A DNA stretch of 64,000 nucleotides from an uncultured Gammaproteobacteria bacterium (lineage in GTDB: Bacteria > Patescibacteriota > Microgenomatia > UBA8517 > UBA10165). The notes under the pieces were generated by a model. That model did no database searches. It had not been told where the DNA came from and worked only from the letters and a program-made list of their open reading frames with translations. Both the position numbers and the translations under genes were made by a program. The DNA lies in the NCBI GenBank assembly GCA_964472675.1, contig CAYYLO010000001.1:21704-85703 (forward strand), in the 5' to 3' direction. Each line of letters opens with the position of its first letter. The first letter of the stretch is position 1. Shown here one piece after another: positions 1 through 64,000 of the stretch.

Positions 1-814
1 TGAGTGGTCTGGAGCTTTGGATGCGCTGCGCGTTTCTGACTTTGGAGTTATTTTAAAAATAAAATATCTCCTCATTTTTAATACTGTAGTTAGATACCTT
101 ACTTGGCTTGAGGGAATACTTCTTAAAAGAGCTGATATTGTTATAACAAATTATAAGTCAACAGAAGAGATAATTAAGAAACAATTTGGGATCAATCATT
201 CTAGATTTAAGAGAGCAGCTTTTACAGTTGGAGTTTATGCAAGAAATGCTGCAAAAGAAGAAAAAAACAACCTGAAACTTCCCAAAAAATATATGCTTTT
301 TTTCTCAAGACACGATCCTAGAAAAGGAGTTAATTTTATGCTTCATGCAATGAAAATATTAGAAGATCAAGGATTCAAGGTTCCACTGCTTATTGGGGGA
401 ACCGGAGATGTGTTTGAAGCAAACAAAAGACTTGCTGAAAAATTAGAACTTAAACATGTTGAGTTTTTAGGATTCGTTGCTGACACAAAACCTTTACTTA
501 AAAATACGAGTGCCTTTGTTTTTCCAACTATGGAGGAAGGGGCCGGAGCTCTTACTATCAACGAAGCGATGTCTCTTGGAGCACCAATTGTTTCAACGGC
601 TTGTGACGGGATTGTTGAAGATATTGATAATGAGAAGTCTGGGCTACTTGTTCCTATGGGAGATGCTGTAGCTTTAGCTAAGGGAATGAGTAGGTTAATA
701 GGAAATCCAACGTTCGCAAAAACTCTTGGAAAAAACGCAAAAGTCGAATATCAAAAAAGATTTAATTTTGAGAGAATGGAGAGAGATATTAAAAATATTC
801 TTACGAGAACTTAA
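1..814 (+). CDS. GT4-family glycosyltransferase, 5'-truncated by window edge (C-terminal Glycos_transf_1 domain)
   Basis: Frame is open to the window start (track begins at a TTG at 17). C-terminal motifs FPTMEEGAGALTINEAMSLGAPIVST and LLVPMGD are typical of GT4 retaining glycosyltransferases. Confidence 0.8.
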   Translation, partial: EWSGALDALRVSDFGVILKIKYLLIFNTVVRYLTWLEGILLKRADIVITNYKSTEEIIKKQFGINHSRFKRAAFTVGVYARNAAKEEKNNLKLPKKYMLFFSRHDPRKGVNFMLHAMKILEDQGFKVPLLIGGTGDVFEANKRLAEKLELKHVEFLGFVADTKPLLKNTSAFVFPTMEEGAGALTINEAMSLGAPIVSTACDGIVEDIDNEKSGLLVPMGDAVALAKGMSRLIGNPTFAKTLGKNAKVEYQKRFNFERMERDIKNILTRT

Positions 815-1561
815 GTGAATACCTCTTACTCAACGTCGCACAGCCATATTCTTCAAAAGAAAGACCGCATGCGGGTAGCAGAACAGCTACTTGCAATCCT
901 CAGGGATAGATATACGCTCAGGGCATTGAAAAATTTAAATGTGCTAGATTATGGATGTTCGAGCGGGGTTATTACTAGATATCTATCTAGGTACTTTGCG
1001 AAAACAACAGGATATGATGTAGACAGAGAAGCCATAGAACAAGCAAAGCGGGACTGCAAGAAATCCAATCTCTCCTTTTACCTGGGACAGGGTATTCAAT
1101 TACCTTACGAAGATTCTACTTTTGATCTGGTAATTTGCAATCAGGTTTATTCATATCTTGATGACCCCCGCTTCATGATGAAGGAAATTCACCGCGTTCT
1201 GAAAAGTAACGGGTTTTGCCTTTTCACTGGAGATAACTTACTCAGACTTGTCGAACCTCTCTACGGAATACCCTTCATAAGATGGATACCTAGAAGTTGG
1301 ACTTCTTTAATATTAAAATTTATTGGACACAAAAATATATACCTTGGTAAATACAAAAGTTACTGGGGCATGAAAGAACTTTTCAAAGGATTTACTATTA
1401 ACGACTACACATTGAAGGTATTAAGAAACCCTAGGCAATTTAAATATTCTAAACTATATCGTTATGAGAGTTTTATACAAGCTGTTCCGTTCTTTTTCTT
1501 TGTAATACTAAAGCCGTTTTCCCCTAGCTTCATTTATATTCTTAAAAAAGATTCTAATTAG
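815..1561 (+). CDS. Class I SAM-dependent methyltransferase
   Basis: Motif I VLDYGCSSG and downstream DLVICNQV / RVLKSNGFCLF (Methyltransf_11-like). GTG start at 815 directly after the upstream stop; an alternative ATG (MRVAEQ) lies near 869. Confidence 0.75.
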   Translation: MNTSYSTSHSHILQKKDRMRVAEQLLAILRDRYTLRALKNLNVLDYGCSSGVITRYLSRYFAKTTGYDVDREAIEQAKRDCKKSNLSFYLGQGIQLPYEDSTFDLVICNQVYSYLDDPRFMMKEIHRVLKSNGFCLFTGDNLLRLVEPLYGIPFIRWIPRSWTSLILKFIGHKNIYLGKYKSYWGMKELFKGFTINDYTLKVLRNPRQFKYSKLYRYESFIQAVPFFFFVILKPFSPSFIYILKKDSN

Positions 1562-2480
1562 CTTGGTTTCTTTTTTGGATCGAGAGTGAGGTGAGTGCAA
1601 TCAGGAGTTCACTCGCAACAAGTGATAACCGAAAAATGATTGCAACAAGAACTCCAATATGAAGTGGTACAAATTTAGAAATTAACCCTGCCATAGAAAT
1701 CTCTTGGACACCTAGTCCGCCTGGTGCGAAGAGAGATATATAACCCAGTATCCAAGATGAAGCAAAGATTGCAACAAAACTTGGAATTAACTGAAATGAT
1801 AAGCTCTGGACTAAGTTGCTAATAAAAAATACTGTTAATCCTGCAAAGATGTATTGGAGAAAATACACTGCACAAATGATTGGGGTGTAGTTTTTGTTAA
1901 AAACAAAATCTGAAGTTTCAATGTTTCTTTTAAAGAGTCTATTGATGATTTGTGCGATCAAAGAGAGCAGGCCTTGGTTAAACAGTATTACCATGAGCAA
2001 AAACGGGGGGGCTGCTAGCAACACTAAACTTGCAAACTTGGGAAGATTTATTAAGTCGTTTCTTATGTACAACATAGTTCCAATCAACATAAGACCCGTA
2101 AATAGGTTAAATACGATCTCCAAAAGGACAGTTGCAGAGGACTGCATCACTGAGGAGTTTGTTTCCTTACTTGTTAGATAGGAGCGGCCAACGTACTGCC
2201 AAACAGATCCCGGAAGAAAGCGGCTAAGACTTGAAAAGATCCATATTCGTAAGTTTTGAAGGTAGGTCACTTTAAGCCCGGTAGATTTGGTAATTAGATG
2301 CCACGACAGAACATTGAGAAAGTGTATAGGTATTAACGCAAGAAGTACGAGCGAAACAGAAACGATATTTATTTTCCAATCCACAGCTTTAATTTCTTTG
2401 AGATTTGGGAAAAGCGTGGCAATAACAAAAATTGTTGTAGCTGCTACCACCAAGAAGTAGAGCAGGGACTTGAAACGCAT
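1554..2480 (-). CDS. Flippase-like / lysylphosphatidylglycerol-synthase TM-region family integral membrane protein
   Basis: About 8 predicted TM helices and the C-terminal PGGLGVQE motif characteristic of the UPF0104 / LPG_synthase_TM family, which is commonly co-encoded with GT2 enzymes. Confidence 0.5.
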   Translation of the reverse strand: MRFKSLLYFLVVAATTIFVIATLFPNLKEIKAVDWKINIVSVSLVLLALIPIHFLNVLSWHLITKSTGLKVTYLQNLRIWIFSSLSRFLPGSVWQYVGRSYLTSKETNSSVMQSSATVLLEIVFNLFTGLMLIGTMLYIRNDLINLPKFASLVLLAAPPFLLMVILFNQGLLSLIAQIINRLFKRNIETSDFVFNKNYTPIICAVYFLQYIFAGLTVFFISNLVQSLSFQLIPSFVAIFASSWILGYISLFAPGGLGVQEISMAGLISKFVPLHIGVLVAIIFRLSLVASELLIALTSLSIQKRNQAN

Positions 2481-2482
2481 CT

Positions 2483-3559
2483 TTATGAGAGATTGACTAG
2501 TGACTCTTCTTTTTCCTCGCCTGTTGTAATTTTGAAGGTTTTGGAGTTTACTCTAAGACTAATGCCTGCATTCTTTAGCTCTGCGTTAAGCATTATAGCA
2601 ACCAATTCCTCAAACTTTACTTTTGGTTTCCAGCCTAGTTTCCTCTCTGCTTTGCTTGCGTCACCGAGCAATATATCGACCTCTGCAGGTCTGTAATATT
2701 GCGGATCAATTCTAACATAAGACTTCCAATTTAGTCCCGCCAGTTCAAAGGCATACTCCACAAATTCACGTACCGTATGTGTTTCCCCTGTTGCTATAAC
2801 ATAATCTTCAGGTTCGTCTTGCTGAAGCATCGTCCACATCGCCTGTACGTACTCCTTTGCGAAGCCCCAATCTCTTTTAGCATCCAGATTTCCAAGGAAG
2901 AGTTTATCTTGTTTTTTTGCTAAAATATTTACTATGCCAGTAGTAATTTTTCTTGTGACAAAATTTTCCCCACGTCGCGGCGATTCATGGTTAAAAAGTA
3001 TTCCACTACAGGCAAAAATGCCATAAGCTTCGCGATAATTTACTGTCAGGTGGTGTGCCAACACCTTTGCTGCCCCATATGGGCTTCGTGGCATAAACGG
3101 AGTACTCTCGTTTTGAGGAGCAGGTGCCGAACCAAACATCTCACTGCTTGAGGCCTGATAGAATTTAGACTTTAGACCTAAATCTCTGATAGCTTCCAGT
3201 ATTCTCAGGGCGCCTAAACCCACTGTATTGACAGTATATTCTGGAATGTCAAAGCTAATTCTCACGTGACTTTGAGCAGCAAGGTTATAAACTTCATCAG
3301 GTTGTATTTTTTCGAGTAACTTATAGACACTATTTGTATCTGTTAGATCGCCGTAATCAAGATCAAAATTGGGGTTACGCACATGGGAATTAAGATAAAG
3401 GTGATTGATACGGGAAGTATTCATTGAGCTTGATCTTCTAACAATGCCATGTACGCGATAGCCTTTGCGTAGAAGCAGCTCAGAAAGATATGAACCATCT
3501 TGTCCTGTTATGCCTGTAATTAAAGCCGTCTTTTGTCTTGCTTCACCATTCTTTAACAT
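2483..3559 (-). CDS. gmd: GDP-mannose 4,6-dehydratase
   Basis: N-terminal [19 protein letters not shown]ossmann motif, YxxxK SDR-extended signature (SPYGAAK) and NHESPRRG; the whole 358 aa protein is colinear with Gmd. Confidence 0.93.
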
Positions 3560-4146
3560 TACAATAAGGATTGTATTTCGCTTACTTTATTTAATATAGA
3601 ATCAATCTTATTCTGAACATCTTTACTTGCTTCTAATCTCAAATACGGAAGAAAAACTTTTAAGTTTTCTAGCTGATTTTTTATATTGATTTCAGCATTA
3701 GCATTTATCATGCCTCTTGGGTTGCTTTCTTTTATCTTTTTTGCAGCTATAGACAAAGAATTCTCCATTTTGTTTAAGGTTTTTTGAAGAGCATCTTCCT
3801 TGTTCGCCTTATAAAGCTTTTCAGCTTCTACTACTCTTTTCGTTGCAAGTTGAACTTCGTAATCTGCTCTTTTTGAGCCTTTAAATATCAAAAACCCCCT
3901 AGCTCTCTCTTTTAGTTCTTTGACAAAATATAACTTATCGTCTGCAGTCCTACCTGCTACAACCGGCCAAAAAAGAGTATATGAATCAACTAATGTTGGT
4001 GTGGGTGTAGGTGTAGGGGACGGGAAAATAGTAGTCGGTGCTATCTTTTTATATGCTGTCTTAGCCAAAAGTGGCGATATGTTTGAAAAAGCAAGGATAA
4101 AAGAAATGAATGAAGCGCAAAGTAAGATTAATGTTTTCCCTCTCAT
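3559..4146 (-). CDS. Hypothetical secreted protein with a signal peptide and PTPTPTPT linker
   Basis: Probable start at internal ATG ([19 protein letters not shown] signal peptide; track ORF begins at a TTG at 4182). SPTPTPTPT low-complexity linker followed by a coiled-coil-rich C-terminus; no recognisable catalytic domain. Confidence 0.4.
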
Positions 4147-4178
4147 AATGAGAATCGTATAACAACAGAAAGATAAAC

Positions 4179-5297
4179 TCAAGAGCTAACTTTTAGAATT
4201 AACCTTTTACTTAAACTTAACGATTTTTCCCAAGAAAAATTATTGCTCCACTCAACGGCTCCTTTTGAAAGCATCTTATCCAGAGCTTGATTTGTCAATA
4301 TCTTAAATGTATTCTCCGCGAGCTCTTGGGGAAAGTTCTCCTTGCACAAAATACCACTTTGACCGTCTCTCACAGAATCTACAAGGCCGGCAGTTTTGTA
4401 GGCGACTACAGGCGTTCCCATCCTGTTAGCCTCAATATTAACAAGTCCCCATCCTTCTCGAACTGAAGGATTAATCAGGACATGGGAGCGAGCAAGAAAA
4501 TTAAATTTTTCCTTTTCGCTTACAAAACCAAAAAATTTTATGTTTTTTTCAACTTTTAAGGATGCAGCTAACATTTTTAAATATGCAACGTACTTCGGAG
4601 CTCCACTTCCTAATACCCAAAACCGGAATCTTCCCTTCCTATTTAATAGAGCAAAAGCCTTAATGGCATCCTCAATTCCCTTGTCGCGTGCCAGAGCTCC
4701 CAAAAAAGTAACAGTTTTTATTCTCTCCTTCTGTGGCAATTTTGTTGAGGCATTAATTATCACCCCGTGTGGAATTACTGTAATATTATTCGCAGGTATA
4801 CCCATCTTCACAAGATCATACTTAGCAGATCGGGAGCCAGTCATGAATGGTATTCGTTTATAAAACCAAAAAAACACAGGCTCTGTTAGGTAACCAAACC
4901 AACCCACAATCCAGTTAAAGGGTTTAGGGAGATGGTTAAGAAGCCAAACTTCTCTTGCCACTTCCTGTAAAACGGCAAGCTTTGGTACATGTATGTAAAG
5001 CGGAGTGAAGAACGGCAATCCGTGAAACTGGTCAACCACTAAGTTATATCTTGGGTGGTCACCGAATAAATACCAAAAGAAAGCCATGATTTGAACCCCC
5101 AGAAGCTGATAACCTTTCCTTACAATTTTTACACCATCTACATATTCTTCCTTTGAACTGCTGGAGAACGCTGAAGAAAACAGAGTTACATTATGCCCTG
5201 CTTGTATCCATCCCTTTATATGCTCGTGCATCACCTGCTCTGCCCCACCAGACATAGGATGTCTTGGATCACGCCATGATAGTACTAATATGTTCAT
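4179..5297 (-). CDS. GT4-family glycosyltransferase
   Basis: MNILVLSWRDPRHPMSGGAEQ N-terminus and C-terminal INPSVREGWGLVNIEANRMGTPVVAYKTAGLVDSV (the E-x7-E GT4 region). Confidence 0.85.
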   Translation of the reverse strand: MNILVLSWRDPRHPMSGGAEQVMHEHIKGWIQAGHNVTLFSSAFSSSSKEEYVDGVKIVRKGYQLLGVQIMAFFWYLFGDHPRYNLVVDQFHGLPFFTPLYIHVPKLAVLQEVAREVWLLNHLPKPFNWIVGWFGYLTEPVFFWFYKRIPFMTGSRSAKYDLVKMGIPANNITVIPHGVIINASTKLPQKERIKTVTFLGALARDKGIEDAIKAFALLNRKGRFRFWVLGSGAPKYVAYLKMLAASLKVEKNIKFFGFVSEKEKFNFLARSHVLINPSVREGWGLVNIEANRMGTPVVAYKTAGLVDSVRDGQSGILCKENFPQELAENTFKILTNQALDKMLSKGAVEWSNNFSWEKSLSLSKRLILKVSS

Positions 5298-5315
5298 ATC
5301 TCCAGGGAACTGACT

Positions 5316-6116
5316 TCAAGAGAGTGTTTTAGCCAGCAGAATCTTCAAATCAGGGTCTATTAACCATTTGCTTTTATTTTTATTATCGTAATAATGGAGT
5401 ATCTTCAGACGATAATATACTGCTAAAGTGTCCCACAGCATGTTAAAAACTACTCGTCTTGAAATTCCACTATTAGTGCTATCAAAAGTTACCTCAATAG
5501 GGGCCTCATAGATTCTTTTAAATCCCAGATAATTGGCAACTGCTAAAAGCTCTATATCCATAGCGTACCTCTTGACGAGAAGACGAGGAAGTATTACTTG
5601 CACTACATTTCGTTTAAAGAGCTTTATCCCACTTTGTGTATCTGTTAAGTGTAGGCCGAATAAAAGTTTCACAATCGCATGGTAACCAACACTCAGCAAG
5701 CGACGAATCAGTGGATAGTTAACACGCGAAGCTGAGTGTCGTTTTGAGCCTACTACTATGTCAGCGTTATACCATTCCATGTGAGCGATTAGCATCATTA
5801 TCCCCTTTGGGCTAATATCCATGCCCGCATCTAAAAACGAAACCAGCTCTCCTTTGGAATGAGCGAATCCGTATCTGACTGCATAACCTTTACCCCTGTT
5901 TGTGTCATAACCGATTACCTTTATTTTTCTTGATCCGGCTTTTTCCGCTTCTTTCCATGTATTGTCTAACTTGCCGTCAATAACACAAATAATTTCATAA
6001 TCGTAGTCTTTAAGCCCTTGGGAAAGCGTTCGGTCGATATTTTCTAAGTCCCTTTTAATTGTCTTTTCTTGCTTATAGGCCGGAACAATAATGGATAAAC
6101 GTTTTTCTATTCTCAT
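5316..6116 (-). CDS. GT2 polyprenyl-phosphate sugar synthase (Dpm1/GtrB-like)
   Basis: SIIVPAYKQE ... DGKLDNT ... TDTQSGIKLFKRNVV, typical of dolichyl/undecaprenyl-phosphate mannose or glucose synthases that supply GT-C enzymes. Confidence 0.85.
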   Translation of the reverse strand: MRIEKRLSIIVPAYKQEKTIKRDLENIDRTLSQGLKDYDYEIICVIDGKLDNTWKEAEKAGSRKIKVIGYDTNRGKGYAVRYGFAHSKGELVSFLDAGMDISPKGIMMLIAHMEWYNADIVVGSKRHSASRVNYPLIRRLLSVGYHAIVKLLFGLHLTDTQSGIKLFKRNVVQVILPRLLVKRYAMDIELLAVANYLGFKRIYEAPIEVTFDSTNSGISRRVVFNMLWDTLAVYYRLKILHYYDNKNKSKWLIDPDLKILLAKTLS

Positions 6117-7367
6117 TTATCGAGTTTTATCGTGATATGGAAAGTATATGGAAAGACTTACAACTAGTAAAGCTGCCACAATAATAGATACCTGAATAAC
6201 ATTAATAAGTGTTGTGTGGAATAGTAAAATAAGCACAATTTGCAAGCAAGCAGCACTAGCAAATAACCACACTATTCTGGTCTTGCCAATAGATAAGTAA
6301 AATTGGGTAAATAATATTGCTGCCCCCAAGAGTAGCATGTATAAGCCAAACCACCACAAAAGGTATGATTCCTGCAGATATTTGGGAGCTAACACCTGAG
6401 TAATCATTGACCCAAACACCACATATAGTAAAACTATTACGGAAGATAAACCCACAATAAAAAATAGACTTAAGTAAAAAATTTTGTGGTACTTTTCACC
6501 TCCAGCATGTTTCTTTGCAACCAAGGGGAACATCGCATGTGTTACAGGGGCTGCTGCAAACATAGCAATTGTGCCAAACTTTGCCAAAGCAGCATACGCC
6601 CCTGCTATCTCAGGAAGAAAAAAATGCTTAACAAGTAGTATGTCTGAAGAGTACATGGAAGTAACTGCAATACTTTGTACAAGAACTGGAATGGAATATT
6701 TAGCCAAAGGTTTTATGTCAGGCATAGGTTTTCTATTGCCGGATATTTTGTTTTTAAGAGAAAACCAAACGACCACAACGCCCGCTACAACAGCAATAAA
6801 CAGCGCTGCCATCGCTCCAAAGAGCTCGTACCCCAAGTAAATAAAGGTAAACGTTAGAACAATTTTTATCACTACTTCCACGATCATACTTACAGCAAGG
6901 TGAGCAAACTTAATAAATCCTTGCAAAAGAGCTCGTCCTGTATTTGAGATAAAAGCAACAAACACAACAGGTGCAAACAAATAAATTGCACGAGCTTGTG
7001 TTATTTGCAAAAACTCGGAGAGAAAAGGGGTCAGTACGAATATAAAAATAGCTGTTCCTCCTGCAATCCAGAAACTCCAAAAGAAAACCCACTTTGCCAG
7101 GTTATTAGCTGCTTTGTCGTCTTTTTCTGACGCTATAAATTTCACTATAGCTAATCCTAGAGATTGCTGAACAATTGCAAGCAAGCCAAATATAGAAATT
7201 ATGGCAGCCAGGTCACCATAATGAGATTTACTAAGAAGATTAATTGCTAAATAATGGTATATCAATTGCCCCACATTATGGATATTTGTTCCAATAAACA
7301 TGATTAGACTCCCCATGATAAAGGGATTTTTAAAAGAACTCCTGGTGCGGTCAATTATTTTTTTCAT
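6117..7367 (-). CDS. Wzx-like oligosaccharide flippase (MOP superfamily polysaccharide biosynthesis protein)
   Basis: About 12-14 TM helices and a Wzx-like N-terminus (KNPFIMGSLIMFIGTNIHNVGQLIYHYLAINLLSKSHYGDLAAI). Start placed at the ATG forming an ATGA overlap with the upstream stop (7364-7367); track ORF extends to 7442. Confidence 0.7.
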   Translation of the reverse strand: MKKIIDRTRSSFKNPFIMGSLIMFIGTNIHNVGQLIYHYLAINLLSKSHYGDLAAIISIFGLLAIVQQSLGLAIVKFIASEKDDKAANNLAKWVFFWSFWIAGGTAIFIFVLTPFLSEFLQITQARAIYLFAPVVFVAFISNTGRALLQGFIKFAHLAVSMIVEVVIKIVLTFTFIYLGYELFGAMAALFIAVVAGVVVVWFSLKNKISGNRKPMPDIKPLAKYSIPVLVQSIAVTSMYSSDILLVKHFFLPEIAGAYAALAKFGTIAMFAAAPVTHAMFPLVAKKHAGGEKYHKIFYLSLFFIVGLSSVIVLLYVVFGSMITQVLAPKYLQESYLLWWFGLYMLLLGAAILFTQFYLSIGKTRIVWLFASAACLQIVLILLFHTTLINVIQVSIIVAALLVVSLSIYFPYHDKTR

Positions 7368-8533
7368 CCTACCCAATAGCCTCGAACAAAAAGAGCTGTT
7401 TCTGTTGCCAAAATAACCACAAACATAAGTACTAGACCCCACCTATCACTCCTTTTGGGCTCAGCCAGCATTCTGCCGAATAAAATAAAAAGAGGGAACA
7501 AAACAATTATGTAGCGTGGCAAAGAGCTAAAACTACCTGTTATTGTAGCGAGAAAGAAGCCCAAAACACAGTAGATCAAATATGACAGTCTAAGTTTCTT
7601 TATAAACCCATACACAATCAATGCCAATGCACCTAGAGCAGATAGAAACTCAACCCATATTGTAATATAAATAGGACTGCTTTTATCTACAGTGACAATC
7701 ATCTTAATATATCTCCAAAAGACTTGTGGGAACAAAACAATTTTACCCAACTGCCTTTGCTCGCCATAAGGAGACAGTTCACTATAAAAAGTGAACGGGC
7801 TGCCTGTTGTTTTGTACAGGTAAAACATATATACAAAAAGTCCTGATAAGCTAAAAAATGCTACTGCTGTCGCCAGGAGTATTTTGGCATAAGAAAATCT
7901 TTGAGATCTAAACTGTAACCACCATTCAACCTGTAAAGCAGGCGCTAAAGCAACTCCAAAAACTCTAGTAGCTGAGGCCAATCCTCCCGCTAAACCACTG
8001 CATATCCATTTACCGTTCCTTGCCAATAGAAAACTAAACAGTGCTAAAAATAGAAAAAGCGACCCTGTGTATGTGGAAGCAAAAAAAAATGATGCAGGGA
8101 AAGAAACTAAAGAAACTAAAGACCACCAGGCAACTTTTTCAGAGTAATCAAGCCTTACCAACTTCCAAAGCAAAAAGAGGTCTGCTAAAAAAAATATATT
8201 CGAGACTAACAAACCCGCCCACGCGATTTTTTCAATTCCTCGTGGGGCAATAAAATGCAAAACCAGCGGAAAGAAAGGGAAAAAGGAGTGCTCTAACGCT
8301 TTATAGCCGTTTTGAGCAATTGAAATATAATGTTCCCCATCAAAATTGCTCCACCCCCAAAATAAAGGGTTATCTAAATAATTGTCAATGCTGCCGCCTA
8401 AAAAGTTTTTACTTGCTAGCGGTAAATAAATTACTCCTATAAGGGCAAACACAGTAATCCAAACCCGCCAGGCGAGAAAAAGAAGAAGGATGGAAACAGT
8501 ATTCTTACTTACCCAAGACTTTTTTATATACAT
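7364..8533 (-). CDS. GT-C fold integral membrane glycosyltransferase, PIG-V(GT76)/mannosyltransferase-like
   Basis: Multi-TM protein with first-loop motif FDGEHYISIAQNGY and FPFFPL, reminiscent of PIG-V-type mannosyltransferases; paralogous to the 61637..62839 protein (YDGPYYIVVAKTLY, YPLFPLL). Confidence 0.5.
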   Translation of the reverse strand: MYIKKSWVSKNTVSILLLFLAWRVWITVFALIGVIYLPLASKNFLGGSIDNYLDNPLFWGWSNFDGEHYISIAQNGYKALEHSFFPFFPLVLHFIAPRGIEKIAWAGLLVSNIFFLADLFLLWKLVRLDYSEKVAWWSLVSLVSFPASFFFASTYTGSLFLFLALFSFLLARNGKWICSGLAGGLASATRVFGVALAPALQVEWWLQFRSQRFSYAKILLATAVAFFSLSGLFVYMFYLYKTTGSPFTFYSELSPYGEQRQLGKIVLFPQVFWRYIKMIVTVDKSSPIYITIWVEFLSALGALALIVYGFIKKLRLSYLIYCVLGFFLATITGSFSSLPRYIIVLFPLFILFGRMLAEPKRSDRWGLVLMFVVILATETALFVRGYWVG

Positions 8534-9635
8534 TGATTGTGTCAGAAGCGGTTTTGCTCCAGGAAAACTCTCTTACTTTCTCAAAACCAGCTTGAATCAG
8601 TTCTTTTTTCAGATTAGTATCACTTATAACTTTTTCTAGACCTGCTGCCAACGCTTGCACATTTTTTGGATTCACAAATAGTGCTGCTCCCTCACCTATC
8701 TCAGTCAACGCCTGAGTTTCTCCTGCAACAACGGGAGTACCACAGGCCATCGCCTCCAATACCGGAAATCCAAAACCTTCGTAAAACGAGGGCTGGCAGT
8801 AAACCTCTGCTAAATTATAAATCTTTACCAAGTCTTCATCCGACACAAAGCCCAACATGTGCACCTTGTCTTCCATCTGAAATTCCCCAATCAACCGACG
8901 TATTTCTCTGGCCTCGTCGGTTTCACCTTCGAAGGCTTTACCCACCAGAACAAGATGAGTGGTGAGTGGTAAGTGGTGAGCAACTAGAGAAAATGCACGT
9001 ATAAGTCCTGGAATATTTTTGTTGTAATTGATATCTCCAACGTACAACGCAAAACGCTCCGGTAAACCGTAGCGTTTTATAATTTCCAATTTCCAATTTC
9101 GCGCCGCCGGCAAAGCCTTTGGCGACGCACGGCCAATTTCCAATTTTCGGAGCAGAGGATTGGGGGCAAAGTGCGTGACAAAAATTTTGCCTGCAGGAAT
9201 ATCCAAAAAGCGCACCACATCTTTTTTTGTAGTTTCGGTATTTACAATAACTGCATCCGCCTTTTGCAGCCTTTTCTTTTGACCAGAAAACCTTAATCTT
9301 CCGCGAACCCCTGCAGGAAAATGCTCGGGATAAATCAGAGGGTGAGTATCATGAACCGTAACTACTATTGGAACGTTATTCCTATCAGGCAATGTATTAA
9401 AGAAAAAATCAAAGTACGGATAGTGAATGATATCATGGTGATCTTTCTCCTCCACTAGTTCAACACCCTTTTGTTCTTTTAGCGCCCGCAATAGTTGAAT
9501 GGCGTAGCGGCCCATGCCGCGTACAGCATGACCTGGGATAGTGGGGTTCGAGTCGAGAAAGACTCGAACCAGTGGCGAGTGGTTAGTGGTTGGTGGTTGG
9601 TGTTGCTTTGTATTATCCATAAATGCAATTCCCAT
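8505..9635 (-). CDS. GT4-family glycosyltransferase
   Basis: GMGRYAIQLL (GT4 GIGRY-type N-terminus), LYVGDINYNKNIPGLIRAF, EGFGFPVLEAMACGTPVVAGETQALTEIG. The N-terminal ~40 aa is low-complexity and overlaps a hairpin plus heptamer repeats, so the true start is uncertain. Confidence 0.85.
   Translation of the reverse strand: MGIAFMDNTKQHQPPTTNHSPLVRVFLDSNPTIPGHAVRGMGRYAIQLLRALKEQKGVELVEEKDHHDIIHYPYFDFFFNTLPDRNNVPIVVTVHDTHPLIYPEHFPAGVRGRLRFSGQKKRLQKADAVIVNTETTKKDVVRFLDIPAGKIFVTHFAPNPLLRKLEIGRASPKALPAARNWKLEIIKRYGLPERFALYVGDINYNKNIPGLIRAFSLVAHHLPLTTHLVLVGKAFEGETDEAREIRRLIGEFQMEDKVHMLGFVSDEDLVKIYNLAEVYCQPSFYEGFGFPVLEAMACGTPVVAGETQALTEIGEGAALFVNPKNVQALAAGLEKVISDTNLKKELIQAGFEKVREFSWSKTASDTINVYKKVLGK
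9081..9147. repeat. Two copies of aatttccaattt(c/t) (complement of GGAAATTGGAAATT) flanking a 32-nt GC-rich segment inside the GT4 gene
   Basis: 9081-9100 aatttccaatttccaatttc; 9133-9147 ccaatttccaatttt; between them gcgccgccggcaaagcctttggcgacgcacgg. The protein reads RKLEIGRASPKALPAARNWKLEI. Confidence 0.7.
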
Positions 9636-9648
9636 CGCTCATCACCCT

Positions 9649-10539
9649 TCACTTATCACTAGTGATGTATCTCCAATATGCCCTAGGGAATCTCAAAGCA
9701 GAGAAAAGAGAGAAAATAATTCCCTGATATCCATCTAAAATTCCTTTGTGGCGAATCTGTGTTGTCAAAAACCAACTGGCAGGTTTAACCATCACATAAT
9801 CTACAAACGTAAGCACATCTTTTCCCAAATGTTCTTTCACCATTTGTGCTTTGATCAATTCTATATACCGATTGTTTCTTGAAAGATATCGAGCAAAAGT
9901 AGGGGAATCAACATGATATAGCGGACTTTGTAGCCAACCTACACGCCCGGCGACTTTCATCTGCTCATGAACATCTTTGGCCGGTAAATATGCTTTACCA
10001 TTTTTAATTAGCCTTATTACACCGTCGGGATACACCCCTCCGTATCGAAGGTACTTACCCAAGAAATAATTCAGGCGGGGCAAGAAATATGCAACATATT
10101 CCCCTTTATCAGTCCCTATCTGTCCATCCCTTTTCTCCAAAATTCTCTGGTGCCTTAAGAATAATTTTCTTTCCCGTAAATTCTCTTGATACTTCTCAGC
10201 CTTATCTGAACCCAAACCAATTACATGCTTGATTTCTTTGGCCAAATCCGGGCTGACACGCTCGTCTGCATCCATCTGCAAAATCCACTCACCGCCTGCT
10301 GCCTCAATTGCTTTTTGTTTATTGATATGAAAGTTGGGGTGGTTTTGCGTTTTTATAATTTTTGCTCCAAAACCTTCTGCAATCTCGCGGGTTCTGTCGG
10401 TTGAACTGCCATCCATTATCACAAATTCTCCCGCGATGTCTTTGCAAGACTCAAGACATGCGCCAATGTTTTCTTCCTCATTATATGTTGCCAAAACAAC
10501 TGACAGTTTTATCTTTTGCATATACCTAATTTGCGACAA
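9649..10539 (-). CDS. GT2-family glycosyltransferase
   Basis: KLSVVLATYNEEENI ... MDGSSTDRT ... QMDADE (DXD) with a C-terminal helical extension as in LPS-core GT2 enzymes. Confidence 0.85.
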   Translation of the reverse strand: MSQIRYMQKIKLSVVLATYNEEENIGACLESCKDIAGEFVIMDGSSTDRTREIAEGFGAKIIKTQNHPNFHINKQKAIEAAGGEWILQMDADERVSPDLAKEIKHVIGLGSDKAEKYQENLRERKLFLRHQRILEKRDGQIGTDKGEYVAYFLPRLNYFLGKYLRYGGVYPDGVIRLIKNGKAYLPAKDVHEQMKVAGRVGWLQSPLYHVDSPTFARYLSRNNRYIELIKAQMVKEHLGKDVLTFVDYVMVKPASWFLTTQIRHKGILDGYQGIIFSLFSALRFPRAYWRYITSDK

Positions 10540-12145
10540 CTTTGAAAGCTATACCCCCGCTTGGAAAGTATATCGTTTTTATTGTGTTAGTGCCGTCCGG
10601 CATTTCATTTGAACTTCCCGCAATTAAACCATTGGGGTATTTTGTTCGTGTCTGGTCCCATGGAGAAACCTCCTGAAAATAATACTTGTCAAAATGTTCA
10701 ACTGTCGAAAATCCGAATATGTCCCGGGGAGTTAACGTGTGTTCTTTTTGGAATTTTGCGGGAGGATATTTGGAATAAAAAAGGAAAAGTATATATGGCT
10801 GATCGTAACGGTTTGTAACGACAACATTTTGATATTTACCTTCATTTTGTTTTACAAAACTTACCAGTTCTTTTACCCCATACTGAGAAGAATAGTCGTA
10901 TGTTTTTGCCATATGCAGGTAATACTCATGGAGATATCGGGAAAAATCCCATAGCATAAATAGTACGATCGCAAACACCCCCAATTTCCCTAACTTTCCC
11001 CATTTCCCCAACACCCCGAAAACCTTTACCGCACCATATCCGCTAATTATCACCAACGGAACAATCATATTCTCCGCCCGCAAAGCATGTGGCGATTGAA
11101 AAGTTAAGGCCGCAGCAACCGGCGCAACTACTAGCCACAGGAGAACAGGCAGCCACCCTTTTGGACTTTTAAAAATTACCCCCATGCCTACAACGAGAAA
11201 GACCAGATCCAACAAATACATCTGACCGAATTCCGGTACTTTATTCCTTTGGATTTCGTCCCCGTTAACAAATAAGAAGTCTCCTGAGAAGTGTTTGCCG
11301 TAATTTTGAGCAAAGGCTAAGCCGTAATTCACGACTTTGTTGTGCAGCAACTTCCCGACTAAACTTTCAGTAACGCCGTGCTCCCCTCTTTGTTGATTCA
11401 CCTTATTGTACGGGCCAACGTCTGCAAACACCCCCACACCCGATGCCCTGGAAATTCCCGCTGGCCCAGCGAGGTCTTTGGCTAGTGGTACTAATAATAG
11501 TAGTCCTACTATTCCAACAGCCAACGAATTTCTCAATTTAGCTCTCCCTAGTAATTCCCTGCGGTAGTAAATAAGTAATCCGCAAACCAATAGAGGCACC
11601 ACAATTCGTGCCGCGTGATATGTATAAAGCGAAGCTACAAGCGCCAACACTGAAACCCAAAGATATTTAGAATTTCTAGTTCCTTTTACAAATGACCAAA
11701 CACCAAGAGTAATAAAGAATGTCGCCGCGTTTACTTCCCAACCGCCGCGCGAAAAGTGTATATGCCAAGGAGAGATGGCTAGCATCAAAGATACTAGAAC
11801 CCCCATTTTTTTGTCTCTGAACAATTCTAAACACAACAAATACACAACAAACACAGTTGCCACACCCAAAGCAGCACCTGGAATTCTCACCGCCCATTCA
11901 TTTAAACCAATAGTTGCCACAAATGGCGCAACGATATAAAAATAAAGTCCTGGTTTGTAATCGTTAAACGATTGAAAATGAATTGGCCAAAAGTTACCAT
12001 GCTCGTCTTTCCCTGTTTGCAACAAAGAATAAGCGTTATAACCAATGGCCGCTTCGTCAGCGTTTAACGCAGGCAAATTGTTCAGTTGATTGAAGCGCAA
12101 AAAAGTCGCCAGAATTATGATAAGAACTATTAAGTATTTACCCAT
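10526..12145 (-). CDS. PMT/GT39-family phospholipid-carrier-dependent glycosyltransferase (GT-C)
   Basis: Loop-1 motif LNADEAAIGYNAYSLLQTGKDEHGNFWPIHFQSFNDYKPGLYFY, about 11 TM helices and a C-terminal soluble domain. Start chosen at MGKYLIV, 1 nt after the upstream stop. Confidence 0.85.
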   Translation of the reverse strand: MGKYLIVLIIILATFLRFNQLNNLPALNADEAAIGYNAYSLLQTGKDEHGNFWPIHFQSFNDYKPGLYFYIVAPFVATIGLNEWAVRIPGAALGVATVFVVYLLCLELFRDKKMGVLVSLMLAISPWHIHFSRGGWEVNAATFFITLGVWSFVKGTRNSKYLWVSVLALVASLYTYHAARIVVPLLVCGLLIYYRRELLGRAKLRNSLAVGIVGLLLLVPLAKDLAGPAGISRASGVGVFADVGPYNKVNQQRGEHGVTESLVGKLLHNKVVNYGLAFAQNYGKHFSGDFLFVNGDEIQRNKVPEFGQMYLLDLVFLVVGMGVIFKSPKGWLPVLLWLVVAPVAAALTFQSPHALRAENMIVPLVIISGYGAVKVFGVLGKWGKLGKLGVFAIVLFMLWDFSRYLHEYYLHMAKTYDYSSQYGVKELVSFVKQNEGKYQNVVVTNRYDQPYILFLFYSKYPPAKFQKEHTLTPRDIFGFSTVEHFDKYYFQEVSPWDQTRTKYPNGLIAGSSNEMPDGTNTIKTIYFPSGGIAFKVVAN

Positions 12146-12146
12146 T

Positions 12147-13820
12147 TTACTTCCAGGAAAGTAGTTCAAAAGCCACACTGTCGTCCGGTCTAGTTATTTC
12201 CTTGTAAATTCCATCCGGTTGTTTTTGGGAAAGTTCGGCAAAAGGAGGATGTTCAGGATCAAAAACTATCAACGTGCCTTTATTGTGTAAGTCCCCTGCG
12301 GTGGCATCCCTAAAGGTAATATTATCTAGCCCGGAAACCAACCCTACATCACCAAATTGCCCTTCCTGGTAGGTTTTTTTGGAAACTTGCTGATATTTTG
12401 CTGGATCATATTTTTGGAAAAAGAGGAAGAAAATGTACGGCTGGTTATAACTTTGTTGAAAAACAATCTGCTTGTAATCATTTTGTTCTTTAGAAGTCTT
12501 CATAATTGTTTGTTTATACCCGTATTGCCAACCTTTAGCACTGCGCAAAGGATAATGTACCCAATATTGATCAAGAAAATACACGTAATTAATTGCGTAA
12601 ATAGCAAGGTAACAAAGCAGCAAGATTGCAAATTTGCGGCCACGAATTGCTTCAAATACAAATGCCACTCCGCATCCACTAAGTAAAGTTAGTGGAATGA
12701 CAAGATTCAGACTTCGCACACCTTGTATAGTATCTCGAGATAAAGCAGCAGGCAGCGGAGCCAGCAAAAGCCAGAGAAGTACAAACCACTTTGCATTTCT
12801 GTTTTGACTTCTTGCCAAATATAATAATCCTAAAATCAGCAACGGCAAGTCCGCCAATAACAAAACGCCAACGTCAGGCGCTCCGTGTCTAGCATTGGCC
12901 CAATCTCCTTCGAAGAACAAGAATCTTGCCGAGTAGTAATTCGTCCACCGGTACAAAACCCCTCGTAAATTGTTCAATGGCTCAGAATGGTAGAGGATAT
13001 ATTGCCAAGAATTTATACCAACTCCTTCCTGGTTTAAAATGCCAGCCACATATTCAACAGGCCTTCTATAGGAAAAAAAACTAAAGACTGCTAACCTTCC
13101 TGCTTGTCCTTGAAAAACGCTTAAGATTATTGGCAATACCAACACAAACCCCAGAATTAAAACTTGTGCTATCTGTTTTCTGGTAAATCTGCCAAGTCGT
13201 TTGCGATACGCCAACAAGAGAGCTGCCACAACCAACGCAGTACTCAATTTGGCCCCCTGATATGTCCAAAGAGTGAGTGCAAAGAAAATAACTGACAGGT
13301 AAATACTTCTGCCCCCGTCTTTAACAAACCGCAAAAATAAATAGATTCCTGCTAAAGTTAACGTCAAAGAAAGATTGGCTTCCCATGCACCTCTGGAAAA
13401 ATGAACATGCCAAGGAGATATTGCAAGCATCAAGCTTGCTAAAATTTTCAATTTTTCGTTCTTGAATAATTCGCCTACTGAACAATAAACAAGTCCTACA
13501 GCGGCAATACCTGCAATAGCACTGGGAAGTCGCACGGACCACTCTGCCAAGCCCAATATAGCTACGAATGGTACTGTTAGGTAGACATAAAGTCCCGGTT
13601 TCCAATCTCCGAATGACTTAAAAATCAGTGGCAGAAGTTCGCCATACTCATCTCTGCCTGTCTTCAAAATTGAATATGCGTTATACCCCAAAGCCGCCTC
13701 GTCACTGGTTAAATGTGGCGGATTAATATCCAGTTGCCAAAAACGCAACAAGGCAGCAACCAACAAGATTGTGACGAGTAACAGGTGATGAGTTATTGGT
13801 GTAACGAGTTTTCTAATCAT
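12147..13820 (-). CDS. PMT/GT39-family glycosyltransferase (GT-C)
   Basis: LTSDEAALGYNAYSILKTGRDEYGELLPLIFKSFGDWKPGLYVY. ATGA start/stop overlap with the upstream gene at 13817-13820. Confidence 0.85.
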   Translation of the reverse strand: MIRKLVTPITHHLLLVTILLVAALLRFWQLDINPPHLTSDEAALGYNAYSILKTGRDEYGELLPLIFKSFGDWKPGLYVYLTVPFVAILGLAEWSVRLPSAIAGIAAVGLVYCSVGELFKNEKLKILASLMLAISPWHVHFSRGAWEANLSLTLTLAGIYLFLRFVKDGGRSIYLSVIFFALTLWTYQGAKLSTALVVAALLLAYRKRLGRFTRKQIAQVLILGFVLVLPIILSVFQGQAGRLAVFSFFSYRRPVEYVAGILNQEGVGINSWQYILYHSEPLNNLRGVLYRWTNYYSARFLFFEGDWANARHGAPDVGVLLLADLPLLILGLLYLARSQNRNAKWFVLLWLLLAPLPAALSRDTIQGVRSLNLVIPLTLLSGCGVAFVFEAIRGRKFAILLLCYLAIYAINYVYFLDQYWVHYPLRSAKGWQYGYKQTIMKTSKEQNDYKQIVFQQSYNQPYIFFLFFQKYDPAKYQQVSKKTYQEGQFGDVGLVSGLDNITFRDATAGDLHNKGTLIVFDPEHPPFAELSQKQPDGIYKEITRPDDSVAFELLSWK

Positions 13821-16800
13821 TGCTTCTCAAGAATGATAAAAGCCGGATCTCCATTCAAGAAGCGGATAGTTTTCAGTTGCTTAAAATCGGGAGGAAAATT
13901 CCCTGGACTGGTGACGAGAAGAGTTTTACCATCTATCGGTATTTTTAGCCCACTCTCCACCCGCCACTCTCCACCCGCCACTTTTGGCATATCCCAATCG
14001 TTAACAAAATAGAACTTATCAAACCGGTCTATCCAAAACCAATCAGACTGGGCAAACCGCACAAGGTTGGTGTCTTTTTGGTAAGCGGCTGGATCCCAGG
14101 GCCAGTAGAAAAGCAAAAACTCATGCGGTTCGCCATATTTTTTAGTAATAATAAATCGGTCATATTCTCCATAACAAGCTTTTATGTAATCCGCGATATT
14201 TTGATATCCATATTGCCAAGACCAAGAGTAGTTTCTGCTGTAAACAAAGAAGTATTCATACATGTACTTACCCATATTGACAAATAACAATGTGGCGTAA
14301 GCTGTTAATGCGAATGCTTTCCACCTGCGGCTAATTTTTGTTGCTAGCCATATTACCCCAATTGCCGAAATAAGTTGAGGAATAGGCAACATAGAAGCAG
14401 AACGCAAAACTGCAAATTTTTCGTTAGTAATACTTGCAGGAATCGGTGCCAAGAGCAACCACAACAAAACTAACTGATACGCCTTCTCTTTTTTAGTCGC
14501 CCTCCATGCAACCAGTATCAGGCCAATGTAGAAAAAGGGTAAGTTAACCGGATAAAGGAGTCCCCAACCCGGAACGCTAAATTGATATTGCGTACCGCCT
14601 TTAAAAAATAAAAACTGCGGTGAAAAGTAATCCGCATAGTTTTTGGTAAACTTCTCAACAAAGTAAACAGGACGATTGTAGAAAAGACGAGCTAACCCTG
14701 GAGGTAATTTACTTTCCTCGCGCGCATTCACAATGCGGTTTATTGCACCCTGGTCAACCAAAAAAACCCAATTGGCACGTGCCCTTGCCTCAGAATTAGA
14801 CAAGATAAACGGAAGCGGCACAAAAAAAACAGCTAAAATGACAAGGGAAATGATCCCAAGTAAACGTTTGTGTTTGAAAAAATTAAAAAGTTCACGCCGG
14901 TAGATTATAAAAAGGGCAAGCAAAAAAAATGGAGTGAAGATTCTGGTTGTGTGGTAAGAAAAAAGAGTTAGCCCAAAAGCCAAAAACGAAAGCGGAAATT
15001 TGCCATTTACAAAAAGAGCAGCCGCTGTAGTTAAGAAAAACACCGATAAATTTGATTGTAAAACAAACCGCGAAGGGAAAAAGAGCCATGGGTCAATTGC
15101 CACAAAAAATGTGCCAAACAGACTTATGTCTTTCCTTTTAGTAACTCCAAAAAAAACAAAGTAGGATGAAATTATCGTTAAAGTTCCCAAGAGAACATGC
15201 GGCAAGCGGATGGCAAACGCATTAAGACCAAGAAACTTGATAAAAGGTATGGTCAAATAGAGGTTGAGAGGAAGGGGGTAGTCTCCATAGGCTCTAAAAT
15301 TTGTGATCGGAAAGAATTCCCCCCACTCGTCCTGGCCGGTTTTTAAAATAGAGTAAGCATTCCATCCATGACTTACTTCATCCCAGTTTAGACTTGGCGG
15401 TATTTGAGTAATCCCTGCAAACCTTAAAACAAACCCCAACAAGACAATAACTATTAATAACCAATATTTCTTATACACAGTTGAAGAGATCTTTGATCTT
15501 TTATGCCACATATTTTTCTTTACGAAAAACAATAATCCGATCGCTGCCGCAACACTAATAGCATTACCCCAAGTTCTTGCTGGAGTATCAGTAAATCTTA
15601 ATATTGCTTCTTTTTCACCGCTCAGAGCGGGAAGTTGTGCTGTTATTAATCCCAAATCTCCCGAAGGAACAACCGAGTACTCTTTTGATTCTGTAAACAA
15701 ATGCCAACCAGGAAAATAAACTATCGGAAACTGAACTGTGGCAGGTGAAGTAAGTGTTAACTTGTATTTTACCTCATTGCTCTTCTTTAAGACTTGTGCA
15801 CCAAAAAACCTGCCGTCTGCCGAAGGTTGCGAAGGAGCCGGACTTGCCGGAAGTTGGGAAGCTGTTGCAGGCCAATAATCTCCTAAAGATGACGCGGTCT
15901 GTTCTTCCCATTTTTTCCCTGCAAACTGGTCTTTATCTGTAATGTTGTACCACATATCCTCCTTAAAAAAAGAAAAGTTCACAAGGATCACGATGACAAT
16001 AGCAGTTGCACTAATCCACAGAGGAAATCGCCTGGAAACGAACACTATAGCTCCAGAAGCCAGCGCAAAACTGAAGGTTGCGATAGAAAGCCAACGCCAC
16101 GGAAATTGAAAATATGACGTAAATTTGAGGCTTTCCCAAATAGGTGTCGACTTATTGTGTGTTAGAAACAAAGCCAGCCAACCAATTAAAACTAACACCA
16201 AAATGTCTTTAAGTTTTTCTTTTTGGCGAGTTATTAACAGGCATACCAGTGCTATCAAAGGCAATACCCACTGCACTTGCCCCACAGATAAACTTAAATC
16301 ATCTTGAGGACCAAAAAGTGAAGCGCCATACCCCCAAAATCTTGAAATTAAAAGTTGGTTCAATGTGGCAAAATGTGCCCTAAAATCAAAATAACCAATG
16401 GTGATCGATTCCAAGTTTACATATTTGGACTCCGACACCACAGGTAGTAGATAAAATGCACTAAGTGCTAACGCCAAAACCCCTCCACCAACTAGCCAAG
16501 GAATCTTACTGTAGTTTTTCCTTTCCACAATTTTACATCCCAACCATACTCCCAAGAAAAGCCCAAACATTAGAAGCGACAGGTTGTGTGTCAGCAACAG
16601 CAGAGCAAGGCTGACACTAAACCACAAAAGACTTTTGATCTTGCCCCCATGAAGAAAGTTATAAGCAAAGAGCGCAATAAAAGGGAAAAGTGCAAAAGCA
16701 AAAGCTTCGGGCAAAGCTGCCCGAACCCAAACATCAAGAGCTCGATATGGCGCGTATACATAAACCATGCTGCTCACCAATGCCGCATATTTATACGAAG

Positions 16801-17173
16801 TTGAAGAGGAATTCTGATTCTTCTGATTTCCCCAAACCCTTAAAGAGAGCAAATACATACCTAAAGCAGATCCAATAATCGAGAGAATAAACACTACCTT
16901 GGTGGAATCAATAATTTGCATTCCCAGCAAGTGGAATACTTCGCCTACTGCGTAAGGTATTTGCGTGTAAAAGTTAAACAAAGGTTCACCATACCCAAAA
17001 CCAGCGTCGGGAGCCCAGCGACAAGGGATTTGGAAGTCCTTTATACAGCGATCAAACTCAAACAAACGGAATAAATGCGGGTCCTGCATGGAATATATCC
17101 CTGGCCGGAGCATCCTAAAAAAAGCGGGGATTGTGAGAACAACAACAAACAACAAAAAGAAATATTTTCTCAT
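13817..17173 (-). CDS. Fusion protein: N-terminal YfhO-like/PTPS-related GT-C module (about aa 1-554) plus C-terminal PMT/GT39 module (about aa 555-1118)
   Basis: N-half is colinear with the stand-alone 52578..54464 protein (DFQIPCRW...PLFNFY...; C-terminal FPGWHLF ~ FPGWKVF). C-half from MWHKRSK (ATG at 15511) carries LNWDEVSHGWNAYSILKTGQDEWGEFFPI and the full PMT architecture. One uninterrupted 3357-nt ORF. Confidence 0.8.
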   Translation of the reverse strand: MRKYFFLLFVVVLTIPAFFRMLRPGIYSMQDPHLFRLFEFDRCIKDFQIPCRWAPDAGFGYGEPLFNFYTQIPYAVGEVFHLLGMQIIDSTKVVFILSIIGSALGMYLLSLRVWGNQKNQNSSSTSYKYAALVSSMVYVYAPYRALDVWVRAALPEAFAFALFPFIALFAYNFLHGGKIKSLLWFSVSLALLLLTHNLSLLMFGLFLGVWLGCKIVERKNYSKIPWLVGGGVLALALSAFYLLPVVSESKYVNLESITIGYFDFRAHFATLNQLLISRFWGYGASLFGPQDDLSLSVGQVQWVLPLIALVCLLITRQKEKLKDILVLVLIGWLALFLTHNKSTPIWESLKFTSYFQFPWRWLSIATFSFALASGAIVFVSRRFPLWISATAIVIVILVNFSFFKEDMWYNITDKDQFAGKKWEEQTASSLGDYWPATASQLPASPAPSQPSADGRFFGAQVLKKSNEVKYKLTLTSPATVQFPIVYFPGWHLFTESKEYSVVPSGDLGLITAQLPALSGEKEAILRFTDTPARTWGNAISVAAAIGLLFFVKKNMWHKRSKISSTVYKKYWLLIVIVLLGFVLRFAGITQIPPSLNWDEVSHGWNAYSILKTGQDEWGEFFPITNFRAYGDYPLPLNLYLTIPFIKFLGLNAFAIRLPHVLLGTLTIISSYFVFFGVTKRKDISLFGTFFVAIDPWLFFPSRFVLQSNLSVFFLTTAAALFVNGKFPLSFLAFGLTLFSYHTTRIFTPFFLLALFIIYRRELFNFFKHKRLLGIISLVILAVFFVPLPFILSNSEARARANWVFLVDQGAINRIVNAREESKLPPGLARLFYNRPVYFVEKFTKNYADYFSPQFLFFKGGTQYQFSVPGWGLLYPVNLPFFYIGLILVAWRATKKEKAYQLVLLWLLLAPIPASITNEKFAVLRSASMLPIPQLISAIGVIWLATKISRRWKAFALTAYATLLFVNMGKYMYEYFFVYSRNYSWSWQYGYQNIADYIKACYGEYDRFIITKKYGEPHEFLLFYWPWDPAAYQKDTNLVRFAQSDWFWIDRFDKFYFVNDWDMPKVAGGEWRVESGLKIPIDGKTLLVTSPGNFPPDFKQLKTIRFLNGDPAFIILEKQ
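13937..13980. repeat. Tandem 14-mer (cactctccacccgc x2 plus a partial unit) within the PMT-module coding sequence
   Basis: ccactctccacccgccactctccacccgccact; encodes AGGEWRVESG. Confidence 0.6.
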
Positions 17174-18840
17174 TGTGTACTAACTAACCAAATAGCGTCC
17201 TGGCCATTGGGAAATTTGATCTTCTCGACAACATTTGCATTTGAAGAAAACTCGTTAGATTTTCCTATCAAAAGCGTATCTTTTTTGCCAAAAGCCTTAG
17301 AGTCAATACTTGTAAAATTATACTTACCCAAACTGTAATCTCCCAATTGGTCTACAAAGGAACGCCCCTCTGTTTTGTATCTCAGCCAATCTTGAGCTTG
17401 TTTTTGGTAATCTGCCGGATCCCATTTCTTGTAAAAGGCCATATAGATTTGCGGCTCTGATAAAGAGCGGCTAAAGACAACTTGGGAATATCTACTGTCA
17501 ATTGCTGAAGTTAGTTCAACGGCTTGTTTTCTACCATAAAGCATGGCCTGGGCCTGATCCCGCGGCGCGTGGTAATAATAGTCTTCCAAAAAGAATCCTA
17601 AACTCACCAACAATATAGCAATATAACTATATAGCAGTAATTTTTTTGATACTCGCCATTTCTGAGAAATTAAATCCAGCAAAACTAAGGCACCATACGC
17701 AGATAATATTTGTAAGGCCGGCATCATTACCGCCACTCGATTCCCCGCATACCCTGGGCCCTTTGTTAAAGCAGCGGGTATTGGCGCAATCAAAATCCAA
17801 ATTATTAACAATTTAAGGGGTCCCCTTGCCGAGCCTGCAAGGGGACCCCTTGCAAAGATCGACCACAATGAAACAAGTATAAAAGGCAGTTCAACCAGGT
17901 AAAGAACTCCTCTGCCGGGAATCATGCCGTAAGTCCACTCGCCTGCCCCTTGAGTAAACAAAAACTGGGGCGAAAAATAGGAGAGATATCTTTGAGAAAA
18001 TTCCTTAAACACATAAACTAGTTTGTTCGAGAAAATTCTTTCTATAACGTCTGGCACTCCGGCCAAAACTGCCTCATACCGCCTGTCGGCAAGGTTCGCC
18101 CAGTTGTCTGTAGGATTAAAAATTGCAATATCCGATCCGCGGCCTCCCGCCCCAGAAAAAAGCATCGTATAAGCGGCAACGGCAATAAAGACAGCCAACA
18201 CAGCAATAGCTATTCCATACTTCCTTCCCGCCTTAAAGTGCAATAGCAAAGTGCGGCGATCCCACAATAATAAAAGGATAATAAGTGGAGTAAATAATCT
18301 TGCAGAGTGGTAACTAAAGAGATTCAAGCCAAAAGCCAAGGCAGCTACTGCCATCCAACGGGGTTTTTCCAAACCTTTGTAAAACGCCCATACTCCAAGC
18401 GGCATAAAAAATGTCGTCAGGTTTGCCTCGAAAGCGCCGCGGGAAAGTGAAATGTGCCATGGCGATACAGCCAGCAGCCAAGCTGCTAAAATTTCCAATT
18501 TCGATCCGCCGAAGAGCCCTTTAACCATCAAATAAGTGGCGAGTATAGCTAGTGTTCCAAAAACAGCACTAGGGAGTCTCACAGCAAATTCATTAAGTCC
18601 AAATATTGCTACCGAGGGAATTGCTAGATAGGTATATAGCGGAAGTTTATAATCCCCAAAAGACTGCAAAGTTAGAGGAAGAAAGCTACCCCACTGATCT
18701 TTGCCGGTTTTCAAGATTGAGTACGCGTCATAACCAAAAGAGGCCTCATCAGGGGTAAAACCTGCAGGGTGGGAGACAAGGCCAATAAAACGCAAAACAA
18801 AAGCCATCAAAATTATTCCAACCAAGACCACACGGCGCAT
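17170..18840 (-). CDS. PMT/GT39-family glycosyltransferase (GT-C)
   Basis: FTPDEASFGYDAYSILKTGKDQWGSFLPLTLQSFGDYKLPLYTY. ATGA overlap with the downstream gene start at 17170-17173. Contains the palindromic in-frame insert ARGPLAGSARGPL. Confidence 0.85.
   Translation of the reverse strand: MRRVVLVGIILMAFVLRFIGLVSHPAGFTPDEASFGYDAYSILKTGKDQWGSFLPLTLQSFGDYKLPLYTYLAIPSVAIFGLNEFAVRLPSAVFGTLAILATYLMVKGLFGGSKLEILAAWLLAVSPWHISLSRGAFEANLTTFFMPLGVWAFYKGLEKPRWMAVAALAFGLNLFSYHSARLFTPLIILLLLWDRRTLLLHFKAGRKYGIAIAVLAVFIAVAAYTMLFSGAGGRGSDIAIFNPTDNWANLADRRYEAVLAGVPDVIERIFSNKLVYVFKEFSQRYLSYFSPQFLFTQGAGEWTYGMIPGRGVLYLVELPFILVSLWSIFARGPLAGSARGPLKLLIIWILIAPIPAALTKGPGYAGNRVAVMMPALQILSAYGALVLLDLISQKWRVSKKLLLYSYIAILLVSLGFFLEDYYYHAPRDQAQAMLYGRKQAVELTSAIDSRYSQVVFSRSLSEPQIYMAFYKKWDPADYQKQAQDWLRYKTEGRSFVDQLGDYSLGKYNFTSIDSKAFGKKDTLLIGKSNEFSSNANVVEKIKFPNGQDAIWLVSTQ
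17815..17851. repeat. Perfect 15-bp inverted repeat with 7-nt spacer inside a PMT coding sequence
   Basis: aaggggtccccttgc-cgagcct-gcaaggggacccctt; encodes ARGPLAGSARGPL, an ~10-aa insertion relative to the paralogs (e.g. KSPKGW in 10526..12145). Confidence 0.8.
18488..18503. repeat. Additional copy of the GGAAATTGGAAATT motif (complement strand) inside PMT gene 17170..18840
   Basis: aaaatttccaatttcg, encoding SKLEIL; the same 14-mer as at 9081, 9133 and 55974. Confidence 0.65.
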
Positions 18841-18843
18841 AAA

Positions 18844-20106
18844 TTAATTGTAGCCCTTTTTACGTTTAATCCCAAGCAATAGAACACTAAACACCAAGAG
18901 ATTTACAACAGCTATAAAATTAGGCAGCCATGAAACTTTGTAAATAATTTCCAGTGGTGCAAAAGACGCGGCATTGAACAAGTGATAAATATTCAAAAGA
19001 TTTGAAACAGATAAAACTGCAACAGCCAAAGTTGTCAGCGGAACCAGGCCGGATAGTAATGTGGCTATCGGGAAAAATGGATAAAGGTATCTTTCGTGAA
19101 TTCTGGTCATAAACAAGAATGTAACTAATGCAGACAGAGCCAGGCCATAGAGAACATTTCTGTTTGATAAATTGTGTTTCAACCACAAACATAATCCGCC
19201 TATTACAACTGAGGAAACCAAAAAGCCCAATAATCTTGCGCTTGTTGAAAAATAAATTGTGCTATCTAAAGTTTTACCATTATCAATCAACCACCAAAAG
19301 TTAAATGCGTTTGCACTCAAAGAGCCTATTTCGCCTGACAAGATTCTGTTCTTGTATAAGTTTAAAAACCATATCGGAAAATCAACCTGGGGATGAAACC
19401 AAATTGAAATAAAGATTGTGGTTAAAACCGCGGCTAAAATGCTTTTTAACCACTGGCTACGATTAAATTTTTTAGTCAGCGCAACTACAAGCAGTATGGG
19501 AATAAAAATTGCCAACGACCCTTTAAAGAGTAAAGAAAGTATAAATAAAAATGAGAAGACTGTTAATTGACTACTCAAAAGTGCCACTATTGCACTTAGT
19601 CCTAAAAGATTAACTATACTATCTGTCTGACCCCAAATACTTGAGTTAAACCACACAACGGGATTCAAAACCCAAAATGTAGACATTAACAGCGCAGTTT
19701 TTGGCTTCTTCAACCTAATGAAGTATTGATATAAAACAGTCGCTATTCCCAAATCTGCAAAAATACTTGGAAGTTTTATCAACAACTTAAGTCCGCGGTC
19801 TTCCCAAAACCAAACAAAGGCCGAAGGAAAAGCGGGGATATGGTTGTTAAACCACCAAGCGAGTCGCTCGACTGTATTCCATATAATTTGTAAGCCAGCA
19901 AAAAGCAAAATGGTTAAAGGAGGTTGGTTTGGGGCAGAGTATGGCCAATTTTTGAGGTCATAAAAACCACTTAGTCCATGAGAAACAGCAATTTGCCCCC
20001 ACGAAATGTTGTTGTTCAAATCGCCATGATACGCGCTAAAAACAAAATAAAGCCGGAGAATTAAGCCCGTTAAAAGCAGAAAATAGAATTTATGTAAAAA
20101 CTTCAC
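18844..20106 (-). CDS. Integral membrane GT-C-like protein (DUF2029/GT87-like), family uncertain
   Basis: 420 aa, about 11 TM helices, loop motifs YHGDLNNNISWG and SSIWGQTDSIVN. GTG start overlapping the upstream stop (GTGA). Confidence 0.4.
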   Translation of the reverse strand: MKFLHKFYFLLLTGLILRLYFVFSAYHGDLNNNISWGQIAVSHGLSGFYDLKNWPYSAPNQPPLTILLFAGLQIIWNTVERLAWWFNNHIPAFPSAFVWFWEDRGLKLLIKLPSIFADLGIATVLYQYFIRLKKPKTALLMSTFWVLNPVVWFNSSIWGQTDSIVNLLGLSAIVALLSSQLTVFSFLFILSLLFKGSLAIFIPILLVVALTKKFNRSQWLKSILAAVLTTIFISIWFHPQVDFPIWFLNLYKNRILSGEIGSLSANAFNFWWLIDNGKTLDSTIYFSTSARLLGFLVSSVVIGGLCLWLKHNLSNRNVLYGLALSALVTFLFMTRIHERYLYPFFPIATLLSGLVPLTTLAVAVLSVSNLLNIYHLFNAASFAPLEIIYKVSWLPNFIAVVNLLVFSVLLLGIKRKKGYN

Positions 20107-21839
20107 TTTGTATTTTTGGTTAACAGGAAGAAAGCCGGTTCGCCTGATGGATATGCGACCGCTTTAACCATTTTTAGATCTTTTGGTAAACGCTCCGGTT
20201 CTTGTATTAAATTCACATTTACTTCCTTGGCAGTGGCTACATACAAAGTTTTGTCCGGTAAAACCTGGCCTAATGTATAAAGGTCAACATTGGGGGAGCC
20301 AAAGTAATATTTATCCAGCTTAGAAATCGCGCCAAAATTAGGTAGAGTTTCCCGTGGTAAATCTAAACCCCCCGTACCTCTTGGCTGGTAGAGTTCATGG
20401 AATCTTTGGGGGGAAAATTGAGACCAGCCTAGGAAAAAGATCATTGCCGGTTCTCCAGCATTACTAACAATTACACGATCATAAGTATTACTTTCTTCTA
20501 CCGCTGACCCAACAGCATCTTCAAATCCTGCATGCCACCACCGTTCCGAATCCCATGGGTAATGGATCCAATATAGATGTTGGAAAAATACGAAACTTGC
20601 CAATAATGCCAACACATACGAACACACAAACAGGCTGCGCACACGAGCTGAGAGCGAATTAAATGTGCTCCACACGCCATATCCCACCAAAAAGATTAAA
20701 GGTGGAAGAAGAAGAAAGAGACGTGTGGCGTGATTCCCGCCGTCACGAGTCAAAGCCGCTGGGATTGGCGCCACAATGACCCAGAAGAACACAAAAATTT
20801 TTATCTTCCTGTCTACCTTGGAAAAAATGAAGTATGCAAACCCCAACACCAGGAAAATGGCTTCAAATTTGTAAAACTCGCCAATTCTATTTGGTGAGTG
20901 GCGAGGATTCGGATCACCTTGGATAAAAAGAAAATCTGTTGAAAACGCACGTAAATAATTCTGGCCTACAAAGGTGGCAAGCCATGTCGCCTTATTGTGG
21001 AACAACTTGTCAACTATAGTCGGAGCTATCCCTACTTGAGCTACAGGATTGCGCATTTTGGCATCCCTTAACCGTGCAAATCCAATTTCAGGAGACATTG
21101 TGGGATCTGAAAAGACGGAAATGTAGTTAAAACGCTGGGCGCCTCCACCAAAAACCGTACTAAAAGTAATCGGTGCGGCAACTATCGCAAAACACAAAGC
21201 GGCAATCGCAAGCTGTTTCCGCGGCAGTTTAAGAAGATCACGCCACCAAATCAAAATTAATGCACTCATGGTCAGAGGTAAAAAGAGTTTGGCTGTGCTA
21301 TATACCCAAGGAGTAAGCGCAAGCGATACGCCAGCCAAATAAAGCCATCTAGGATTTTTCAAACCACGCAGGAAGAAATAAATTCCTGAAACATAAAAGA
21401 AGAAGAGCTGAGTTACTTCAAAGCCCGCACGGGAATATTGTATGTGCCATGGAGAAATGGAAAGGAGGAAGGCAGCCAAAAGGGCAAACCCTTGCTTGCC
21501 GGTAATTTGCCGCACTAAAAGGTAAAATACCCACACCCCCAAAATCCCAAAAATTGCTGCAGGGAGTCTGACTCCCCAAGGCGAGACTCCAAAGATTGCC
21601 ACAGTTGGTACAGCAGAATATAAATATAGCGGTGTTCTCCATTCAGCCAAAGACTGAAAATGGATAGGTAAAAAGTTGCCGGAGTAATCACGGCCAGTTT
21701 TCAAGATAGAATAGGCATGATAACCCACATCCAGCTCATCTCCAAATAAAGAAACCGGCACGCGGTCAAGCTGCCACAGGCGCAATAAGCTAGCTATTGC
21801 TAAAATACCTGCCAATAACAACTTTGAATGTTTATGCAT
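20103..21839 (-). CDS. PMT/GT39-family glycosyltransferase (GT-C)
   Basis: LFGDELDVGYHAYSILKTGRDYSGNFLPIHFQSLAEWRTPLYLY plus the conserved IVAPIPAALT-type helix. Confidence 0.85.
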   Translation of the reverse strand: MHKHSKLLLAGILAIASLLRLWQLDRVPVSLFGDELDVGYHAYSILKTGRDYSGNFLPIHFQSLAEWRTPLYLYSAVPTVAIFGVSPWGVRLPAAIFGILGVWVFYLLVRQITGKQGFALLAAFLLSISPWHIQYSRAGFEVTQLFFFYVSGIYFFLRGLKNPRWLYLAGVSLALTPWVYSTAKLFLPLTMSALILIWWRDLLKLPRKQLAIAALCFAIVAAPITFSTVFGGGAQRFNYISVFSDPTMSPEIGFARLRDAKMRNPVAQVGIAPTIVDKLFHNKATWLATFVGQNYLRAFSTDFLFIQGDPNPRHSPNRIGEFYKFEAIFLVLGFAYFIFSKVDRKIKIFVFFWVIVAPIPAALTRDGGNHATRLFLLLPPLIFLVGYGVWSTFNSLSARVRSLFVCSYVLALLASFVFFQHLYWIHYPWDSERWWHAGFEDAVGSAVEESNTYDRVIVSNAGEPAMIFFLGWSQFSPQRFHELYQPRGTGGLDLPRETLPNFGAISKLDKYYFGSPNVDLYTLGQVLPDKTLYVATAKEVNVNLIQEPERLPKDLKMVKAVAYPSGEPAFFLLTKNTK

Positions 21840-21841
21840 AG

Positions 21842-23473
21842 TTACTCGATCGCAACAATCTTTGCCTGAATATCTCCTCTACTATTTTTAACTATTTCAA
21901 GAACTTTTGCACCTTTTTGGTTGTCGATATCTTTTTGAGGTAAATTTTCTTCACTTCCTACAAACAATGTGTTCTTTAAATTTCTATCGTTAGGCCAATA
22001 TATTTTTCTAAAAGTAAATTTGCCAAAATCAAATGACTTGCGCGGTTTCCCTATTTTTTGCAGATCTAACTCTTTTAAATAACGCCCGGGCGGATACTTC
22101 CCATAAAAAAGATAGAAAATATACGGCTGGCCATGTCCGGTTTCGATAATAACTTGTGAGTATTTGCTTTCATACTTCATCACAACAGGGACAGTCTCGC
22201 GAAACCCAGGCTGCCAATTGCCAGAATCACGGAGAGGCAAGTAGACATGTAGCGAATCGAACAAATAAAAGGCTGCTAATAATCCCCATATACCAAAGAT
22301 AAAAAAACCGAGCTTCTTAGTAATTTTAGAGTAAGCATTAATTATGACCACCACACCAACCCCTATAAGCATGGAAAAAACCGCAAAAAGCGCCATTGTT
22401 CTACCTGGCTGGAACCAATTCCAAGTCAGCATCGCCGGAACAGGAGCTACAATAACAATAAAGATTAGTTCTTTGTACTTTTGAATGTTTTTAAATAAAT
22501 AAGCTAGTCCTACAACCCAAGGAATAAATTCGAAGGAGTGAAAAATAGAATTGCCGGCCAAAATTGTCGCCGGCTCTTGCGGTTCTCTCAAAAAAAGATT
22601 TGGGGGAGAAAAGTAAGCAAGATACCTCCCGCCAACCTCCCCAAGGAAGTAAAAGAGTTTATTGTGTAAAAAAATACTCCAGATGCTATTTGCCGAATGT
22701 TGCTCAATTAAAGAATTCAAAAAGGGAGTTACAGGCCAAAATATAAAGATATTAGTAGAGCCCACTCGAGCTAAAGCCTCACCTTTTAGGGCAAGAAAAA
22801 GAAACGCGCTGGTAAATATGGCCAAAATGCATGCGGATAAGGATAGTGGCACCTTGGGATATTTGGTCAGGTCTTTCTTATGCTTAAAAAATAAACCGGC
22901 CAGAATTAATGGCACTAAAACTTTATTAGCGTTATATGTGTACATGGAAATCATAAAAGATAAAACGGCTACTATTAGCAAATATGGCTTGCTTTTGGAA
23001 TACAAAAAGAGCAACAAACCAAGAAGCAAAAAGAAGAGGGCTTCATTGGCGTCGTGGTAAACACGCGACAGGTGAACAGACCAGGGCTCGATAGCGAAAA
23101 CAAATGCTGAAACTAGAGCTATTGAATTCTTTTTAAAAATCTGCGAAGTCAGGGAAAATATCAAAAAAATGGAAAGTGTTCCCAATAAAGCAGAAGGCAA
23201 CCTAACACTTAGTTCATTGAGACCAAAGACCTTGATGTTGGGGATCATTAAGTAAAGAGGCAACGTTGATTTGTACTCATCAAAAGAACGCGTAAAAATA
23301 GGCAAAAATTTACCATACTCATCTCTGCCCAATTGAGAAATGGAATAAGCATTATATCCCCAAGCTGCCTCATCCCAATTTAAAGAGGCGGGAGACCTAG
23401 AAAGACCATATAACCTTAAAAATCCTCCTAGTAAAATGACCAGTGCCAAAAAGCTGTATTGAATTTTTCTCAT
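21842..23473 (-). CDS. PMT/GT39-family glycosyltransferase (GT-C)
   Basis: LNWDEAAWGYNAYSISQLGRDEYGKFLPIFTRSFDEYKSTLPLY; ATGA overlap with the upstream gene at 23470-23473. Confidence 0.85.
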   Translation of the reverse strand: MRKIQYSFLALVILLGGFLRLYGLSRSPASLNWDEAAWGYNAYSISQLGRDEYGKFLPIFTRSFDEYKSTLPLYLMIPNIKVFGLNELSVRLPSALLGTLSIFLIFSLTSQIFKKNSIALVSAFVFAIEPWSVHLSRVYHDANEALFFLLLGLLLFLYSKSKPYLLIVAVLSFMISMYTYNANKVLVPLILAGLFFKHKKDLTKYPKVPLSLSACILAIFTSAFLFLALKGEALARVGSTNIFIFWPVTPFLNSLIEQHSANSIWSIFLHNKLFYFLGEVGGRYLAYFSPPNLFLREPQEPATILAGNSIFHSFEFIPWVVGLAYLFKNIQKYKELIFIVIVAPVPAMLTWNWFQPGRTMALFAVFSMLIGVGVVVIINAYSKITKKLGFFIFGIWGLLAAFYLFDSLHVYLPLRDSGNWQPGFRETVPVVMKYESKYSQVIIETGHGQPYIFYLFYGKYPPGRYLKELDLQKIGKPRKSFDFGKFTFRKIYWPNDRNLKNTLFVGSEENLPQKDIDNQKGAKVLEIVKNSRGDIQAKIVAIE

Positions 23474-25137
23474 TGTAGAGTCGTTTTTACAAACCAGAGC
23501 TGGTCGCCTAAAAATTTATTTGCTTGACTGACTCCTAAAATCTTTTGAAATACCACCCCATCTGTAACATTTGAAACATCTTCAAATTTTTGATTTTCGC
23601 CCAAAAACTCGCCTCCCAGGCCTACCCAAACTTCGTCTTTGCCCCTAGGGGATTCAAAATATTTGAAAGATTTGAATTCTACACCCCCTACTTGATTAAT
23701 ACGTTGAATTCCTGAGGAAGAATTTGTACTTAGTGTCTTTCCCTCCCGAAACGCATTTGGATCTACCTTTTTATAATACAGGTAATAATAAGCGGGCTCT
23801 CCTAACCTGTCTGTAACTATAACTTTTTTTTCATTTATATCCTGGTTTGTAATCGTGTTCCATATTTGATATTGTCGAAAATCATTCTCTGGAAGCCATT
23901 TTTCTTGATGGTAATTTAGCAAATCATAAAAAGATGCGTAAGTAATAACAAGAAATAGTAATCCCAGACTTATCAAAGCGGGACGCAAAGAAAATCTTAT
24001 TTGCCATAGGTAAGTAAGCAGTATTGTATAACCCAAAGCAAGAAAAGGAAGGAGGTAGACATAGGTTTCTTTAGAAAAAATTACGACTGTGGAGAGAGCG
24101 CTTACTGCAAGCAATTTATGCTGCTTGGGCAGTCGTTTGCCAAGAACAATCATTGCCAGCAAAATGAATGGTACTTCCCAGAAAAAGAATCGTGGAAGAC
24201 TTTTGGGGTCAACTGCTTCTCTGGACAAAATTGTACCAGCCTGGAAAGAAGAGGTCAGTTTCTCGTAGTTGAAATTTTCTATCAATGATCGGGAAAGGGC
24301 ATTGGCTCCATAAAATACTTTATTGTGAGCAATGCGATTAAAATTGAATTTTTCAGTTATTAAAGGTGAACCGTAAAGCTGACCAAAAGATAACCTTTGA
24401 TCAATTAAATAAGTAAAGTTTTGTGGCTGAATTTCCCTATATACCGTGTTCCTCTTAAAAAAACTGATTAGTTGGGGACTGGCTAGAAGGAACACAACTA
24501 TCGCCATTAAAGAGACCACCAACACGGAAAGGCTAACCTTTTTCCCCTTTCGGATATAGGACTCTCCCACAAACAAACATGCCAGAAAGGGTATGGAAGA
24601 AAAGTCTGAAAGTACACCCAGAAAAGACAGGAAAACTGCAGAATACCACTTTTGCGTAAATAACATGTAACTTGCAAATAGGCTAAATGCTAGAGCTCCA
24701 GTTAACCCCAAGTTAAATAGGCTTAATTGAATAAAGAAAGGGGATAAAGAGAAAACTAAAGAGGCAATTGCTGCTTGTAACCTACTTTTAAGAATTAGCA
24801 GTGACGATAAGAAAACAGCATAAACAGCCAAACCCCCCAAGACAATGGTCGGGATTCTAACAGCTGCCGTATTTAATCCGAATAACCAAATTGTTGGTAT
24901 CCGTAGATAAACCCCCAAAGTAGACAAATAGTTATTGTCTCCCCGAAACAGTATTCCAGGCAAATTGCCATTAGTATCTCTCCCCGTGTGTATTATTGAA
25001 TATGCAGTGTAACTTTCTTTTGCCTCCGCAAAATTTATTGGAAAGTTCGTATGGATTCTAAAAGTTAAAAAAAGGGCAATTATTAACACCCATACTGACA
25101 ACAATTGTTTCCGCTGAGATTTAGAAGTATTGGCCAC
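23470..25137 (-). CDS. Divergent PMT/GT39-like membrane protein (DE motif degenerate: Asp replaced)
   Basis: Same architecture and length as its neighbours, but the loop-1 motif reads AEAKESYTAYSIIHTGRDTNGNLPGILF. When aligned to D-E-x-x-x-G-Y-N-A-Y-S, the catalytic Asp position is Ala. Confidence 0.65.
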   Translation of the reverse strand: MANTSKSQRKQLLSVWVLIIALFLTFRIHTNFPINFAEAKESYTAYSIIHTGRDTNGNLPGILFRGDNNYLSTLGVYLRIPTIWLFGLNTAAVRIPTIVLGGLAVYAVFLSSLLILKSRLQAAIASLVFSLSPFFIQLSLFNLGLTGALAFSLFASYMLFTQKWYSAVFLSFLGVLSDFSSIPFLACLFVGESYIRKGKKVSLSVLVVSLMAIVVFLLASPQLISFFKRNTVYREIQPQNFTYLIDQRLSFGQLYGSPLITEKFNFNRIAHNKVFYGANALSRSLIENFNYEKLTSSFQAGTILSREAVDPKSLPRFFFWEVPFILLAMIVLGKRLPKQHKLLAVSALSTVVIFSKETYVYLLPFLALGYTILLTYLWQIRFSLRPALISLGLLFLVITYASFYDLLNYHQEKWLPENDFRQYQIWNTITNQDINEKKVIVTDRLGEPAYYYLYYKKVDPNAFREGKTLSTNSSSGIQRINQVGGVEFKSFKYFESPRGKDEVWVGLGGEFLGENQKFEDVSNVTDGVVFQKILGVSQANKFLGDQLWFVKTTLQ

Positions 25138-25176
25138 TTGCTTTTTAAAACCAACTAACGTAGGTATGTTTGTCTC

Positions 25177-26589
25177 TTATGTCGCAAAAAACCACCTATC
25201 GTAATTGTAATATATAATTTCTTCAGCAGACAGCAATAAAACGAATAAGAATATTACCAGCATGCTGCCCTGGGTAAGTTTTTTGAGCCAAAAAAACTCT
25301 TTATAAATAGAAAGTAAAAAGCCTGCGATAATTATGATTATAAAAAGGCGAAAATCGCTTACATAAGCCTGAAATCCTTCAACCCCAATTAACCGGTGAA
25401 CAGTTGTACCAAAAGGGAGAAGGATCAGCCCGAAAAACAAGGGTAAATTTGCAGACTGGAAAAGTCTTTCAATTAACCTTCCCAAGCTAATTGCCAAAAA
25501 AGGAAGAAAGGGGAATTTATACCATCCGTACGACTCGCTTCCAAACAACAGAAAGACAACAAAGTACGAAAACACAGCTAAAGCAAGAACTGTCCCTCCT
25601 TTTTTTACTTTCCACTCCATGGTAATAACCCAAAATAAAGAAATCCATCCGGCAGTAAGCCAGCCATCACTTAAACTTCTAAATGTGGTTATTTTGAATG
25701 AGTTTACTGCCTGAAAAAATATCTCACTCCCTGCCCCGTAAAAGCGCGAGGTATTTAGTATTTGAACATCTACAAAAGTTTTCCAGCCAAAATAAGCCCC
25801 ATACAATAAGAAAATAGTTAAGGCAACGCCTGCCCCCAACAGGGTTACAAGACAAAGTTCTTTTCTATTTTGCTTACCAAAAACTACCCCCACGCTTAAG
25901 AGAAAGAACGCAATTGATACTGAAGATAATTTCATCAATAAAGCTAATCCGGCAAACGAACTTGCGACTATCCAGTAAGTTATCTTTCTTTTATCTAAAT
26001 AATAAATTGCCGCCAAGATGGAAGCGAGGAATAATGGAATAAATGCATTTTCTGCTAATGCAAGCCTTGAAGAAATAACCATGAAAGGAGAAACTGAATA
26101 AACCAATGATGCCACAATACCAACAGTGGGATTATATAGTTTGCGGCCCAACAAAAAGATTAATATTGTCGTCACTATACCAATCCTCAACATCGGTCTT
26201 CTAAGGATTGCTACTGACGCATCTTCAAAATTCCTGATGCCTTTTGTATACGCATATCCTCCCGTAATCAAACCAAATAGTGGCGGGTGGTCAAACCAAG
26301 GTTTATCTAGAGAAAACAAGGGCCTGTGGGGATCTTTATCAAAAAGCTGATCTACATTTATTTTCTCAAAATCATGCGCTTTATATGCTGGCAAACCAGA
26401 CCACCCTATTGGGACACTATCACGAAGCAGACTTATTCCAACCCAACCAAAACTATACTCATCGGACGTTTCCCCTGGATGGGGAACTGTCGCATAGGAA
26501 AAGTATCTTAAGTAATTTCCTAAATATACTATTGCTAAGAGTGCAAAGATAATAGGCAGTCCTAGAAGCTTTTTGTGGTATTTCTCCAT
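25177..26589 (-). CDS. GT-C membrane glycosyltransferase, ArnT/PMT-like
   Basis: PHPGETSDEYSFGWVGISLL after TM1 (DE motif) and a multi-TM core. Start placed at internal ATG (MEKYHKKLLGLPIIFALLAIV); the track ORF extends to 26784 with a non-hydrophobic leader. Confidence 0.55.
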   Translation of the reverse strand: MEKYHKKLLGLPIIFALLAIVYLGNYLRYFSYATVPHPGETSDEYSFGWVGISLLRDSVPIGWSGLPAYKAHDFEKINVDQLFDKDPHRPLFSLDKPWFDHPPLFGLITGGYAYTKGIRNFEDASVAILRRPMLRIGIVTTILIFLLGRKLYNPTVGIVASLVYSVSPFMVISSRLALAENAFIPLFLASILAAIYYLDKRKITYWIVASSFAGLALLMKLSSVSIAFFLLSVGVVFGKQNRKELCLVTLLGAGVALTIFLLYGAYFGWKTFVDVQILNTSRFYGAGSEIFFQAVNSFKITTFRSLSDGWLTAGWISLFWVITMEWKVKKGGTVLALAVFSYFVVFLLFGSESYGWYKFPFLPFLAISLGRLIERLFQSANLPLFFGLILLPFGTTVHRLIGVEGFQAYVSDFRLFIIIIIAGFLLSIYKEFFWLKKLTQGSMLVIFLFVLLLSAEEIIYYNYDRWFFAT

Positions 26590-27452
26590 TTTTGTCCTGA
26601 CCAAATAACGAAATTGATAAGATAATGCATCAACATTCCGTGATAGGTTTTGCTTGAAGGGATAAGACGCCGCCACTGGTTTTCTTGTGTTGCCAAATTC
26701 TTTCCGCTCACTCCATGGTAGTGAACTACCTCCGCCTCCGGTAAGTAGTAAACTTTCAAACCAGCTTTCTTCAGTGCACGACAATAATCCAAGTCTTCAA
26801 AATATATGAAGTATTTCTCATTTAGAAAACCCACTTTCCCAAGGGCTTGGGGAGTTATCAAAAATGCAGCCATAACAAGCGCTTCCACCGAAACCAAAGA
26901 TTCCACCGGCCCTCTTTTGGGAATGTATTTAGAGTAGATGCCCTTTTGACCCAACCAAAATTCTTTTACGGCTCCCCACAACGTGGGGAGACGAAAAGCG
27001 GAAGGTTGGGTTGTGCCGTCTGGATTTAGCAACTTTGGCCCTACAGCCCCGGCATCTGGACAAGCTTTGGCAAAATCCAACAACTTTTGGATGGCATCTT
27101 TTATAACTACCGTATCGGGATTAAGAAGAAGCACATACTCGCCTTTAGCTTCCCTGATCCCACGATTATAACCTCTTGCAAATCCTAAATTGCTTCCGTT
27201 TTGAATCCCAATAACCCTTTCTTTTTTGGGAACCTTAAAAGAGTCATCAGTTGAAGCGTTGTCTAAAAGAATAAGCTCTGAACATGGTTTGCAAAGATTT
27301 TTAGTGGTCCGCAATATCGAATCAACACATTTGGAGAAAATACCCCCAGTGTTGTAGTTTAGGATTATTATCGAAAGTTCAATGCTGGAATTGTGAGAAG
27401 ATTTCTTCATCTGTAACTTTAACCTCCTTTGCTTCACGAGTCCGTCGCACAA
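26562..27452 (-). CDS. GT2-family glycosyltransferase
   Basis: SIIILNYNTGG ... LLDNASTDDS ... LLNPDTVV (DXD). A likely true start MKKSSHN lies at 27410. Confidence 0.85.
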   Translation of the reverse strand: MCDGLVKQRRLKLQMKKSSHNSSIELSIIILNYNTGGIFSKCVDSILRTTKNLCKPCSELILLDNASTDDSFKVPKKERVIGIQNGSNLGFARGYNRGIREAKGEYVLLLNPDTVVIKDAIQKLLDFAKACPDAGAVGPKLLNPDGTTQPSAFRLPTLWGAVKEFWLGQKGIYSKYIPKRGPVESLVSVEALVMAAFLITPQALGKVGFLNEKYFIYFEDLDYCRALKKAGLKVYYLPEAEVVHYHGVSGKNLATQENQWRRLIPSSKTYHGMLMHYLINFVIWSGQKWRNTTKSF

Positions 27453-28251
27453 TAACTTGGGGCAATTTCGACAAAGCCCAAAGAACCGGCATTACATAGC
27501 CCAGGTGACGCAATCTCCACAATAATCCAGGGATGTGTTTGCTTACTATCCACCCTAAGTTTAAGTTCTTCCAACAAAACAAAAGTTGGTTTCTCTCTTT
27601 TATATAGTTTAGGTATCTTGTTGAGAAATACTTCCTGTTTATTGTTGATTCATGCTTGTGCGCGACTAGCGCTTCAGGCTCCCAAATCAGTTTCCATCCT
27701 CTTTTTAGCGCGCGATATGATAAGTCGACATCTTCCCAGTAAAACGGGTTTAGTAGAGCATCTAGCCCACCGAGATTAGCCCAAATAGATCGGCGGAAAG
27801 CGCCCGAACCTCCGCTGATCCAAAAGGTATTGTGAGGTTTATCCGACTCCGGTCCCATTTGGTGCCCTATGAAACCTTGCTCAATTTTTGGAATTGCATA
27901 TGAGTAACCCTTTTCTCTCAAAGAGACACCAAAAACTTGCCTGTCTTCAAAGTGCTTCAATACAAAGCACAAAATATTTTTTTCCGGAACGACATCAGAG
28001 TTGAGGAGAAAAACAATGTCGGCAGAAGTTGCGGCAACACCATCGTTAACGGTAGAAGAAAAACCCTGATTCTTTTTGTGTCGCACAATCTTTACAGTAG
28101 GAAAGTGCTCTGTCAAAAAAGCGGCACTACTATCCGTTGAAGCATCGTCCACAACAATAACCTCGTCAAATCCCACCCTCAGAACAGAGGGCAAATTTTT
28201 CTCAAGCAATTTCCTTCCCTGCCAATTAGGAATCACAACAGCCGTCGTCAT
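27379..28251 (-). CDS. GT2-family glycosyltransferase
   Basis: TTAVVIPNWQG ... VVDDASTDSS ... LLNSDVVP, canonical GT-A signature. Confidence 0.85.
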   Translation of the reverse strand: MTTAVVIPNWQGRKLLEKNLPSVLRVGFDEVIVVDDASTDSSAAFLTEHFPTVKIVRHKKNQGFSSTVNDGVAATSADIVFLLNSDVVPEKNILCFVLKHFEDRQVFGVSLREKGYSYAIPKIEQGFIGHQMGPESDKPHNTFWISGGSGAFRRSIWANLGGLDALLNPFYWEDVDLSYRALKRGWKLIWEPEALVAHKHESTINRKYFSTRYLNYIKERNQLLFCWKNLNLGWIVSKHIPGLLWRLRHLGYVMPVLWALSKLPQVIVRRTREAKEVKVTDEEIFSQFQH

Positions 28252-28258
28252 ATGAGTA

Positions 28259-28912
28259 TTATTCTTTAACCGCTTTAACTGCCTGCAACATACCCCACAT
28301 AAATTTCTTTACCTCCTTGATTTTGAAACCCCCTTTTTTAATGGTTGTAAGAATCTCTTCTGCCGATAAGTCCTGGACATGTGTTCCCTTCCATATCTTG
28401 CCAGGACCTAATAACCATATCTGCCAGCCTACTTTAAACAAAAAATTTTCGTTTGGCACCAGAACTACTGCATATCCGCCCTTTTTCAAAACCCTAAACA
28501 TCTCGCAAGCTGCTTTTTCCGGATCCTCAACGTGTTCCAGGGTTTCTAGGCAAAATACAGCATCAAAACTATTGTCTGGGAAAGGAAGTTCGTGTGCATC
28601 GGCCACTCTAAAAGAGACCACTTTGCTGCGCGCAAACCTTCTTTTAGCATAAGACACGGAACCTGGCAACACATCAATGCCAACTACTTTATCGGCTTTA
28701 GATTTCTCTATAATAACTTTAGTGAAAGTTCCGTCTGCCGAACCAATATCTAAAATCTTTCCTCCTAATGGCTCTATTATTTTACCAATCTCTTCAAATC
28801 TGCGTGTATGCCAAAACCGCTGGAAAATATTTTCTTTGATAGACCGCGCGTACCAATCGGCCGGAACTTTTGAGTGAAGTTCGGCAGCTCGATTCAAACT
28901 ACTGGAACTCAT
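28259..28912 (-). CDS. Class I SAM-dependent methyltransferase
   Basis: KILDIGSADGTFT (motif I), VVGIDVLPGS, DAVFCLETLEHV, RVLKKGGYAVV. Confidence 0.85.
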   Translation of the reverse strand: MSSSSLNRAAELHSKVPADWYARSIKENIFQRFWHTRRFEEIGKIIEPLGGKILDIGSADGTFTKVIIEKSKADKVVGIDVLPGSVSYAKRRFARSKVVSFRVADAHELPFPDNSFDAVFCLETLEHVEDPEKAACEMFRVLKKGGYAVVLVPNENFLFKVGWQIWLLGPGKIWKGTHVQDLSAEEILTTIKKGGFKIKEVKKFMWGMLQAVKAVKE

Positions 28913-30446
28913 TGATGTACCTTTCCGTTAATGTCCTTTTTTGAACAACTACTTGTCCAAAATGCTTTTCTTCCGCTATCGTTGATCTTGAATCTTCCTC
29001 ACCGATAGTTTCTTCGAAGTATCGCCCCGGTATTCCTTGGGCAGGTTCTAAAATCAGAAAAAAGGTTTTTGTTGGGTGTTTAATATAGTGAAGTGTTGCC
29101 AGCTGTCCAAACTGTTCTTGGCCGTGCCACCGGGGAACATAGCCATATTTGTTTTGCCCATACCACTGATATAAGTATGTCCACACAATATTTATCCACA
29201 AAGGACTTGTTACCGAGTTGATGCTAAACACCTTGTCTGGAGACGACATATACGTATAATCCATCGCCGGAAGCTGATTCGAAAGAGTCATTCCTTTTTG
29301 AATTGAAAAAATTGTTTGTCCTTTCCAATTCTCGGAAAATATCTTTAAAGTGTTGGCCCCTACTATTAATAGCAGTATGACAATGGCCAGAACCCCACTT
29401 CTGTTAAACAACTTCCACAAAAGTATTCCCACCGAAACTGCCATTCCAGCGCCAATCCCCACAGCCACAAACGGCGTGCTGGAACCGCCAAAAGGTACTG
29501 CAACAATGTGTGCAACTATATATGTTGATAAAAACAACTGCCAGGAAAAAACCTTTCGTTTTTTCTCCTTATACCAGTCAAAGATGACCACGACTAAAAT
29601 TCCAATTAAAATGTATTTGCCCCAACTTGGATGGTTTGGGAGAAACGAATTGCCGGTTACTATTCCCAGCTGTTCCCAAAAAATGCGGACAAAGTCATGT
29701 CCTGCTTTTGAACTTATGAGCCTATCTTCTCTAAAGAGCAGATTGGATATCCCCCCAATCGCAGGAAATCCATATTTTACCTCCGCGACAATCATGCTGG
29801 AAATACCAAAAATAAGACTTGCAAAGAATTTTAGAATGTCCTTAATTTTGACTTGACGGCGGGAAACCACAATCCACAAAACCACAGGCCAAATGTGATA
29901 GCCTAAAAAAATGTCCGACTGAATACTAAACCCCAATGCAAGTCCAGCCAAAAGCGCGCCCCACGATTTGTTTTCTTTTAACCAAAGCCAAACACCCAGG
30001 TAAATTGCAGGGACAAACCAAATCCCCATTGTTGGATTTGATAGCCATACCGCGTACTGCGACGCTTCAAATGAAACAGCGAACAATACTGCCGACATAA
30101 GGGCCGGGAAAACTTTTTTGGTAATAACCCAAGTCAAATAAAAAAGAATAAAGATCGCAGCGGCGTTAAAAAAAGCCAGCCAATAAGCGGCAATAAGCGG
30201 GCTTCCGTGTCCAATTAAATATGCCGGTGCAAGGAAGTAATAATACAAAACACCGTGACTTAAGCCGGGAGTTGACGCGGGAGGCCCCTGGATTTTCAAG
30301 TGACCGTTAAGAATTTGCTCTGCAGAATAAGCATCCCGCGCCTGGTCATATCCAAACGTTAACGCTTTTTGGGGAAGATATAAAACGCGCAAAAAATAAG
30401 CGGCGGCAAAAACCACCAAAAGCAGAGCAAGCACAGGTTTTTTCAT
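28899..30446 (-). CDS. ArnT/GT83-like (PMT_2) GT-C membrane glycosyltransferase
   Basis: TFGYDQARDAYSAEQIL loop motif (D-x-x-R-D as in ArnT DExRY) shared with the 56788 and 59300 paralogs, plus conserved IGP.TS..G...GP.YYYF. Start at MKKPVLALLLVVFAAAY with a GAGGAA RBS; track ORF extends to 30548. Confidence 0.65.
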   Translation of the reverse strand: MKKPVLALLLVVFAAAYFLRVLYLPQKALTFGYDQARDAYSAEQILNGHLKIQGPPASTPGLSHGVLYYYFLAPAYLIGHGSPLIAAYWLAFFNAAAIFILFYLTWVITKKVFPALMSAVLFAVSFEASQYAVWLSNPTMGIWFVPAIYLGVWLWLKENKSWGALLAGLALGFSIQSDIFLGYHIWPVVLWIVVSRRQVKIKDILKFFASLIFGISSMIVAEVKYGFPAIGGISNLLFREDRLISSKAGHDFVRIFWEQLGIVTGNSFLPNHPSWGKYILIGILVVVIFDWYKEKKRKVFSWQLFLSTYIVAHIVAVPFGGSSTPFVAVGIGAGMAVSVGILLWKLFNRSGVLAIVILLLIVGANTLKIFSENWKGQTIFSIQKGMTLSNQLPAMDYTYMSSPDKVFSINSVTSPLWINIVWTYLYQWYGQNKYGYVPRWHGQEQFGQLATLHYIKHPTKTFFLILEPAQGIPGRYFEETIGEEDSRSTIAEEKHFGQVVVQKRTLTERYINEFQ

Positions 30447-30469
30447 TAGTTCCTCAAGCCTAAGTATAT

Positions 30470-32977
30470 CTACTCCTTGGGTTGGTTGCCAAGGCAATTG
30501 ATACCCAACCATAAGACCAATATAAAAAAAGATGCTCCAGCTACCCACAGCCCAAGAAAGAAAGATTCCGGCTCATAGCTAAACTTCACTTCATGCGTTC
30601 CCTTGGGAACTTCTACTGCCCGGAAAGCGTAATTTGCCCGCAGTATCTTCTTTTCTGCGCCATCAACATATGCCTTCCATCCTGGGAAGAATGTATCAGA
30701 TATGAACAGTAGGCCATTTTGGCTGGTACTTACACCTAACTCACTTTCAGTTTCTTTATAATCCAGATAATTGACTTCGCTACTCCCTCCAGCCTGCATA
30801 TCAAAATCAGGTATTTTCTCTAAGATAATCCTTTTCTCCAGCGGAAAGTTTGGCGCAAGAATTTTATCCAATGTGCTTGTGCCTTGGTTTATTTCAAACT
30901 CATATACCATAAAAGCCCGAGGTAATGCGTTTTTGTTCTCTATAATTGCGACCGACTTATCTTCAAAAACAATCGGGAACTGTTTTGGGGAAAACTCTGC
31001 TGAGATTTTTCCAGTCGGATCCGGCTGATTTTTTGAATTTCTTTTAATAACCAAATCATACTTTACATTCACCAAATCTAAAACTCGCTCAGTTTCGTCG
31101 CCTATAGTTCCATATCTTCCAACGGGATCTGTTCCGCTTTTTTTGCTAGTTATAGCGGCAATGAATTGAGAAATACGCAAGGGATAAACAGCATCATACC
31201 CCTCAATCGTCTCAATTTTATACGGCATGCGCATGTTAATTGGAATGACTTTTGACCCAGTTGTACGGAAAGGTTTCTCCTGGCTTTGCAAATAATCCAA
31301 AACGGGAGTTGTAGGGAAAGCTATATTGCGGGGGGAAAACGGTGTAAATTTCCAACCGAAGCGGAAAAGATCAAGAATTGATAAAATCAACAAAACAGAA
31401 AACGTCGAGTTTCTAACCAATCCCCCTATCTTTTGTCTATTTCCAAACCACACTAAAACACAGGATGATATCAAAATCCCAGCCGGCCAAACAAGATTCC
31501 TTAAACCAACTTTGTATTTTTCAAATCCATGTTCCAGCGGACTGTAAACATTTGGGTTAACAGTACTTAAGTAGAGCATCACAATTGTAAACGCACCAAA
31601 CCCTGCAGTAACAAGGAAAGGGAACATGTAGACCTTTAACGCAAATACTCTTTCTCTCAAGAACTTCTCAGCCCCTATGCCCGCAAGTAAGCTCACACTT
31701 AAATTAAAAAGGACCAATGATCTGTGAGCCGATGCGGCGTTCAAACCAAACCAGCCGCTTTTCCAAAAGAATATTGACAGTGGCGTTGGAAAGGCAAGCA
31801 AAAGTGAAACAACCATTAACACAAAGCAATATTTTATTTCTTTGTGCTTTCTTAAAAAGAACAACGCGATTGTCATAAACACAAAAGAAATCGTCCCGAC
31901 AAACCCAGTGTTTGATGTATAATCCTGTGGTCCCCAATAATTCTGAGTCGAGTGATTGCCAAAATAATCCGGTGCAAAAAAAGTAATTACTTTTCGGAAG
32001 GGAAGAAAAGCCCATTCAAAAGGGTGCGGTTCAACCTCTCTTTGAGATAATTTCAATAGTTGGGCGCCCGGCAGAATTTGAAAAGCTGCAAGTCCTAACC
32101 CTAAAGCTCCATATATTCCCAACCCAATAATATTTTTATTGAAACGGAAAAGTGCGAACAGTCCTAAGGCAATACCAGTGTAAAAAACAACCTGTGGGTA
32201 ACCGGAAAGCACTTGAGTGGCAACACCCAAAGAAAAAAGTACTCCCACCCACCACCTTGGCTTTTTAACCCACATATCAACAAGCAGTAATAGAAGTGGA
32301 ATAAACGCCGCAGACAAAGTATGTCCGTTCCATTGCGACCAAATGAGATTAAATCCTGAAAAGGCATAAATTGTTCCTGCAAAAACCGATCCTAGTTTGG
32401 AAATTTTCCAACTTCTCAGCAAAAGGTAAGTGAAAAATGCCGCCAAAAAATGCTGTAGCATAATTTGGATGCTCCAGGCGGTCAAACGGTCGAATAGCCA
32501 GTAAACAAGGTTGGTAGGAGAGAATGGAGCAGACTGAAAATTGGCCAAAAGCGGAGTTCCCGCCAAGATGTAAGGGTTCCATAGCGGCCATTGTCCACTT
32601 TTGAGCATATCAATTGCCAGCATTTGCATTGGATAGATAAACGAAACGACGTCTGTAGTCATAGGATTTTTAACCGGAACACCGGTAGGATAACCCCACT
32701 TATAATCCAACCAAGGGTAATAAACACCAACTACAAAATCTGAAGGAAGTGGAATTTTACCCGAGAAAACCGGATAGAAGAACACACAAATAAAGAAGAT
32801 AATAACACCAACAGGCCAGTTGAAGCTCCAAATACTCAGAAGCTTCGTCCGAATTGTTTCGGCGGAAATCCGCCGAAGCTTCTGCGAAGGCGAACTAGCC
32901 CTGAAAAACTTTAAGAATATTTTTTTGGAATTCGGCGATCGAGAACTTTTTACTTGTTTTTTGCGCTTCTTTGGCAA
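30470..32977 (-). CDS. YfhO-family GT-C membrane glycosyltransferase
   Basis: 835 aa; N-terminal YPVFSGKIPLPSDFVVGVYYPWLDYKW...WPLWNPYILAGTPLLANFQSAPFSP and C-terminal FFPGWKAYVDG...GTHEVKFSYEP beta-sandwich typical of YfhO. The first ~45 codons overlap the upstream GT4 and a palindrome, so the true start is uncertain. Confidence 0.75.
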   Translation of the reverse strand: MPKKRKKQVKSSRSPNSKKIFLKFFRASSPSQKLRRISAETIRTKLLSIWSFNWPVGVIIFFICVFFYPVFSGKIPLPSDFVVGVYYPWLDYKWGYPTGVPVKNPMTTDVVSFIYPMQMLAIDMLKSGQWPLWNPYILAGTPLLANFQSAPFSPTNLVYWLFDRLTAWSIQIMLQHFLAAFFTYLLLRSWKISKLGSVFAGTIYAFSGFNLIWSQWNGHTLSAAFIPLLLLLVDMWVKKPRWWVGVLFSLGVATQVLSGYPQVVFYTGIALGLFALFRFNKNIIGLGIYGALGLGLAAFQILPGAQLLKLSQREVEPHPFEWAFLPFRKVITFFAPDYFGNHSTQNYWGPQDYTSNTGFVGTISFVFMTIALFFLRKHKEIKYCFVLMVVSLLLAFPTPLSIFFWKSGWFGLNAASAHRSLVLFNLSVSLLAGIGAEKFLRERVFALKVYMFPFLVTAGFGAFTIVMLYLSTVNPNVYSPLEHGFEKYKVGLRNLVWPAGILISSCVLVWFGNRQKIGGLVRNSTFSVLLILSILDLFRFGWKFTPFSPRNIAFPTTPVLDYLQSQEKPFRTTGSKVIPINMRMPYKIETIEGYDAVYPLRISQFIAAITSKKSGTDPVGRYGTIGDETERVLDLVNVKYDLVIKRNSKNQPDPTGKISAEFSPKQFPIVFEDKSVAIIENKNALPRAFMVYEFEINQGTSTLDKILAPNFPLEKRIILEKIPDFDMQAGGSSEVNYLDYKETESELGVSTSQNGLLFISDTFFPGWKAYVDGAEKKILRANYAFRAVEVPKGTHEVKFSYEPESFFLGLWVAGASFFILVLWLGINCLGNQPKE

Positions 32978-33944
32978 GTTTGATCCTCCTCCTTTCGTCT
33001 TTTATCAATTCCATTGTCAGTTTTTGCAAAGTCGCAGTTGTATCCCACAACAAACCATTTTTGTTGTTTTGAATAATTTCTTTATGCCCCCCCCGATCAG
33101 CCACAACTGGCACACATTGCGCACTCATTGCCTCAACTACACTCATCCCAAAATGCTCCACCTGTTGAGGGTCGCGCTGACTATCCACTCCAAGACCGGA
33201 AGCCGACCAAAAGATTTTGGCTTTACCATAAGCTTTCTGAACTTCATCCAAGGGCAGGTTCTCCAAAATATCGACAGGATACCCTTGAGCCATATTCTTC
33301 AAAGTCTGGACATATTCCCGACCTCCTATTTCACTTCCGCCTATCAACATTAATCGCCACCCTTTCAAGCCTTGCTCGCACATCTTGCAAAAGGCTTCTA
33401 TTAATATGTCCTGCCTTTTATGTTGTTGCAATTGTGAGTAGCGCCCCACATATAAAATAATATTTTCCTTTTTACGGGAAAGAAAAATATCCGTATTAAC
33501 AGGTGGATAAACAACTTGTGAGTTTACATTAAATTCCTGATCAATCACATTTTTTGTAAAGTTAGAGTTACAAACAAATTCATCAATCTTTGTCTTCTTT
33601 AATCTATTAACTAACGCCTTCCCGTTAACATCTTTAAATGGAGTTTGAAAATGAACTACGTTTTTTCCACCTAAAAGGAAAGGTACGCTACCATCAGAGA
33701 GCCAAAAAACCAGGTCGTAGCCCAGCCCGTGGTTAAGGGAGTTGACAAACGAAATGCCTGAAAAATTTATGCCCAGGCGCTCTGTCAGCCACTGGGAAAT
33801 TTTGGCGTCTTTCCACCACACATCAACCTTGTAACCTTTATCCGCCAAAATCCGAGCAGTTGTAAGCATATATCGCTCTCCGCCACCGGCAGTATCTAAG
33901 TAAGGATCGAAAATAAGTGCTCTCATATAAGTATTAAAAATCAA
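32895..33944 (-). CDS. GT4-family glycosyltransferase
   Basis: MRALIFDPYLDTAGGGERYMLTTARIL N-terminus and FGMSVVEAMSAQCVPVVADRGGHKEII C-terminal domain. Confidence 0.85.
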   Translation of the reverse strand: MIFNTYMRALIFDPYLDTAGGGERYMLTTARILADKGYKVDVWWKDAKISQWLTERLGINFSGISFVNSLNHGLGYDLVFWLSDGSVPFLLGGKNVVHFQTPFKDVNGKALVNRLKKTKIDEFVCNSNFTKNVIDQEFNVNSQVVYPPVNTDIFLSRKKENIILYVGRYSQLQQHKRQDILIEAFCKMCEQGLKGWRLMLIGGSEIGGREYVQTLKNMAQGYPVDILENLPLDEVQKAYGKAKIFWSASGLGVDSQRDPQQVEHFGMSVVEAMSAQCVPVVADRGGHKEIIQNNKNGLLWDTTATLQKLTMELIKDERRRIKLAKEAQKTSKKFSIAEFQKNILKVFQG

Positions 33945-33975
33945 ATATTAAATATCAAAAACACATATAAAAAAT

Positions 33976-34356
33976 TTAAATATTCCTTTTCCCTTTAAGC
34001 GTGAGAACACTAGAACCAAAGGTATTGGAAATTTCTGCAAGCTCTTTCAAAAACCAATTGGCTTCTTCAATATCGCATTTGCCTGCGTCTTTTAGGACAG
34101 AAAGCCACACCTTGCTTTCGTTAGCAGATTTAAGGCACCTCTCGAAGTAAACTATTAATTCCCGTTTGGAGCTTGAAGCCAACCCTTCAATATAATTGGA
34201 TAAGATGCTTGTTCCACTGCGAGTAAGCTGGTCAGCAATTATGCGACACACTACATCTTTCATATTAAGCGTGCCAAGGAACTTAATGAGCCTGAGGATA
34301 AATTTATACAATCTTTCTTTAAATTCTTTTTGTCTTTTTACTTTGTCTATTTGCAT
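33976..34356 (-). CDS. Four-helix-bundle protein (TIGR02436; 23S rRNA intervening-sequence protein family)
   Basis: SGTSILSNYIEGLASSSKRELIVYFERCLKSANESKVWLSVL matches the family hallmark ANESKYWL region. About 126 aa from the ATG immediately after the upstream stop; track ORF extends to 34404. Confidence 0.8.
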   Translation of the reverse strand: MQIDKVKRQKEFKERLYKFILRLIKFLGTLNMKDVVCRIIADQLTRSGTSILSNYIEGLASSSKRELIVYFERCLKSANESKVWLSVLKDAGKCDIEEANWFLKELAEISNTFGSSVLTLKGKRNI

Positions 34357-34357
34357 T

Positions 34358-35233
34358 TTAATTTTTGATATTTGAGTTTCTTTGAAGCTCATAGAGCTTC
34401 GCATAAGTTACAAACCTGCTCCACATTTGATAAACGCCATACAAAATCCCTTCCGTGCCATCCAAAATACCACCCATAACGACCAAACGGTACCACAACT
34501 CTTGTGACATGATTCTTGCAAATCTCCACCACGCCATTGGAGGGTGATTGGCCTTAAAAAGAAGTTTTGCCTCAAAAACTGAATACCTGTTTGTTTTTTC
34601 TATCATGTCCGAAAGAGAATCTTCTTTGTGGTGAATTAGCGCGTTTGTAAGTGTTCCTACTTCCCCATTAATAACCGGTTGTTCATGGAGCTCGCCTTCC
34701 CAGCAAACAAGCGCCTCTTTTTTCATCAGCCGCAAAACATAGTCCGGCCAAAACCCACCATGCTTTAACCACCTTCCAAACACGTGATTTTTGCGGGGTA
34801 TCTTATAAGCGTACAAGGAACTATCAAGTGCACGGGTGGCGGGAGCGGAGGGAGTCCCACCGAGTGACCGCAGGGAGCCTGCGACCGAGGACGTCGGGTG
34901 GGACGAGCTCCCGACAGGACCCGAAGCAGGTGGTTTGACAGAACCTACAATATACTGAATTTCTTTAGCTAACTCTTGGGTCACTTCCTCGTCATAATCA
35001 ATATAAAACAACCAGTCGCCCTGAGCATGTTTTGCCGCTTCGCCGCGCCATACTGCAAAGTTGTTTCCTTTGCTGTTAACAATTTTTGCCCCGTATGTTT
35101 TGGCGATTTTTATTGTGTCGTCCATTGAGCCGGTATCTAAAATCACTATTTCGTCGGCTAGCTTTTTAACAGAGTCTAAACACTGTTCTATTTTGCTTTG
35201 GGCATTTTTGGTAATAACAAGAACGGATAACAT
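34358..35233 (-). CDS. GT2-family glycosyltransferase carrying an in-frame GC-rich low-complexity insertion
   Basis: MLSVLVITKNAQ...ILDTGSMDDT...IDYDEE GT-A core; paralog of 36156..37115 (shared SVKKLADEI). Contains a ~38-aa Ser/Gly/Pro-rich insert (PASGPVGSSSHPTSSVAGSLRSLGGTPSAPA) absent from the paralog. Confidence 0.8.
   Translation of the reverse strand: MLSVLVITKNAQSKIEQCLDSVKKLADEIVILDTGSMDDTIKIAKTYGAKIVNSKGNNFAVWRGEAAKHAQGDWLFYIDYDEEVTQELAKEIQYIVGSVKPPASGPVGSSSHPTSSVAGSLRSLGGTPSAPATRALDSSLYAYKIPRKNHVFGRWLKHGGFWPDYVLRLMKKEALVCWEGELHEQPVINGEVGTLTNALIHHKEDSLSDMIEKTNRYSVFEAKLLFKANHPPMAWWRFARIMSQELWYRLVVMGGILDGTEGILYGVYQMWSRFVTYAKLYELQRNSNIKN
34831..34933. repeat. GC-rich (~70% GC) imperfect-palindromic element, copy A, inserted in-frame in a GT2 gene
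   Basis: About 80% identical to 53829-53952. Arms gggagtcccac (34850-34860) and gtgggacgagctccc (34898-34912) are inverted complements; it encodes the extra peptide that is absent from the paralog. Confidence 0.75.
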
Positions 35234-35236
35234 TTT

Positions 35237-36145
35237 TTACTTTGAAAAACTCCCCTTCCCAAAATTTGCTTTGTAGAAATCAAACACACCTCGTCTTTGC
35301 CATTTTCGCCCTGATACCATAAGCTTGACGCTCTCCCGTATCAAAGCAATCTTAGAGCGGGGAGGGGCATATCTTAAACCAAAGAGTAATCTGTTTCTCG
35401 TGATGTAGTAATCGTTTAAGTCACTCCCTATCCCTGAGCTTTGGGAAACTTTATGCCAAAGAAATGCATTAGGCACTAAGATAACTGCCCACCCGGCTTT
35501 CCTGGCTCTTACAGAAAAGTCCGCATCCTCTAAATATAGAAAATATTTCTCATCAAAATATCCAACTTTTTCAAACACTTCGCGCCTGATAAACATGCAG
35601 GCGCCTGTCGCAAAGTCAATTTGGGTAACATTTTGATACTGGCCGATATCGACATCGTCAACTCCGTAATTTGAGCCCATCACATTTTTCCAGTCCATAA
35701 TTCCTCCTGCGTACCAGATAACTTTCCCAAGTTCGTTTTCTTTATACCAGTCTTTGTGGTACTCAAAACCTTTCGAAAAATAAATTTTTGGAGATAAAAT
35801 TCCAGCTTTTTTGTTCTTCTCCGCCGCGTCCACCAGATCAACTATTAAATTTTCTTCGACAACTGTGTCATTATTTAAAATTAAAACAAAATCTGCGCCA
35901 CCTTGAACTGCATACTTTGCGCCAACATTGTTGCCTCCTGCAAATCCTAAGTTTTCTCTGTTCTCTAAAAGAACAATTCCTTTTTGTTTTTTGAGTTGTT
36001 TTACTGAATCATCTGTAGAATTGTTATCAACAACTATAGTCTGCAGGTTGCAATCGGCAGACTGCAAACTTTTAACACTTTTCAAGCATTCAAGCGTATC
36101 TTTAATTCTGTTCCAATTAAGGATTACTATAGATACTTGGTACAT
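35237..36145 (-). CDS. GT2-family glycosyltransferase (rhamnosyltransferase-like)
   Basis: VSIVILNWNRIKDTLECL ... VVDNNSTDDS ... ILNNDTVV ... YLEDADFSVR. Confidence 0.85.
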   Translation of the reverse strand: MYQVSIVILNWNRIKDTLECLKSVKSLQSADCNLQTIVVDNNSTDDSVKQLKKQKGIVLLENRENLGFAGGNNVGAKYAVQGGADFVLILNNDTVVEENLIVDLVDAAEKNKKAGILSPKIYFSKGFEYHKDWYKENELGKVIWYAGGIMDWKNVMGSNYGVDDVDIGQYQNVTQIDFATGACMFIRREVFEKVGYFDEKYFLYLEDADFSVRARKAGWAVILVPNAFLWHKVSQSSGIGSDLNDYYITRNRLLFGLRYAPPRSKIALIRESVKLMVSGRKWQRRGVFDFYKANFGKGSFSK

Positions 36146-36155
36146 TGCGTGTATG

Positions 36156-37115
36156 TCATCGCGAGCCGGAAGAGCAGCGATCTCTCAAGATAAGCTTTCT
36201 TAGAAACCTTTGTGACAAGCCATATTTTCGGATCCCAGACTGCTGCATCCAATAATCCATCTCATATTCAGCCTTTGCAAAAGCTTGATCAAGTTCAGTT
36301 TTTCCTAAGCCCTCGTTTTTAAATCCCTGCACCTCCCAGACTTTAATAACTACAACCATTTCAGAAAGAGCCTGCAAAAGCGCTAAAGCTAACCCGTGTA
36401 CTCCATCTTTGTACCCTTCACCCGCGAAGAAGCGACTCAAAAACTCCCCCATGGGTTTTTGTATTAAATCAATCCAGGAAAATTTGTACCCTTTTTTTGC
36501 CAAATCTTTTGCCTGAACTTCTGTATAGCGAAGCATACGTGTTAAATAATCAGAAACGCCACTGTAGTTGTAATGGATTATTGCCAGCTTTTCCTCGGGC
36601 GGGATATCTGCTCCCTCTCCTTCTGTTTGTGGAACTGAATGAATTGTGTCCAACCAGACGACTGCACCCTTTTTGAAAAACCTTATATTGTAGTCCGGCC
36701 ACCAGCGGGAATGCTGAAGCCATTTGTCAAAAACGATATTTTTCCGTGGCAACCTGTAAAAATCAGCGAGGTCTCGCCTTAGAGGCATCTCCCTAAGTTC
36801 CCGGGAAAGAGCTAAGGGAACCTCTTCGTCGGCATCTAAGATTAAAATCCAGTCACCGGTAGCCTTACTAATAGCAAAGTTGCGCGCGGGTTCAACGTAT
36901 CCAGTGGGTTTGTGTGTGTAAACTTTAGCCCCCGTCTTCTTGGCAATCTCACGTGTTTTATCCGTCGATTCCATGTCGACAACAATAATTTCGTCGGCTA
37001 GCTTTTTAACAGAGTTTAATGTTCGAGGTAAATTCTTCTCTTCGTTTAAAGTGTTGATAACAACGGAAATCTTTGCCACGCTTAAATTGTACACGAACTG
37101 CGAGAGCCGTGTCAT
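36156..37115 (-). CDS. GT2-family glycosyltransferase
   Basis: ISVVINTLNEEKNL ... VVDMESTDKT ... ILDADEE; paralog of 34358..35233 without the insert. Confidence 0.85.
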   Translation of the reverse strand: MTRLSQFVYNLSVAKISVVINTLNEEKNLPRTLNSVKKLADEIIVVDMESTDKTREIAKKTGAKVYTHKPTGYVEPARNFAISKATGDWILILDADEEVPLALSRELREMPLRRDLADFYRLPRKNIVFDKWLQHSRWWPDYNIRFFKKGAVVWLDTIHSVPQTEGEGADIPPEEKLAIIHYNYSGVSDYLTRMLRYTEVQAKDLAKKGYKFSWIDLIQKPMGEFLSRFFAGEGYKDGVHGLALALLQALSEMVVVIKVWEVQGFKNEGLGKTELDQAFAKAEYEMDYWMQQSGIRKYGLSQRFLRKLILRDRCSSGSR

Positions 37116-37135
37116 CCTGAGCGTTCAGAATGACG

Positions 37136-38842
37136 CTAGTCTACCTTGTACACGTCTACCACTTTATTCTCAAAAATATGTGAAATGCCCAGTTGTGTCT
37201 CTCCCAATTTCGCCCGCTGGGGCTTGACCCAGTAAATATACTTTATATTGTTGTCTCGCAAAAACTGATATGCCTGCCTTTGATTTAGCGCTCTTAGCCA
37301 GTCTTCTACGCTTTTGCGGCGCGTTTTCCAATCGTAATCAGTAATATTTAAGTTAACTTCATCTTCCAAAAAAACAGGTTTATTAGAATAAGCAGAAACG
37401 TAAGCTGTTGACTCATAGAGATACAACGGTCGGGGTGGATTGCTAACCGCCTGATCTGCAGCATACTGGTCAAAAGGATAAGTAAGTACTACCCCTAATG
37501 GTTGAACAGCCAAAAAATTTAAAGCCTGCACTTCTTCACCAGAAAGCTTGGCCGGCGGACGCGAGGGAAGATAATTTTGCAAAGTTGCATAAACCGTAGG
37601 TAAGGTAAATAACAAAATAACGCTTGCCAAAATTACGTTTTTGGTATGCACGTACACAGTCATTCTGTCAAACCATTCTGCTATGGTAATTCCTGAGAAA
37701 ATGCTCATGGCAAAAATTGTGTAGTAAAAAAATTGAATAGTATTCCATGGCGTACCTTTCTGCAAAAATAACATCGGCAGGATAGTGCCAAAAACAGCTA
37801 TTACCCACACGAATAATCCGATTGGCTCTTGCTTTTTTAAAATCTTCCATGTTTGAAAGTGCCCTATTGCCCGAATACCTAAGTTGCCAAACCAAAAAAT
37901 CAAAAATGCAACTGTGTATGCGAGAATTAATTTCCACCAAACTTGGCCTGATTTATAATTCATAATCGCTTCAAAAAAGCGCGGCCAGTTGACGCGGTCG
38001 GAAACTGCCATCATCGTTTCTAAAAACCAGAAGGGTTGGAAAACAACTAAGGAGGTGGAATTACGATTTAGAGGAATAAAAAGCGCAAGAAACAGGGCAA
38101 GAGACAGTGCCCATAAAATTAATACACGAAAACTTCGTACTTTAGTCAAATAAAGTACCCCCACGATAAATAGTGCACCCAAAGACAACACTCCAGCATA
38201 GACTTTTATTTGTCCCACCAATCCAAATAGCAACGTAGCAATTAACAAGTTAGCAAGCGAGGGTTTGCGGAGATACCTGCTGAGCACTATTGCACCTGCC
38301 AATAATAATACAAGTGATAATGCAAATGGAGGATTGATTAAAGTTGAAACTGACTGTTGCGCCCAAAACATTGACTCATTACCAACCGTGTCATACCTGA
38401 CTAAAGAAACGATCGGCCCCCAGCTTCCCCCAAAGTAAACTAAAAAAGTCGACCACCAGGCGGCTACTTTAGAGTTAGTCCACTCATTGACAAATTTATA
38501 TGTTAGCCACCCGATAAAAAACGCCAAAATCGGCGGCAGGATCTGAAAGTAAAGGAGCGATACCGGAAGAAAAGTAATTTTGTGCAAAGCTGCCAACATT
38601 AGGTCAAAACCGATGTGGTAATTTTTCAACTGCTCTCCGGCAAACACAGGCATCTCCAAAGAACCGCCAGCCAGGCTGTTAGCCAAAGCAATGTGCCAAA
38701 TTCCATCATGTCCGTTTGGGCCCCAAAAGCCTAAGCCAAATGCATACATCCAACCGCTTTTGACCATTGTTATACTCCAAGTCAAAGTCCCCATTAGTAA
38801 TAGTATAAATAAAGGTTTGTTTTTCACTTTTTCACTCTCCAA
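37136..38842 (-). CDS. Integral membrane protein with a C-terminal soluble domain (GT-C-like topology), function unknown
   Basis: About 12 TM helices, loop motif FWGPNGHDGIWHIALANSL. The C-terminal ~150-aa domain is homologous to the C-terminal domain of the adjacent 38824..40887 protein. Confidence 0.4.
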   Translation of the reverse strand: MESEKVKNKPLFILLLMGTLTWSITMVKSGWMYAFGLGFWGPNGHDGIWHIALANSLAGGSLEMPVFAGEQLKNYHIGFDLMLAALHKITFLPVSLLYFQILPPILAFFIGWLTYKFVNEWTNSKVAAWWSTFLVYFGGSWGPIVSLVRYDTVGNESMFWAQQSVSTLINPPFALSLVLLLAGAIVLSRYLRKPSLANLLIATLLFGLVGQIKVYAGVLSLGALFIVGVLYLTKVRSFRVLILWALSLALFLALFIPLNRNSTSLVVFQPFWFLETMMAVSDRVNWPRFFEAIMNYKSGQVWWKLILAYTVAFLIFWFGNLGIRAIGHFQTWKILKKQEPIGLFVWVIAVFGTILPMLFLQKGTPWNTIQFFYYTIFAMSIFSGITIAEWFDRMTVYVHTKNVILASVILLFTLPTVYATLQNYLPSRPPAKLSGEEVQALNFLAVQPLGVVLTYPFDQYAADQAVSNPPRPLYLYESTAYVSAYSNKPVFLEDEVNLNITDYDWKTRRKSVEDWLRALNQRQAYQFLRDNNIKYIYWVKPQRAKLGETQLGISHIFENKVVDVYKVD

Positions 38843-40860
38843 ATCTCAGCATTAGCATCGTCATAAATTTTCTCAACATTAAAATCTCCTGGTGAAAAGG
38901 GTAGTTTCTCTGAGTAATAAGGATATTTGACCAAATAGACATATCTCACGTTTTGTTTGGAAAATTCTCGTTTCCCAACCTTTAAATCTTTCGCTTCAAA
39001 AACTGAAGAGTTGTAGACGAGAGGATGTTTGCCCCATTTTTGAACATAAGAACGGTTATTTGAGAATACAGCAGGTTTTAGAGAAGTAATATAGACGCAT
39101 TGCAGACACTCATGGTCATAAACAAGAACCTTGCCAGGAGGCTGTAAGGCAAGTTTAGACAAAGCATAAATCTCATTTTGGCTTATCCAATAATCCTGGG
39201 AATAACTTTTTTGCCACCGTTGTCCATATGTAAAACTTCCAGCCAGACCTGCAACAATCACCGCTAACAAAAGTATTCTTATCTTCAAAAATCGAATACA
39301 CAAAACAACCAACACTATAAAAGTAATACCCCACAACAAGAGTGCTAGTTTAATTTTCTTTTGATCCAAGAAGTGCCACGCCTCAGAAGTAAGTGCACGT
39401 AGAGTTTCACCTTTTGCGGATGTAATAATGTTAACACTCGGCTGAACTGCTACCCCACCGGATCTTTGAATATTAACTAATGGACTTTTCGTCAAGTAAC
39501 TTGGAATATCTATACTTGGTGAAAAAGAAAACTTGTCCGGCAAAAAAACTAATTCTCTGTCTTTTGCAAATGAAATTGCCAATCTCTCATTTTCCTGTTT
39601 AATTGCTTTTATACCTCCCCACTTTAAATCCCAAACAGTCTGGGGATCGGTTGAATGGTCAATAACCGAAGGGATATAAATTGTTAAATCCTTGTTGGTA
39701 TTAGGCAAAGAAAAATATGGTTCCTGAAAATCAGGTTGGTAAATTCTTAAGTCTACAATTTCTGTTTTTTGGGAAGTCGCATCGTAGCGTATTCCCGCCC
39801 GGTAATTGGGAGAGTTATACCAGATAAGTTTCTCATTTGTACCCAAAAGATCATCAGTCTTTATTACCTGCACGGGAGAAACGCCAGGGAATTGCTTTCT
39901 GTACCAGGAAGAAAAATCTTTCATATTGGTAATTGTGTCATCTCCCTCATCTGCCAATTTGCGCACCAACCCCATCTGCTTTGCAAACTCACTAGTTTCC
40001 GAATAGGACTCTGCCGGAAAATCTCCTTCCAACCCCAAAGTAATTTGGCCAAACTGGTTGTCGTGCTGACCAGCAAATAAACGCACTAACCTTTCAAAAT
40101 AATCAAAATTCTGGCCCATCAAGGGGTAGTCCTGAGTACTATATTTACTGTCTTTATAACCGTTCAAAGGATCTCTTGGCGCCCATTCCAATTCCACAAC
40201 ATCAAGTTTTGAGTCATTTGTTGCCGCAGGAATTCCTGTGTGATTTTTGCTTGGGTAAAAGGGCGAAGACCAATACTCGCCCCACACTTCATATCCGTCT
40301 GTAGACAGTTGATCCGCAAGCCCCAAATGCGCAGTTATCCCATACTTTTCTTTTATATATGAAAGAGAATAGGCATCTACCCACCATCCCCCGACTGATG
40401 TTGGATAATAGCCAAAATCAGACTTAAATTTTTCAAATACAGCATCTATTAATTTGACGCGATCGGCAGGAACGTAGCCTGACAAAAACACAGAATTTGC
40501 AAAATGCCAAAAACCTGAGTTATTGTAGGCAATCTTTGACGCTAGGGCAAAAGCAGGAGTAACTTCAAGAAAAATACCCTTCTCCTGCTTGATATCCATC
40601 TCTTTGGCAACTGCTACAGCCTTCGGATTATCCAAAACGTCAAATGTAAAAAGCCATGTAGCAGGAAGTTTATTTTGTTTAATAATTTTGTATTGGGCTT
40701 TTATACTTTCAGCTGAATCAACAGTGTATTTGGAAATACGGACCGGATTAACTAAGGTGATGAATTGATTGCTGGCTGCATTTACACCAGAATCACTTGT
40801 TAAAAAGAAGAAGCCAGATAAAAAAGCCAGAATAAAATGTTTACCTTTTAAGAATTGCAT
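38824..40860 (-). CDS. Signal-peptide protein with a large extracytoplasmic domain, single TM anchor and C-terminal domain; function unknown
   Basis: Start at MQFLKGKHFILAFLSGFFFLTSDSGVNAAS (signal peptide), ~500-aa ectodomain, TM helix LALLLWGITFIVLVVLCI, and a C-terminal domain (NVRYVYLVKY...) shared with 37136..38842. Track ORF extends to 40887. Confidence 0.4.
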   Translation of the reverse strand: MQFLKGKHFILAFLSGFFFLTSDSGVNAASNQFITLVNPVRISKYTVDSAESIKAQYKIIKQNKLPATWLFTFDVLDNPKAVAVAKEMDIKQEKGIFLEVTPAFALASKIAYNNSGFWHFANSVFLSGYVPADRVKLIDAVFEKFKSDFGYYPTSVGGWWVDAYSLSYIKEKYGITAHLGLADQLSTDGYEVWGEYWSSPFYPSKNHTGIPAATNDSKLDVVELEWAPRDPLNGYKDSKYSTQDYPLMGQNFDYFERLVRLFAGQHDNQFGQITLGLEGDFPAESYSETSEFAKQMGLVRKLADEGDDTITNMKDFSSWYRKQFPGVSPVQVIKTDDLLGTNEKLIWYNSPNYRAGIRYDATSQKTEIVDLRIYQPDFQEPYFSLPNTNKDLTIYIPSVIDHSTDPQTVWDLKWGGIKAIKQENERLAISFAKDRELVFLPDKFSFSPSIDIPSYLTKSPLVNIQRSGGVAVQPSVNIITSAKGETLRALTSEAWHFLDQKKIKLALLLWGITFIVLVVLCIRFLKIRILLLAVIVAGLAGSFTYGQRWQKSYSQDYWISQNEIYALSKLALQPPGKVLVYDHECLQCVYITSLKPAVFSNNRSYVQKWGKHPLVYNSSVFEAKDLKVGKREFSKQNVRYVYLVKYPYYSEKLPFSPGDFNVEKIYDDANAEIWRVKK

Positions 40861-42328
40861 TGAAGACTTTCCTTGTGTCTTGAGCAAGCGAGGGACCGAC
40901 TAAAGAAAAGATTAATAGCGCGTAAATCGCAATTCCTGAAGGTACCAATATTAAAACTCCAAGCATATTGTGGGGAACAATCAACGTAGCCAGGCGGACA
41001 AAAATGCCCATGATCATGGCCGCCAGCATCGGCTTTGCGACAGAGTAAAAAAAGTTAAAATGGACTGCCCGATACCCTAGCCATATGGCAACGATTGACA
41101 CCGCTTCCACTAAAAGATAGCCTAAGGCCGCGCCGTTAAAACCAAATCTTGCTCCAAAAAAAGGAACCAAAAGCCAGGTTAAAACTACCCAGGCAATCAT
41201 TAACTTAAAAGTAGTTCTTATTCTACCGGTTGCATTTAACATATTGGTTAAAGGAGTTGCAATAGCGGCAAAGGCCGCATGTGCACCAAAAAGACCCAGG
41301 GCTAAGATTGCCGGCTGCCACTGTTTATATCTTTCAATAATCTGCAAAAGTATTGGCGCTACTAAAGCCAGACCGACAATTGATGGAAAGACCAGAAGAG
41401 AAATAAAGAATATAGACCGCGAAAGTGCGCTTTCCAGCTCTTGCCTGTTGTCCTGCAAACGCGCGTAAGCCGGGAAAGTAACTTTTATCACCTGATCCAT
41501 AAAAAACCGCAAAGGCGCCTCTCCCCACTTTTTTGCCCACAACAGAAGTCCGATTCCGGCAGGTCCTAACAACCCACCCAGGAAAATTGTCAATCCGTCA
41601 TCTTTGACAACTGCCAAAAAAGTATTCAGCTGATATGGGATGCCAAACTTGAAAAGCCCCCGCAAAGATTTGACCGAAAAACTAAATCCGGGAACCCAAG
41701 GCTGTAAGATATACATAGTGATAAGTCCCACGAGGCTCTGCGCTAAAACCGAATAGGCCAAACTTAGAATCCCAAACCCACGCAGAGCAAGAATAATTGT
41801 TAAGCCGTTAAAAACTACAGCTTCTAAGATTTGAGGAATAATAAGCCGCGTAAACTCCAATTTCCGCTCAAGTAAAACAGAAGGAATAGTTTTTAGCGAA
41901 GACAGGAAGAAGGCGATATAAAAAGACCACAATAAATAAACTCCGGGGCCGGTTATTTTTTGCCAGGAAGACAAAAAAGGCGTCGCGGTCAAGCCAATAA
42001 TAACCAAAGAAATTACCAGGAGTTGTTGAACTAAAAAGGTGGTCTTTAACTCCTCGGAAGTTACACTCCCTTTCTTTTGAATCAAGGCTGCAGCCAAACC
42101 GATATCTGAAAAGTAACTCAAAAACCCGCGTATGGCGAGTACGATATAGTAAACACCAAACACTTCTTTAGCAAAGAGCGCGGAGAAAAAAGCTAGAGAA
42201 ACTAAATTTATGCCCTGAAGAATAAAGTTCCGGCTGGTCAAAGCCAAAACTCCAGAAATCGCCCTCTTTTTTACAATGGCGAGGGTCAACCCCTCATCAA
42301 CCACTTCAACCGTTTCAATATTAGTCAC
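40841..42328 (-). CDS. Wzx-like oligosaccharide flippase (polysaccharide biosynthesis protein, MOP superfamily)
   Basis: N-terminal KRAISGVLALTSRNFILQGINLVSLAFFSALFAKEVFGVYYIVLAIRGFLSYFSDIGLAAALIQ, typical of Wzx/RfbX; 12-14 TM helices. Confidence 0.8.
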   Translation of the reverse strand: MTNIETVEVVDEGLTLAIVKKRAISGVLALTSRNFILQGINLVSLAFFSALFAKEVFGVYYIVLAIRGFLSYFSDIGLAAALIQKKGSVTSEELKTTFLVQQLLVISLVIIGLTATPFLSSWQKITGPGVYLLWSFYIAFFLSSLKTIPSVLLERKLEFTRLIIPQILEAVVFNGLTIILALRGFGILSLAYSVLAQSLVGLITMYILQPWVPGFSFSVKSLRGLFKFGIPYQLNTFLAVVKDDGLTIFLGGLLGPAGIGLLLWAKKWGEAPLRFFMDQVIKVTFPAYARLQDNRQELESALSRSIFFISLLVFPSIVGLALVAPILLQIIERYKQWQPAILALGLFGAHAAFAAIATPLTNMLNATGRIRTTFKLMIAWVVLTWLLVPFFGARFGFNGAALGYLLVEAVSIVAIWLGYRAVHFNFFYSVAKPMLAAMIMGIFVRLATLIVPHNMLGVLILVPSGIAIYALLIFSLVGPSLAQDTRKVFNAILKR

Positions 42329-42343
42329 ATTAAAGATTGTATC

Positions 42344-43111
42344 GTGTACAATGTTTTTGTGCCAGCTCGAACTTCAATTTTCCTTCTCATCCTCTTAACA
42401 AATCTTTGGGTGTGGAGACTGCTTGATATATCACTAGTGGTTTTTACATTGACAGTTGTGTCTTGTTCAGTTTTTTTGCTTGCCAATACCCCAAACAAAA
42501 AGACATTATTTGTAATTTGTTTTTCTCTACTGCTTTTGGCTCAGTGGAAAACCACCAAAAGAGTTGAACTTACAAGACTCACAAACGATGAGCAAAGAAT
42601 TCAACAAACAAGAATGATTGATGAATATCCGCCTGTGCACTTTACTTTTTTGGGCAAAACAGTTTGGCTTCCAATTCCCCATTGGTTTGAAGAAAGGAAA
42701 GAGTCAATCGCTTTTTTTAAAATTCAAAAAAACTTAGGAGAGGTTTTAGATTTTAATTTATATTTCTTCGCAAATCATCCCCGCGAAAGAGTAGGCGTTG
42801 CAGAATTTGAAAAACTCCCCTACCTCTTTATACCGCTTTTCCTTCTTGGACTAACAATAGGTCTAAAGAAGACAAGTCCGCTCTGTCTGTTGAGCTTTCT
42901 GGCGCCAATCGCCCTAATATCTCTGGTCGGACAAGACAATCCAATGGGTCCCTTTTCTCTTCTGCCGTTTTTTCTCGCAACAATAACCGTAGGTGCAGAA
43001 AATTCCTTGGAAAAAGTAAAAAAGAAAAAGCACGCAAAAGTTATCGTTATTATTTTTTTGATAGCACTTTTTATGAACGTTATCCAACAATATGCGTATA
43101 CTAAATTTTAA
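42344..43111 (+). CDS. Hypothetical membrane protein (GTG start; start uncertain)
   Basis: ORF with several hydrophobic helices and no recognisable domain. Lies only 15 nt from the divergent flippase start, so the real start may be downstream (first in-frame ATG near 42620). Confidence 0.3.
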   Translation: MYNVFVPARTSIFLLILLTNLWVWRLLDISLVVFTLTVVSCSVFLLANTPNKKTLFVICFSLLLLAQWKTTKRVELTRLTNDEQRIQQTRMIDEYPPVHFTFLGKTVWLPIPHWFEERKESIAFFKIQKNLGEVLDFNLYFFANHPRERVGVAEFEKLPYLFIPLFLLGLTIGLKKTSPLCLLSFLAPIALISLVGQDNPMGPFSLLPFFLATITVGAENSLEKVKKKKHAKVIVIIFLIALFMNVIQQYAYTKF

Positions 43112-44765
43112 AGTCTTCCAAATCTTTGCCTTGATTTTTATTACCTTGTTGGGATGTTACTTATACTCCTACAAGCTGGGAGAGATCCCCTCGGGCTTCT
43201 ACATAGACGAGGCTGTGACCGGGTACAACGCCTATTCAATCCTACAAACCGGCAAAGATGAATACGGGAAAGCCTTCCCTTGGGCAATGAGATTTTTTGG
43301 GTCATACTCACCCCCTTTGTATACCTATCTAACTGCCGCTTCTGTAAAGTTTTTTGGCCTAACCATTACTGCCGTTCGCCTGCCATCTGTGATCTTAGGT
43401 GTGGCATCAATCTTTATTATCTTTATCTTTCTCAAAAACATTCCATTGATCAAATCTCCACTCACACCGTTGTTGGGAGCTTTTTTGTTTACACTCTCTC
43501 CTTGGAACCTTTTTTATGCAAGAACTGGATATGAAGTTTATCTGGGATTTTTTTTATTCTCTTTGGGAATACTATTTTTATGGCTGGGCTTTCAAAAGAA
43601 GAGTTTCCTAAATCTTGGTCTTGTTATTTTATCTTTTTCAACCTATGGCGCTCATACAGAAAGATTCCTGATACCGTTATTTATAGTTATCTTCTGCTTT
43701 ATCTTTAGAAAAATTAGTCTTTGGGGACTGCTGCTGGCCTTAATTGTGCAAATACCCAATATCTTACTTTTTCGAACCTCTGCTTTCTTTACCAAGGGTT
43801 CACTTTTTTATAGTTCGTTGGTTGTCGAACAGGCAAAAAAGATGTCTTTGTTCCCGCTTATTTCAATTCCACTGGCTTTTGTGAGGGAATTTTTATCCCA
43901 GGCTTTTGTTTACCTTTCACCTCGATCATTATTTTTTACACCAGACCCGGATCCTCAGCGCTCTATGCCCGAGCTTTCAACTTTTTATTTTTGGCTGGCA
44001 CCCCTTTATGTACTGGGTTTGTGTGTTCTTTGGAAAAATAAACAAAAAATATTTTCGAAATTTATCAGTGTATTAGTAATCAATATTTTATTGCTGGTTG
44101 CCTTAACAGCAGATCCTTTCTCCACCCAAAGGGCACTTCCTTTGCTATTGCCAATCATTCTAATTATTTGCCTCGGACTCGACAGTGTTTTAAACAAAGC
44201 AAGAGTTGTTGTTTGGGTACCTGCTTTTATATTGTTGACTTGCGTTTCTTTACTTTTTCTTTGGAGATCGTACTTTGTTTTCCTGCCAACAGAACGGGCC
44301 AAAGTTTGGGGCTATGGCTTCCACGAGCTAGCACAGGAAATACAAAAAAGGCCGGACAAACATTTTGTTATAGACCAAACAAGGACCAAGCCGGCCTACA
44401 TTGAGTTGGCGTTTTTTATGAAATATCCTCCCGAAAAATTCCAGGCCGAAACGGAAAGAGGAATAAAGGACAGGTATTATACTGATTTGTCCTTTAACCC
44501 GCATTACAAATTTGCCAATATAGAAACAAGAAACCTAAAATGGGAAGAGGATATTTACCAAGATGAGATAGTTGTCGGGGACGAGCTGACGGTTTCCCAG
44601 GAGCAAGCCAGCGAACACTTCTTAACAAAAGTTTTTGAAATTAAAGACCCTGTAAGCAATATAATTTTTGTCGGCTGGCAAACCAACCCATCAAAAAAAT
44701 GCCGCCAATCTCCTTCTGTTAAGTGTTCGTACTTATTCCCCACTTCGGAGGATAAAAGTATTTAA
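43092..44765 (+). CDS. PMT/GT39-family glycosyltransferase (GT-C)
   Basis: SGFYIDEAVTGYNAYSILQTGKDEYGKAFPWAMRFFGSYSPPLYTY; same architecture as the minus-strand array but encoded on the plus strand. Confidence 0.85.
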   Translation: MRILNFKVFQIFALIFITLLGCYLYSYKLGEIPSGFYIDEAVTGYNAYSILQTGKDEYGKAFPWAMRFFGSYSPPLYTYLTAASVKFFGLTITAVRLPSVILGVASIFIIFIFLKNIPLIKSPLTPLLGAFLFTLSPWNLFYARTGYEVYLGFFLFSLGILFLWLGFQKKSFLNLGLVILSFSTYGAHTERFLIPLFIVIFCFIFRKISLWGLLLALIVQIPNILLFRTSAFFTKGSLFYSSLVVEQAKKMSLFPLISIPLAFVREFLSQAFVYLSPRSLFFTPDPDPQRSMPELSTFYFWLAPLYVLGLCVLWKNKQKIFSKFISVLVINILLLVALTADPFSTQRALPLLLPIILIICLGLDSVLNKARVVVWVPAFILLTCVSLLFLWRSYFVFLPTERAKVWGYGFHELAQEIQKRPDKHFVIDQTRTKPAYIELAFFMKYPPEKFQAETERGIKDRYYTDLSFNPHYKFANIETRNLKWEEDIYQDEIVVGDELTVSQEQASEHFLTKVFEIKDPVSNIIFVGWQTNPSKKCRQSPSVKCSYLFPTSEDKSI

Positions 44766-45105
44766 TTTCTACCTTACCCGGTTTGTATTGTGCTTTTATC
44801 TTCACTCTGTTGCTTTTTAACTCCGGAAAACGAACCCGGGAATATTTATCCAGCTCACAAAACATACCCTGACAATCTATCTCATGCATTTTTCTCCCCC
44901 ATAAACTTTTGAACTTAATACCCAAACGCTCAAACTCTTTATCTTGGTTCTCAATCATAAAGTCACCAATCAGTGGAAGACTATGCAGTCGCTCAAACAA
45001 ACCTTTCAGGGTTGGTGCACTTATCAACTTCTGTGCCACACCATCGGTAACAAAAACTTTCCTTAATAACGCCAATGAGTACTTTTCGGTATTAAAGTTT
45101 GCCAA
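44719..45105 (-). CDS. Hypothetical protein
   Basis: 128-aa ORF convergent with the PMT gene end; no recognisable motifs, and the coding status is uncertain. Confidence 0.25.
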   Translation of the reverse strand: MANFNTEKYSLALLRKVFVTDGVAQKLISAPTLKGLFERLHSLPLIGDFMIENQDKEFERLGIKFKSLWGRKMHEIDCQGMFCELDKYSRVRFPELKSNRVKIKAQYKPGKVEIKYFYPPKWGISTNT

Positions 45106-45548
45106 AGAAAATCTCCTGCCTCTCCGCCGCCAATTTCCAATATGTATCGTAGACTTCTTCCCTTACCTTCATACTAAGTTAGAGTACCACACATAAGAAT
45201 CAGCCTCTCAATAGAGTAAAATTACGAAGTTACTTTTATGCCTACAACACACAGGGCGGAGCATGCATGCATTTTTATGATGGATAAAAATTATCAACAA
45301 GAAAATGGGCAAGATTTGGGACATTTGCAACAAAAAATACTTCACTCGAAGCAATCCGCTTGAACTATCCACTTAAGGAAGTGCGAACTTCGCACGTCTC
45401 ATTAAGCGAACTGCTGTAAGTGAAGTATCCGGTCCTGCCCCTACCCAAACGTATGCTTGGAACGCGCGCCGGACGGCGACAATTCGGAAACGGAATCTTT
45501 GTGTTTATATTATACCTCACATAGCAACATGTCACAATATACCAACAC
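45106..45548. promoter_or_regulatory. Long (~440 nt) non-coding region upstream of the AbrB-like/R-M module
   Basis: No convincing ORF (the minus-strand 45365..45799 ORF lacks any motif). Contains hairpin gtgcgaacttcgcac and -10-like TATATTATAC / TACAAT-like hexamers near 45500-45545. Confidence 0.3.
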
Positions 45549-45752
45549 ATGTTTGATGTAGAATTACGTAATCCCATGGCAAACAGAAAATCTTCCGAGC
45601 GCAATGTCCGAAAACTCACCAAAGTCGGCAAAACCAGCTTTTCCATTACTCTCCCCATCGAACTCATCCGCAAACTCGGCTGGAAAAATAAACAGAAGGT
45701 TTCCGTCTCCGAAAAGCGCAAGAGGCTTGTGGTTAGAGATTGGGAAAAGTAG
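45549..45752 (+). CDS. AbrB/MazE/SpoVT-type swapped-hairpin DNA-binding protein (possible R-M regulator or antitoxin)
   Basis: VRKLTKVGKTSFSITLPIELIRKLGWKNKQKVSVS..KRLVV matches the AbrB/MazE looped-hinge pattern (kvgkkgqvtIPkeiReklglkeGdkv). Co-directional with and immediately upstream of the methyltransferase/endonuclease pair. Confidence 0.5.
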   Translation: MFDVELRNPMANRKSSERNVRKLTKVGKTSFSITLPIELIRKLGWKNKQKVSVSEKRKRLVVRDWEK

Positions 45753-45859
45753 AATTCGCTCACATTAATATCTACTGGCAATCTCCTAAAGCCTTTCAAT
45801 AGTCACCATTTTAAAGAAATCATCGAGTGAAAATTTCCTGATATAATCAGTAAGGACAC

Positions 45860-46654
45860 ATGAATTACCCTGATGACTTCATTAATAAAATTGTTTGCGG
45901 GGACGTGTTGGAGGTTATGGCTGAAATGCCAAACGAGTGTATAGATTTAGTTATCACTTCACCACCTTATAACCTAAAAAATTCTACAGGTAATGGGATG
46001 AAGGATGGTCGTGGCGGAAAGTGGTCAAAAGCAGCACTTATAAGCGGGTATACGGATCACGGAGACAACATGCCGCACAAAGAGTATGTTGGGTGGCAAA
46101 GAAAGTGTTTAGCAGAAATGATGCGTGTCGTAAAAGAGGATGGTGCAATTTTCTATAATCACAAATGGAGAGTGCAAAACGGTTTACTACAAGATAGGCA
46201 CGATATTGTTGAAAGTTTTCCAGTTAGACAAATCATCATATGGAAACGAAAAGGGGGAATAAATTTTAACAAGGGTTACTTCTTGCCTACTTATGAAGTA
46301 ATTTATTTAATAGCAAAACCTAAGTTCAAGCTATCACCCAAGGCAAATGCATTCGGAGATGTGTGGGAACTCACACAAGAAATGAAAAATGCCCATCCCG
46401 CCCCATTTCCGGTTTCTCTTATTAACAGGATTGTTTCTTCCACTAACGCACAGATTATTCTTGATCCATTCATGGGGTCTGGGACTACAGGAGTTGCGGC
46501 TAAAGCTTTAGGTAGAAACTATATAGGAATTGAGATTTCGCCCCAATACTGTAAAATGGCTCGAGACAGAATAGAAGGAGCAAACCCACAAAAAGAATTA
46601 AGACTTAGTAAGCAAATAGAACTTTTTGATAACACAAATGCAGATTTACACTAA
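45860..46654 (+). CDS. Beta-class DNA methyltransferase (N4-cytosine/N6-adenine; SPPY motif suggests m4C)
   Basis: IDLVITSPPYNL (motif IV) preceding DPFMGSGTTGVAAKALGRNYIGIEI (motif I), the beta-class order; N6_N4_Mtase-like. Confidence 0.85.
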   Translation: MNYPDDFINKIVCGDVLEVMAEMPNECIDLVITSPPYNLKNSTGNGMKDGRGGKWSKAALISGYTDHGDNMPHKEYVGWQRKCLAEMMRVVKEDGAIFYNHKWRVQNGLLQDRHDIVESFPVRQIIIWKRKGGINFNKGYFLPTYEVIYLIAKPKFKLSPKANAFGDVWELTQEMKNAHPAPFPVSLINRIVSSTNAQIILDPFMGSGTTGVAAKALGRNYIGIEISPQYCKMARDRIEGANPQKELRLSKQIELFDNTNADLH

Positions 46655-47426
46655 GTCATCTCTAATACAAAAACTGAAGGACATTAGAGATATGGGCTGG
46701 ATAAAATCTAAACGGCCGGGAAACGCCGGAGCAGTTGGTAACACTCTTGAGGATCTCCTTGGAATAAAAGAGAACAACCTACCTATTCCTAACGCAGCTG
46801 AATGGGAACTAAAAGCTCAGCGAAAGAATACAACCTCACTTACTACACTTTTCCACATGGAGCCCTCACCCCAAGGAGCAAATATCGTTTCCTCTGTACT
46901 ATTGCCCCATTACGGCTGGGCCCATAAAGAAGCAGGAACTAGACATAAAGCAGAAGAGAAGAGGTTTAGTTTGACAACCAACGCAGTGACATCTACAGAT
47001 CGCGGATTTAGAGTTGTTGTAAATAGGGAAAAGAAGAAGGTGGAAATTTCATTTGATCTAAGTGCAACAAATATTACAAAACACAGAGACTGGTTGGCTG
47101 AAGTTGAGAAAAACATTGGACTAGGTCAGCTTAACCCGCAACCTTATTGGGGTTTTACAGACCTTATGTATAAAGCCGGGACAAAACTGAAAAATTCTTT
47201 TTATGTGTTAGCTAATAACAAGTGGGAAGGTGATAATGAATATTTTTTCTTTGAAGAAGTCAGCATCCTTACAGAATTTGACTTTGAAGATTTTCTAAAA
47301 TGTATCGAAAAAGGTTTTATATTAGTAGACTTTGATGCACGGAGTGGTCACAATCATGGAACTAAATTTAGAATAAGACAAAACCATTGGCCTGACTTAT
47401 ATAAATCTTGCACCAAAGTTATCTAA
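46638..47426 (+). CDS. Type II restriction endonuclease, MvaI/BcnI-like (PD-(D/E)XK)
   Basis: N-terminal GWIKSKRPGNAGAVGNTLEDLLGI ... AEWELKAQRKNTTSLTTLFHMEPSP resembles the MvaI/BcnI family ELK catalytic region. About 260 aa, and overlaps the methyltransferase 3' end, which is typical R-M operon organisation. MvaI/BcnI partner MTases are m4C enzymes, consistent with the SPPY MTase upstream. Confidence 0.5.
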   Translation: MQIYTKSSLIQKLKDIRDMGWIKSKRPGNAGAVGNTLEDLLGIKENNLPIPNAAEWELKAQRKNTTSLTTLFHMEPSPQGANIVSSVLLPHYGWAHKEAGTRHKAEEKRFSLTTNAVTSTDRGFRVVVNREKKKVEISFDLSATNITKHRDWLAEVEKNIGLGQLNPQPYWGFTDLMYKAGTKLKNSFYVLANNKWEGDNEYFFFEEVSILTEFDFEDFLKCIEKGFILVDFDARSGHNHGTKFRIRQNHWPDLYKSCTKVI

Positions 47427-47612
47427 AAGTCGAAACAGATCCTTCCTGGCGGGAGAAGCTGACCTAAGAGACAACGATAAAAAAGATTTATTGCCGGTAC
47501 GGCATTGCCCCATCGAAGAATGATCCGGTTTTTGGTTCTCTTGCTCTTTTTCGCGGAGCTTGTGGAATCTGCAAAGAGAACTGAAAAATACCTGGGTTTT
47601 GTAGAAGTAATT

Positions 47613-48878
47613 TTAATTTACTACGAGAGAGAGGTTAGGCAAAGAATCTTCGGCTGGAATTTGCCGGATAGTTGAATTTTTAGAAGCAGTTTCTTGCAGC
47701 ATATCGAAAAATATTTCAAACTGTTTTTCGGAAGTGAATGTTTCGGCCACTGTTTTTAAACCATTTTTAATAAACCTCTTACTTAACGATTCGTCATTTA
47801 TAACCCTCTCTATCTTCTGGGCAAGCAAACTTGCGTCATTTGGTGGGACAAGATACCCGTTATATGAATCGCTAATAATCTCCGGAATTCCCCCGACGTT
47901 TGTACCAATAACCGGCAACCCGCACGCCATTGATTCAATAAATACCTGTCCGAATGTCTCATTTTCAGAGGGGAGTACAAACAGATCCGCACCGTTATAG
48001 ACTTTACACATTTGCACCAACCGGAAGTTTCTTAACAAAACCTGATCTTCAATACTATGTAACTTAATGTATCCTGTCAGCATATCAAATGCTTGCGTGT
48101 ATTCTCTATTCAAACTCTCCGGGGGTTTGCCTACCGCGATTAGAAGTTTTAGGTAAGGATAGCGGAGAGCAATCTTGGAAAAAGCTTCAATCAAATTAAT
48201 AACCCCCTTTTTTTGCAGCACATTGCGCGTGCCATGGATAATTCTTGTGGCGGTAAGGATAAGTTTGGTTTCTGAGGGAAGGTTGAGCTCTTTTTTCAGT
48301 TGACTTCTGCTCTGCGTATCTTGGTAAAACTCCTTGGGGTTGATTCCCAAGTAGTTAATTGATAACAAATCGATACCAGCTCCTTTTTGAAAACAGTCAC
48401 CGGCAACGCTTTTGCTCACACAACTTATTCTTTCCCACATCAGTTGGTTGATAAGTTCTACCTGAAGGTCTGTGACAGCAAAAGAATGGAGGCGGGCAAC
48501 TAAGGGAATTTTGTGTAATCCGGCAACCATATTCAGCAAGATACAGTACGCGGCGGGAAGACCGACATGGAAGTTCTCTGCGCAAATAATGTCAATTTTA
48601 TGTTTATTAATAACCTCTGCTACAACAGCAGCAAATTGGTGTGCTCTTTCTGAAATTGCTTTCTGGTCATCTAAACCGTATCTATACAAACTCTTTTCGT
48701 GATAAATAATGACGGATCCCTGGTGCTCAGTTCGGTTCTCTCCTTGCGAAGTTGGCATAAGAATTACTGTCTTCGGAGAAGACGCATGTTTGCAATAATT
48801 GACAAGGTTTACAAGATAACGTTCAACACCGCCAACACTTTCTAATGGCGAATTTTGTGCGATAAAGAGAATATTCAT
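47613..48878 (-). CDS. GT4-family glycosyltransferase
   Basis: MNILFIAQNSPLESVGGVERY N-terminus and LFVLPSENETFGQVFIESMACGLPVIGTNVGGIPEII C-terminal GT4 signature. Confidence 0.85.
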   Translation of the reverse strand: MNILFIAQNSPLESVGGVERYLVNLVNYCKHASSPKTVILMPTSQGENRTEHQGSVIIYHEKSLYRYGLDDQKAISERAHQFAAVVAEVINKHKIDIICAENFHVGLPAAYCILLNMVAGLHKIPLVARLHSFAVTDLQVELINQLMWERISCVSKSVAGDCFQKGAGIDLLSINYLGINPKEFYQDTQSRSQLKKELNLPSETKLILTATRIIHGTRNVLQKKGVINLIEAFSKIALRYPYLKLLIAVGKPPESLNREYTQAFDMLTGYIKLHSIEDQVLLRNFRLVQMCKVYNGADLFVLPSENETFGQVFIESMACGLPVIGTNVGGIPEIISDSYNGYLVPPNDASLLAQKIERVINDESLSKRFIKNGLKTVAETFTSEKQFEIFFDMLQETASKNSTIRQIPAEDSLPNLSLVVN

Positions 48879-49083
48879 TTTTTTAAAGGCAGGTCACGAA
48901 GCGGAAAGTATCTTGCGAATAGGTATTAATCAGTTAGAAAGAGGAGCTTTGAAAAAGAGAAATAATTATTTGGAATCTACCTGCCTATATTATAGACGCT
49001 CGGACATCAAAGGGCAAGGCAATTATAGAGCTGACGAATACACCCCTCTCGCAAAAAACCAGAAGAGAAGCAGACGATAAATA
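48879..49083. promoter_or_regulatory. Divergent intergenic region between GT4 (minus) and the Cas4-like nuclease (plus); likely a bidirectional promoter
   Basis: 205-nt AT-rich non-coding spacer with TTGCGA...TATTAAT-like and TATATTATAGA elements; no ORF. Confidence 0.3.
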
Positions 49084-49962
49084 GTGTACTATGGAATTAT
49101 GGTGCATTTTCCAAAAAATAACCAAACTATTTGGGTTTCGCATTCTTCGATCTCTGATTTTTTGAAGTGTCCGCGGTCATATTACCTTCGCAACGTTTTA
49201 AAAAGCAAAGCTACCAACCGCAAGATGACAATAATGACTCCACCTCTTGCTTTAGGACAGGCCGTTCACGACACTCTAGAATCTTTGTCACTTCTTCCCA
49301 AAGACGAAAGATTCAAAACGCCCCTGATGGATAAATTTGAGGATGCATGGGGAAAAGTTACCGGCAAAAAAGGCGGATTTAAAAATGCCGCCGAAGAAGA
49401 GGAATACAAAGAACGGGGCAGAAAGATGATTTTGAGAGTTTTGGAAAGCCCGGGAATTCTTCTTAATAAAGCCGTCCGCATTAAGCCCCGAAGCGAAAAA
49501 GATCGTCTTTCAAATTTCGATCTTCCTTATTACAAAATCTCCGAAGAAGACAACATCACACTTTGTGGCAAAATTGACTGGCTTGAATATTTGGAAGAGG
49601 AAAACACAGTTCACATTGTCGACTTCAAAACAGGTAAAAATGAAGAGGATCAGGCATCACTTCAGTTGCCTATTTATTATCTTCTGGCAAAAAATTGCCA
49701 AAGCTTTAATATCTCGCGCGCAAGCTACTGGTACATAGACCGGGAAAGCAAACCAAAACAAGTTTCACTCCCGAGCGAAAAAGAGGCAAAAGAGAAAGTT
49801 TTAGAGATTGCTCACAGAATTAAACTTGCACGGCAACTTCAACTTTTTAAATGTGCCAGAAACGGCTGCTTTTCCTGCCTTCCCTACGAGGCAGTTTTGC
49901 GAGGCAGCGGAGAATGTGTGGGTGTCAGTCAAACAAATCAGGATATATACATTTTACTCTAG
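49084..49962 (+). CDS. PD-(D/E)XK nuclease-superfamily protein with a Cas4/AddB-like 4-Cys Fe-S cluster
   Basis: N-terminal Cys (FLKCPRSYY) plus a C-terminal CARNGCFSC cluster as in Cas4/AddB/Dna2 nuclease domains; RecB-motif IVDFKTGK (D-x-K). Confidence 0.65.
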   Translation: MYYGIMVHFPKNNQTIWVSHSSISDFLKCPRSYYLRNVLKSKATNRKMTIMTPPLALGQAVHDTLESLSLLPKDERFKTPLMDKFEDAWGKVTGKKGGFKNAAEEEEYKERGRKMILRVLESPGILLNKAVRIKPRSEKDRLSNFDLPYYKISEEDNITLCGKIDWLEYLEEENTVHIVDFKTGKNEEDQASLQLPIYYLLAKNCQSFNISRASYWYIDRESKPKQVSLPSEKEAKEKVLEIAHRIKLARQLQLFKCARNGCFSCLPYEAVLRGSGECVGVSQTNQDIYILL

Positions 49963-51315
49963 CAAGCCGCGAACAAGGCTAGACAAAGGTGCAAACGCAA
50001 AGGGCACAATCATTTCGTCTTCGGAAAGACCACCGTGAACGCCAAGTTGGCGGTAAGGAACTTCGGGTAAAAATTCATACCAGATGTGATACCCCTGTTT
50101 GGGAATAACCAAAACTGTCCCTACACGTTTGAGAAATCTTTGACGTGGCTTGTTAATGCCAAAAAGTCCTTTATCTATAGCTTCCTGAATTGTAAAAACT
50201 TCGGCGTGTTTTGATAATTCTCCCCGCAGAAAATCCACAACTGCCTCAACCTGTTCAGGGCGGATAAATAAAAATACATCATGCGGGCTACCTGTTGGCA
50301 AGATACGCTGTCCTCTTTTATTCTCCTGAAAATTTTCCTCCAATATTTGGTATTTGTTCAAATTAATAATGTCCTCTCCCCTAATGCTGACCTGTCCATG
50401 ATCTGCCGTAATTAAAAAAAGCGTATCATTTATCTTAGTTTTTTCTAACCTGCCAAGAAACATCTGCATTAAGGAAGATATGTATTCTAAAGAAGTTAAA
50501 TGATCTTGACTATCCGGACCAAAAGCATGGGCTGCTGAGTCAACACCAGCCCAATACAAAAGGTAATAACCTGGGGCGGTGTTGATATTTAAAAGTCCGG
50601 CAACTTTTTCTATAAAGTCTTCTCCTGATAAACAGGGAATTGTTTCCGATCCAAAATGTACCGTTGTTGAATAAACACTTTCACTATACAAAGCGTTAGT
50701 AAATGTGTAGGAAACAATTCCGTATTCTTTCAATTTGCTATAAATAGTTGGCCCCTCATACAACATCTCATGCGAGCCCCCAAAGTTTACCAGCTCATCA
50801 ATATTACTCATTTCTGGAGTTTTAAAAGGAAGGGTCTCTATTATTTGGTCGAATTCTTCGAAGTAAACATTCCATTCGGGAAGCCCGTGTTCCTGTGGGG
50901 TTAGCCCTGTGTGTATTGTTGTTAATGCAGCAGGCGTAGTTGAAGGGAAAACAGAAGTTATCGGGAAAACATCGCCTTTTTTCGATAACAGATCAAAAAA
51001 TTTAAATCTTTGCTGGTATTTGGCGAAGTGGTGAAAAGACAAACCATCAATAACCAATAAAATTACCCTGTTGTATTTTCTACCTTTGACAATCTCGAAA
51101 GGGAATGTTGCTCTTCCCTCGTTAACACCAAAAATCTGTAAAATAGTGGGGACAATTTCGGCAATACTATACTTGCCGTAATAGGGAGCCAATAGTTTAC
51201 CTTTAAGCCTTTCTCTTTTTATGTGATCTAAGAGTTCATAGTGAACCCTATCTCTGGGCAAACGAAAAACATCTTTGAATGCATTTTCCAATTTCCCCAA
51301 CATGTTGCCTGCCAT
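49954..51315 (-). CDS. Alkaline-phosphatase-superfamily nucleotide pyrophosphatase/phosphodiesterase (NPP/ENPP-like)
   Basis: ILLVIDGLSFHHF, SVFPSTTPAALTTIHTGLTPQEHG, ITADHGQ and GVHGG are the metal-ligand motifs of type I phosphodiesterase/NPP (Phosphodiest family). Confidence 0.8.
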   Translation of the reverse strand: MAGNMLGKLENAFKDVFRLPRDRVHYELLDHIKRERLKGKLLAPYYGKYSIAEIVPTILQIFGVNEGRATFPFEIVKGRKYNRVILLVIDGLSFHHFAKYQQRFKFFDLLSKKGDVFPITSVFPSTTPAALTTIHTGLTPQEHGLPEWNVYFEEFDQIIETLPFKTPEMSNIDELVNFGGSHEMLYEGPTIYSKLKEYGIVSYTFTNALYSESVYSTTVHFGSETIPCLSGEDFIEKVAGLLNINTAPGYYLLYWAGVDSAAHAFGPDSQDHLTSLEYISSLMQMFLGRLEKTKINDTLFLITADHGQVSIRGEDIINLNKYQILEENFQENKRGQRILPTGSPHDVFLFIRPEQVEAVVDFLRGELSKHAEVFTIQEAIDKGLFGINKPRQRFLKRVGTVLVIPKQGYHIWYEFLPEVPYRQLGVHGGLSEDEMIVPFAFAPLSSLVRGLLE

Positions 51316-51319
51316 GCCC

Positions 51320-52447
51320 TTACCTGATAAGATGCCTAAATTGTCTGTATACGTACTTCAAGCGGTTTAGTTGCACAAAATCCACAAACTGATCTATGGC
51401 GCCAAGATGATACTTAAGACGCATTATGGGAGCCGTAGCTTTTCTTTTTTTTATATACTGCTCGTAGATTTTCGTATAGACTGCATACCCATGAGGCAGA
51501 CTAAAAGGCCTAACTGAAAAATTTTTAATCCTTGTTTGTATAGGTTTTGTAACCTTGAGTTCGTTGTGTTTTTTAGCTATTATTTCGTAAGCTTTTACCA
51601 GATACTTCTCTCTTTGCTGCCAACTATCCAAATGGACAGTTTTCAAAAAAAGCGGCTTTAGAGATTTGAAAGACTCAAGCCTTGAGAACATTGAGCCAAA
51701 CCATTTGGGATAAGGAATATATTTTTTTTCTATTAAAAAACAAAGCTCTATAAGGTCTTCAACTATTTGCGTAGCTATAATATTTGACCCCAATTCGTCT
51801 CCAACTTCACCAGTTCTAAACATAAACGCTTCCCTGTCACCAATTTTTCCCCATTGCCGGAAATAAATATAAATCCAAACCCGATCCGGATAGTAAGAAA
51901 ACTTTTTCCGCACCCTTTCAATGCCAATCCCGTCATAGTAAATTTCGCCACTTGTTATTTCAAGAAGTGCCTGTTGGGGGAACGTAAGCCAATCACGAAA
52001 AGATGGTTTTTCGTATGGATTAAAATCAAGATAATGCTGGAAAAATGACTTAGCGGTCCAAAAGGAAAAAAGGTGGTTGACTTCGCCTCGAGTCTTGTAT
52101 GCAGGTATATGCTTTAAGTAGCCAGGCTGTTCTTTCGAAAAATTAGTAGAAAAACCGCGGAAAGTTAGGGGGAGCTTTTGGCGAAGCATCTTGTCCACCT
52201 TATCTTTATAACGGTCAAAATCTTTCTCTTTAAAAAATATATGAAGGCGAGGTCCCCAATCGTGGTCTGTTGACCGGACCGTATCAAGCCCTAACACGTC
52301 TGAACCATGCCCCACCAGCCCCGCAGAGTAGGAAAGGTGGGGAAATTCCCGCTTGATTAAAGGACCAACTACTTCCTCATAAAAGAGCCTGTTTAGCCTC
52401 AAGCCGAGAATGAAAGAAGGTTTTTCCAAAACACCGTTCTTAGGCAC
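51320..52447 (-). CDS. Nucleotidyltransferase-domain protein with a DUF4037-like C-terminal domain
   Basis: GLVGHGSDVLGLDTVRSTDHD fits the Pol-beta-type NTase GS...D.D motif, followed by a ~250-aa helical domain. The DUF4037 assignment is from memory of the domain architecture. Confidence 0.45.
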   Translation of the reverse strand: MPKNGVLEKPSFILGLRLNRLFYEEVVGPLIKREFPHLSYSAGLVGHGSDVLGLDTVRSTDHDWGPRLHIFFKEKDFDRYKDKVDKMLRQKLPLTFRGFSTNFSKEQPGYLKHIPAYKTRGEVNHLFSFWTAKSFFQHYLDFNPYEKPSFRDWLTFPQQALLEITSGEIYYDGIGIERVRKKFSYYPDRVWIYIYFRQWGKIGDREAFMFRTGEVGDELGSNIIATQIVEDLIELCFLIEKKYIPYPKWFGSMFSRLESFKSLKPLFLKTVHLDSWQQREKYLVKAYEIIAKKHNELKVTKPIQTRIKNFSVRPFSLPHGYAVYTKIYEQYIKKRKATAPIMRLKYHLGAIDQFVDFVQLNRLKYVYRQFRHLIR

Positions 52448-52577
52448 TTAACAAATGTAACCATTACCTTGAAGATGTGTATAAGCTTTAGGTAAGAAAA
52501 AGAAGGCAACTTAATTACCTCTTGTCTTGTTCTTGCTTTTCTCCTACACTCATTATTACTCCAGCCGTTTAGTCTAT

Positions 52578-54464
52578 TCACATGAAGCGGGTCTTGATAG
52601 TTTTACTAGTTTCTTTTGTTCTTGTTTTGCTAGGACTTTTCGTGGCACGGAAAGGCACAAACGTCACAAGAATTGGGGTAGCAGCAAGCCCTACCCAAGA
52701 AATAAGCGAAATTACATTGCCTACGGTTCTAGCCTCTGTGTTATAAAGACGAGCTGCAACTTCGTGTTCTCCCTTAGACAAGTCAACATGCATCCGCCCC
52801 CACTCGTCCTGGTTTAACAACACAGAGACTTCCTTGCCATCCACAAAAACTTTCCAGCCTGGGAACTTGAAAATGTTTATGCGCACAACGCCATTATCCT
52901 CATCTTGAGCTACTTTGAATTTTGCCCAGTTGGAGCCTTGAGAAGCATCACTAATTTGCCCCTTACCTGAAACTGCCTCGGCAACAGTTTTTTGCGGCGC
53001 TTTGGGAGCAGCTGAAGCATCTTTTGGCAAATAATCGTATATTCCGGCAGTTTGTTGCAAATCCCAGGCAGCACCTGAGAATTTTTCCTGGTCAGTTAAG
53101 GGGCCCATTTTTTCAGGTTTAAAAAACTGCCAGTTCCAACCAATAACCACCGCAATCAAGACAAAAACTACCCACTTGGCTATTTTGGGATACGTCTTGG
53201 TCAATAAAACTGTACTTGTCCCAGCCACAACAGAGAAGGAAAGCACGGCCAAAGTCAGGAAACGCCAGGGAAACTGTACAAAAAGCAGGGGAGGTATTTG
53301 TTGCCAGATAAACGTCGACTTAACATGAGCCATAAAAGTCGCAAACCAACCCGACAAAAAGAAAAACATGGTCACCAGGACCAGTTCATTGTTGATTTTC
53401 CGACGCTTCAGCAACTTCCATCCCAAAAATAAAACTACGACAATTGCCAATATCCAATGAATTTGCCCGACGGGGAAAGCCATCTTGTCATCTGCGTCTG
53501 CCCAGGCGGAGGGGCCATATCCCCAAAAGCGGCTGGTTAAAAGCTGGCGAATATTGGCAAAATGGGCAACATACTCGTAGTAACCTTGTGTTAAAGTCTC
53601 TACATGTACAAGTTTCTGTTCCAAAAAAACCGGCAAAGTAAAAAATGCGCTCAGCCCAAAAGCCCAGGCACCGCTTATTGCCAAATTGGGGACAGACCTC
53701 CAAGCTTTGTATTTTAATATCCAAATTAAAAGCCAGGCTAAAAAGAGGGGAGTGAAAATTAAAACCATAAGATTGTGCGACGTAAGCAACGCGAACCAGG
53801 CTAAGGCCAGAACCAAAAGCCATCTTGACGGGTGGCGTGGGCGGAGGGAGTCCCACTGAGCCCCCGCAGTCTCGCCAAAGGCGGACGAGGAGGTCGAGTG
53901 GGACGAGCCCGCGACAGGACCCGTCATCCCCGTGGCAGGACCCGAAGCAGGCATAGAACTCTTTATTAATCTGTAACCAGACCACAAAATTAGCGGGAAC
54001 CAAACTAGCGACCAGGCCTCATTCATCGCCCCACGCACATAAATATCAACAGAATGATACGGTGCCCAAATATAAAAAGCGGCAGACAAAAGACCGCCAA
54101 GACGCCCAAAGAATTCACGGGCAAAAATATACATGGTTACACCGCTTATTAAGAAAGACAGAAGAAACGTCAGCTTTACAGTCGTTACAAATGAAAATTG
54201 AAAAAGCCTGAATACCTCCCCCACTAAATAGGGGAGAGGCGGATAAAAATTAAAAAGAGGAAAACCGTAACCGTACCCCATATATTGCGTCCAACGGCAG
54301 GGAATTTGAAAGTCAGCAAAACACTTCTCCATCGCCAGTTGCCTCATCATCTGGAGATCATCATGCATTAAAAAATAGCCGGGGCGCAGAAGCCACCAGC
54401 CAGCCAAAAGTCCAAGCCCAAGCACAAGATAAAAATAAGGATCACTACGGCGCAGAAGGTTCAT
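52578..54464 (-). CDS. YfhO-like/PTPS-related GT-C membrane protein carrying an in-frame GC-rich insertion
   Basis: Colinear with the N-half of the 13817..17173 fusion protein (FADFQIPCRW, PLFNFYPPLPY) and with the YfhO C-terminal beta-sandwich (FKFPGWKVFVDG...GEHEVAARLY). Contains a ~45-aa SGPT-rich insert (MPASGPATGMTGPVAGSSHSTSSSAFGETAGAQWDSLRPRHPSRW). Confidence 0.65.
   Translation of the reverse strand: MNLLRRSDPYFYLVLGLGLLAGWWLLRPGYFLMHDDLQMMRQLAMEKCFADFQIPCRWTQYMGYGYGFPLFNFYPPLPYLVGEVFRLFQFSFVTTVKLTFLLSFLISGVTMYIFAREFFGRLGGLLSAAFYIWAPYHSVDIYVRGAMNEAWSLVWFPLILWSGYRLIKSSMPASGPATGMTGPVAGSSHSTSSSAFGETAGAQWDSLRPRHPSRWLLVLALAWFALLTSHNLMVLIFTPLFLAWLLIWILKYKAWRSVPNLAISGAWAFGLSAFFTLPVFLEQKLVHVETLTQGYYEYVAHFANIRQLLTSRFWGYGPSAWADADDKMAFPVGQIHWILAIVVVLFLGWKLLKRRKINNELVLVTMFFFLSGWFATFMAHVKSTFIWQQIPPLLFVQFPWRFLTLAVLSFSVVAGTSTVLLTKTYPKIAKWVVFVLIAVVIGWNWQFFKPEKMGPLTDQEKFSGAAWDLQQTAGIYDYLPKDASAAPKAPQKTVAEAVSGKGQISDASQGSNWAKFKVAQDEDNGVVRINIFKFPGWKVFVDGKEVSVLLNQDEWGRMHVDLSKGEHEVAARLYNTEARTVGNVISLISWVGLAATPILVTFVPFRATKSPSKTRTKETSKTIKTRFM
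53829..53952. repeat. GC-rich imperfect-palindromic element, copy B, inserted in-frame in a YfhO-like GT-C gene
   Basis: Arms gggagtcccac (53846-53856) and gtgggacgagccc (53898-53910); same orientation as copy A; the peptide it encodes is absent from the paralogous module in 13817..17173. Confidence 0.75.
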
Positions 54465-55993
54465 TCTATCAATTCTAACAGCAAGAGAGACTCCTGTGTA
54501 CCATTGGCTCTCTTGGCTTTCGGATAGGAATTAACGAGTTTTAAGCCAACTTCTTCTGGATGTTCAATTTTAAAGCGAGTCGAGTTCACCACTAAAAAAA
54601 CCCTATCACCTGCAACTTTAGCATCAACCAAAGACTTGTCCACTCCAGTTATGGTTATTCCCACACCCTTAACTACGATTCCCGGGATATCAGACAGGTA
54701 AATTTGCAAACCGTCAGGCAAGGTTCCAAAAAATCCCTCCGTTCCGACCAAAACCTTTTGATTTGGATTTTGCGCTTTTTGCGCTTTTACATATTGGGCA
54801 ATTTCGCGAATACCCTTTCCGGCAGTCCACTCCTCCAAATATCCGGCTCGTTCTTCCCGTGGAAGGGGCGCCTGGGCAGGATTAGTAAGTATTTTGTAAT
54901 TTACAAATAAAGACGGTAAGACAATAAAGGCACCGCCCAAAGCCAGGAGATTTTTATTTTTGACTCTTCCTAGCGCATATGCTGCCAATATCAAAATCGG
55001 AGGCAGGGTAAAAAGTATGTAGCGTGCCGTAAAAACCCTGGCAAAGGCCGCCTCAATTACCAGAGGCCCAATACTCCACCCCAATAGCAATAAAAGCTGG
55101 CGCCAATCCTTTTTTAAGGCCAGCACTGCCCCCAAAATGGCAATCAAAAGTACAGTTATCGGCAGCATTTTGGAAAACCAGTCAAAGAGATCATAAAAGT
55201 GCGGGATTGCTGGGTCCAGTGGATGCCGCAAAACTTCTGAAAAACTATAGACATAATCTTTGTTTCGCAAAGCCAGCATGTGGAAACTGGGGCCTAAGCG
55301 CAGAATATTGTACATCCCCAAAGCAATAACCCACGACACCAGCCACAGTGCTCCCAATTTTCCCAACTTCCCCCACTTGCCCTTTCCCCTGAATTCCCCT
55401 AATAGCAGAGTAGAAGGCAGGAGGAGCAGGAAAAATACCCCCGGGGATTTAGTCAGATATGCAAAACCCAAAGCAAAACCGGTTAACATCGCCCAATCAA
55501 GCCTTAACTCCTGCACTGTGAGTACTCCAAAATAGAGGCTCCACACCCCAAAGCAAGCCAATAAGCTATCAACCAACGCCATTCTGTCAAAAAAAACTGT
55601 AAAAGGCGATACAGCATAGATTAGCGCAGCCAAAATTGCCGTCTTTTTGTTCTTGAAGAGCCTTAAAGTGACAAAAAAAATTCCCGTCAAGGTTCCCAAT
55701 CCTGCCAGGACAGACAATGTTCTTCCAGCAACCAAAGGATCGCTTATCACCTTTAAAAAAGGAATGGTTAGCCACATAAACAGCGGCTGCTTGCCGTCCT
55801 CCAAGGGCAGAAAACGCAAAGTTGAAACAGCTCTCATAACTTGAGCCCAACGGATATAAATCGCCTCATCGGCAAAAATAGGAATGGAGAAAATGTTGTA
55901 TGTGCGAAGCAATATTGCCAGGAGTAGTACAACCATTCCCCAAAGTATTACCGCTCGCCACTTTGTATCCTCTGAAAATTGGAAATTGGACAT
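54461..55993 (-). CDS. ArnT/GT83-like (PMT_2) GT-C membrane glycosyltransferase
   Basis: IFADEAIYIRWAQVM loop motif as in ArnT. Start set at internal ATG (MSNFQF, 55993) to avoid a 59-nt overlap with the upstream GT2; the track ORF extends to 56068. The start is embedded in the GAAATTG heptamer array. Confidence 0.7.
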   Translation of the reverse strand: MSNFQFSEDTKWRAVILWGMVVLLLAILLRTYNIFSIPIFADEAIYIRWAQVMRAVSTLRFLPLEDGKQPLFMWLTIPFLKVISDPLVAGRTLSVLAGLGTLTGIFFVTLRLFKNKKTAILAALIYAVSPFTVFFDRMALVDSLLACFGVWSLYFGVLTVQELRLDWAMLTGFALGFAYLTKSPGVFFLLLLPSTLLLGEFRGKGKWGKLGKLGALWLVSWVIALGMYNILRLGPSFHMLALRNKDYVYSFSEVLRHPLDPAIPHFYDLFDWFSKMLPITVLLIAILGAVLALKKDWRQLLLLLGWSIGPLVIEAAFARVFTARYILFTLPPILILAAYALGRVKNKNLLALGGAFIVLPSLFVNYKILTNPAQAPLPREERAGYLEEWTAGKGIREIAQYVKAQKAQNPNQKVLVGTEGFFGTLPDGLQIYLSDIPGIVVKGVGITITGVDKSLVDAKVAGDRVFLVVNSTRFKIEHPEEVGLKLVNSYPKAKRANGTQESLLLLELIE

Positions 55994-56010
55994 TGGAAAT
56001 TGGAAATTTT
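55974..56010. repeat. GAAATTG heptamer tandem array (5 units) at the GT2/ArnT-like gene junction
   Basis: gaaaattg gaaattg gacattg gaaattg gaaattt read directly from the sequence; it spans the probable ArnT-like start codon. Confidence 0.8.
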
Positions 56011-56795
56011 TATTTGTATTTCCCCTGGAGCGCATACCAGCGAATCCGAAGCATGTCGCGCAACCCATCGATGGAATCTTTAATAATATTTACTCGAGTT
56101 GTGCCAGGGTGATGCCATTCCACAGGCATTTCCTTTATTTTATAACCAAGCTTGCGGGCAACAAACAAAATCTCCAGGTCAAATCCTGCTTTAACTGCTG
56201 CACCGGAAATTACCCCACCCTTGCCAAAAATTTTCAAACGGGAGAAAATGTCACGCGCCGCCTCTTGTTTGAAAGCCTTAAATCCTGTTTGTGTATCCTT
56301 GAAAGGCAATCTCAAAATCATAGTTCTTAAAATAACAAATCCATAAGCAGTGATCTTGCGGATAAAAGGCATTCCTGCTCTGCCATGCCTTGATCCGATC
56401 ACCACATCATATCCCTGCTCGAAATGTGGCAAAAACTTTTCTACCTGATTTATTGGAGTTGCCTGATCTGTATCTGTAAAGAGAATAATCGCGCCGCCTG
56501 CTTTACCTACACCCGTAGTTACAGTTGCCGCCTTCCCCTGGTGCGGGTTCCTAATAAGCCTCACCCTTTCGTCCTGCTTTTCGAACTTTTCCAGAAGTGT
56601 AGCAGTGTTATCTGCCGATCCGTCGTCTACAAATATTATCTCCCAGGTGTATTTTTGCTTTTTGAGATATGAAATTAAACTTTCGGGAGCGCCTCTTTTT
56701 ATATTGACTTCCTCGTTATATGCCGGCACTACCACTGACAAAAATGGTGTATTTTTATACGCAGTTGAAGAGAAATTCTGATTTGTTTTACTCAT
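56010..56795 (-). CDS. GT2 polyprenyl-phosphate sugar synthase (Dpm1/GtrB-like)
   Basis: LSVVVPAYNEEVNI ... FVDDGSADNT ... FTDTDQA ... KDTQTGFKAFKQEAARDIF. Confidence 0.85.
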   Translation of the reverse strand: MSKTNQNFSSTAYKNTPFLSVVVPAYNEEVNIKRGAPESLISYLKKQKYTWEIIFVDDGSADNTATLLEKFEKQDERVRLIRNPHQGKAATVTTGVGKAGGAIILFTDTDQATPINQVEKFLPHFEQGYDVVIGSRHGRAGMPFIRKITAYGFVILRTMILRLPFKDTQTGFKAFKQEAARDIFSRLKIFGKGGVISGAAVKAGFDLEILFVARKLGYKIKEMPVEWHHPGTTRVNIIKDSIDGLRDMLRIRWYALQGKYK

Positions 56796-58311
56796 TGATC
56801 CTTTGTCTTCGTTCCACAGTTATCCCTCCAAACCGGGCACTTTTTTCAACCTTGCCAATCCCTTCTTGACGCGCAAGCCATGCATCCAGCCTCTCGGGAT
56901 GTGGAGGGTCAACCTCATATAGAGTATACAGAAGTTTTTCCCTTTGTTCGACAGGAGCGCAAGATTTTACAGCGCCTCCATACCATGTAAACAGATATTT
57001 GTAAGCATGTGGAATCACAGGCGGCACGTACTCGTCGTCGTTAAACTTTCGGCAACCCCCCATATCCTGATAAATCCAATCCAACGCTTGTTTTTGATTG
57101 CCGAAAGCGATAGTGTTCGGCCCATCAACGTTGTTATTAATATAATTTTTTGTAATTGGTAAATTATCGTTCAGAAAAAAATAGATAAAAAGGACTAAAA
57201 CAAGTTTTCCCCACCATGCCCGGGCAGCCAAGCCAAAAACAGAAGCCATAACTAAAACAAAAACAAAGTAGTAACCGGTAAAATAGTAGTCATACACGTT
57301 TCCCTGATTGCCCTGGAAAAATACCATTCCGGCAAGAGGAGATACAAAAACAAGTAAAACTGCCGGAAAGTACCTATTTTTAAAAAGGCGTCTTGCAACT
57401 ATTAAAAATCCAGCTCCCAGGATAAGCGCTGTTTTGTACCTGTATTGCCCTGTGACCGGAAAAAGTTTTGAGCCGAATATGTCCAGATAAAACTTCCCTC
57501 TTGCGCTTACAATATCCCAAAAGGAAAGCTTAAAACTTTGGTCTCCGATTAAAAATTTACCAATAGCCACCCGTAATATTCCTTCGTGTTTAATATCAAA
57601 CCAGATTTGTGGGACAAACGTGACAAAGAGCGCTGCTAAGCTTAACCCAAACACAAACAGCGATGGTAAAGTTTTTCGCTGCCACACGGCAAAAATTAAA
57701 GTTGCCGGGAACAAAAACACTTCTGTCGCACTGCCAAATTGCATAGCCATTCCCAATAAAAACCCAATAGGAATCCAGGCCCATATCCTTTTCTGAATTA
57801 CTAAAAACATGGAATACAGTAAAAGCATGCTTACTAGAAACATGGGCGTAGGATTGGAAAGCCATCGGGCGGCAACTACAAAGAAGAAGGAAAAAGCTCC
57901 AATGATCAAAGCAGTAAACGCTCCGGTTTTACCACTTATTTGGTATGTTAAGTGGAACAATACAAAAAGCGCCAGCACTGTTGTTAGAGCCAAAAACACG
58001 GCGGGCCAAACAGGATCTCCTCTACCCAACCAATAAAAAGGCGTAATCAGCCAATAGTACCAGGGTCCTCTGAAAATCCCCTCAATGCCTGTGGTCGGGC
58101 CAATTAAGAATAGCTTGCCGCGGTGCAGGAAATCCCAAACAACTTGAGCATCTCTGCCCTGATCAAAATAAAAACCCAAAATTTTATCCGTTCTCCAAAC
58201 CCGCACATATGCCGCCAGGATTAAAATCACAAAGAGCACATAATAAGTCATGCGTCCAGGCATTCTTTCCAAAGCCAACTCTTTTTGTAAATTCTTCCAA
58301 ATTTTCTTCAC
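56788..58311 (-). CDS. ArnT/GT83-like GT-C membrane glycosyltransferase
   Basis: GFYFDQGRDAQVVWDFL...LIGPTTGIEGIFRGPWYYWL, paralogous to the 28899 and 59300 proteins. Confidence 0.6.
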   Translation of the reverse strand: MKKIWKNLQKELALERMPGRMTYYVLFVILILAAYVRVWRTDKILGFYFDQGRDAQVVWDFLHRGKLFLIGPTTGIEGIFRGPWYYWLITPFYWLGRGDPVWPAVFLALTTVLALFVLFHLTYQISGKTGAFTALIIGAFSFFFVVAARWLSNPTPMFLVSMLLLYSMFLVIQKRIWAWIPIGFLLGMAMQFGSATEVFLFPATLIFAVWQRKTLPSLFVFGLSLAALFVTFVPQIWFDIKHEGILRVAIGKFLIGDQSFKLSFWDIVSARGKFYLDIFGSKLFPVTGQYRYKTALILGAGFLIVARRLFKNRYFPAVLLVFVSPLAGMVFFQGNQGNVYDYYFTGYYFVFVLVMASVFGLAARAWWGKLVLVLFIYFFLNDNLPITKNYINNNVDGPNTIAFGNQKQALDWIYQDMGGCRKFNDDEYVPPVIPHAYKYLFTWYGGAVKSCAPVEQREKLLYTLYEVDPPHPERLDAWLARQEGIGKVEKSARFGGITVERRQRINE

Positions 58312-59303
58312 AGATTTTTTAAATATTCTTTAACCCGACCGATAATTTCATTGACCTTTTCCTCAAAGATGCCAGAAAATTTAGTTGCGAAACCAGCTGC
58401 AGCAACGTGCCCTCCTCCGCCAAACATGGAAGCAATTTTGGCAACATCAATTTCTGTGCGGCTTCTCAAACTTCCCGTTATCATTCCCTTTTCTTCCTCT
58501 CTTAATATTAACGCGAAATCTACTCCATCAATATTTTTAGCAATATCAGATCCGCCAACGGCAAATTCTGTTCCGCCCAAACTCTCTATTTCGGGCAAAG
58601 ACGTGGCCGCCCAAACGAAGTTATATTTCCCTGAAGTTTCTTGTCTTAACTTTCGAACAACTTCCGCCTGATATTGCACTTCTTTAAGAGGTGTCCGGCT
58701 GTAAAGGTTAAAATTAACTACATCTAAATCCGCACCAGATTTAATTAACTGACTTGCCGCGTCCAAAGTATTTTCAGACGTTACCCACCGGAAAGTCCCC
58801 GTATCGGCGGCTATTGCAGTTAAAAGATCAGTCGCGATTTTAGAATTGACAGATGCACCCCAATCCTGAAATAACCTGCAAAGAATTTCCCCTGTGGAGC
58901 TCGCCTTATCGTCAACCAAATTTATCGAGCCGAATTTTGTATTTGTTTCGTGGTGGTCAATAACAACCACTTTTTGTATTGGAAGTTTCAAGTGTTCATG
59001 CCGTGTTACTCTTTTCTCTTCCGGACTATCCATTAAAACCAGCAAATCAAACTGTTCAAAGTCTGCTTCGCGCGGATCTTTGTTGATAACACTATCAAAC
59101 TGGTGTAAAAAGTTTAAATTTATAGGAGCAGTATCCGCTGCCCAAACTTCAACGGTTTTCCCCAAACTCTTAAGATAAGAAGACAATGCAAGATTTGAGC
59201 CAACGCTATCTCCATCCGGATTAATATGCAAAGCTAAAAATATTTTTGATGAACCTTCCAGCGCTTCCTTAATAGTTGCGGATTCAGAGTAGTTTGCAGT
59301 CAT
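58308..59303 (-). CDS. nrnA: DHH-family phosphoesterase (NrnA-like bifunctional oligoribonuclease/pAp phosphatase)
   Basis: LHINPDGDSVGS (DHH motif I/II), VVIDHHETN (DHH), and C-terminal DHHA1 GGGGHVAAAGF. Confidence 0.8.
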   Translation of the reverse strand: MTANYSESATIKEALEGSSKIFLALHINPDGDSVGSNLALSSYLKSLGKTVEVWAADTAPINLNFLHQFDSVINKDPREADFEQFDLLVLMDSPEEKRVTRHEHLKLPIQKVVVIDHHETNTKFGSINLVDDKASSTGEILCRLFQDWGASVNSKIATDLLTAIAADTGTFRWVTSENTLDAASQLIKSGADLDVVNFNLYSRTPLKEVQYQAEVVRKLRQETSGKYNFVWAATSLPEIESLGGTEFAVGGSDIAKNIDGVDFALILREEEKGMITGSLRSRTEIDVAKIASMFGGGGHVAAAGFATKFSGIFEEKVNEIIGRVKEYLKNL

Positions 59304-60844
59304 GGATTGGAATGGGCAAGTTTATAGATTTTAACACCCTGTACTTCCCAGGAATCGACAATTTTACTCATCCCAAAATGGGCAATTTGGGAACTGGCGT
59401 CTGTCGTTGGACTGCAATCCTGCTTTTCGCATATTACAAACAACTGGTCGGTTACAGTTTCTGTTACGCGTTGCGGATCTGCTTCCTTAGCGGGGGATCT
59501 CCAAAGGTCAAAAAAGTAAAGATATCCTTCGTTGTAATTTCTTTCGGCAATAAGACCAATATTAAATGGCTTTCCCCCGCTTTCCTGAAGTATCTTTCGA
59601 TCAATATTTTCTGTCCTTTTCAACTGGTTTTGCCCAGAATGCTTTAGGGGAGTGTTTGTCAGGTTAAAGAGTGTCAACCCGACAATTCCCGCCAACACCA
59701 ACTGTCTTCCCCACCTTCTCTGGTTCCACACCCTCTCCGCCAAGCCTCCTATCAGTAGAAACGGTGCAGGAAATAAAAAACCAAAATAGTGGTCATAAAC
59801 ATTTTGTTTCAAAGACCCCAAGCCTACAAGTCCAACCCCCAACCACAAAATTAAGATAAACATCGGTCTATCCAATTTGCGTTTCTGCCACCAGTAAAAA
59901 AATATTCCCCCTATTGCTCCTATTCCACCAATTGTTCCTATTACCTTATTCCCCCCACTTAATAAAGAAGTCACTATCTGTTTCCAAAGCGGCCAAAGAA
60001 GCGGAAGCGCCGACCACGGTTTTGCCGAAACGGTTTCCTGTCTGTGGGAAAAAAAGATAAACATAGAGGAGAGATTGTGCCAGCCGTGCTTTGAGTCAAA
60101 AATCACGAGTGGGCTCATAAGCAAAACGAAAAACGCTAAACCGAAAAGCGTATAAAGTAAAAATCGTTTGCCGTCCTGCGTACGCAGCCGTGTGTTCGCC
60201 GTTTGCCGTGCGCCCCACCACGACAATGTCCCAAGAATTAAAATTGCCGGCGCAAGCAGTAAGCCCAAATAGTGAGACTGGAGAACAAAAGCGTATGAAA
60301 TCCCTAAAACCACCAACCACCAGTACTGTTTACCTTTCCAAACTTTCCATATACTCCAAATTGACAGTAATGCAAAAAAGGGCATTATGTTTGGATTCCA
60401 TGAATGCTTAGAAAGACCCACAACTGCCGGAGATACGGCATAAAGCAGAGCCGCAGCAACAGCCCCAATTCTGCCAAACCACTCTCTTGCAACATACCAT
60501 ATAAATGCGACAGTAGCCGTGCCTAAAATTGCAACTGAAACTGCAGGCCCTACCGGTGAAAAACGAAAAAGCAACAGCCACGGGGATATAAAGTAATAAT
60601 AGAGGGGACCCAAATACATATCCCCAATCGAAGTTCTGGGCCCGATAAACATCAAATCAAACTGAGTTAAAAACCGGTAAACCACACGAACATCCCGCCC
60701 CTCATCGCCTAAAAAAGGAAGGTACTGGTCAATTTTCCAAAGCCGGAAAAAGGCGCCCAAAAGAAGAATAACAATTAAAAAGGTGGCTTCGATTTTGTTC
60801 TTCGCCACCCACGTTCGCAATTTGTCAAATTTATCATTTGTCAT
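59300..60844 (-). CDS. ArnT/GT83-like GT-C membrane glycosyltransferase
   Basis: LPFLGDEGRDVRVVYRFL...IGPRTSIGDMYLGPLYYYF. Start set at the ATG forming an ATGA overlap with the upstream GT2 stop (60841-60844); the track ORF extends to 60898. Confidence 0.7.
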   Translation of the reverse strand: MTNDKFDKLRTWVAKNKIEATFLIVILLLGAFFRLWKIDQYLPFLGDEGRDVRVVYRFLTQFDLMFIGPRTSIGDMYLGPLYYYFISPWLLLFRFSPVGPAVSVAILGTATVAFIWYVAREWFGRIGAVAAALLYAVSPAVVGLSKHSWNPNIMPFFALLSIWSIWKVWKGKQYWWLVVLGISYAFVLQSHYLGLLLAPAILILGTLSWWGARQTANTRLRTQDGKRFLLYTLFGLAFFVLLMSPLVIFDSKHGWHNLSSMFIFFSHRQETVSAKPWSALPLLWPLWKQIVTSLLSGGNKVIGTIGGIGAIGGIFFYWWQKRKLDRPMFILILWLGVGLVGLGSLKQNVYDHYFGFLFPAPFLLIGGLAERVWNQRRWGRQLVLAGIVGLTLFNLTNTPLKHSGQNQLKRTENIDRKILQESGGKPFNIGLIAERNYNEGYLYFFDLWRSPAKEADPQRVTETVTDQLFVICEKQDCSPTTDASSQIAHFGMSKIVDSWEVQGVKIYKLAHSNP

Positions 60845-61590
60845 TGGGCATTTGTCATTTTGATTTTTCGCCATGGGCGTACCCACCACATCCTCCACAA
60901 CCCTTTAAGGTCTCCCCAGGCCGTTTTGGCAACTTTTACCGTTGAAGCCGGATCATCCCGCCAAACTATAGGTATCTCACAAATTTTGTAGCCCGACTTT
61001 TCGGCCAAAATTAGAAGTTCAGAATCAAAAAACCAGGCTTTATCAAGGATGTGCGGCAATAGTTTCTGTGCAGCTTCGCGCCTTATGCCTTTAAAGCCGC
61101 ATTGAGCATCATGAAAACTTGTCCAAAAGAATGTCTTTATTAAAATGTTGTAGCCTCTAGACATAACCTCACGAAGAAGCGTTCTCCCATAAACTTGAGC
61201 TCCCCTTTTTAACCTTGAGCCAATTGCAACATCAGCACCACCTTCAAACAATGACTTAACCAGATGGGGAAGAAAGTTTAAGTCAGAAGAAAGGTCAACA
61301 TCCATATAGACAGATACGCCCTCCTTGCTTTTAAGCCACATTTCTTTTAATGCGTTTCCCCTCCCAGGCCTGGGAATCAGCACATATTCAAGTCTTTTAT
61401 ATTTTTTAGCCAAAGCTTTAGAAACTTCTCCTGTCCGGTCTTTAGAAGGGCCATTGTCTAATATGTAGAGCCGCCAATCATAAGATTGGAAATTATCCTG
61501 CAGGTATTTATATAAAACAGGTATGGTTCGGGGAATATCTTTCTCTTCGTTATAAACAGGAACAGAAACACCAAGCGTGGGAGCACTCAT
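60841..61590 (-). CDS. GT2 polyprenyl-phosphate sugar synthase (Dpm1/GtrB-like)
   Basis: VSVPVYNEEKDI ... ILDNGPSKDRT ... MDVDLSSD ... HDAQCGFKGIRREAAQKLL. Confidence 0.85.
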   Translation of the reverse strand: MSAPTLGVSVPVYNEEKDIPRTIPVLYKYLQDNFQSYDWRLYILDNGPSKDRTGEVSKALAKKYKRLEYVLIPRPGRGNALKEMWLKSKEGVSVYMDVDLSSDLNFLPHLVKSLFEGGADVAIGSRLKRGAQVYGRTLLREVMSRGYNILIKTFFWTSFHDAQCGFKGIRREAAQKLLPHILDKAWFFDSELLILAEKSGYKICEIPIVWRDDPASTVKVAKTAWGDLKGLWRMWWVRPWRKIKMTNAQ

Positions 61591-61636
61591 AACTTTACAT
61601 TAAAGATAATATCACAAATTAAGGCAAATCATCCAC

Positions 61637-62839
61637 ATGTCTTGCCCGATTCAAGATAGTTGGTATATCATAACTAAGGTGCAAAACTTGAAAGCTCTCT
61701 TAACACTGGCTGTAGCCTCTTTGGCAACAACATTACTTCTCTGGCTGCCTTTTATCTTGCGCTTGCCTCAAATTTGGGGCATACCACTAAGACAGGATGG
61801 TATGGCAGCTGTCGTTGCCAATTATGACGGTCCTTATTATATTGTGGTTGCCAAAACTCTATACAATCCCCAAGCTATTGAAAATAACTTTTCTTTCCCC
61901 TTATCACCAATTTATTATTCGGCCCACTACCCGCTTTTCCCCCTCCTGATAAGAGCTTTAGCTTTGATTCCTGGGGCAAATTACCCCTATGCGATGATTA
62001 CGGTCACATTAATTACTACAATTTTATCTGCCTGGGTGTTTTATTTATTGCTTAATCAGCTGGGGTTAAAAAGGAGCAGCTTGTGGCTTTCGCTGCTTTT
62101 CCTTATGTTACCAGCACGTTTTTTGGTCACCCGGTCTATTGGCTCACCTGAGCCTCTATTTATACTCTTAATTCTTTCCTCAATTCTCTTTTTTGAAAAG
62201 AAAAACTACTGGCTTGCAGGAATATTCGGTGCGCTTGCCCAGCTCACAAAACCCCCCGCAATTCTGCTTTTTATTGGTTACATTTTAGCTGTCACCATTC
62301 CCTACTGGTCAGAACTTGCCCAGTCAAGCATCGCCAATTGGCTTAAGAAAATTCCCTGGAGAACATATCCTTTGATTTTAATCCCTTTAACTTTAGTCGG
62401 CTTGTGGACTTTTTACGGATACACTTATGGAAGCTTTTTGGCTTATTTTCAATCAGGCGACAACATTCATTTGCAATTCCCACCTTTTCAAATTTTTAAC
62501 CCTGCCCAAGCCTGGGTGGGAACTTTCTGGCTTGAAGAAATTATTTGGATTTACGCCATTGGCGCAATGGGAGTAGTTTATTTGGCTAAACAAAAGCAAA
62601 CAACTTTAACGTCCTTTGCCGCAGTTTTCTTTTTGGCAACGCTATTTGTCTCCCACAGGGACCTGGCACGCTATAGCTTACCTTTGGTGCCCATGATTTT
62701 CGTTGGTTTTAACAAAATACTAACAAGCCGTGAGTTCCGTTGGGTTATGGTAATTTTGATAATCCCCATTTATTTGTTTGCTATTGCCTTTATAACCAAT
62801 AACGTTACCCCTATTTCTGACTGGACCCCTTTACTTTAA
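61637..62839 (+). CDS. GT-C fold integral membrane glycosyltransferase, PIG-V-like (paralog of 7364..8533)
   Basis: ANYDGPYYIVVAKTLY and YPLFPLL loop motifs; the 400-aa multi-TM protein is colinear with 7364..8533. Confidence 0.5.
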   Translation: MSCPIQDSWYIITKVQNLKALLTLAVASLATTLLLWLPFILRLPQIWGIPLRQDGMAAVVANYDGPYYIVVAKTLYNPQAIENNFSFPLSPIYYSAHYPLFPLLIRALALIPGANYPYAMITVTLITTILSAWVFYLLLNQLGLKRSSLWLSLLFLMLPARFLVTRSIGSPEPLFILLILSSILFFEKKNYWLAGIFGALAQLTKPPAILLFIGYILAVTIPYWSELAQSSIANWLKKIPWRTYPLILIPLTLVGLWTFYGYTYGSFLAYFQSGDNIHLQFPPFQIFNPAQAWVGTFWLEEIIWIYAIGAMGVVYLAKQKQTTLTSFAAVFFLATLFVSHRDLARYSLPLVPMIFVGFNKILTSREFRWVMVILIIPIYLFAIAFITNNVTPISDWTPLL

Positions 62840-62949
62840 ACTCCTGTCGCGTGAATATCTTTTGCTTTCTCACAACTTAAAGCTTAATATATCCCAGAGC
62901 CATTTGAAGCTCGCTCGCACCATTAATTTACACAAAGGAGGTCTTGCGC

Positions 62950-63666
62950 ATGGCAAACAGACAAGTCAGGATAGCGGTGGCACTGGATGTGCCATCGCTT
63001 TTGAGCGCCCACCGACTCGTGGCTGAACTCAAGCCACATGTCGACTACTTCAAGGTAGGTCTGCAACTGCTCCACTCAGAAGGAACTCCGAGCGTCCTGC
63101 GTGTTCTACAAGGAGAAGGTGCCCGACTGATGGTGGACTGGAAGCTGCATGACATTCCGGAAACTGTCAAGCTCGCAGCCGAAGCCATCAGACAGTACAA
63201 CGTCGCCTACTTCAACTTGCACGCAACCACCGGACGCGCATCCATTTCTGCCGCCATCACCGCACGGGGTGGAAGCAAGGTCATGGGCGTTACCGTCCTG
63301 ACTTCGCTGGACGATGCGGAATGCACAGAGATCTTCGGGGCAGCAGCAGACATCAAGGTCCCGCAGTTTGCGCGTACTTTCGTGTCGCTCGGCGGCCACG
63401 CCATCATCTGCTCCGCCAAAGAGGCACAGCTTCTGCGCAGCATGCGCGAGCTTGACTCCGCGGAACTCTGGACTCCCGGAATCCGACCCGTCTGGGCTGC
63501 AGCCGGAGACCAGAAGCGAGTGCTCTCGCCCGCCGATGCAGTCCGCGCTGGAGCAGACGTCTTGATCATCGGTCGCCCGATTACTCAACCGCCAGGCGAG
63601 ATCGGAAGCCCCGTCGAGGTCACAAAGCGCATCCGCGCTGAGATCGAGGAAGCGCTAGCCGCTTAG
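62950..63666 (+). CDS. pyrF: Orotidine-5'-phosphate decarboxylase
   Basis: IAVALDVPS and the catalytic VDWKLHDIPETV (DxKxxDIP) motif; strong AAAGGAGG SD 8 nt upstream of ATG 62950 (track shows a TTG at 62944). GC about 60%, versus ~39% for the rest of the window. Confidence 0.85.
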   Translation: MANRQVRIAVALDVPSLLSAHRLVAELKPHVDYFKVGLQLLHSEGTPSVLRVLQGEGARLMVDWKLHDIPETVKLAAEAIRQYNVAYFNLHATTGRASISAAITARGGSKVMGVTVLTSLDDAECTEIFGAAADIKVPQFARTFVSLGGHAIICSAKEAQLLRSMRELDSAELWTPGIRPVWAAAGDQKRVLSPADAVRAGADVLIIGRPITQPPGEIGSPVEVTKRIRAEIEEALAA

Positions 63667-63678
63667 GGAGGAAGTGTC

Positions 63679-64000
63679 ATGGTTATTGCGGCAACAGACA
63701 GATGCTTGCCAGAGAAGGCAGTACTTTTACACCTGAGACAAGCTGGCGCAGTCCTGACAGACGATCACTTCGTCTACACGTCAGGAAGGCACGGCAGCGC
63801 CTACGTCAACAAGGACGCTGTATATCCTGATGCGGGACTTGCCAACGGCCTCTGTATCGACATCGCTCGCCACTTCCAAGATGCAGAAGTGCAAACAGTG
63901 GTGGGAACCGAGCACGGCGGCATCATCCTGCAATTCGCCACTACCTGGAACTTGCGGATGCAGACTGGTCGCCAGATCAGCGGTGTATACGCAGAAAACG
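63679..64000 (+). CDS. pyrE: Orotate phosphoribosyltransferase-like (type I PRTase), 3'-truncated by window end
   Basis: HFVYTSGRHGSAYVNKD parallels PyrE's FTLKSGRKSPYFFN hood region. GGAGGA SD precedes the ATG; GC-rich like pyrF; runs off the window. Confidence 0.55.
   Translation, partial: MVIAATDRCLPEKAVLLHLRQAGAVLTDDHFVYTSGRHGSAYVNKDAVYPDAGLANGLCIDIARHFQDAEVQTVVGTEHGGIILQFATTWNLRMQTGRQISGVYAEN

What the first reader, a model, noticed from the sequence alone, without database searches (positions are those of the whole stretch)
34831..34933. In-frame, GC-rich palindromic mini-element shared by two unrelated glycosyltransferase genes (RPE-like)
A ~105-125 nt segment of ~70% GC (background ~39%) occurs at 34831-34933 (GT2 gene 34358..35233) and 53829-53952 (YfhO-like GT-C gene 52578..54464). 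The two copies are about 80% identical in the same orientation, and their inverted-complementary arms sit at the same relative positions (gggagtcccac / gtgggacgag(ct)ccc). In both hosts the element is in-frame and adds a Ser/Gly/Pro/Thr-rich peptide (PASGP...GSS.H.TSS...) that is missing from the paralog: 36156..37115 for the GT2, and the N-module of 13817..17173 for the GT-C. This matches the behaviour of Rickettsia palindromic elements, which are selfish palindromic repeats that spread into ORFs without destroying them. I am not aware of this having been described for CPR-like genomes. The host proteins are themselves surface-glycosylation enzymes, and the inserted peptides are Ser/Thr-rich, so they might even serve as glycosylation linkers.
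Basis: seen in the sequence. Interest (0 to 1): 0.88.

Follow-up and report, generated by a model that had tools for sequence, protein, structure and literature searches.

The report
In-frame structured palindromic element, Patescibacteria
A GC-rich, hairpin-forming DNA element of about 100 bases sits in frame inside two unrelated sugar-transferase genes of a Candidatus Blackburnbacteria-like genome; it recurs in other genes and between genes in relatives, while most orthologs lack it, so it behaves like the "protein-coding palindromes" of Rickettsia but is a new and unusually conserved family.

Summary
Two islands of 71-72% GC (34829-34945 and 53826-53957; window average 41%) are homologous, lie in the same orientation, and are in frame inside a GT2 gene and a GT-C-like membrane gene.

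I found 13 distinct copies in at least 8 independent assemblies of Patescibacteria. Ten are inside intact ORFs: the same GT2 loop, the same GT-C loop, and an arginyl-tRNA synthetase linker. Three are intergenic. Most orthologs of both hosts lack the insert. Two alleles that are 96-97% identical differ by its presence. One ortholog carries it inverted at the same loop, still in frame.

All copies fold into one rod-like hairpin: 97% of cells paired and 10 pairs with changes on both sides. Every wobble pair falls on the + strand, which is antisense to the host gene in 9 of 10 ORF copies. The two halves of the element are read in different frames in different hosts, so the nucleic acid is conserved, not the peptide. 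AlphaFold2 predicts the insert as a disordered loop.

Best reading: a non-autonomous, RPE/REPIN-like element tolerated only in permissive loops. It is not a sequence member of any known family, no transposase was identified, and resident copies evolve much more slowly than neutral sites. A function of the folded strand therefore remains open.

The parts
34829..34945 (+). Copy A: full insert relative to the empty-site ortholog (117 nt, 39 codons). The covariance-model core is 34829-34933. The folded strand is +, antisense to the host gene.
   Evidence: CM R1 114.9 bits, E 5e-25. Codon alignment with the empty-site GT2 of L012. 72% GC.
34833..34923 (+). Copy A stems. P1 is 34833-34837/34919-34923. 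P2 is 34840-34846/34907-34913. P3 is 34854-34861/34897-34904. The conserved asymmetric loop GGAGGGA is at 34847-34853, and ACAGGA is at 34914-34919.
   Evidence: RNA and DNA folds. Covariation counts on 11 copies.
53826..53957 (+). Copy B: full insert (132 nt, 44 codons, SMPASGP...RHPS). The hairpin core is 53826-53926. A partial tandem duplication of the 3' end motif (GGCAGGACCCGAAGCAGG) is at 53927-53951.
   Evidence: CM R2 108.6 bits and R1 107.6 bits. Direct repeat D1. Alignment with empty-site orthologs.
53826..53926 (+). Copy B stems. P1 is 53826-53833/53919-53926. P2 is 53836-53842/53907-53913 (CGTGGGC/GCCCGCG, which includes a T.G wobble). P3 is 53850-53857/53897-53904.
34358..35233 (-). 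Host gene A, a family-2 glycosyltransferase of 291 aa. The insert is residues ~98-136, between helix 86-98 and strand 140-151.
   Evidence: PF00535, E 1e-16. AlphaFold2 mean pLDDT 83.5, with residues 100-134 below 50 and without secondary structure. 116 of 120 homologs have no long insert in this loop.
52578..54464 (-). Host gene B, a GT-C-like polytopic membrane protein of 628 aa. The insert is residues ~170-213, in a loop just before a hydrophobic segment (RWLLVLALAWF).
   Evidence: Weak PF10131/PF09586 hits, which its orthologs hit more strongly. 115 of 121 homologs have no long insert here. The paralog 13817..17173 lacks it.

Best explanation
This is a low-copy family of non-autonomous, hairpin-forming (imperfect-palindrome) genetic elements of Microgenomates-type Patescibacteria. 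It behaves like the protein-coding palindromes of Rickettsia.

Shown:
- About 95-130 nt of ~70% GC DNA folds on one strand into a rod of nested stems (P1, P2, P3 and its extension, plus a variable apical hairpin), separated by invariant asymmetric loops.
- The element occupies at least six unrelated loci, including three protein-coding sites.
- ORF copies are always a multiple of three in length and free of stop codons. The one I modelled is a disordered loop.
- Filled and empty alleles coexist among near-identical strains.

Inferred:
- New loci are colonised rarely, by a trans-acting enzyme that recognises the folded + strand. A single-strand (HUH-type) transposase is the most natural candidate, because there are no target-site duplications and no terminal-repeat/transposase signature.
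- Once in a gene, the element spreads among related genomes mainly by homologous recombination of the surrounding coding sequence. It also exchanges segments with other copies (concerted evolution).
- Selection on the host then keeps only in-frame insertions in permissive loops.
For: Copies and loci:
- There are 13 distinct CM-supported copies (54-117 bits; one degenerate at 26 bits), at the GT2 loop, the GT-C loop, an ArgRS linker, the murB-murC spacer, and both sides of an ABC-transporter gene pair.
- Copy A and the ArgRS copy differ at 2 of 82 core positions although they sit in unrelated genes and different assemblies.

Presence and absence:
- The GT2 loop is empty in nearly all of 120 homologs, including the closest (74-76% identity).
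- The GT-C loop is empty in 115 of 121 homologs.
- Insert-bearing GT-C proteins fall into two separate clades of an NJ tree.
- P0148 (filled) and P0163 (empty) are 96-97% identical in DNA. The ~25 nt and ~15 nt flanking the element are replaced by diverged sequence, as in a co-conversion tract.
- In that same species the GT2 loop is filled.

Orientation and frame:
- L013 carries a different subtype in the opposite orientation at the same GT-C loop, and it is still in frame.
- Decayed copies exist (L010, P0177, P0033).
- The second half of the element is read in two different frames, and the reverse strand is read once.

Structure and context:
- 97.2% of cells are paired, with 10 pairs changed on both sides; slid controls give 29-44%.
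- AlphaFold2 predicts a disordered insert.
- The ArgRS insert lies between the catalytic and anticodon-binding domains and is absent from E. coli ArgRS.
- Other, unrelated GC-rich hairpins also sit in frame in this lineage. The lineage is therefore generally permissive to such insertions.
Against: - No transposase, terminal inverted repeats or target-site duplication were found, and no transposition event was caught cleanly. The one recent filled/empty pair looks like homologous replacement rather than simple insertion.
- Copy number is low: 2 in 64 kb, and no extra copies in ~150 kb of flanking loci. A strict pattern found one copy in each of two species-representative genomes among 185,579 species, and one real hit in the JGI metagenomes.
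- Resident, apparently vertically inherited copies are far more conserved than neutral sites: 0.90 versus 0.63, 0.96 versus 0.73, and 0.85 versus 0.33. Their internal loops are invariant. Dead selfish copies are not expected to behave this way, unless gene conversion is frequent.
- Hairpin-templated mutation can mimic compensatory change in DNA palindromes.
Confidence: 0.58

Rival explanations
1. It is a functional structured nucleic acid: a + strand RNA (an antisense or cis-acting non-coding RNA, possibly a ribozyme- or protein-binding scaffold) or a folded single-stranded DNA site. Purifying selection maintains it at each locus. It happens to be embedded in coding loops, and any mobility is secondary or ancient.
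For: - The asymmetric loops are invariant (GGAGGGA opposite GA; G opposite ACAGGA), while the stems covary.
- All wobble pairs are G.U on the + strand: one invariant G.U in 11 of 11 copies, plus 7 variable ones. There are no A.C pairs in P2/P3, and tandem G.A pairs occur in two copies.
- The + strand MFE is lower than the - strand MFE in 13 of 13 copies.
- The element core is much more conserved than 4-fold sites of the host genes in orthologous pairs.
- Variable-length hairpins are inserted at peripheral positions, as in functional RNAs (L001b, L016).
Against: - Nine of 10 ORF copies would need antisense transcription, but no + strand promoter-like site lies upstream of the window copies.
- Genomic context and orientation relative to neighbouring genes are inconsistent: sense in L001 and L013, antisense elsewhere.
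- Most close relatives do without it at the same loci, and degenerate copies exist.
- There is no Rfam match, even at E<=10.
- Concerted evolution could explain the conservation.
Confidence: 0.27
2. It is an ancient, vertically inherited Ser/Gly/Pro/Thr-rich linker selected at the protein level, for example as a glycosylation or flexible linker shared by surface-glycosylation enzymes.
For: The peptides are Ser/Gly/Pro/Thr-rich, and the N-terminal half is read in the same frame in all nine antisense ORF copies (GPxxSSxPTSS).
Against: - The C-terminal half is read in two different frames, and one ortholog translates the opposite strand.
- Three copies are intergenic.
- One host is cytoplasmic ArgRS.
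- Most orthologs lack the insert.
- Conservation is at the nucleotide level and includes base-pair covariation.
- A search of 1.84 billion cluster representatives with the peptide found no family.
Confidence: 0.03
3. It is an intervening sequence removed from the RNA or the protein (a mini-intron, a bulge-helix-bulge-type intron, a translational bypass element or a mini-intein), or a member of a known RNA family.
For: It is a GC-rich structured insert in AT-rich coding DNA. Patescibacteria are known for introns in rRNA and tRNA genes (PMC13011429, listed).
Against: - All 10 ORF copies keep the reading frame and have no stop codons despite lengths from ~93 to ~132 nt. An excised or bypassed element would not be under that constraint: the chance is about (1/3)^n for n independent events, with at least 4 independent events here.
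- Both orientations occur in frame.
- There is no Rfam hit.
- It is far too short for an intein or for a group I or group II intron.
Confidence: 0.03
4. It is an assembly or binning artefact, that is, chimeric GC-rich reads.
For: None beyond the compositional contrast.
Against: The same element at the same codons appears in independent assemblies from different studies and assemblers (NCBI MAGs, ENA, JGI, Logan). It shows lineage-specific compensatory substitutions and the ORFs are intact.
Confidence: 0.01

Closest known systems
Rickettsia palindromic elements (RPE; Ogata et al. 2000, 2002, as summarised in PMC10969869)
   Same: Both are palindromic units of ~100-150 nt that occur between genes and in frame inside unrelated, even essential, genes. 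They add a peptide compatible with the host fold. Neither encodes a transposase. The hosts are reduced, host-dependent bacteria.
   Different: - There is no sequence similarity, and the phylum is different.
- This element is GC-rich in an AT-rich genome.
- Copy number is much lower: 2 per 64 kb here, against 44 RPE copies reported in R. conorii.
- RPEs are described as encoding a conserved peptide. Here the peptide frame varies and the nucleic-acid fold is what is conserved, with clear strand asymmetry.
- The same loop is occupied in both orientations.
- There is evidence for spread by homologous replacement.
REPINs / REP sequences mobilised by RAYT (IS200-like Y1 HUH) transposases
   Same: Both are imperfect inverted-repeat doublets of ~100 nt that form long hairpins in single strands. 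Both lack target-site duplications, are non-autonomous, and evolve as within-genome populations.
   Different: - REPs and REPINs are by definition extragenic and usually present in tens to hundreds of copies.
- They carry GTAG/CGTC-type tags.
- They are linked to a RAYT gene.
None of these features was seen here, and the RAYT link could not be tested genome-wide.
Intragenic bacterial MITEs (e.g. Coxiella burnetii QMITE1/2, intragenic ERIC, Anabaena MITEs)
   Same: These are small non-autonomous repeats that can create in-frame fusions with host ORFs (PMC10969869; PMC5896051, listed).
   Different: Classical MITEs have terminal inverted repeats derived from an IS and have target-site duplications. 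I found neither. Here the whole length, not just the termini, is conserved and structured.
Mobile GC clusters and 'byp' elements of yeast mitochondria (from my own knowledge)
   Same: These are short GC-rich palindromic inserts in AT-rich genomes that land inside protein-coding genes.
   Different: Byps are skipped by the ribosome and need not be in frame. Here every ORF copy is in frame and open, which argues for read-through translation. The hosts are eukaryotic organelles rather than bacteria.

Membership tests
Rickettsia palindromic elements (RPE) | Sequence homology to one of the RPE families | not tested
   No RPE sequences were available in the tools. The element is restricted to Patescibacteria loci in all scans. 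Homology is very unlikely, but I did not compare directly.
Rickettsia palindromic elements (RPE) | Palindromic unit of ~100-150 nt inserted in frame in unrelated protein-coding genes as well as in intergenic DNA | tested here: met
   Ten ORF copies at 3 gene sites and 3 intergenic copies.
Rickettsia palindromic elements (RPE) | Inserted peptide is compatible with the host protein fold (surface location) | tested here: met
   AlphaFold2 gives pLDDT below 50 only for residues 100-134 of the GT2 host. The ArgRS insert lies between domains. This rests on predicted structures only.
Rickettsia palindromic elements (RPE) | Each family encodes a conserved peptide (one reading frame) | tested here: not met
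   The second half is read in two frames, and the opposite strand is read in L013.
Rickettsia palindromic elements (RPE) | Many copies per genome | tested here: inconclusive
   Two copies in 64 kb and none in the flanks of related loci. Whole genomes could not be scanned.
MITE (IS-derived) | Terminal inverted repeats matching a parent IS, plus target-site duplications | tested here: not met
   The empty/filled comparisons show no direct duplication. The outer ends are only weakly complementary. No IS was found in 64 kb plus ~200 kb of loci.
REPIN / REP-RAYT | Extragenic location | tested here: not met
   Ten of 13 copies are inside ORFs.
REPIN / REP-RAYT | Two inverted REPs forming a long hairpin in single-stranded form | tested here: met
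   The arms are imperfect inverted repeats. Folds are significant as DNA and RNA (z -2.7 to -3.9), and covariation supports them.
REPIN / REP-RAYT | A cognate RAYT (Y1 HUH transposase) gene in the same genome, flanked by REPs | not testable with these tools
   Only 64 kb of this genome and 8-22 kb pieces of the others were readable. No such gene appears among the Pfam-annotated genes of the loci fetched by protein look-up.
Any Rfam 15 RNA family (riboswitch, ribozyme, sRNA, intron) | Covariance-model match at or near the gathering score | tested here: not met
   The gathering scan of the window finds only RF02968, elsewhere in the window. A permissive scan of the L001 copy gives only noise of <=15 bits.

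The most novel reading that the evidence does not exclude
The element is not just tolerated junk. It may be a new class of strand-specific structured nucleic acid: a ~100-nt rod with invariant asymmetric loops, folded on the strand antisense to its host genes, and under purifying selection while living in frame inside coding sequences. That would make it either a previously unknown non-coding RNA or ribozyme-like module, or the recognition substrate of an undescribed single-strand DNA mobility or homing system in Patescibacteria. Such a system would spread with co-conversion of the flanks and can occupy the same protein loop in either orientation.
Probability: 0.25. Interest if true: 0.85.

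Novelty: new variant of a known kind. Interest (0 to 1): 0.66.

Why it matters
Protein-coding palindromes have essentially been a Rickettsia curiosity. Finding an unrelated family with the same behaviour in Patescibacteria, another lineage of reduced, host-dependent bacteria, suggests that in-frame colonisation of proteins by hairpin elements is a recurrent outcome of that lifestyle, and a source of protein length variation. Here that even includes an aminoacyl-tRNA synthetase.

This family offers unusually clean material:
- strong covariation,
- strand asymmetry,
- filled and empty alleles in near-identical strains,
- opposite orientations at one site.

With these, the open question of how such elements move, and whether they do anything for the host, becomes testable using existing groundwater metagenomes and metatranscriptomes.

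There is also a practical point. These inserts inflate and distort gene calls and alignments in CPR genomes.

Tried and rejected
- Exact-pattern scans. The genome-contig scan gave two real loci and one chance hit. The metagenome-contig scan gave one real locus, a duplicate of L002, and three chance hits. A viral-contig scan found nothing, as did BLAST against phages and plasmids. The patterns were strict, so these scans undercount diverged copies.
- Concatenated six-frame peptide query against 5.8 billion proteins. It found only the window's own GT2 and one new host, ArgRS, and only 8000 candidates were scored.
- Insert peptide against 1.84 billion cluster representatives. It gave one weak low-complexity hit, so this was uninformative for finding copies.
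- Exact look-up of the window's GT2 protein. No contig is on record, so the rest of this genome could not be read.
- Rfam at gathering and permissive thresholds gave nothing relevant.
- I considered and dropped, on the absence of model hits or on length or motif mismatch: hammerhead/twister-type ribozymes, SRP RNA, RNase P P4-like motifs, guanidine-III-like motifs, integron attC sites, DGR hairpins, and bulge-helix-bulge introns. These were recalled resemblances, not tested beyond Rfam.
- Promoter scan for an antisense transcript found no + strand site upstream of either window copy.
- A second model (R2) found no degenerate extra copies in the window, and it missed the composite insert in L016 19079-19277.
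- Co-occurrence of filled GT2 and GT-C loops in the same genomes looked suggestive at first, but L018 breaks it: its GT2 loop is filled and its GT-C loop is empty.

Full report
OBSERVATION

The two segments are as described. At 80-nt resolution the window averages 41% GC (sd 6.7%). Only 34804-34953 and 53784-53967 reach 74-75%, apart from a 58% GC pyrF/pyrE region at the 3' end. The two segments align at 78% mean column identity in the same orientation. Both lie in frame inside intact minus-strand ORFs: a PF00535 family-2 glycosyltransferase (34358..35233) and a GT-C-like membrane protein (52578..54464). Self-BLAST and two covariance models scored at every position find exactly these two copies in the 64 kb.

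Copy B differs from copy A by a 21-nt partial duplication of the 3' end and a 4-nt apical indel. The second half of the element is therefore translated in different frames in the two hosts (GGTPSAPATR versus WDSLRPRHPS). That alone shows that the DNA, not the peptide, is what the two genes share.

MORE COPIES

A strict two-block pattern found the element in two GTDB species-representative genomes.
- In a Patescibacteria MAG (L001) it lies between an HlyD-like gene and an ABC ATPase gene.
- In Candidatus Blackburnbacteria RIFCSPHIGHO2_01_FULL_43_15b (L002) it lies between murC and murB.
- The third hit, and three of the four JGI metagenome hits, are chance matches.

A six-frame peptide query recovered an arginyl-tRNA synthetase with the same peptide. 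Its gene in L008 carries a copy that differs from copy A at 2 of 82 core positions. The full-length protein is annotated as Blackburnbacteria ArgRS. Alignment to E. coli ArgRS (4oby) places the insert between the catalytic and anticodon-binding domains.

Covariance model R1 then found more copies:
- a second, diverged copy in L001, just downstream of the ABC permease gene;
- copies at the same GT2 loop in three other lineages (L009, L010/L011, L018/L019);
- copies at the same GT-C loop in four others (L013, L014/L015, L016, L017).

In total there are 13 distinct copies at six loci. Ten are inside intact ORFs. Synteny and the source names place the window in Candidatus Blackburnbacteria.

PRESENCE AND ABSENCE

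Of the 120 closest GT2 homologs, nearly all are 250-260 aa and have nothing in this loop, including the closest ones at 74-76% identity. A codon alignment with the empty-site gene of L012 defines insert A as 34829-34945.

Of 121 GT-C homologs, six carry an insert in the same loop. They fall into two separate clades of an NJ tree.

The most telling pair is P0148 (filled, L017) and P0163 (empty, L018). These genes are 96-97% identical in DNA. In the filled allele about 42 nt of the empty allele is replaced by about 160 nt, consisting of the element plus ~25 nt and ~15 nt of diverged flanking coding sequence. This looks like homologous replacement with co-converted flanks rather than simple insertion. 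The same species has the GT2 loop filled.

In L013 the GT-C loop holds a different subtype, closest to the intergenic L002 copy. It is in the opposite orientation and still in frame, giving the peptide GGGSPTERPQ...RTSGGTS.QDP. Degenerate remnants also exist (L010, P0177, P0033).

STRUCTURE

Every copy folds into the same rod:
- P1 (CGGGU/ACCCG, with covarying outer pairs);
- P2 (7 bp, hypervariable but paired);
- an asymmetric loop, GGAGGGA opposite GA;
- P3 (8 bp), plus a 5-bp extension found independently by RNAalifold;
- a variable apical hairpin.

On 11 copies, 97.2% of cells are standard pairs and 10 of 26 pairs show changes on both sides. Slid controls give 29-44% paired, and no shuffle out of 500 reaches the observed values.

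The fold is strand-specific:
- One G.U pair is invariant in 11 of 11 copies.
- Seven further wobbles are all G.U on the + strand.
- There are no A.C pairs in P2 or P3.
- Two copies have tandem G.A pairs.
- The + strand MFE is lower than the - strand MFE in 13 of 13 copies (DNA parameters).

The + strand is antisense to the host gene in 9 of the 10 ORF copies. I found no promoter-like site upstream on that strand. There is no Rfam match at any threshold.

CONSEQUENCES FOR THE HOST

All ten ORF copies keep the frame and are free of stops, although their lengths vary. AlphaFold2 models the GT2 host confidently (mean pLDDT 83.5) except for residues 100-134, which score below 50 and have no secondary structure. 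So the insert is most simply read through as a disordered loop.

The first half is read in the same Ser/Gly/Pro/Thr-rich frame in all nine antisense copies. This may reflect selection for a harmless peptide. However, the variable second frame, the inverted copy, the intergenic copies and the cytoplasmic ArgRS host all argue against a peptide function such as a glycosylation linker.

WHAT DOES NOT FIT A PURELY SELFISH FOSSIL

In pairs that look vertically inherited, the core of the element is much more conserved than 4-fold degenerate sites of the host gene:

| Pair | Element core identity | 4-fold site identity |
|---|---|---|
| Window B / L015 | 0.90 | 0.63 |
| L016 / L017 | 0.96 | 0.73 |
| Window B / L017 | 0.85 | 0.33 (saturated) |

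Copies also look mosaic. L009 and L017 share an identical apical hairpin but differ in P3, while L017 and L018 share a rare P3 variant. Frequent gene conversion among copies could explain the conservation. So could selection on the folded + strand. I cannot separate the two.

INTERPRETATION

The behaviour matches what is reported for Rickettsia palindromic elements: in-frame insertion into unrelated genes, intergenic copies, compatibility with the host fold, and no encoded transposase (PMC10969869).

Membership is another matter. There is no evidence of sequence relationship. The "one conserved peptide" feature is not met. Classical MITE hallmarks (TIR/TSD) are not met, and the extragenic criterion for REP/REPIN is not met.

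I therefore call it a new variant of a known kind: an RPE/REPIN-like structured palindromic element of Patescibacteria (confidence about 0.6). The main rival is that the folded + strand has a function of its own (about 0.25-0.3).

Four full-text searches found no description of such elements in Patescibacteria.

LIMITS

- Only 64 kb of this genome and 4-22 kb pieces of the others could be read, so copy number per genome and any associated enzyme are unknown.
- The discovery patterns were strict and bias the sample towards conserved copies.
- The NJ tree is rough.
- The structural claim for the protein rests on a prediction made with a shallow alignment.

Noticed in passing
window 62944-64000: pyrF (PF00215 OMP decarboxylase) and the start of a phosphoribosyltransferase gene are ~58% GC in a 41% GC window. 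The same GC-rich pair sits at the syntenic position in L013 and L015, which suggests an old horizontally acquired gene pair.
   Followed up: partly
window 45427-45497 (-): The only Rfam gathering-level hit in the window is DUF3800-IX RNA (RF02968, 41 bits). A similar GC island lies next to the DUF3800 genes in L013 at 19746-19799.
   Followed up: no
window 33976-34404 (-): A 142-aa PF05635 '23S rRNA-intervening sequence protein' (four-helix-bundle, Avd-like family) gene overlaps the 3' end of the GT2 host gene. A small gene sits at the same position in the empty-site relative L012, so it is not linked to the insert.
   Followed up: partly
L008 338-402; ArgRS P0003 residues 53-92 and 641-676: Other, unrelated GC-rich hairpin repeats also sit in frame in housekeeping genes of this lineage. 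These are of the GTCATTCCCGCG... type, giving peptides such as VIPAQA...GSHFRGNDK and SSPRRRG...DSGSEPEMT. They occur in the ATP synthase gamma gene and twice more in ArgRS, and are absent from E. coli ArgRS.
   Followed up: partly
L017 3353-3391 versus L018: A clean 39-nt GC-rich palindromic in-frame indel (peptide SDPPAASERSSGG) distinguishes two GT-C alleles that are 96-97% identical. It has 2-nt AG microhomology and no flank divergence. It belongs to a second, smaller hairpin family that shows recent gain or loss.
   Followed up: partly
L016 19079-19277; P0127 and P0113 (GT2 homologs): The same GT2 loop also holds a ~190-nt composite GC-rich insert in L016, which the models do not recognise, and peptides of other hairpin families in other homologs. 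This loop is a hot spot for in-frame GC-rich insertions.
   Followed up: partly
L001 4391-4497 and 6476-6611: Two copies in direct orientation bracket an ABC ATPase + permease gene pair. The second copy has extra hairpins inserted at two positions. It could be a coincidence or a composite, cassette-like arrangement.
   Followed up: no
window 34914-34955 and 53908-53951; also L008, L015, L017: Several ORF copies carry a partial tandem duplication of the 3' end motif GACAGGACCCG(AAGCAGG). Its origin is unclear; it could be slippage or a trace of the insertion mechanism.
   Followed up: partly
window 1-62000: Almost the whole window is one minus-strand cluster of glycosylation genes: many ~550-aa ORFs, several of which (by Pfam on the syntenic loci and on the few window ORFs scanned) are PMT_2/GT-C-like, plus GT2, GT4 and a Polysacc_synt flippase. 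A PD-(D/E)XK Cas4-like nuclease gene (49084..49962) is conserved in synteny with L013-L015.
   Followed up: no

What the first reader, a model, noticed from the sequence alone, without database searches (positions are those of the whole stretch)
45549..47426. Compact R-M module: AbrB/MazE-type small protein, then a beta-class SPPY methyltransferase, then an MvaI/BcnI-like endonuclease
Three co-directional plus-strand genes sit inside the minus-strand glycosylation island. The MTase has the SPPY motif typical of N4-cytosine enzymes. The REase has the ELK-containing N-terminal region reminiscent of MvaI/BcnI, whose cognate MTases are m4C, which is internally consistent. R-M controller proteins are normally Xre-type HTH proteins, whereas here the upstream small gene is an AbrB/MazE swapped-hairpin fold. 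That would be an unusual controller, or else an orphan antitoxin.
Basis: partly seen in the sequence, partly recalled or inferred. Interest (0 to 1): 0.5.

Follow-up and report, generated by a model that had tools for sequence, protein, structure and literature searches.

The report
R-M cassette behind AbrB-fold autorepressor
An ordinary, horizontally mobile restriction-modification gene pair sits directly behind a 58-residue AbrB-fold DNA-binding protein that carries its own operator. That protein belongs to a Patescibacteria-wide family that often precedes restriction, toxin and defence genes, so it may be a non-classical regulator of such cassettes.

Summary
All three plus-strand genes are real. 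The MTase (45860-46654) is a beta-class SPPY enzyme, and its closest solved relative is an N4-cytosine MTase. The REase (46638-47426) is a full-length MvaI/BcnI-family protein. M-R travels as a two-gene unit in 80 bacterial and archaeal loci, and none of the 66 loci that could be checked has an AbrB-type gene upstream. The R-M part is therefore ordinary.

The small gene should start at ATG 45576 (58 aa). It has the AbrB/MazE fold. It lacks an antitoxin tail and has no toxin partner.

Its family (446 clusters at 50% identity) carries phased palindromic operators just upstream of the start codon, and operator type co-varies with the predicted DNA-binding hairpin. The window has ATTACGTAAT 3 nt before the ATG, its only occurrence in 64 kb.

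Family members are followed by unrelated cargo enriched in R-M genes: 9 of 65 downstream neighbours against 1 of 58 upstream, and 3 of 6 in a second sample. A sister genome keeps the same adjacency, with the small gene truncated and the REase carrying an internal deletion.

The small protein is very probably an autorepressor. Control of M-R by read-through transcription is plausible but not shown. It is not a classical C protein and is unlikely to be an orphan antitoxin.

The parts
45563..45572 (.). Putative operator: the perfect palindrome ATTACGTAAT, 3 nt upstream of the small gene's ATG. It overlaps the end of a -10-like TAGAAT (45559-45564) and the expected transcription start.
   Evidence: It is the only match in the 64-kb window, even allowing 1 mismatch. 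The same 10-mer lies in the 90 nt upstream of the homologous gene in 8 other loci, 9 of 66 in total, against a chance expectation of about 4e-4 per region. Across the family, 67% of upstream regions have palindrome arms of 7 nt or more, against 7.7% of shuffles. Binding by the protein is inferred.
45576..45752 (+). Minimal AbrB/MazE/SpoVT-fold DNA-binding protein and putative autorepressor.
   Evidence: Pfam MazE_antitoxin E=1.7e-5. The homologue alignment fixes the start. AlphaFold2 gives pLDDT 84 and a beta-beta-alpha-beta-beta topology. The top Foldseek hits are MazE, the AbrB N-domain, SpoVT and VapB. The family has 446 clusters at 50% identity with E<=1e-3.
45753..45859 (+). 107-nt spacer between the small gene and the MTase. 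It holds an extended -10-like TGATATAAT (45839-45847) and a Shine-Dalgarno AGGA (45853-45856). No terminator is present.
   Evidence: Sequence read. No terminator-like site anywhere in 44600-47700. No significant RNA structure (z=-0.09). There is no operator-like copy of ATTACGTAAT here. The stretch is not conserved upstream of orthologous MTases elsewhere.
45860..46654 (+). Beta-class DNA methyltransferase, 264 aa, SPPY motif IV; predicted to make N4-methylcytosine.
   Evidence: Pfam N6_N4_Mtase E=2.9e-44. Closest solved structure is a DNA cytosine-N4 MTase, 8s9n, E=1.2e-34 over residues 6-243. PADLOC MTase_II PDLC03305 E=2e-121. Orthologues of 65-76% identity sit directly upstream of the REase orthologue in about 45 loci.
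46638..47426 (+). MvaI/BcnI-family type IIP restriction endonuclease, 262 aa. Its start overlaps the MTase 3' end by 17 nt.
   Evidence: Pfam MvaI_BcnI E=3.4e-65, full length. PDB hits MvaI and BcnI. PADLOC REase_II PDLC03524 E=1.2e-75. 6726 homologues, conserved at 56-60% identity across bacterial and archaeal phyla and always next to an MTase. The active-site equivalents of MvaI E36/E55/K57 are present, but D50 is Asn.
45330..45505 (-). Neighbour, not shown to be part of the module: a structured sRNA. The Rfam DUF3800-IX motif lies at 45427-45497, followed by a long terminator-like hairpin and a U6 run. It is transcribed divergently from the small gene, from a sigma-70-like promoter at 45537-45509.
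   Evidence: Rfam 41 bits against a gathering score of 36.8, E=2.6e-5. Promoter TTGTGA-17-TATAAT, 10 of 12 matches. Fold z=-4.4.

Best explanation
Two separate genetic modules lie head to tail. Module 1 (45860-47426) is a type IIP restriction-modification cassette. A beta-class SPPY methyltransferase, predicted to make m4C, protects the host site. A monomeric MvaI/BcnI-family endonuclease, whose start overlaps the MTase stop by 17 nt so that the two are probably translationally coupled, cuts unmodified CCNGG-type sites. The window shows modest depletion of CCSGG and none of CCWGG. This cassette spreads horizontally as a two-gene unit and normally has no regulator gene. Module 2 (about 45540-45752) is a 58-residue AbrB/MazE-fold DNA-binding protein with its own palindromic operator, ATTACGTAAT, which overlaps its -10 element and transcription start. 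The protein most likely dimerises into a swapped-hairpin barrel, binds this operator and represses its own promoter. No terminator separates it from the MTase, so transcription escaping this self-limited promoter probably reads into M-R. That would give the cassette a buffered, low-level input in addition to any promoter of its own. Modules of the same type, each with a different operator specificity, sit in front of many unrelated R-M, toxin and defence genes in Patescibacteria-type genomes, so the pairing is probably functional rather than accidental. Shown here: gene identities, fold, family-wide operator architecture, covariation between protein and operator type, cargo enrichment, and conservation of the adjacency in a sister genome. 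Inferred: DNA binding, autorepression, read-through into M-R and any effect on R-M expression.
For: R-M identity. M-R is a conserved unit in 80 loci from many bacterial and archaeal phyla. Fold of the small protein. Operators: 66 non-redundant upstream regions carry palindromes or repeats phased at about 11 nt. Arms of 7 nt or more occur in 67% against 7.7% of shuffles, and phased runs of 7 nt or more in 65% against 4%. ATTACGTAAT is unique in the window and recurs in 9 of 66 loci. Operator class co-varies with the beta1-beta2 hairpin sequence: the GGG insertion accompanies CTGAATTAATTCAG in 8 of 8, RKIT..GKTSLA accompanies GTATTATAATAC in 6 of 6, and RKIL.S-G-DSYA is seen with TGATTTAAATCA. 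Portability: the gene plus 20-130 nt upstream is 80-88% identical at nucleotide level between loci whose flanks and cargo are otherwise unrelated. Cargo: the immediate downstream neighbours include HsdR, HsdM, a type IIG enzyme, HaeIII REase, a C5 MTase, DpnI, N6_N4 MTases, a ResIII helicase, Shedu, Fic, Zeta, NYN and DUF3800. R-M genes are 9 of 65 downstream against 1 of 58 upstream (Fisher p=0.014). Four R-M cases overlap the small gene or lie within 24 nt of it, which implies co-transcription. In the window there is no terminator or structure between the small gene and M. Sister genome L173 (about 80% nt identity) has M-R at the same place with the C-terminal 28 codons of the small gene still directly upstream, so the linkage predates their split.
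Against: None of 66 related M-R loci has an AbrB gene upstream, so this R-M family does not need one. No copy of the operator lies near the MTase or REase start. The MTase has a plausible promoter of its own, TGATATAAT. In L114 and L120 an intrinsic terminator separates the small gene from HsdR. Many family members precede housekeeping genes (glmS, ddl, obg, speDE, dnaE) or nothing at all. The upstream-neighbour control saw only the 25 most frequent Pfam families, so its R-M count is a lower bound. The loci are not phylogenetically independent. The window operator is a single 5+5 palindrome, whereas most relatives have 2-3 phased copies. In L173 the MTase stays intact without the small gene.
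Confidence: 0.6

Rival explanations
1. Chance neighbours. The small protein regulates only itself, or the divergent sRNA, or distant targets. The R-M cassette simply inserted into a permissive, variable spot downstream and is expressed from its own promoter.
For: The M-R family is self-sufficient in the 66 loci checked. There is an extended -10-like TGATATAAT 12 nt upstream of the MTase ATG. No operator copy lies near M or R. Family members also precede housekeeping genes. Terminators follow the small gene in L114 and L120. The sRNA promoter lies back to back with the small gene's promoter.
Against: R-M genes are enriched downstream but not upstream of family members, and this was replicated in 3 of 6 independent picks. 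Four R-M cases have overlapping or nearly abutting reading frames. The adjacency is retained in a diverged sister genome. There is no terminator in the window spacer.
Confidence: 0.28
2. A true functional analogue of a C (controller) protein. The AbrB-fold protein is needed to time or activate REase expression after the cassette enters a new cell, as C.PvuII does.
For: It lies upstream of and co-oriented with the R-M genes and has a palindromic operator at its own promoter, which resembles C-box logic. The family is linked to many R-M types. In L173, loss of the small gene coincides with an internal deletion in the REase while the MTase stays intact.
Against: The gene order is regulator-M-R with R translationally coupled to M, not C-R. 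There is no operator at a separate R promoter. There is no evidence of activation. The R-M family normally lacks any such gene. The fold is not the Xre HTH that defines C proteins. The L173 coincidence is a single case.
Confidence: 0.1
3. An orphan type II antitoxin (MazE/VapB/PrlF-like) left behind after its toxin gene was lost.
For: Pfam MazE_antitoxin hit. Weak NCBIfam doc_partner hit (E=0.068). A few family members precede Fic/Doc, Zeta or NYN genes. Database annotations for some relatives call them antitoxins.
Against: The protein ends right after beta4 (58 aa), leaving no C-terminal toxin-binding segment. No toxin gene or remnant lies between it and the MTase. Toxin-type neighbours are a small minority of a very diverse cargo. 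The gene is under clear conservation as a stand-alone 56-62-aa protein in hundreds of clusters.
Confidence: 0.05

Closest known systems
MvaI (CC/WGG) and BcnI (CC/SGG) restriction-modification systems with m4C methyltransferases
   Same: The REase matches the whole Pfam MvaI_BcnI profile, and MvaI and BcnI are its only solved relatives. The partner MTase has the SPPY motif and is closest to a solved N4-cytosine MTase, which matches the m4C protection reported for MvaI (PMC1874612).
   Different: Similarity to MvaI and BcnI is distant (E=2e-17 and 1.8e-8). The metal-binding Asp50 of MvaI is Asn in this subfamily, with an extra Glu two residues before the E-x-K. The genes are M then R, co-directional and overlapping. 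Specificity is unknown; only CCSGG is depleted, and modestly.
Controller (C) proteins of type II R-M systems (C.PvuII, C.BamHI, C.Esp1396I, C.Kpn2I)
   Same: A small DNA-binding protein is encoded upstream of and co-oriented with R-M genes. It has a palindromic operator at its own promoter, and operator specificities diverge between systems.
   Different: The fold is AbrB/MazE swapped-hairpin, not Xre-type HTH. The protein is not a conserved component of this R-M family. It precedes M rather than R. It has a single operator, with no evidence of an activation site. Its relatives also precede non-R-M genes. A 2025 review of R-M regulation lists only HTH C proteins, MTase-HTH fusions, promoter methylation and antisense RNA (PMC12707154).
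AbrB / MazE / VapB / SpoVT swapped-hairpin DNA-binding domains
   Same: Pfam hit, predicted beta-beta-alpha-beta-beta topology, and the best structural matches (MazE 1ub4_C with TM 0.67 and rmsd 1.5 A; AbrB N-domain; SpoVT; VapB).
   Different: The protein consists of the DNA-binding domain plus a 13-residue basic N-terminal arm only. It has no C-terminal oligomerisation, toxin-binding or sensor domain. Its family has phased operators of about 11 nt whose sequence changes from locus to locus.

Membership tests
MvaI/BcnI restriction endonuclease family (PF15515) | Full-length sequence match to the family profile and to the solved members | tested here: met
   E=3.4e-65 over profile positions 1-227 of 227. 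MvaI 2oa9 E=2e-17 and BcnI 2odh E=1.8e-8. PADLOC REase_II E=1.2e-75.
MvaI/BcnI restriction endonuclease family (PF15515) | PD-(D/E)XK catalytic residues equivalent to MvaI Glu36, Asp50, Glu55 and Lys57 | tested here: inconclusive
   E38, E57 and K59 align with E36, E55 and K57. Asp50 aligns with Asn52, which is Asn in all 106 close homologues scored; a distant paralogue in L040 keeps Asp. A nearly invariant Glu55 may compensate, but activity was not tested.
MvaI/BcnI restriction endonuclease family (PF15515) | Adjacent cognate methyltransferase | tested here: met
   The MTase is directly upstream and overlaps by 17 nt. The same pairing is seen in essentially all 80 related loci.
MvaI/BcnI restriction endonuclease family (PF15515) | Recognition of CCWGG or CCSGG; monomeric sequential nicking | not testable with these tools
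   The only indirect evidence is site counts: CCSGG 48 observed against about 75 expected (1 of 300 simulations as low), CCWGG 122 against 102-124.
Beta-class N4-cytosine DNA methyltransferase | Motif order IV (SPPY) before motif I (FxGxG), and an N6_N4_Mtase domain | tested here: met
   SPPY lies at residues 33-36 and FMGSGTTG at about 203-210 in the translation. Pfam E=2.9e-44. The best solved relative is a cytosine-N4 MTase, 8s9n.
Beta-class N4-cytosine DNA methyltransferase | Product is N4-methylcytosine | not testable with these tools
   This needs methylome sequencing or an in vitro assay.
R-M controller (C) proteins | Xre-type helix-turn-helix fold | tested here: not met
   There is no HTH Pfam hit. 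The predicted fold is beta-beta-alpha-beta-beta, and the structural neighbours are AbrB, MazE and SpoVT.
R-M controller (C) proteins | Conserved gene of the R-M system, co-transcribed with the REase gene | tested here: not met
   None of 66 related M-R loci has an AbrB-type gene upstream; 2 have an HTH_3 ORF. In the window the small gene precedes M, not R.
R-M controller (C) proteins | Palindromic operator at its own promoter giving autogenous control | tested here: inconclusive
   An analogous operator, ATTACGTAAT, lies at -13 to -4, and the family-wide operator architecture is clear. Binding and its regulatory outcome were not tested.
AbrB/MazE/SpoVT superfamily | Swapped-hairpin beta-barrel half-domain | tested here: met
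   Pfam PF04014 at 25.1 bits against a cut-off of 24.7. About half of the listed relatives carry a precomputed PF04014 hit. AlphaFold2 pLDDT 84. The Foldseek top 8 are all members of the superfamily. The dimeric state was not modelled.
Type II antitoxin (MazE/VapB/PrlF type) | C-terminal toxin-binding extension and an adjacent toxin gene | tested here: not met
   The protein ends 3 residues after beta4. The next gene is the MTase. Toxin-like neighbours (Fic, Zeta, NYN) are a small minority in the family.
DUF3800-IX RNA (RF02968), a neighbouring element | Score above the Rfam gathering threshold; a DUF3800 gene nearby | tested here: inconclusive
   41 bits against a gathering score of 36.8. tblastn with two DUF3800 proteins found no DUF3800 gene in the window.

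The most novel reading that the evidence does not exclude
The 58-aa protein represents a previously undescribed class of regulator for restriction-modification and defence cassettes. It would be a portable, minimal AbrB-fold autorepressor module with fast-diverging operator specificity, which in Patescibacteria takes the role that HTH C proteins play elsewhere. It would throttle transcription into type I, IIP, IIG, IIM and DpnII-like R-M systems, Shedu, DUF3800, Fic and Zeta genes, and so permit their safe acquisition.
Probability: 0.3. Interest if true: 0.65.

Novelty: new variant of a known kind. Interest (0 to 1): 0.45.

Why it matters
The R-M pair itself adds nothing new. The value lies in the small gene. 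All described dedicated R-M regulators are HTH proteins, MTase-HTH fusions, promoter methylation or antisense RNAs (PMC12707154). A compact AbrB-fold autorepressor that recurs in front of many unrelated R-M and defence genes, with operators that co-vary with its DNA-binding hairpin, would be a second, structurally unrelated solution to the problem of expressing a toxic cassette safely. It occurs in the Patescibacteria-type genomes named in the source annotations. It would also offer a natural set of small orthogonal repressor-operator pairs, and a marker for finding unknown defence genes by looking at what lies downstream.

Tried and rejected
1. A word-indexed homology search with the single small protein found only one relative, and that relative's locus has no R-M genes. 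Taken alone this would have argued against any link. Profile and pattern searches then recovered the family.

2. I looked for the AbrB gene in 80 loci encoding REase relatives. tblastn found none, and a Pfam scan of 73 small upstream ORFs found none.

3. I looked for a conserved promoter or operator upstream of orthologous MTases. There is no conservation.

4. I looked for a second ATTACGTAAT-like site near M or R. There is none in the whole window.

5. I tested whether the DUF3800-IX RNA is a partner of the small gene. There was no Rfam hit in L005, or in L159, L165 and L155, where the small gene precedes DUF3800. No DUF3800 gene is detectable in the window. The link is rejected for now.

6. 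I looked for a single conserved protein partner of the small gene by clustering all flanking ORFs. There is none.

7. CCWGG avoidance, the MvaI-like expectation, is absent.

8. Literature searches for an AbrB, MazE or SpoVT regulator of R-M systems found nothing relevant. PMC11473606 is unrelated.
Full report
**Observation.** The three plus-strand ORFs are present. Pfam assigns them as follows:
- 45549-45752: MazE_antitoxin, E=1.7e-5, 25.1 bits, just above the 24.7 cut-off.
- 45860-46654: N6_N4_Mtase, E=2.9e-44.
- 46626-47426: MvaI_BcnI, E=3.4e-65, covering the whole profile.

The MTase translation shows SPPY near the N-terminus and FxGxG near the C-terminus, which is the beta-class order. The REase has the E-x-K element (EWELK).

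Two coordinates need correcting:
- The small protein's relatives are 56-62 aa and begin M-x-R-R-K, aligned with the second Met (MANRK). The gene is therefore 45576-45752, 58 aa.
- The REase starts at ATG 46638, as in the gene called on public contigs, and overlaps the MTase stop by 17 nt.

**The R-M pair is ordinary and mobile.**
- The REase has 6726 homologues.
- The 80 best genome loci come from Patescibacteria, Chloroflexota, Planctomycetota, Bacteroidota, cyanobacteria and several archaeal groups. They still share 56-60% identity.
- In essentially every locus an MTase lies directly upstream on the same strand. In about 45 loci it is a 65-76% identical orthologue of the window's MTase.
- PADLOC places both proteins in type II R-M models. 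Both also match different halves of one 513-position model, so fused M-R forms probably exist.
- The closest solved MTase is annotated as a cytosine-N4 enzyme (8s9n, E=1.2e-34). The only solved REase relatives are MvaI and BcnI.
- In the 64-kb window CCWGG is not depleted (122 observed against 102-124 expected). CCSGG is modestly depleted (48 against about 75; 1 of 300 order-3 Markov simulations as low). It is the most avoided of the 48 palindrome-like 5-mer patterns tested. This is a weak hint of BcnI-like specificity.

One oddity stands out. MvaI's active site is Glu36, Asp50, Glu55 and Lys57 (PMC1874612). In the window the equivalents are E38, N52, E57 and K59. The Asn is present in all 106 close homologues scored, whereas a distant paralogue in L040 keeps Asp. 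Because the subfamily is conserved and always linked to an MTase, I assume it is active, perhaps using the nearly invariant Glu55. This was not tested.

**The small gene is not part of that R-M family.**
- tblastn finds no relative of it in any of the 80 loci.
- A Pfam scan of 73 small ORFs lying upstream of the MTase in 66 loci found no MazE/AbrB hit apart from the window's own protein. Two ORFs hit HTH_3.
- Sequence upstream of orthologous MTases is not conserved.

**What the small protein is.**
- AlphaFold2, run with 95 family sequences, gives pLDDT 84 and the topology beta-beta-alpha-beta-beta.
- The best Foldseek matches are MazE (1ub4_C, TM 0.67, rmsd 1.5 A), the AbrB N-domain, SpoVT and VapB.
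- The chain ends three residues after the last strand, so it has no antitoxin-type C-terminal tail.
- An exhaustive profile search finds 446 clusters at 50% identity (133 with E<=1e-10), almost all 55-65 aa.
- Source names point to Parcubacteria, Moranbacteria and Doudnabacteria.

**Operators.** In 66 non-redundant loci, the 90 nt before the start codon nearly always hold palindromes or two to three repeats phased at about 11 nt.
- Palindrome arms of 7 nt or more occur in 67% of loci against 7.7% of shuffles.
- Exact runs of 7 nt or more repeated at a 10-12 nt offset occur in 65% against 4%.
- The core sequence differs between loci (TACGTA, CTGAATTAATTCAG, GTATTATAATAC, TGATTTAAATCA, GTACA and others).
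- It co-varies with the predicted DNA-binding beta1-beta2 hairpin. All 8 CTGAATTAATTCAG loci have a GGG insertion, and all 6 GTATTATAATAC loci have RKIT..GKTSLA.
- The window has one palindrome, ATTACGTAAT, at 45563-45572, 3 nt before the ATG. It overlaps a -10-like TAGAAT.
- It is the only match in 64 kb, even allowing one mismatch. The same 10-mer lies upstream of the homologous gene in 8 other loci.

I conclude that the protein is an operator-binding autorepressor. Binding itself is inferred.

**Link to R-M.**
- The gene plus 20-130 nt upstream behaves as a portable module. It is 80-88% identical at nucleotide level between loci whose flanks and downstream genes are unrelated. No single protein partner is conserved.
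- The gene immediately downstream is usually co-directional and close. It is very diverse, and R-M genes are over-represented among it:
  - HsdR (L114, L120) and HsdM (L147);
  - a type IIG Eco57I/MmeI-like enzyme (L112, overlapping);
  - HaeIII REase with a C5 MTase (L129) and a C5 MTase (L130);
  - DpnI (L106, overlapping);
  - N6_N4 MTases (L093) and a ResIII helicase (L099);
  - also Shedu, Fic (2), Zeta, NYN, DUF3800 (2), Bro-N, ORF6N and RadC.
- R-M families are 9 of 65 downstream neighbours against 1 of 58 upstream neighbours (Fisher p=0.014). The caveat is that the upstream scan listed only the 25 commonest families.
- In six further family members chosen only for long contigs, three precede R-M or defence genes:
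  - an EcoRI-like MTase at a 2-nt gap, followed by GmrSD/HNH and a C5 MTase;
  - Dam, KAP NTPase, DpnII and an N6_N4 MTase;
  - DUF5655, DUF3800 and DpnI.
- Against a strict link, other members precede glmS, ddl, obg, speDE or dnaE, and two HsdR loci have an intrinsic terminator after the small gene.

**The window locus.**
- The 107-nt spacer has no terminator and no significant structure.
- It does carry TGATATAAT 12 nt before the MTase ATG, and an AGGA Shine-Dalgarno. M-R could therefore be fed by read-through, by its own promoter, or by both.
- A related genome (L173, about 80% nucleotide identity, same right-hand synteny) has M-R at the same place, with only the last 28 codons of the small gene directly upstream. 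The equivalent of window 42245-45667 is missing there, and the REase carries an in-frame deletion of about 33 aa, while the MTase is intact.
- The small-gene-M-R adjacency is therefore ancestral to both genomes, and in the sister the regulator and the REase have both decayed. This is compatible with a functional link, but it is a single case.

**Verdict.** The R-M pair is a new member of a known kind. The small gene is neither a classical C protein (wrong fold, not part of the R-M family, precedes M) nor a convincing orphan antitoxin. It is best described as a portable AbrB-fold autorepressor module that recurrently heads R-M and defence cargo. A 2025 review of R-M regulation does not mention any AbrB/MazE-type regulator, and my literature searches found none.

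Noticed in passing
window 45330-45505 (-), Rfam hit 45427-45497: A structured sRNA matches Rfam DUF3800-IX (41 bits, gathering score 36.8). It has a sigma-70-like promoter at 45537-45509 and is followed by a long hairpin plus U6 (fold z=-4.4). It is divergent from the small gene. No DUF3800 gene was detected in the window, although the RNA class is defined by association with such genes. The long minus-strand ORF 45365-45799 that overlaps it is probably spurious.
   Followed up: partly
window 44719-45105 (-), with 45106-45190: A 128-aa ORF matches only the C-terminal part of the Pfam 5-hmdU DNA kinase helical domain (HMUDK_hel, E=2.4e-17). A short ATG-started ORF lies just upstream in another frame. 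It looks like a truncated or frameshifted remnant of a DNA-hypermodification gene.
   Followed up: partly
window 46638-47426, residue N52 (codon at 46791-46793): The whole REase subfamily (all 106 homologues scored) has Asn where MvaI has the metal-binding Asp50, plus an extra conserved Glu two residues before the E-x-K. A 33%-identical paralogue in L040 keeps Asp. This may be an active-site variant of the PD-(D/E)XK motif.
   Followed up: partly
L173 5935-7690 compared with window 42245-47426: A sister genome lacks about 3.4 kb: two membrane-protein genes, the HMUDK fragment, the sRNA and the 5' half of the small gene. Its REase has an in-frame deletion of about 33 aa, while its MTase is intact at 86% identity. 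This is an R-M system decaying towards an orphan methyltransferase.
   Followed up: yes
window, whole 64 kb: GGCC is strongly under-represented relative to trinucleotide composition (125 observed against about 200 expected, z about -5). This suggests past or present exposure to a HaeIII-type system that is not encoded in this window.
   Followed up: no
L129 330-400 and L130 5159-5271: Two loci with different small-gene operators share the same spacer after the small gene. It contains a perfect palindrome, GTGATATAATATCAC, centred on a -10 box, just upstream of a HaeIII REase gene in one locus and a C5 MTase gene in the other. This may be a separate operator belonging to that R-M system.
   Followed up: no
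L114, L139, L148 (about 130 nt upstream of the small gene): A conserved 5' region contains the hairpin CCCTG-N20-CAGGG between two GTATTA-type operator copies. It is shared by loci with unrelated flanks and different cargo (HsdR, SpeDE, HsdM).
   Followed up: no
window 49084-49962 (+): A stand-alone Cas4-like PD-(D/E)XK nuclease (Pfam PDDEXK_1 E=7.5e-23; PADLOC Cas4 models) has no CRISPR-Cas context. It is conserved at the same position in the sister genome L173.
   Followed up: no
window 45576-45752: Neither start variant of the small protein exists as an exact sequence in the 15-billion-protein collection, whereas the MTase and REase do. The small gene was apparently not called, or was called with a different start, on the source contig (105,837 bp).
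   Followed up: no
window 63001-64000: The last kilobase jumps to 58.7% G+C against about 40% elsewhere. There is no Rfam or tRNA hit there.
   Followed up: no

What the first reader, a model, noticed from the sequence alone, without database searches (positions are those of the whole stretch)
53829..53952. Second copy of the GC-rich palindromic element, inside a YfhO-like GT-C gene
Copy B of the element described above sits between two predicted TM helices (…LIKS[insert]LLVLALAWF…) of the 628-aa YfhO-like protein, where the paralogous module has …IKSLLWFSVSLALL… with no insert. It carries an extra 21 nt (gtcatccccgtggcaggaccc) relative to copy A, and the frame is still preserved. It is reported separately because it is the copy that best shows insertion into a membrane-protein loop.
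Basis: seen in the sequence. Interest (0 to 1): 0.75.

Follow-up and report, generated by a model that had tools for sequence, protein, structure and literature searches.

The report
In-frame mobile hairpin inside membrane glycosyltransferase
A ~100-base GC-rich, hairpin-forming repeat from a family scattered through the genomes of tiny Microgenomates/Blackburnbacteria (CPR) bacteria sits in frame inside a membrane glycosyltransferase gene and adds a floppy 44-residue loop, much like the 'coding palindromes' known from Rickettsia.

Summary
Window 53826-53957 is 132 nt of 70% GC DNA in a 40% GC genome. It adds 44 in-frame codons between two transmembrane helices of a 628-aa GT-C glycosyltransferase (52578-54464, minus strand). 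Its 97-nt core (53828-53924) is a long imperfect hairpin, homologous to copy A (34832-34924, inside a GT2 gene).

Public genome and metagenome scans gave 28 distinct copies, all in Microgenomates/Blackburnbacteria-type CPR assemblies. The hairpin shows heavy compensatory covariation but also invariant asymmetric loops. About 24 of 28 copies lie inside unrelated genes, always in frame. Of 23 well-embedded copies, 19 share one orientation and codon phase.

115 of 120 orthologues of the host protein lack the insert, including one 95.6% identical in DNA to a carrier. AlphaFold models the insert as a low-confidence coil in a loop that is probably cytoplasmic.

Best reading: a non-autonomous, structure-defined selfish repeat, like Rickettsia palindromic elements or REPINs, tolerated as a disordered loop. 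How it moves is inferred, not shown: no transposase, target duplication or clean empty site was found. It looks like an undescribed family of a known kind. Different variants, in both orientations, occupy the same loop in orthologous genes, which remains unexplained.

The parts
53828..53924 (+). Copy B, hairpin core of the element. 'Forward' orientation is the window + strand: ACGGGTGGCGTGGGC-GGAGGGA-GTCCCACT...AGTGGGAC-GA-GCCCGCGAC-AGG-ACCCGT.
   Evidence: The covariance model R1 scores 102.4 bits, E = 8.7e-21, at 53825-53927. RNA fold is -63.5 kcal/mol. The ssDNA fold has z = -3.9, with 0 of 200 shuffles folding as well.
53925..53951 (+). 3' extension of copy B: CATCCCC-GTGGCAGGACCCG-AAGCAGG.
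   Evidence: The same structure is present in the orthologous copy in L002. An analogous one is in L062: CGGGTCCTGCCGC-GGGATGTGA-CGGGTCCTGCC.
53826..53957 (-). The 44 extra in-frame codons (SMPASGPATGMTGPVAGSSHSTSSSAFGETAGAQWDSLRPRHPS), residues 170-213 of the host protein.
   Evidence: Translation. Gap in 115 of 120 orthologues. pLDDT of 47-61 and coil in the model.
52578..54464 (-). Host gene: a 628-aa GT-C-fold membrane glycosyltransferase, with sub-threshold Pfam matches to PTPS_related and YfhO.
   Evidence: The model has pLDDT 87.2 and pTM 0.89. The best solved-structure matches are STT3, AglB, PglB, AftA and ArnT.
34832..34924 (+). Copy A, hairpin core, in the same orientation as copy B.
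   Evidence: R1 scores 90 bits at 34829-34927. It is 78.5% identical to B and 98.9% identical to the copy in L005, which sits in an arginyl-tRNA synthetase gene of another genome.
34925..34946 (+). 3' extension of copy A (AGCAGGTGGTTTGACAGAACC), with a second, degenerate GACAGRACC motif.
   Evidence: It is shared almost base for base with L005, which lies in a different host gene. It therefore belongs to the repeat unit of this subfamily.
34358..35233 (-). Host of copy A: a 291-aa GT2 glycosyltransferase whose Pfam domain match is cut off at the insert.
   Evidence: About 113 of 120 orthologues lack the insert.
13817..17173 (-). Paralogous GT-C module without the insert. The equivalent site reads ...GGKIKSLLWFSVSLALL..., around 16,600-16,640.

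Best explanation
Copy B is one member of a family of about 95-115-nt, roughly 70% GC, hairpin-forming dispersed repeats. The family is found in Microgenomates-type CPR bacteria (Candidatus Blackburnbacteria and relatives).

It behaves as non-autonomous selfish DNA of the 'coding palindrome' type. New copies appear at many places in these very gene-dense genomes. The copies that persist are those that keep the host reading frame, contain no stop codon, and are read in a frame encoding a hydrophilic Gly/Ser/Pro/Arg-rich peptide that a surface loop can tolerate.

Here the copy landed in the short loop between TM4 and TM5 of a GT-C glycosyltransferase. The loop is probably cytoplasmic. The insert is translated as a disordered 44-residue extension and most likely has no role in catalysis.

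The element itself is under selection for its fold and for a few unpaired motifs: a GGAGGGA/GA internal loop, an AGG bulge, and the CGAG...GTCG and CAGGACCC motifs. I read this as recognition of a folded single strand by a trans-acting enzyme, by analogy with REPIN/RAYT and IS200/IS605 hairpin transposition. On the same analogy, the 3'-terminal partial duplications would be footprints of repeated excision and re-insertion at an occupied site.

Shown:
- the family exists;
- the hairpin covaries;
- copies are in frame in many unrelated genes;
- there is an orientation and phase bias;
- presence/absence varies among close relatives;
- copies decay;
- the insert sits in a disordered loop.

Inferred:
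- mobility by a structure-specific single-strand DNA transposase;
- neutrality for the host;
- the side of the membrane.
For: Family.
- The pattern GGAGGGAGTCCC-N-GGGACGAGC finds 15 family loci among 21 hits in one-genome-per-species contigs, and 23 among 37 in metagenomes. All family loci have low-GC flanks (0.35-0.53). Those that carry an informative name are Blackburnbacteria, Microgenomates or Patescibacteria.
- This gives 28 distinct copies.

Structure.
- RNAalifold finds 25 pairs, 13 of them with compensatory double changes.
- For my 29-pair structure, 92.9% of cells are paired against 33-44% when the partners are slid by 1-3 columns. There are 93 double-change cells against 28 in shuffles (0 of 500 shuffles reach it).
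- Between W-B and its orthologue L002, GTCCCAC/GTGGGAC becomes GTCCCGT/ACGGGAC.

Coding context.
- 23 of 28 copies have at least 40 codons of open frame on both sides, and all 23 keep the frame. Of these, 19 share one orientation and codon phase.
- Hosts are unrelated: GT-C, GT2, GT4, ArgRS, topoisomerase I (two different sites), RecF, Fpg, 5'-3' exonuclease and RNase HII.
- Intergenic copies also exist: one fills the murC|murB gap, others flank ABC-transporter genes, and one lies downstream of typA.

DNA-level rather than protein-level conservation.
- A and B differ by indels, so half of the peptide is read in another frame.
- L001 carries the element on the opposite strand at the same site.

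Mobility and turnover.
- W-A is 98.9% identical to L005, although the two lie in different genes of genomes whose GT-C orthologues are only about 82% identical.
- Carriers fall in three separate clades of the orthologue tree.
- P0020 (filled) and P0035 (empty) are 95.6% identical in DNA.
- Decayed or internally deleted copies are seen in P0049, P0145, P0163 and P0148.

Loop placement.
- AlphaFold gives pLDDT 87 overall but 47-61 for residues 170-211, a coil between helices 147-169 and 212-229.
Against: - No transposase, terminal inverted repeat beyond the 6-9-bp outer stem, or target-site duplication was found.
- The one close filled/empty pair has diverged flanks and no clean junction.
- No RAYT/Y1 homologue turned up in 550 kb of held sequence, but that is only fragments of genomes.
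- Copy number looks low: 2 copies in 64 kb here and at least 5 in one MAG.
- The core is conserved across genera whose host proteins are only 55-60% identical. The loops are invariant as well, though part of that is ascertainment by the search pattern.
- There is a strong orientation bias relative to transcription. Both this and the conservation would also fit a functional RNA or DNA motif.
- G-U versus A-C mismatch counts do not single out a folding strand: 27 against 22, apart from one invariant G.T.
Confidence: 0.7

Rival explanations
1. A functional cis-acting RNA structure. Most copies are transcribed in one orientation as part of host mRNAs or operon spacers. The conserved hairpin could be bound by a protein or RNase to control mRNA stability, processing, localisation or translation pausing. 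The in-frame peptide would be a side effect.
For: 19 of 23 intragenic copies have the same orientation relative to the host gene. Unpaired motifs are invariant and the stems covary. The core is conserved across genera. Intergenic copies sit inside operons.
Against: Copies occur in both orientations, even at the same site of orthologous genes. W-B and L001 differ in this way, and in RNase HII L010 and L041 are opposite to L023 and L053. Hosts have no functional link with each other. 115 of 120 orthologues do without it. There is no Rfam match even at E <= 10. The orientation and phase bias is equally explained by which reading frame gives a tolerable peptide. There is no strand asymmetry of G-U pairs.
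Confidence: 0.12
2. The element spreads mainly by homologous recombination or gene conversion between alleles and between copies, in a homing-like manner, rather than by transposition. A filled allele of a gene is copied into empty alleles of related genomes, and resident copies are overwritten by other variants.
For: Different variants occupy the same loop in orthologues. This holds for the GT-C gene (W-B/L002 against L001, L009, L062), for GT2 (W-A against L024, L020, P0135) and for RNase HII in four lineages. W-B and the distant L062 share the unusual partial end duplication. In P0020 against P0035, the roughly 25 nt next to the insert are far more diverged than the rest of the gene.
Against: Recombination cannot create copies in unrelated genes. 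Yet W-A and L005 are 98.9% identical and lie in GT2 and ArgRS respectively. The diverged flank is also a generally hypervariable loop, and other loops in the same loci are equally diverged. No homing endonuclease is associated.
Confidence: 0.12
3. A lineage-specific protein feature: a disordered linker or low-complexity loop selected at the protein level and inherited vertically. The DNA palindrome would be incidental.
For: The commonest reading frame gives a recognisable peptide, xxGPVGSSSRPTSS...AGARRDSLRxRHPS, with 9 invariant positions.
Against: The same DNA is read in at least three frame and orientation combinations. Copy A changes frame halfway through. Copies also occur between genes. 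Base-pair covariation is a nucleic-acid constraint, not a protein one. Sister orthologues lack the insert.
Confidence: 0.02
4. An intervening sequence (intron-like, bypassed or otherwise removed), so that the mature protein lacks the 44 residues.
For: It is a compact, highly structured insert inside essential genes.
Against: All 23 well-embedded copies keep the downstream frame and have no stop codon in the host frame. A removed sequence would not need this: for length alone the chance is about (1/3)^23. There are no ribozyme or intron matches in Rfam. Decayed copies remain in frame.
Confidence: 0.02

Closest known systems
Rickettsia palindromic elements (RPE-1 to RPE-10; Ogata et al. 2000, 2002, as summarised in PMC10969869)
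   Same: Both are dispersed palindromic repeats of about 100-150 nt in small genomes. Both are found between genes and, unusually often, inside unrelated protein-coding genes. Both are in frame and give a conserved peptide in a preferred frame. Both are thought to sit in surface loops without destroying function. The mechanism of spread is unknown, and copies decay over time.
   Different: There is no sequence relationship, though this was not testable directly because no RPE sequences were held. The phylum differs (CPR/Patescibacteria against Alphaproteobacteria). This element is about 70% GC in a 40% GC genome. It has a single long hairpin with invariant asymmetric loops and very strong stem covariation. 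The intragenic fraction is higher here, about 24 of 28 copies, against roughly half reported for RPE (PMC10969869). The same loop of orthologous genes is occupied by different variants and by both orientations.
REPINs/REPs mobilised by RAYT transposases (PMC3116915, PMC3337134), including intragenic GTAG/CGTC REP dimers (PMC3733652)
   Same: Both are hairpins of about 100 nt with conserved arms and a variable apex, in which compensatory changes are common (PMC3116915). Asymmetric excision leaves a short terminal footprint in REPINs, which may parallel the 3'-end partial duplications here. Intragenic REP dimers encoding 20-30 residues are known, 'many within replication and repair genes' (PMC3733652). 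Hosts here include topoisomerase I, RecF, Fpg, RNase HII and 5'-3' exonuclease.
   Different: REPs and REPINs are overwhelmingly extragenic and number in the hundreds per genome. They have a GTAG or CGTC tag at an unpaired end. Here CGTC/GACG occurs only within paired stems. No RAYT was found (weak test). The two arms here are not copies of a self-palindromic REP unit.
Bacterial MITEs with intragenic in-frame copies (Correia, ERIC/RU, QMITE1 of Coxiella, Anabaena MITEs; PMC10969869, PMC5896051, PMC2759123)
   Same: They are small, non-autonomous and dispersed, and occasionally make in-frame fusions with host ORFs.
   Different: MITEs are defined by terminal inverted repeats matching a parent IS and by target-site duplications. 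Neither was found here.
GC clusters and hairpin elements of AT-rich organelle genomes (yeast mitochondrial GC clusters in var1; sponge RHE, PMC2800124; coding palindromes of Nematomorpha mitochondria, PMC6649704). The yeast case is from my own knowledge.
   Same: These are GC-rich hairpin repeats invading an AT-rich compact genome, sometimes inside coding sequence and translated.
   Different: They are organellar and unrelated in sequence, with different length classes. Any resemblance is by analogy only.

Membership tests
Coding palindromic repeat of the RPE kind (as a functional class) | Dispersed multi-copy repeat able to form a long hairpin | tested here: met
   28 distinct copies were found. 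Folds are given, and covariation.
Coding palindromic repeat of the RPE kind (as a functional class) | Inserted in frame in unrelated protein-coding genes, with a preferred frame and orientation | tested here: met
   All 23 well-embedded copies keep the frame, and 19 of the 23 share one orientation and phase. At least 10 host families were identified.
Coding palindromic repeat of the RPE kind (as a functional class) | Insert lies in a surface or loop region compatible with the fold | tested here: met
   Tested for copy B only. It is a low-pLDDT coil between two helices of an otherwise confident model.
Rickettsia RPE families proper (RPE-1 to RPE-10) | Sequence homology to an RPE consensus; Rickettsia host | not tested
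The hosts here are CPR bacteria and the composition is GC-rich, so homology is very unlikely.
MITE | Terminal inverted repeats plus flanking target-site duplication | tested here: not met
   Only the 6-9-bp outer stem (ACGGGT...ACCCGT) is inverted. Flanks of the 28 copies show no direct repeat. The filled/empty pair has no clean junction.
MITE | A parent IS with matching ends | not testable with these tools
   This needs whole genomes of the carriers. Nothing of the kind lies next to any copy in the held loci.
REP/REPIN-RAYT system | Two inverted REP units forming a hairpin, with a variable spacer and compensatory changes | tested here: inconclusive
   The hairpin, variable apex and compensatory changes are present. 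However, the arms are not recognisable self-palindromic REP units.
REP/REPIN-RAYT system | Predominantly extragenic location | tested here: not met
   About 24 of 28 copies are intragenic.
REP/REPIN-RAYT system | Unpaired GTAG (or CGTC) tag at one end | tested here: not met
   There is no GTAG. CGTC/GACG occurs only inside paired stems (alignment). The criterion is taken from PMC3733652.
REP/REPIN-RAYT system | Cognate single-copy RAYT (Y1 HUH transposase) flanked by the repeats | tested here: inconclusive
   A tblastn search with E. coli RayT against 550 kb of held sequence gave nothing better than E = 0.2. The held DNA covers only fragments of the genomes.
Known structured RNA family (Rfam 15) | Covariance-model match | tested here: not met
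   There is no hit at gathering threshold. At E <= 10 the only hit is a spurious miRNA hairpin with E = 4.1.
Self-splicing intron, intein or bypass element | Removed from the RNA or protein, so free of frame constraint, with ribozyme or intein motifs | tested here: not met
   The frame is always kept. There are no ribozyme matches. The 44 residues contain no intein blocks.
GT-C glycosyltransferase (host protein) | Multi-TM GT-C fold with a conserved acidic motif in the first external loop | tested here: met
   The Foldseek top hits are STT3, AglB, PglB, AftA and ArnT. H34-D35-D36 are invariant after TM1. The Pfam YfhO and PTPS_related matches are below the curated cut-offs.

The most novel reading that the evidence does not exclude
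The element may be more than a decaying passenger. It could be the substrate of an unrecognised, structure-specific DNA (or RNA) system in CPR bacteria that repeatedly re-targets the same permissive loops. That would explain three things: different variants and both orientations at one site in orthologous GT-C, GT2 and RNase HII genes; terminal footprints next to full copies; and near-identical copies in different genes of diverged genomes. This would be a homing-like or 'site-reusing' hairpin mobile element with a new kind of enzyme, or a domesticated motif that marks genes of DNA metabolism and glycosylation.
Probability: 0.2. Interest if true: 0.8.

Novelty: new member of a known kind. Interest (0 to 1): 0.6.

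Why it matters
CPR/Patescibacteria genomes are small, gene-dense and thought to be poor in repeats. A hairpin repeat that lives mostly inside genes shows how selfish DNA can persist where there is almost no intergenic space.

It also shows that these elements remodel protein loops in essential enzymes: topoisomerase I, RecF, RNase HII, ArgRS and cell-envelope glycosyltransferases.

There are practical consequences too. The inserts break Pfam domain matches; the GT2 match stops at the insert. They create spurious overlapping ORFs and can mislead annotation and alignment of CPR proteins.

The strongly covarying hairpin with invariant asymmetric loops gives a concrete bait for finding the still unknown mobilising enzyme. 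That question has also stayed open for Rickettsia RPEs since 2000.

Tried and rejected
1. A census through the encoded peptide failed. A phmmer search of the 44-aa insert against 1.84 billion representatives gave only two multi-stretch, low-complexity proteins. The peptide is too short and compositionally biased.
2. Exact look-ups of the window's own proteins gave no source record. P0121 is 100% identical to the window GT2 and comes from an unnamed NCBI contig of 105,837 nt.
3. Rfam gave nothing. From memory I noted a resemblance of GGCGGAGGGAGUCC and CGACAGGACCCG to the CR-I and CR-V regions of RNase P RNA, and of CAGGACCCGAAGCAGG to SRP RNA. No RNase P or SRP model reached E <= 10, so I dropped both ideas.
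4. A scan of viral contigs found no copies.
5. The search for RAYT homologues in held DNA was negative, but it is a weak test.
6. I tested for a folding strand through G-U against A-C asymmetry and found no preference: 27 against 22.
7. I looked for a target-site duplication or target motif in the flanks of the 28 copies and in the filled/empty pair. None was seen beyond extension of the stem by G...C.
8. The other GC-rich spots of the window (11408-11491, 52245-52326, 63201-63682) are not copies of the element.
9. An intragenic inverton (invertase switch) was considered because of the opposite orientation in L001. The L001 copy is a different sequence variant, 81.9% identical to W-B and without the end duplication. 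It is therefore a replacement rather than a simple flip. This cannot be excluded without read data.
Full report
**The observation**

The window is about 40% GC, and almost all of its genes lie on the minus strand. At 53826-53957 there is a 132-nt stretch of about 70% GC. It lies inside the 628-aa ORF 52578-54464 on the minus strand.

In the gene's sense it reads ...WSGYRLIKS-[SMPASGPATGMTGPVAGSSHSTSSSAFGETAGAQWDSLRPRHPS]-RWLLVLALAWFALLTSHN.... A second copy lies at about 34832-34946, inside a 291-aa GT2 gene at 34358-35233 on the minus strand. There the Pfam GT2 match breaks off at the insert, while the neighbouring paralogue matches straight through.

The two cores are 78.5% identical. They differ by small indels, so the second half of the insert is translated in a different frame in A and B.

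It is a direct partial duplication of the element's own 3' end.

The in-window paralogue is the 1118-aa ORF 13817-17173 on the minus strand. It aligns at 34% identity (E = 6e-92) with a 41-residue gap exactly at the insert.

**It is a family**

I searched for GGAGGGAGTCCC, a gap, then GGGACGAGC.
- In one genome per species, this returned 21 loci.
- In metagenome contigs, it returned 37 loci.
- Twenty of these are chance hits in 59-77% GC DNA and show none of the other motifs.
- The remaining 38 have 35-53% GC flanks and the full architecture. Where the record carries an informative name, it is Candidatus Blackburnbacteria, Candidatus Microgenomates or Patescibacteria. Several other MAGs carry generic or apparently wrong labels.

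After removing duplicates there are 28 distinct copies. One Blackburnbacteria MAG (MHBW01) has at least five.

A covariance model built from these copies finds only the two known copies in the window (102 and 90 bits; nothing else better than E = 0.5). It also finds two further, diverged copies in the loci. One of them is head-to-head with another copy inside a single 1014-aa ORF.

No copies occur in viral contigs, and no Rfam family matches.

**Anatomy**

In the orientation of the window + strand, the consensus is:

(G)ACGGGTG-R-C-nnnn-GC / GGAGGGA / GTCCCnn / CGAG-CGmCCGCAG / variable apex / CGAGGAC-GTCG / nnGGGAC / GA / GC-nnnn-G-R-C / AGG / ACCCGT(C)

This forms one long hairpin of three helices. 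The helices are separated by a 7-nt/2-nt asymmetric internal loop and a 3-nt bulge, with an apex that varies in length and sequence.

The stems covary heavily.
- 13 of the 25 RNAalifold pairs show compensatory double changes.
- With my 29-pair structure, 92.9% of cells pair, against 33-44% when the partners are slid by 1-3 columns.
- There are 93 double-change cells against 28 ± 5 in shuffles (0 of 500 shuffles reach it).
- Between copy B and its orthologue L002, GTCCCAC/GTGGGAC has become GTCCCGT/ACGGGAC.

The unpaired motifs are invariant. For GGAGGGAGTCCC and GGGACGAGC this is partly forced by the search pattern. It is not forced for GGGTG, CGAG, GTCG or CAGGACCC.

Both strands fold well as RNA and as ssDNA. 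For copy B the ssDNA z-scores are -3.9 and -3.3. Counts of G-U against A-C mismatches do not favour either strand: 27 against 22, apart from one invariant G.T.

**Coding context**

- Of the 28 copies, 23 have at least 40 open codons on each side, and all 23 keep the host frame.
- One more copy is cut by a contig end but looks intragenic.
- Four copies are intergenic. One exactly fills the murC|murB spacer, one lies in front of an ABC ATPase gene, one downstream of typA and one downstream of a GT2 gene. The extra diverged L006 copy found by the model, after an ABC permease gene, is also intergenic.
- Of the 23 embedded copies, 19 have the gene on the element's minus strand in one codon phase. 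This gives xxGPVGSSSRPTSS...AGARRDSLRxRHPS. Four have the gene on the other strand, in two phases.

The hosts are unrelated:
- GT-C enzymes of two types, GT2 and GT4;
- arginyl-tRNA synthetase;
- topoisomerase I, at two different sites;
- RecF, Fpg and 5'-3' exonuclease;
- RNase HII, in four lineages;
- two proteins with no Pfam match.

A sequence that was removed from the RNA or protein would not need to stay in frame. A protein-level module would not be read in several frames and on both strands. Neither would occur between genes.

**The host protein and the loop**

The Pfam matches of the 628-aa protein to PTPS_related and YfhO are below the curated thresholds. An AlphaFold model built on 115 homologues is confident (pLDDT 87.2, pTM 0.89). 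Its best solved-structure matches are STT3, AglB, PglB, AftA and ArnT, which means a GT-C fold.

Residues 170-211 have pLDDT of 47-61 and are coil. They lie between helices 147-169 and 212-229.

I inferred the topology from the sequence, using the positive-inside rule and the usual GT-C layout:
- The N-terminus (RR) faces in.
- The invariant HDD motif and two invariant cysteines follow TM1, on the outside.
- There are positive clusters at 116-121, 168/214, 251-256, 350-356, 422-430 and in the C-terminal tail.

On this reading the insert lies in the TM4-TM5 loop on the cytoplasmic side. This is an inference, not a dedicated prediction.

**Distribution and turnover**

- Of 120 orthologues (50-83% identical), 115 have only 2-4 residues at this position.
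- The carriers fall in three separate clades of a distance tree: window+P0001+P0002; P0013+P0020; and P0049.
- P0035 is the sister of P0020 and is 95.6% identical to it in DNA over the gene, yet it is empty.
- P0049 carries a copy that keeps both ends but has lost the core motifs.
- In the GT2 family, about 113 of 120 orthologues are empty. One has a full copy at the same site, and others retain only ...SRHPS-type remnants.

The strongest sign of recent spread is copy A. It is 98.9% identical, including about 7 nt on the left and 22 nt on the right of the hairpin, to a copy inside the ArgRS gene of MHBW01. That genome's GT-C orthologue is only 82% identical in protein to the window's.

**An unexplained regularity**

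The same loop of orthologous genes is occupied by different variants.
- In the GT-C gene, W-B and L002 share a variant and an orientation. L001 is the sister of L002 in the tree, yet it carries a different variant on the opposite strand, with no end duplication.
- The GT2 site holds the 'A' variant in the window and another variant in MHBW01.
- The RNase HII site is filled in four lineages, two in each orientation.
- Several copies are followed by a second, partial 3' end (W-B/L002, W-A/L005, L037, L047, L062).

Either these loops are among the few permissive places and are hit repeatedly, or an occupied site attracts re-insertion or conversion. The filled/empty pair does not settle this. Its junctions are not clean, and the loop is hypervariable anyway.

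**Mechanism**

What is shown:
- a dispersed, structure-constrained nucleic-acid element;
- retained only where it is in frame or between genes;
- gained, replaced, decayed and lost on the time scale of species divergence;
- translated here, by inference from the frame constraint, into a disordered loop.

What I infer is this. The fold and the invariant unpaired nucleotides are the recognition features of a trans-acting enzyme that moves the element as a folded single strand. This is how RAYTs are thought to move REPINs, where compensatory changes and asymmetric excision footprints are also described (PMC3116915).

I put about 0.35 on that specific mechanism. I put about 0.85 on the general statement that this is a selfish, non-autonomous repeat tolerated in a loop.

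A cis-acting RNA role and spread by recombination are the main rivals.

**Comparison with what is known**

The closest described phenomenon is the Rickettsia palindromic elements. These are palindromic repeats inserted in frame in many unrelated genes with a conserved peptide (PMC10969869).

Also close are the intragenic GTAG/CGTC REP dimers, 'many within replication and repair genes' (PMC3733652).

The element fails the defining tests for a MITE: no TIR plus TSD. It also fails those for a classical REP/REPIN: it is not extragenic, has no GTAG or CGTC tag, and no RAYT was found.

Seven full-text searches found no description of such an element in CPR, Patescibacteria or Microgenomates. I therefore class it as a new family of a known kind.

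**Verdict**

The finding is confirmed and correctly interpreted, with minor corrections. I rate its interest as moderate to fairly high. The biology is not new in kind. However, the family appears undescribed, it is unusually intragenic, and it is unusually well defined structurally. The recurrent reuse of the same sites is not explained by current models.

Noticed in passing
window 17813-17853: A separate, nearly perfect 41-nt GC-rich palindrome (AAGGGGTCCCCTTGC-CGAGCCT-GCAAGGGGACCCCTT). It lies in frame in a loop of another GT-C (PMT_2-like) gene, 17170-18840 on the minus strand, and encodes ...FARGPLAGSARGPLKL.... It is only a weak model hit (E = 0.57). It may be a second family of in-frame hairpin inserts, or an internally deleted relic.
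   Followed up: partly
L062 about 3349-3387 (nt ~1577-1616 of the P0020 gene): A 39-nt GC-rich palindromic in-frame insertion (CGACCCGCCCGCAGCGTCTGAGCGCAGCTCTGGCGGGCT) that is absent from the 95.6%-identical P0035 gene. It has perfectly conserved flanks and a possible TAG duplication. It resembles the CCCGCC...GGCGGG apex module of the long variants L009, L012 and L061. The apex of the big element may therefore itself be a nested mini-hairpin element.
   Followed up: partly
L013 3022-3115 (+) and 3118-3215 (-): Two copies of the element lie head-to-head, only 2 nt apart, inside one 1014-aa membrane-protein ORF.
   Followed up: no
window 45427-45497 (-): This is the only Rfam hit at gathering threshold in the window: the DUF3800-IX RNA motif, 41 bits against a cut-off of 36.8. 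DUF3800 proteins sit next to a type I restriction-modification locus in the related contig L001.
   Followed up: no
window 62944-64000: A compositional island. A pyrF-like ORF (62944-63666, +) and the start of the next gene are about 59-63% GC, in a 40% GC window. The related contigs L001 and L002 have OMP decarboxylase and phosphoribosyltransferase genes at the equivalent edge of the locus. This may reflect horizontal acquisition.
   Followed up: no
window 53488-54003 (-): A 171-aa TTG ORF overlaps the host gene in another frame. It runs through the stop-free GC-rich element and is almost certainly spurious. Most copies are open in 4-5 of the 6 frames, so these elements will seed false ORF calls.
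   Followed up: partly
window 1-62000: Most of the window is one long, mostly minus-strand cluster of glycosylation genes. It includes several GT-C (PMT_2/YfhO-like) and GT2 paralogues, plus a 1118-aa protein that joins two GT-C-like modules.
   Followed up: no
L062 5133-5603: A 470-nt AT-rich insertion carrying a 96-aa ORF lies between the PMT_2 and Polysacc_synt genes. It is absent from the otherwise 94%-identical locus L063.
   Followed up: no
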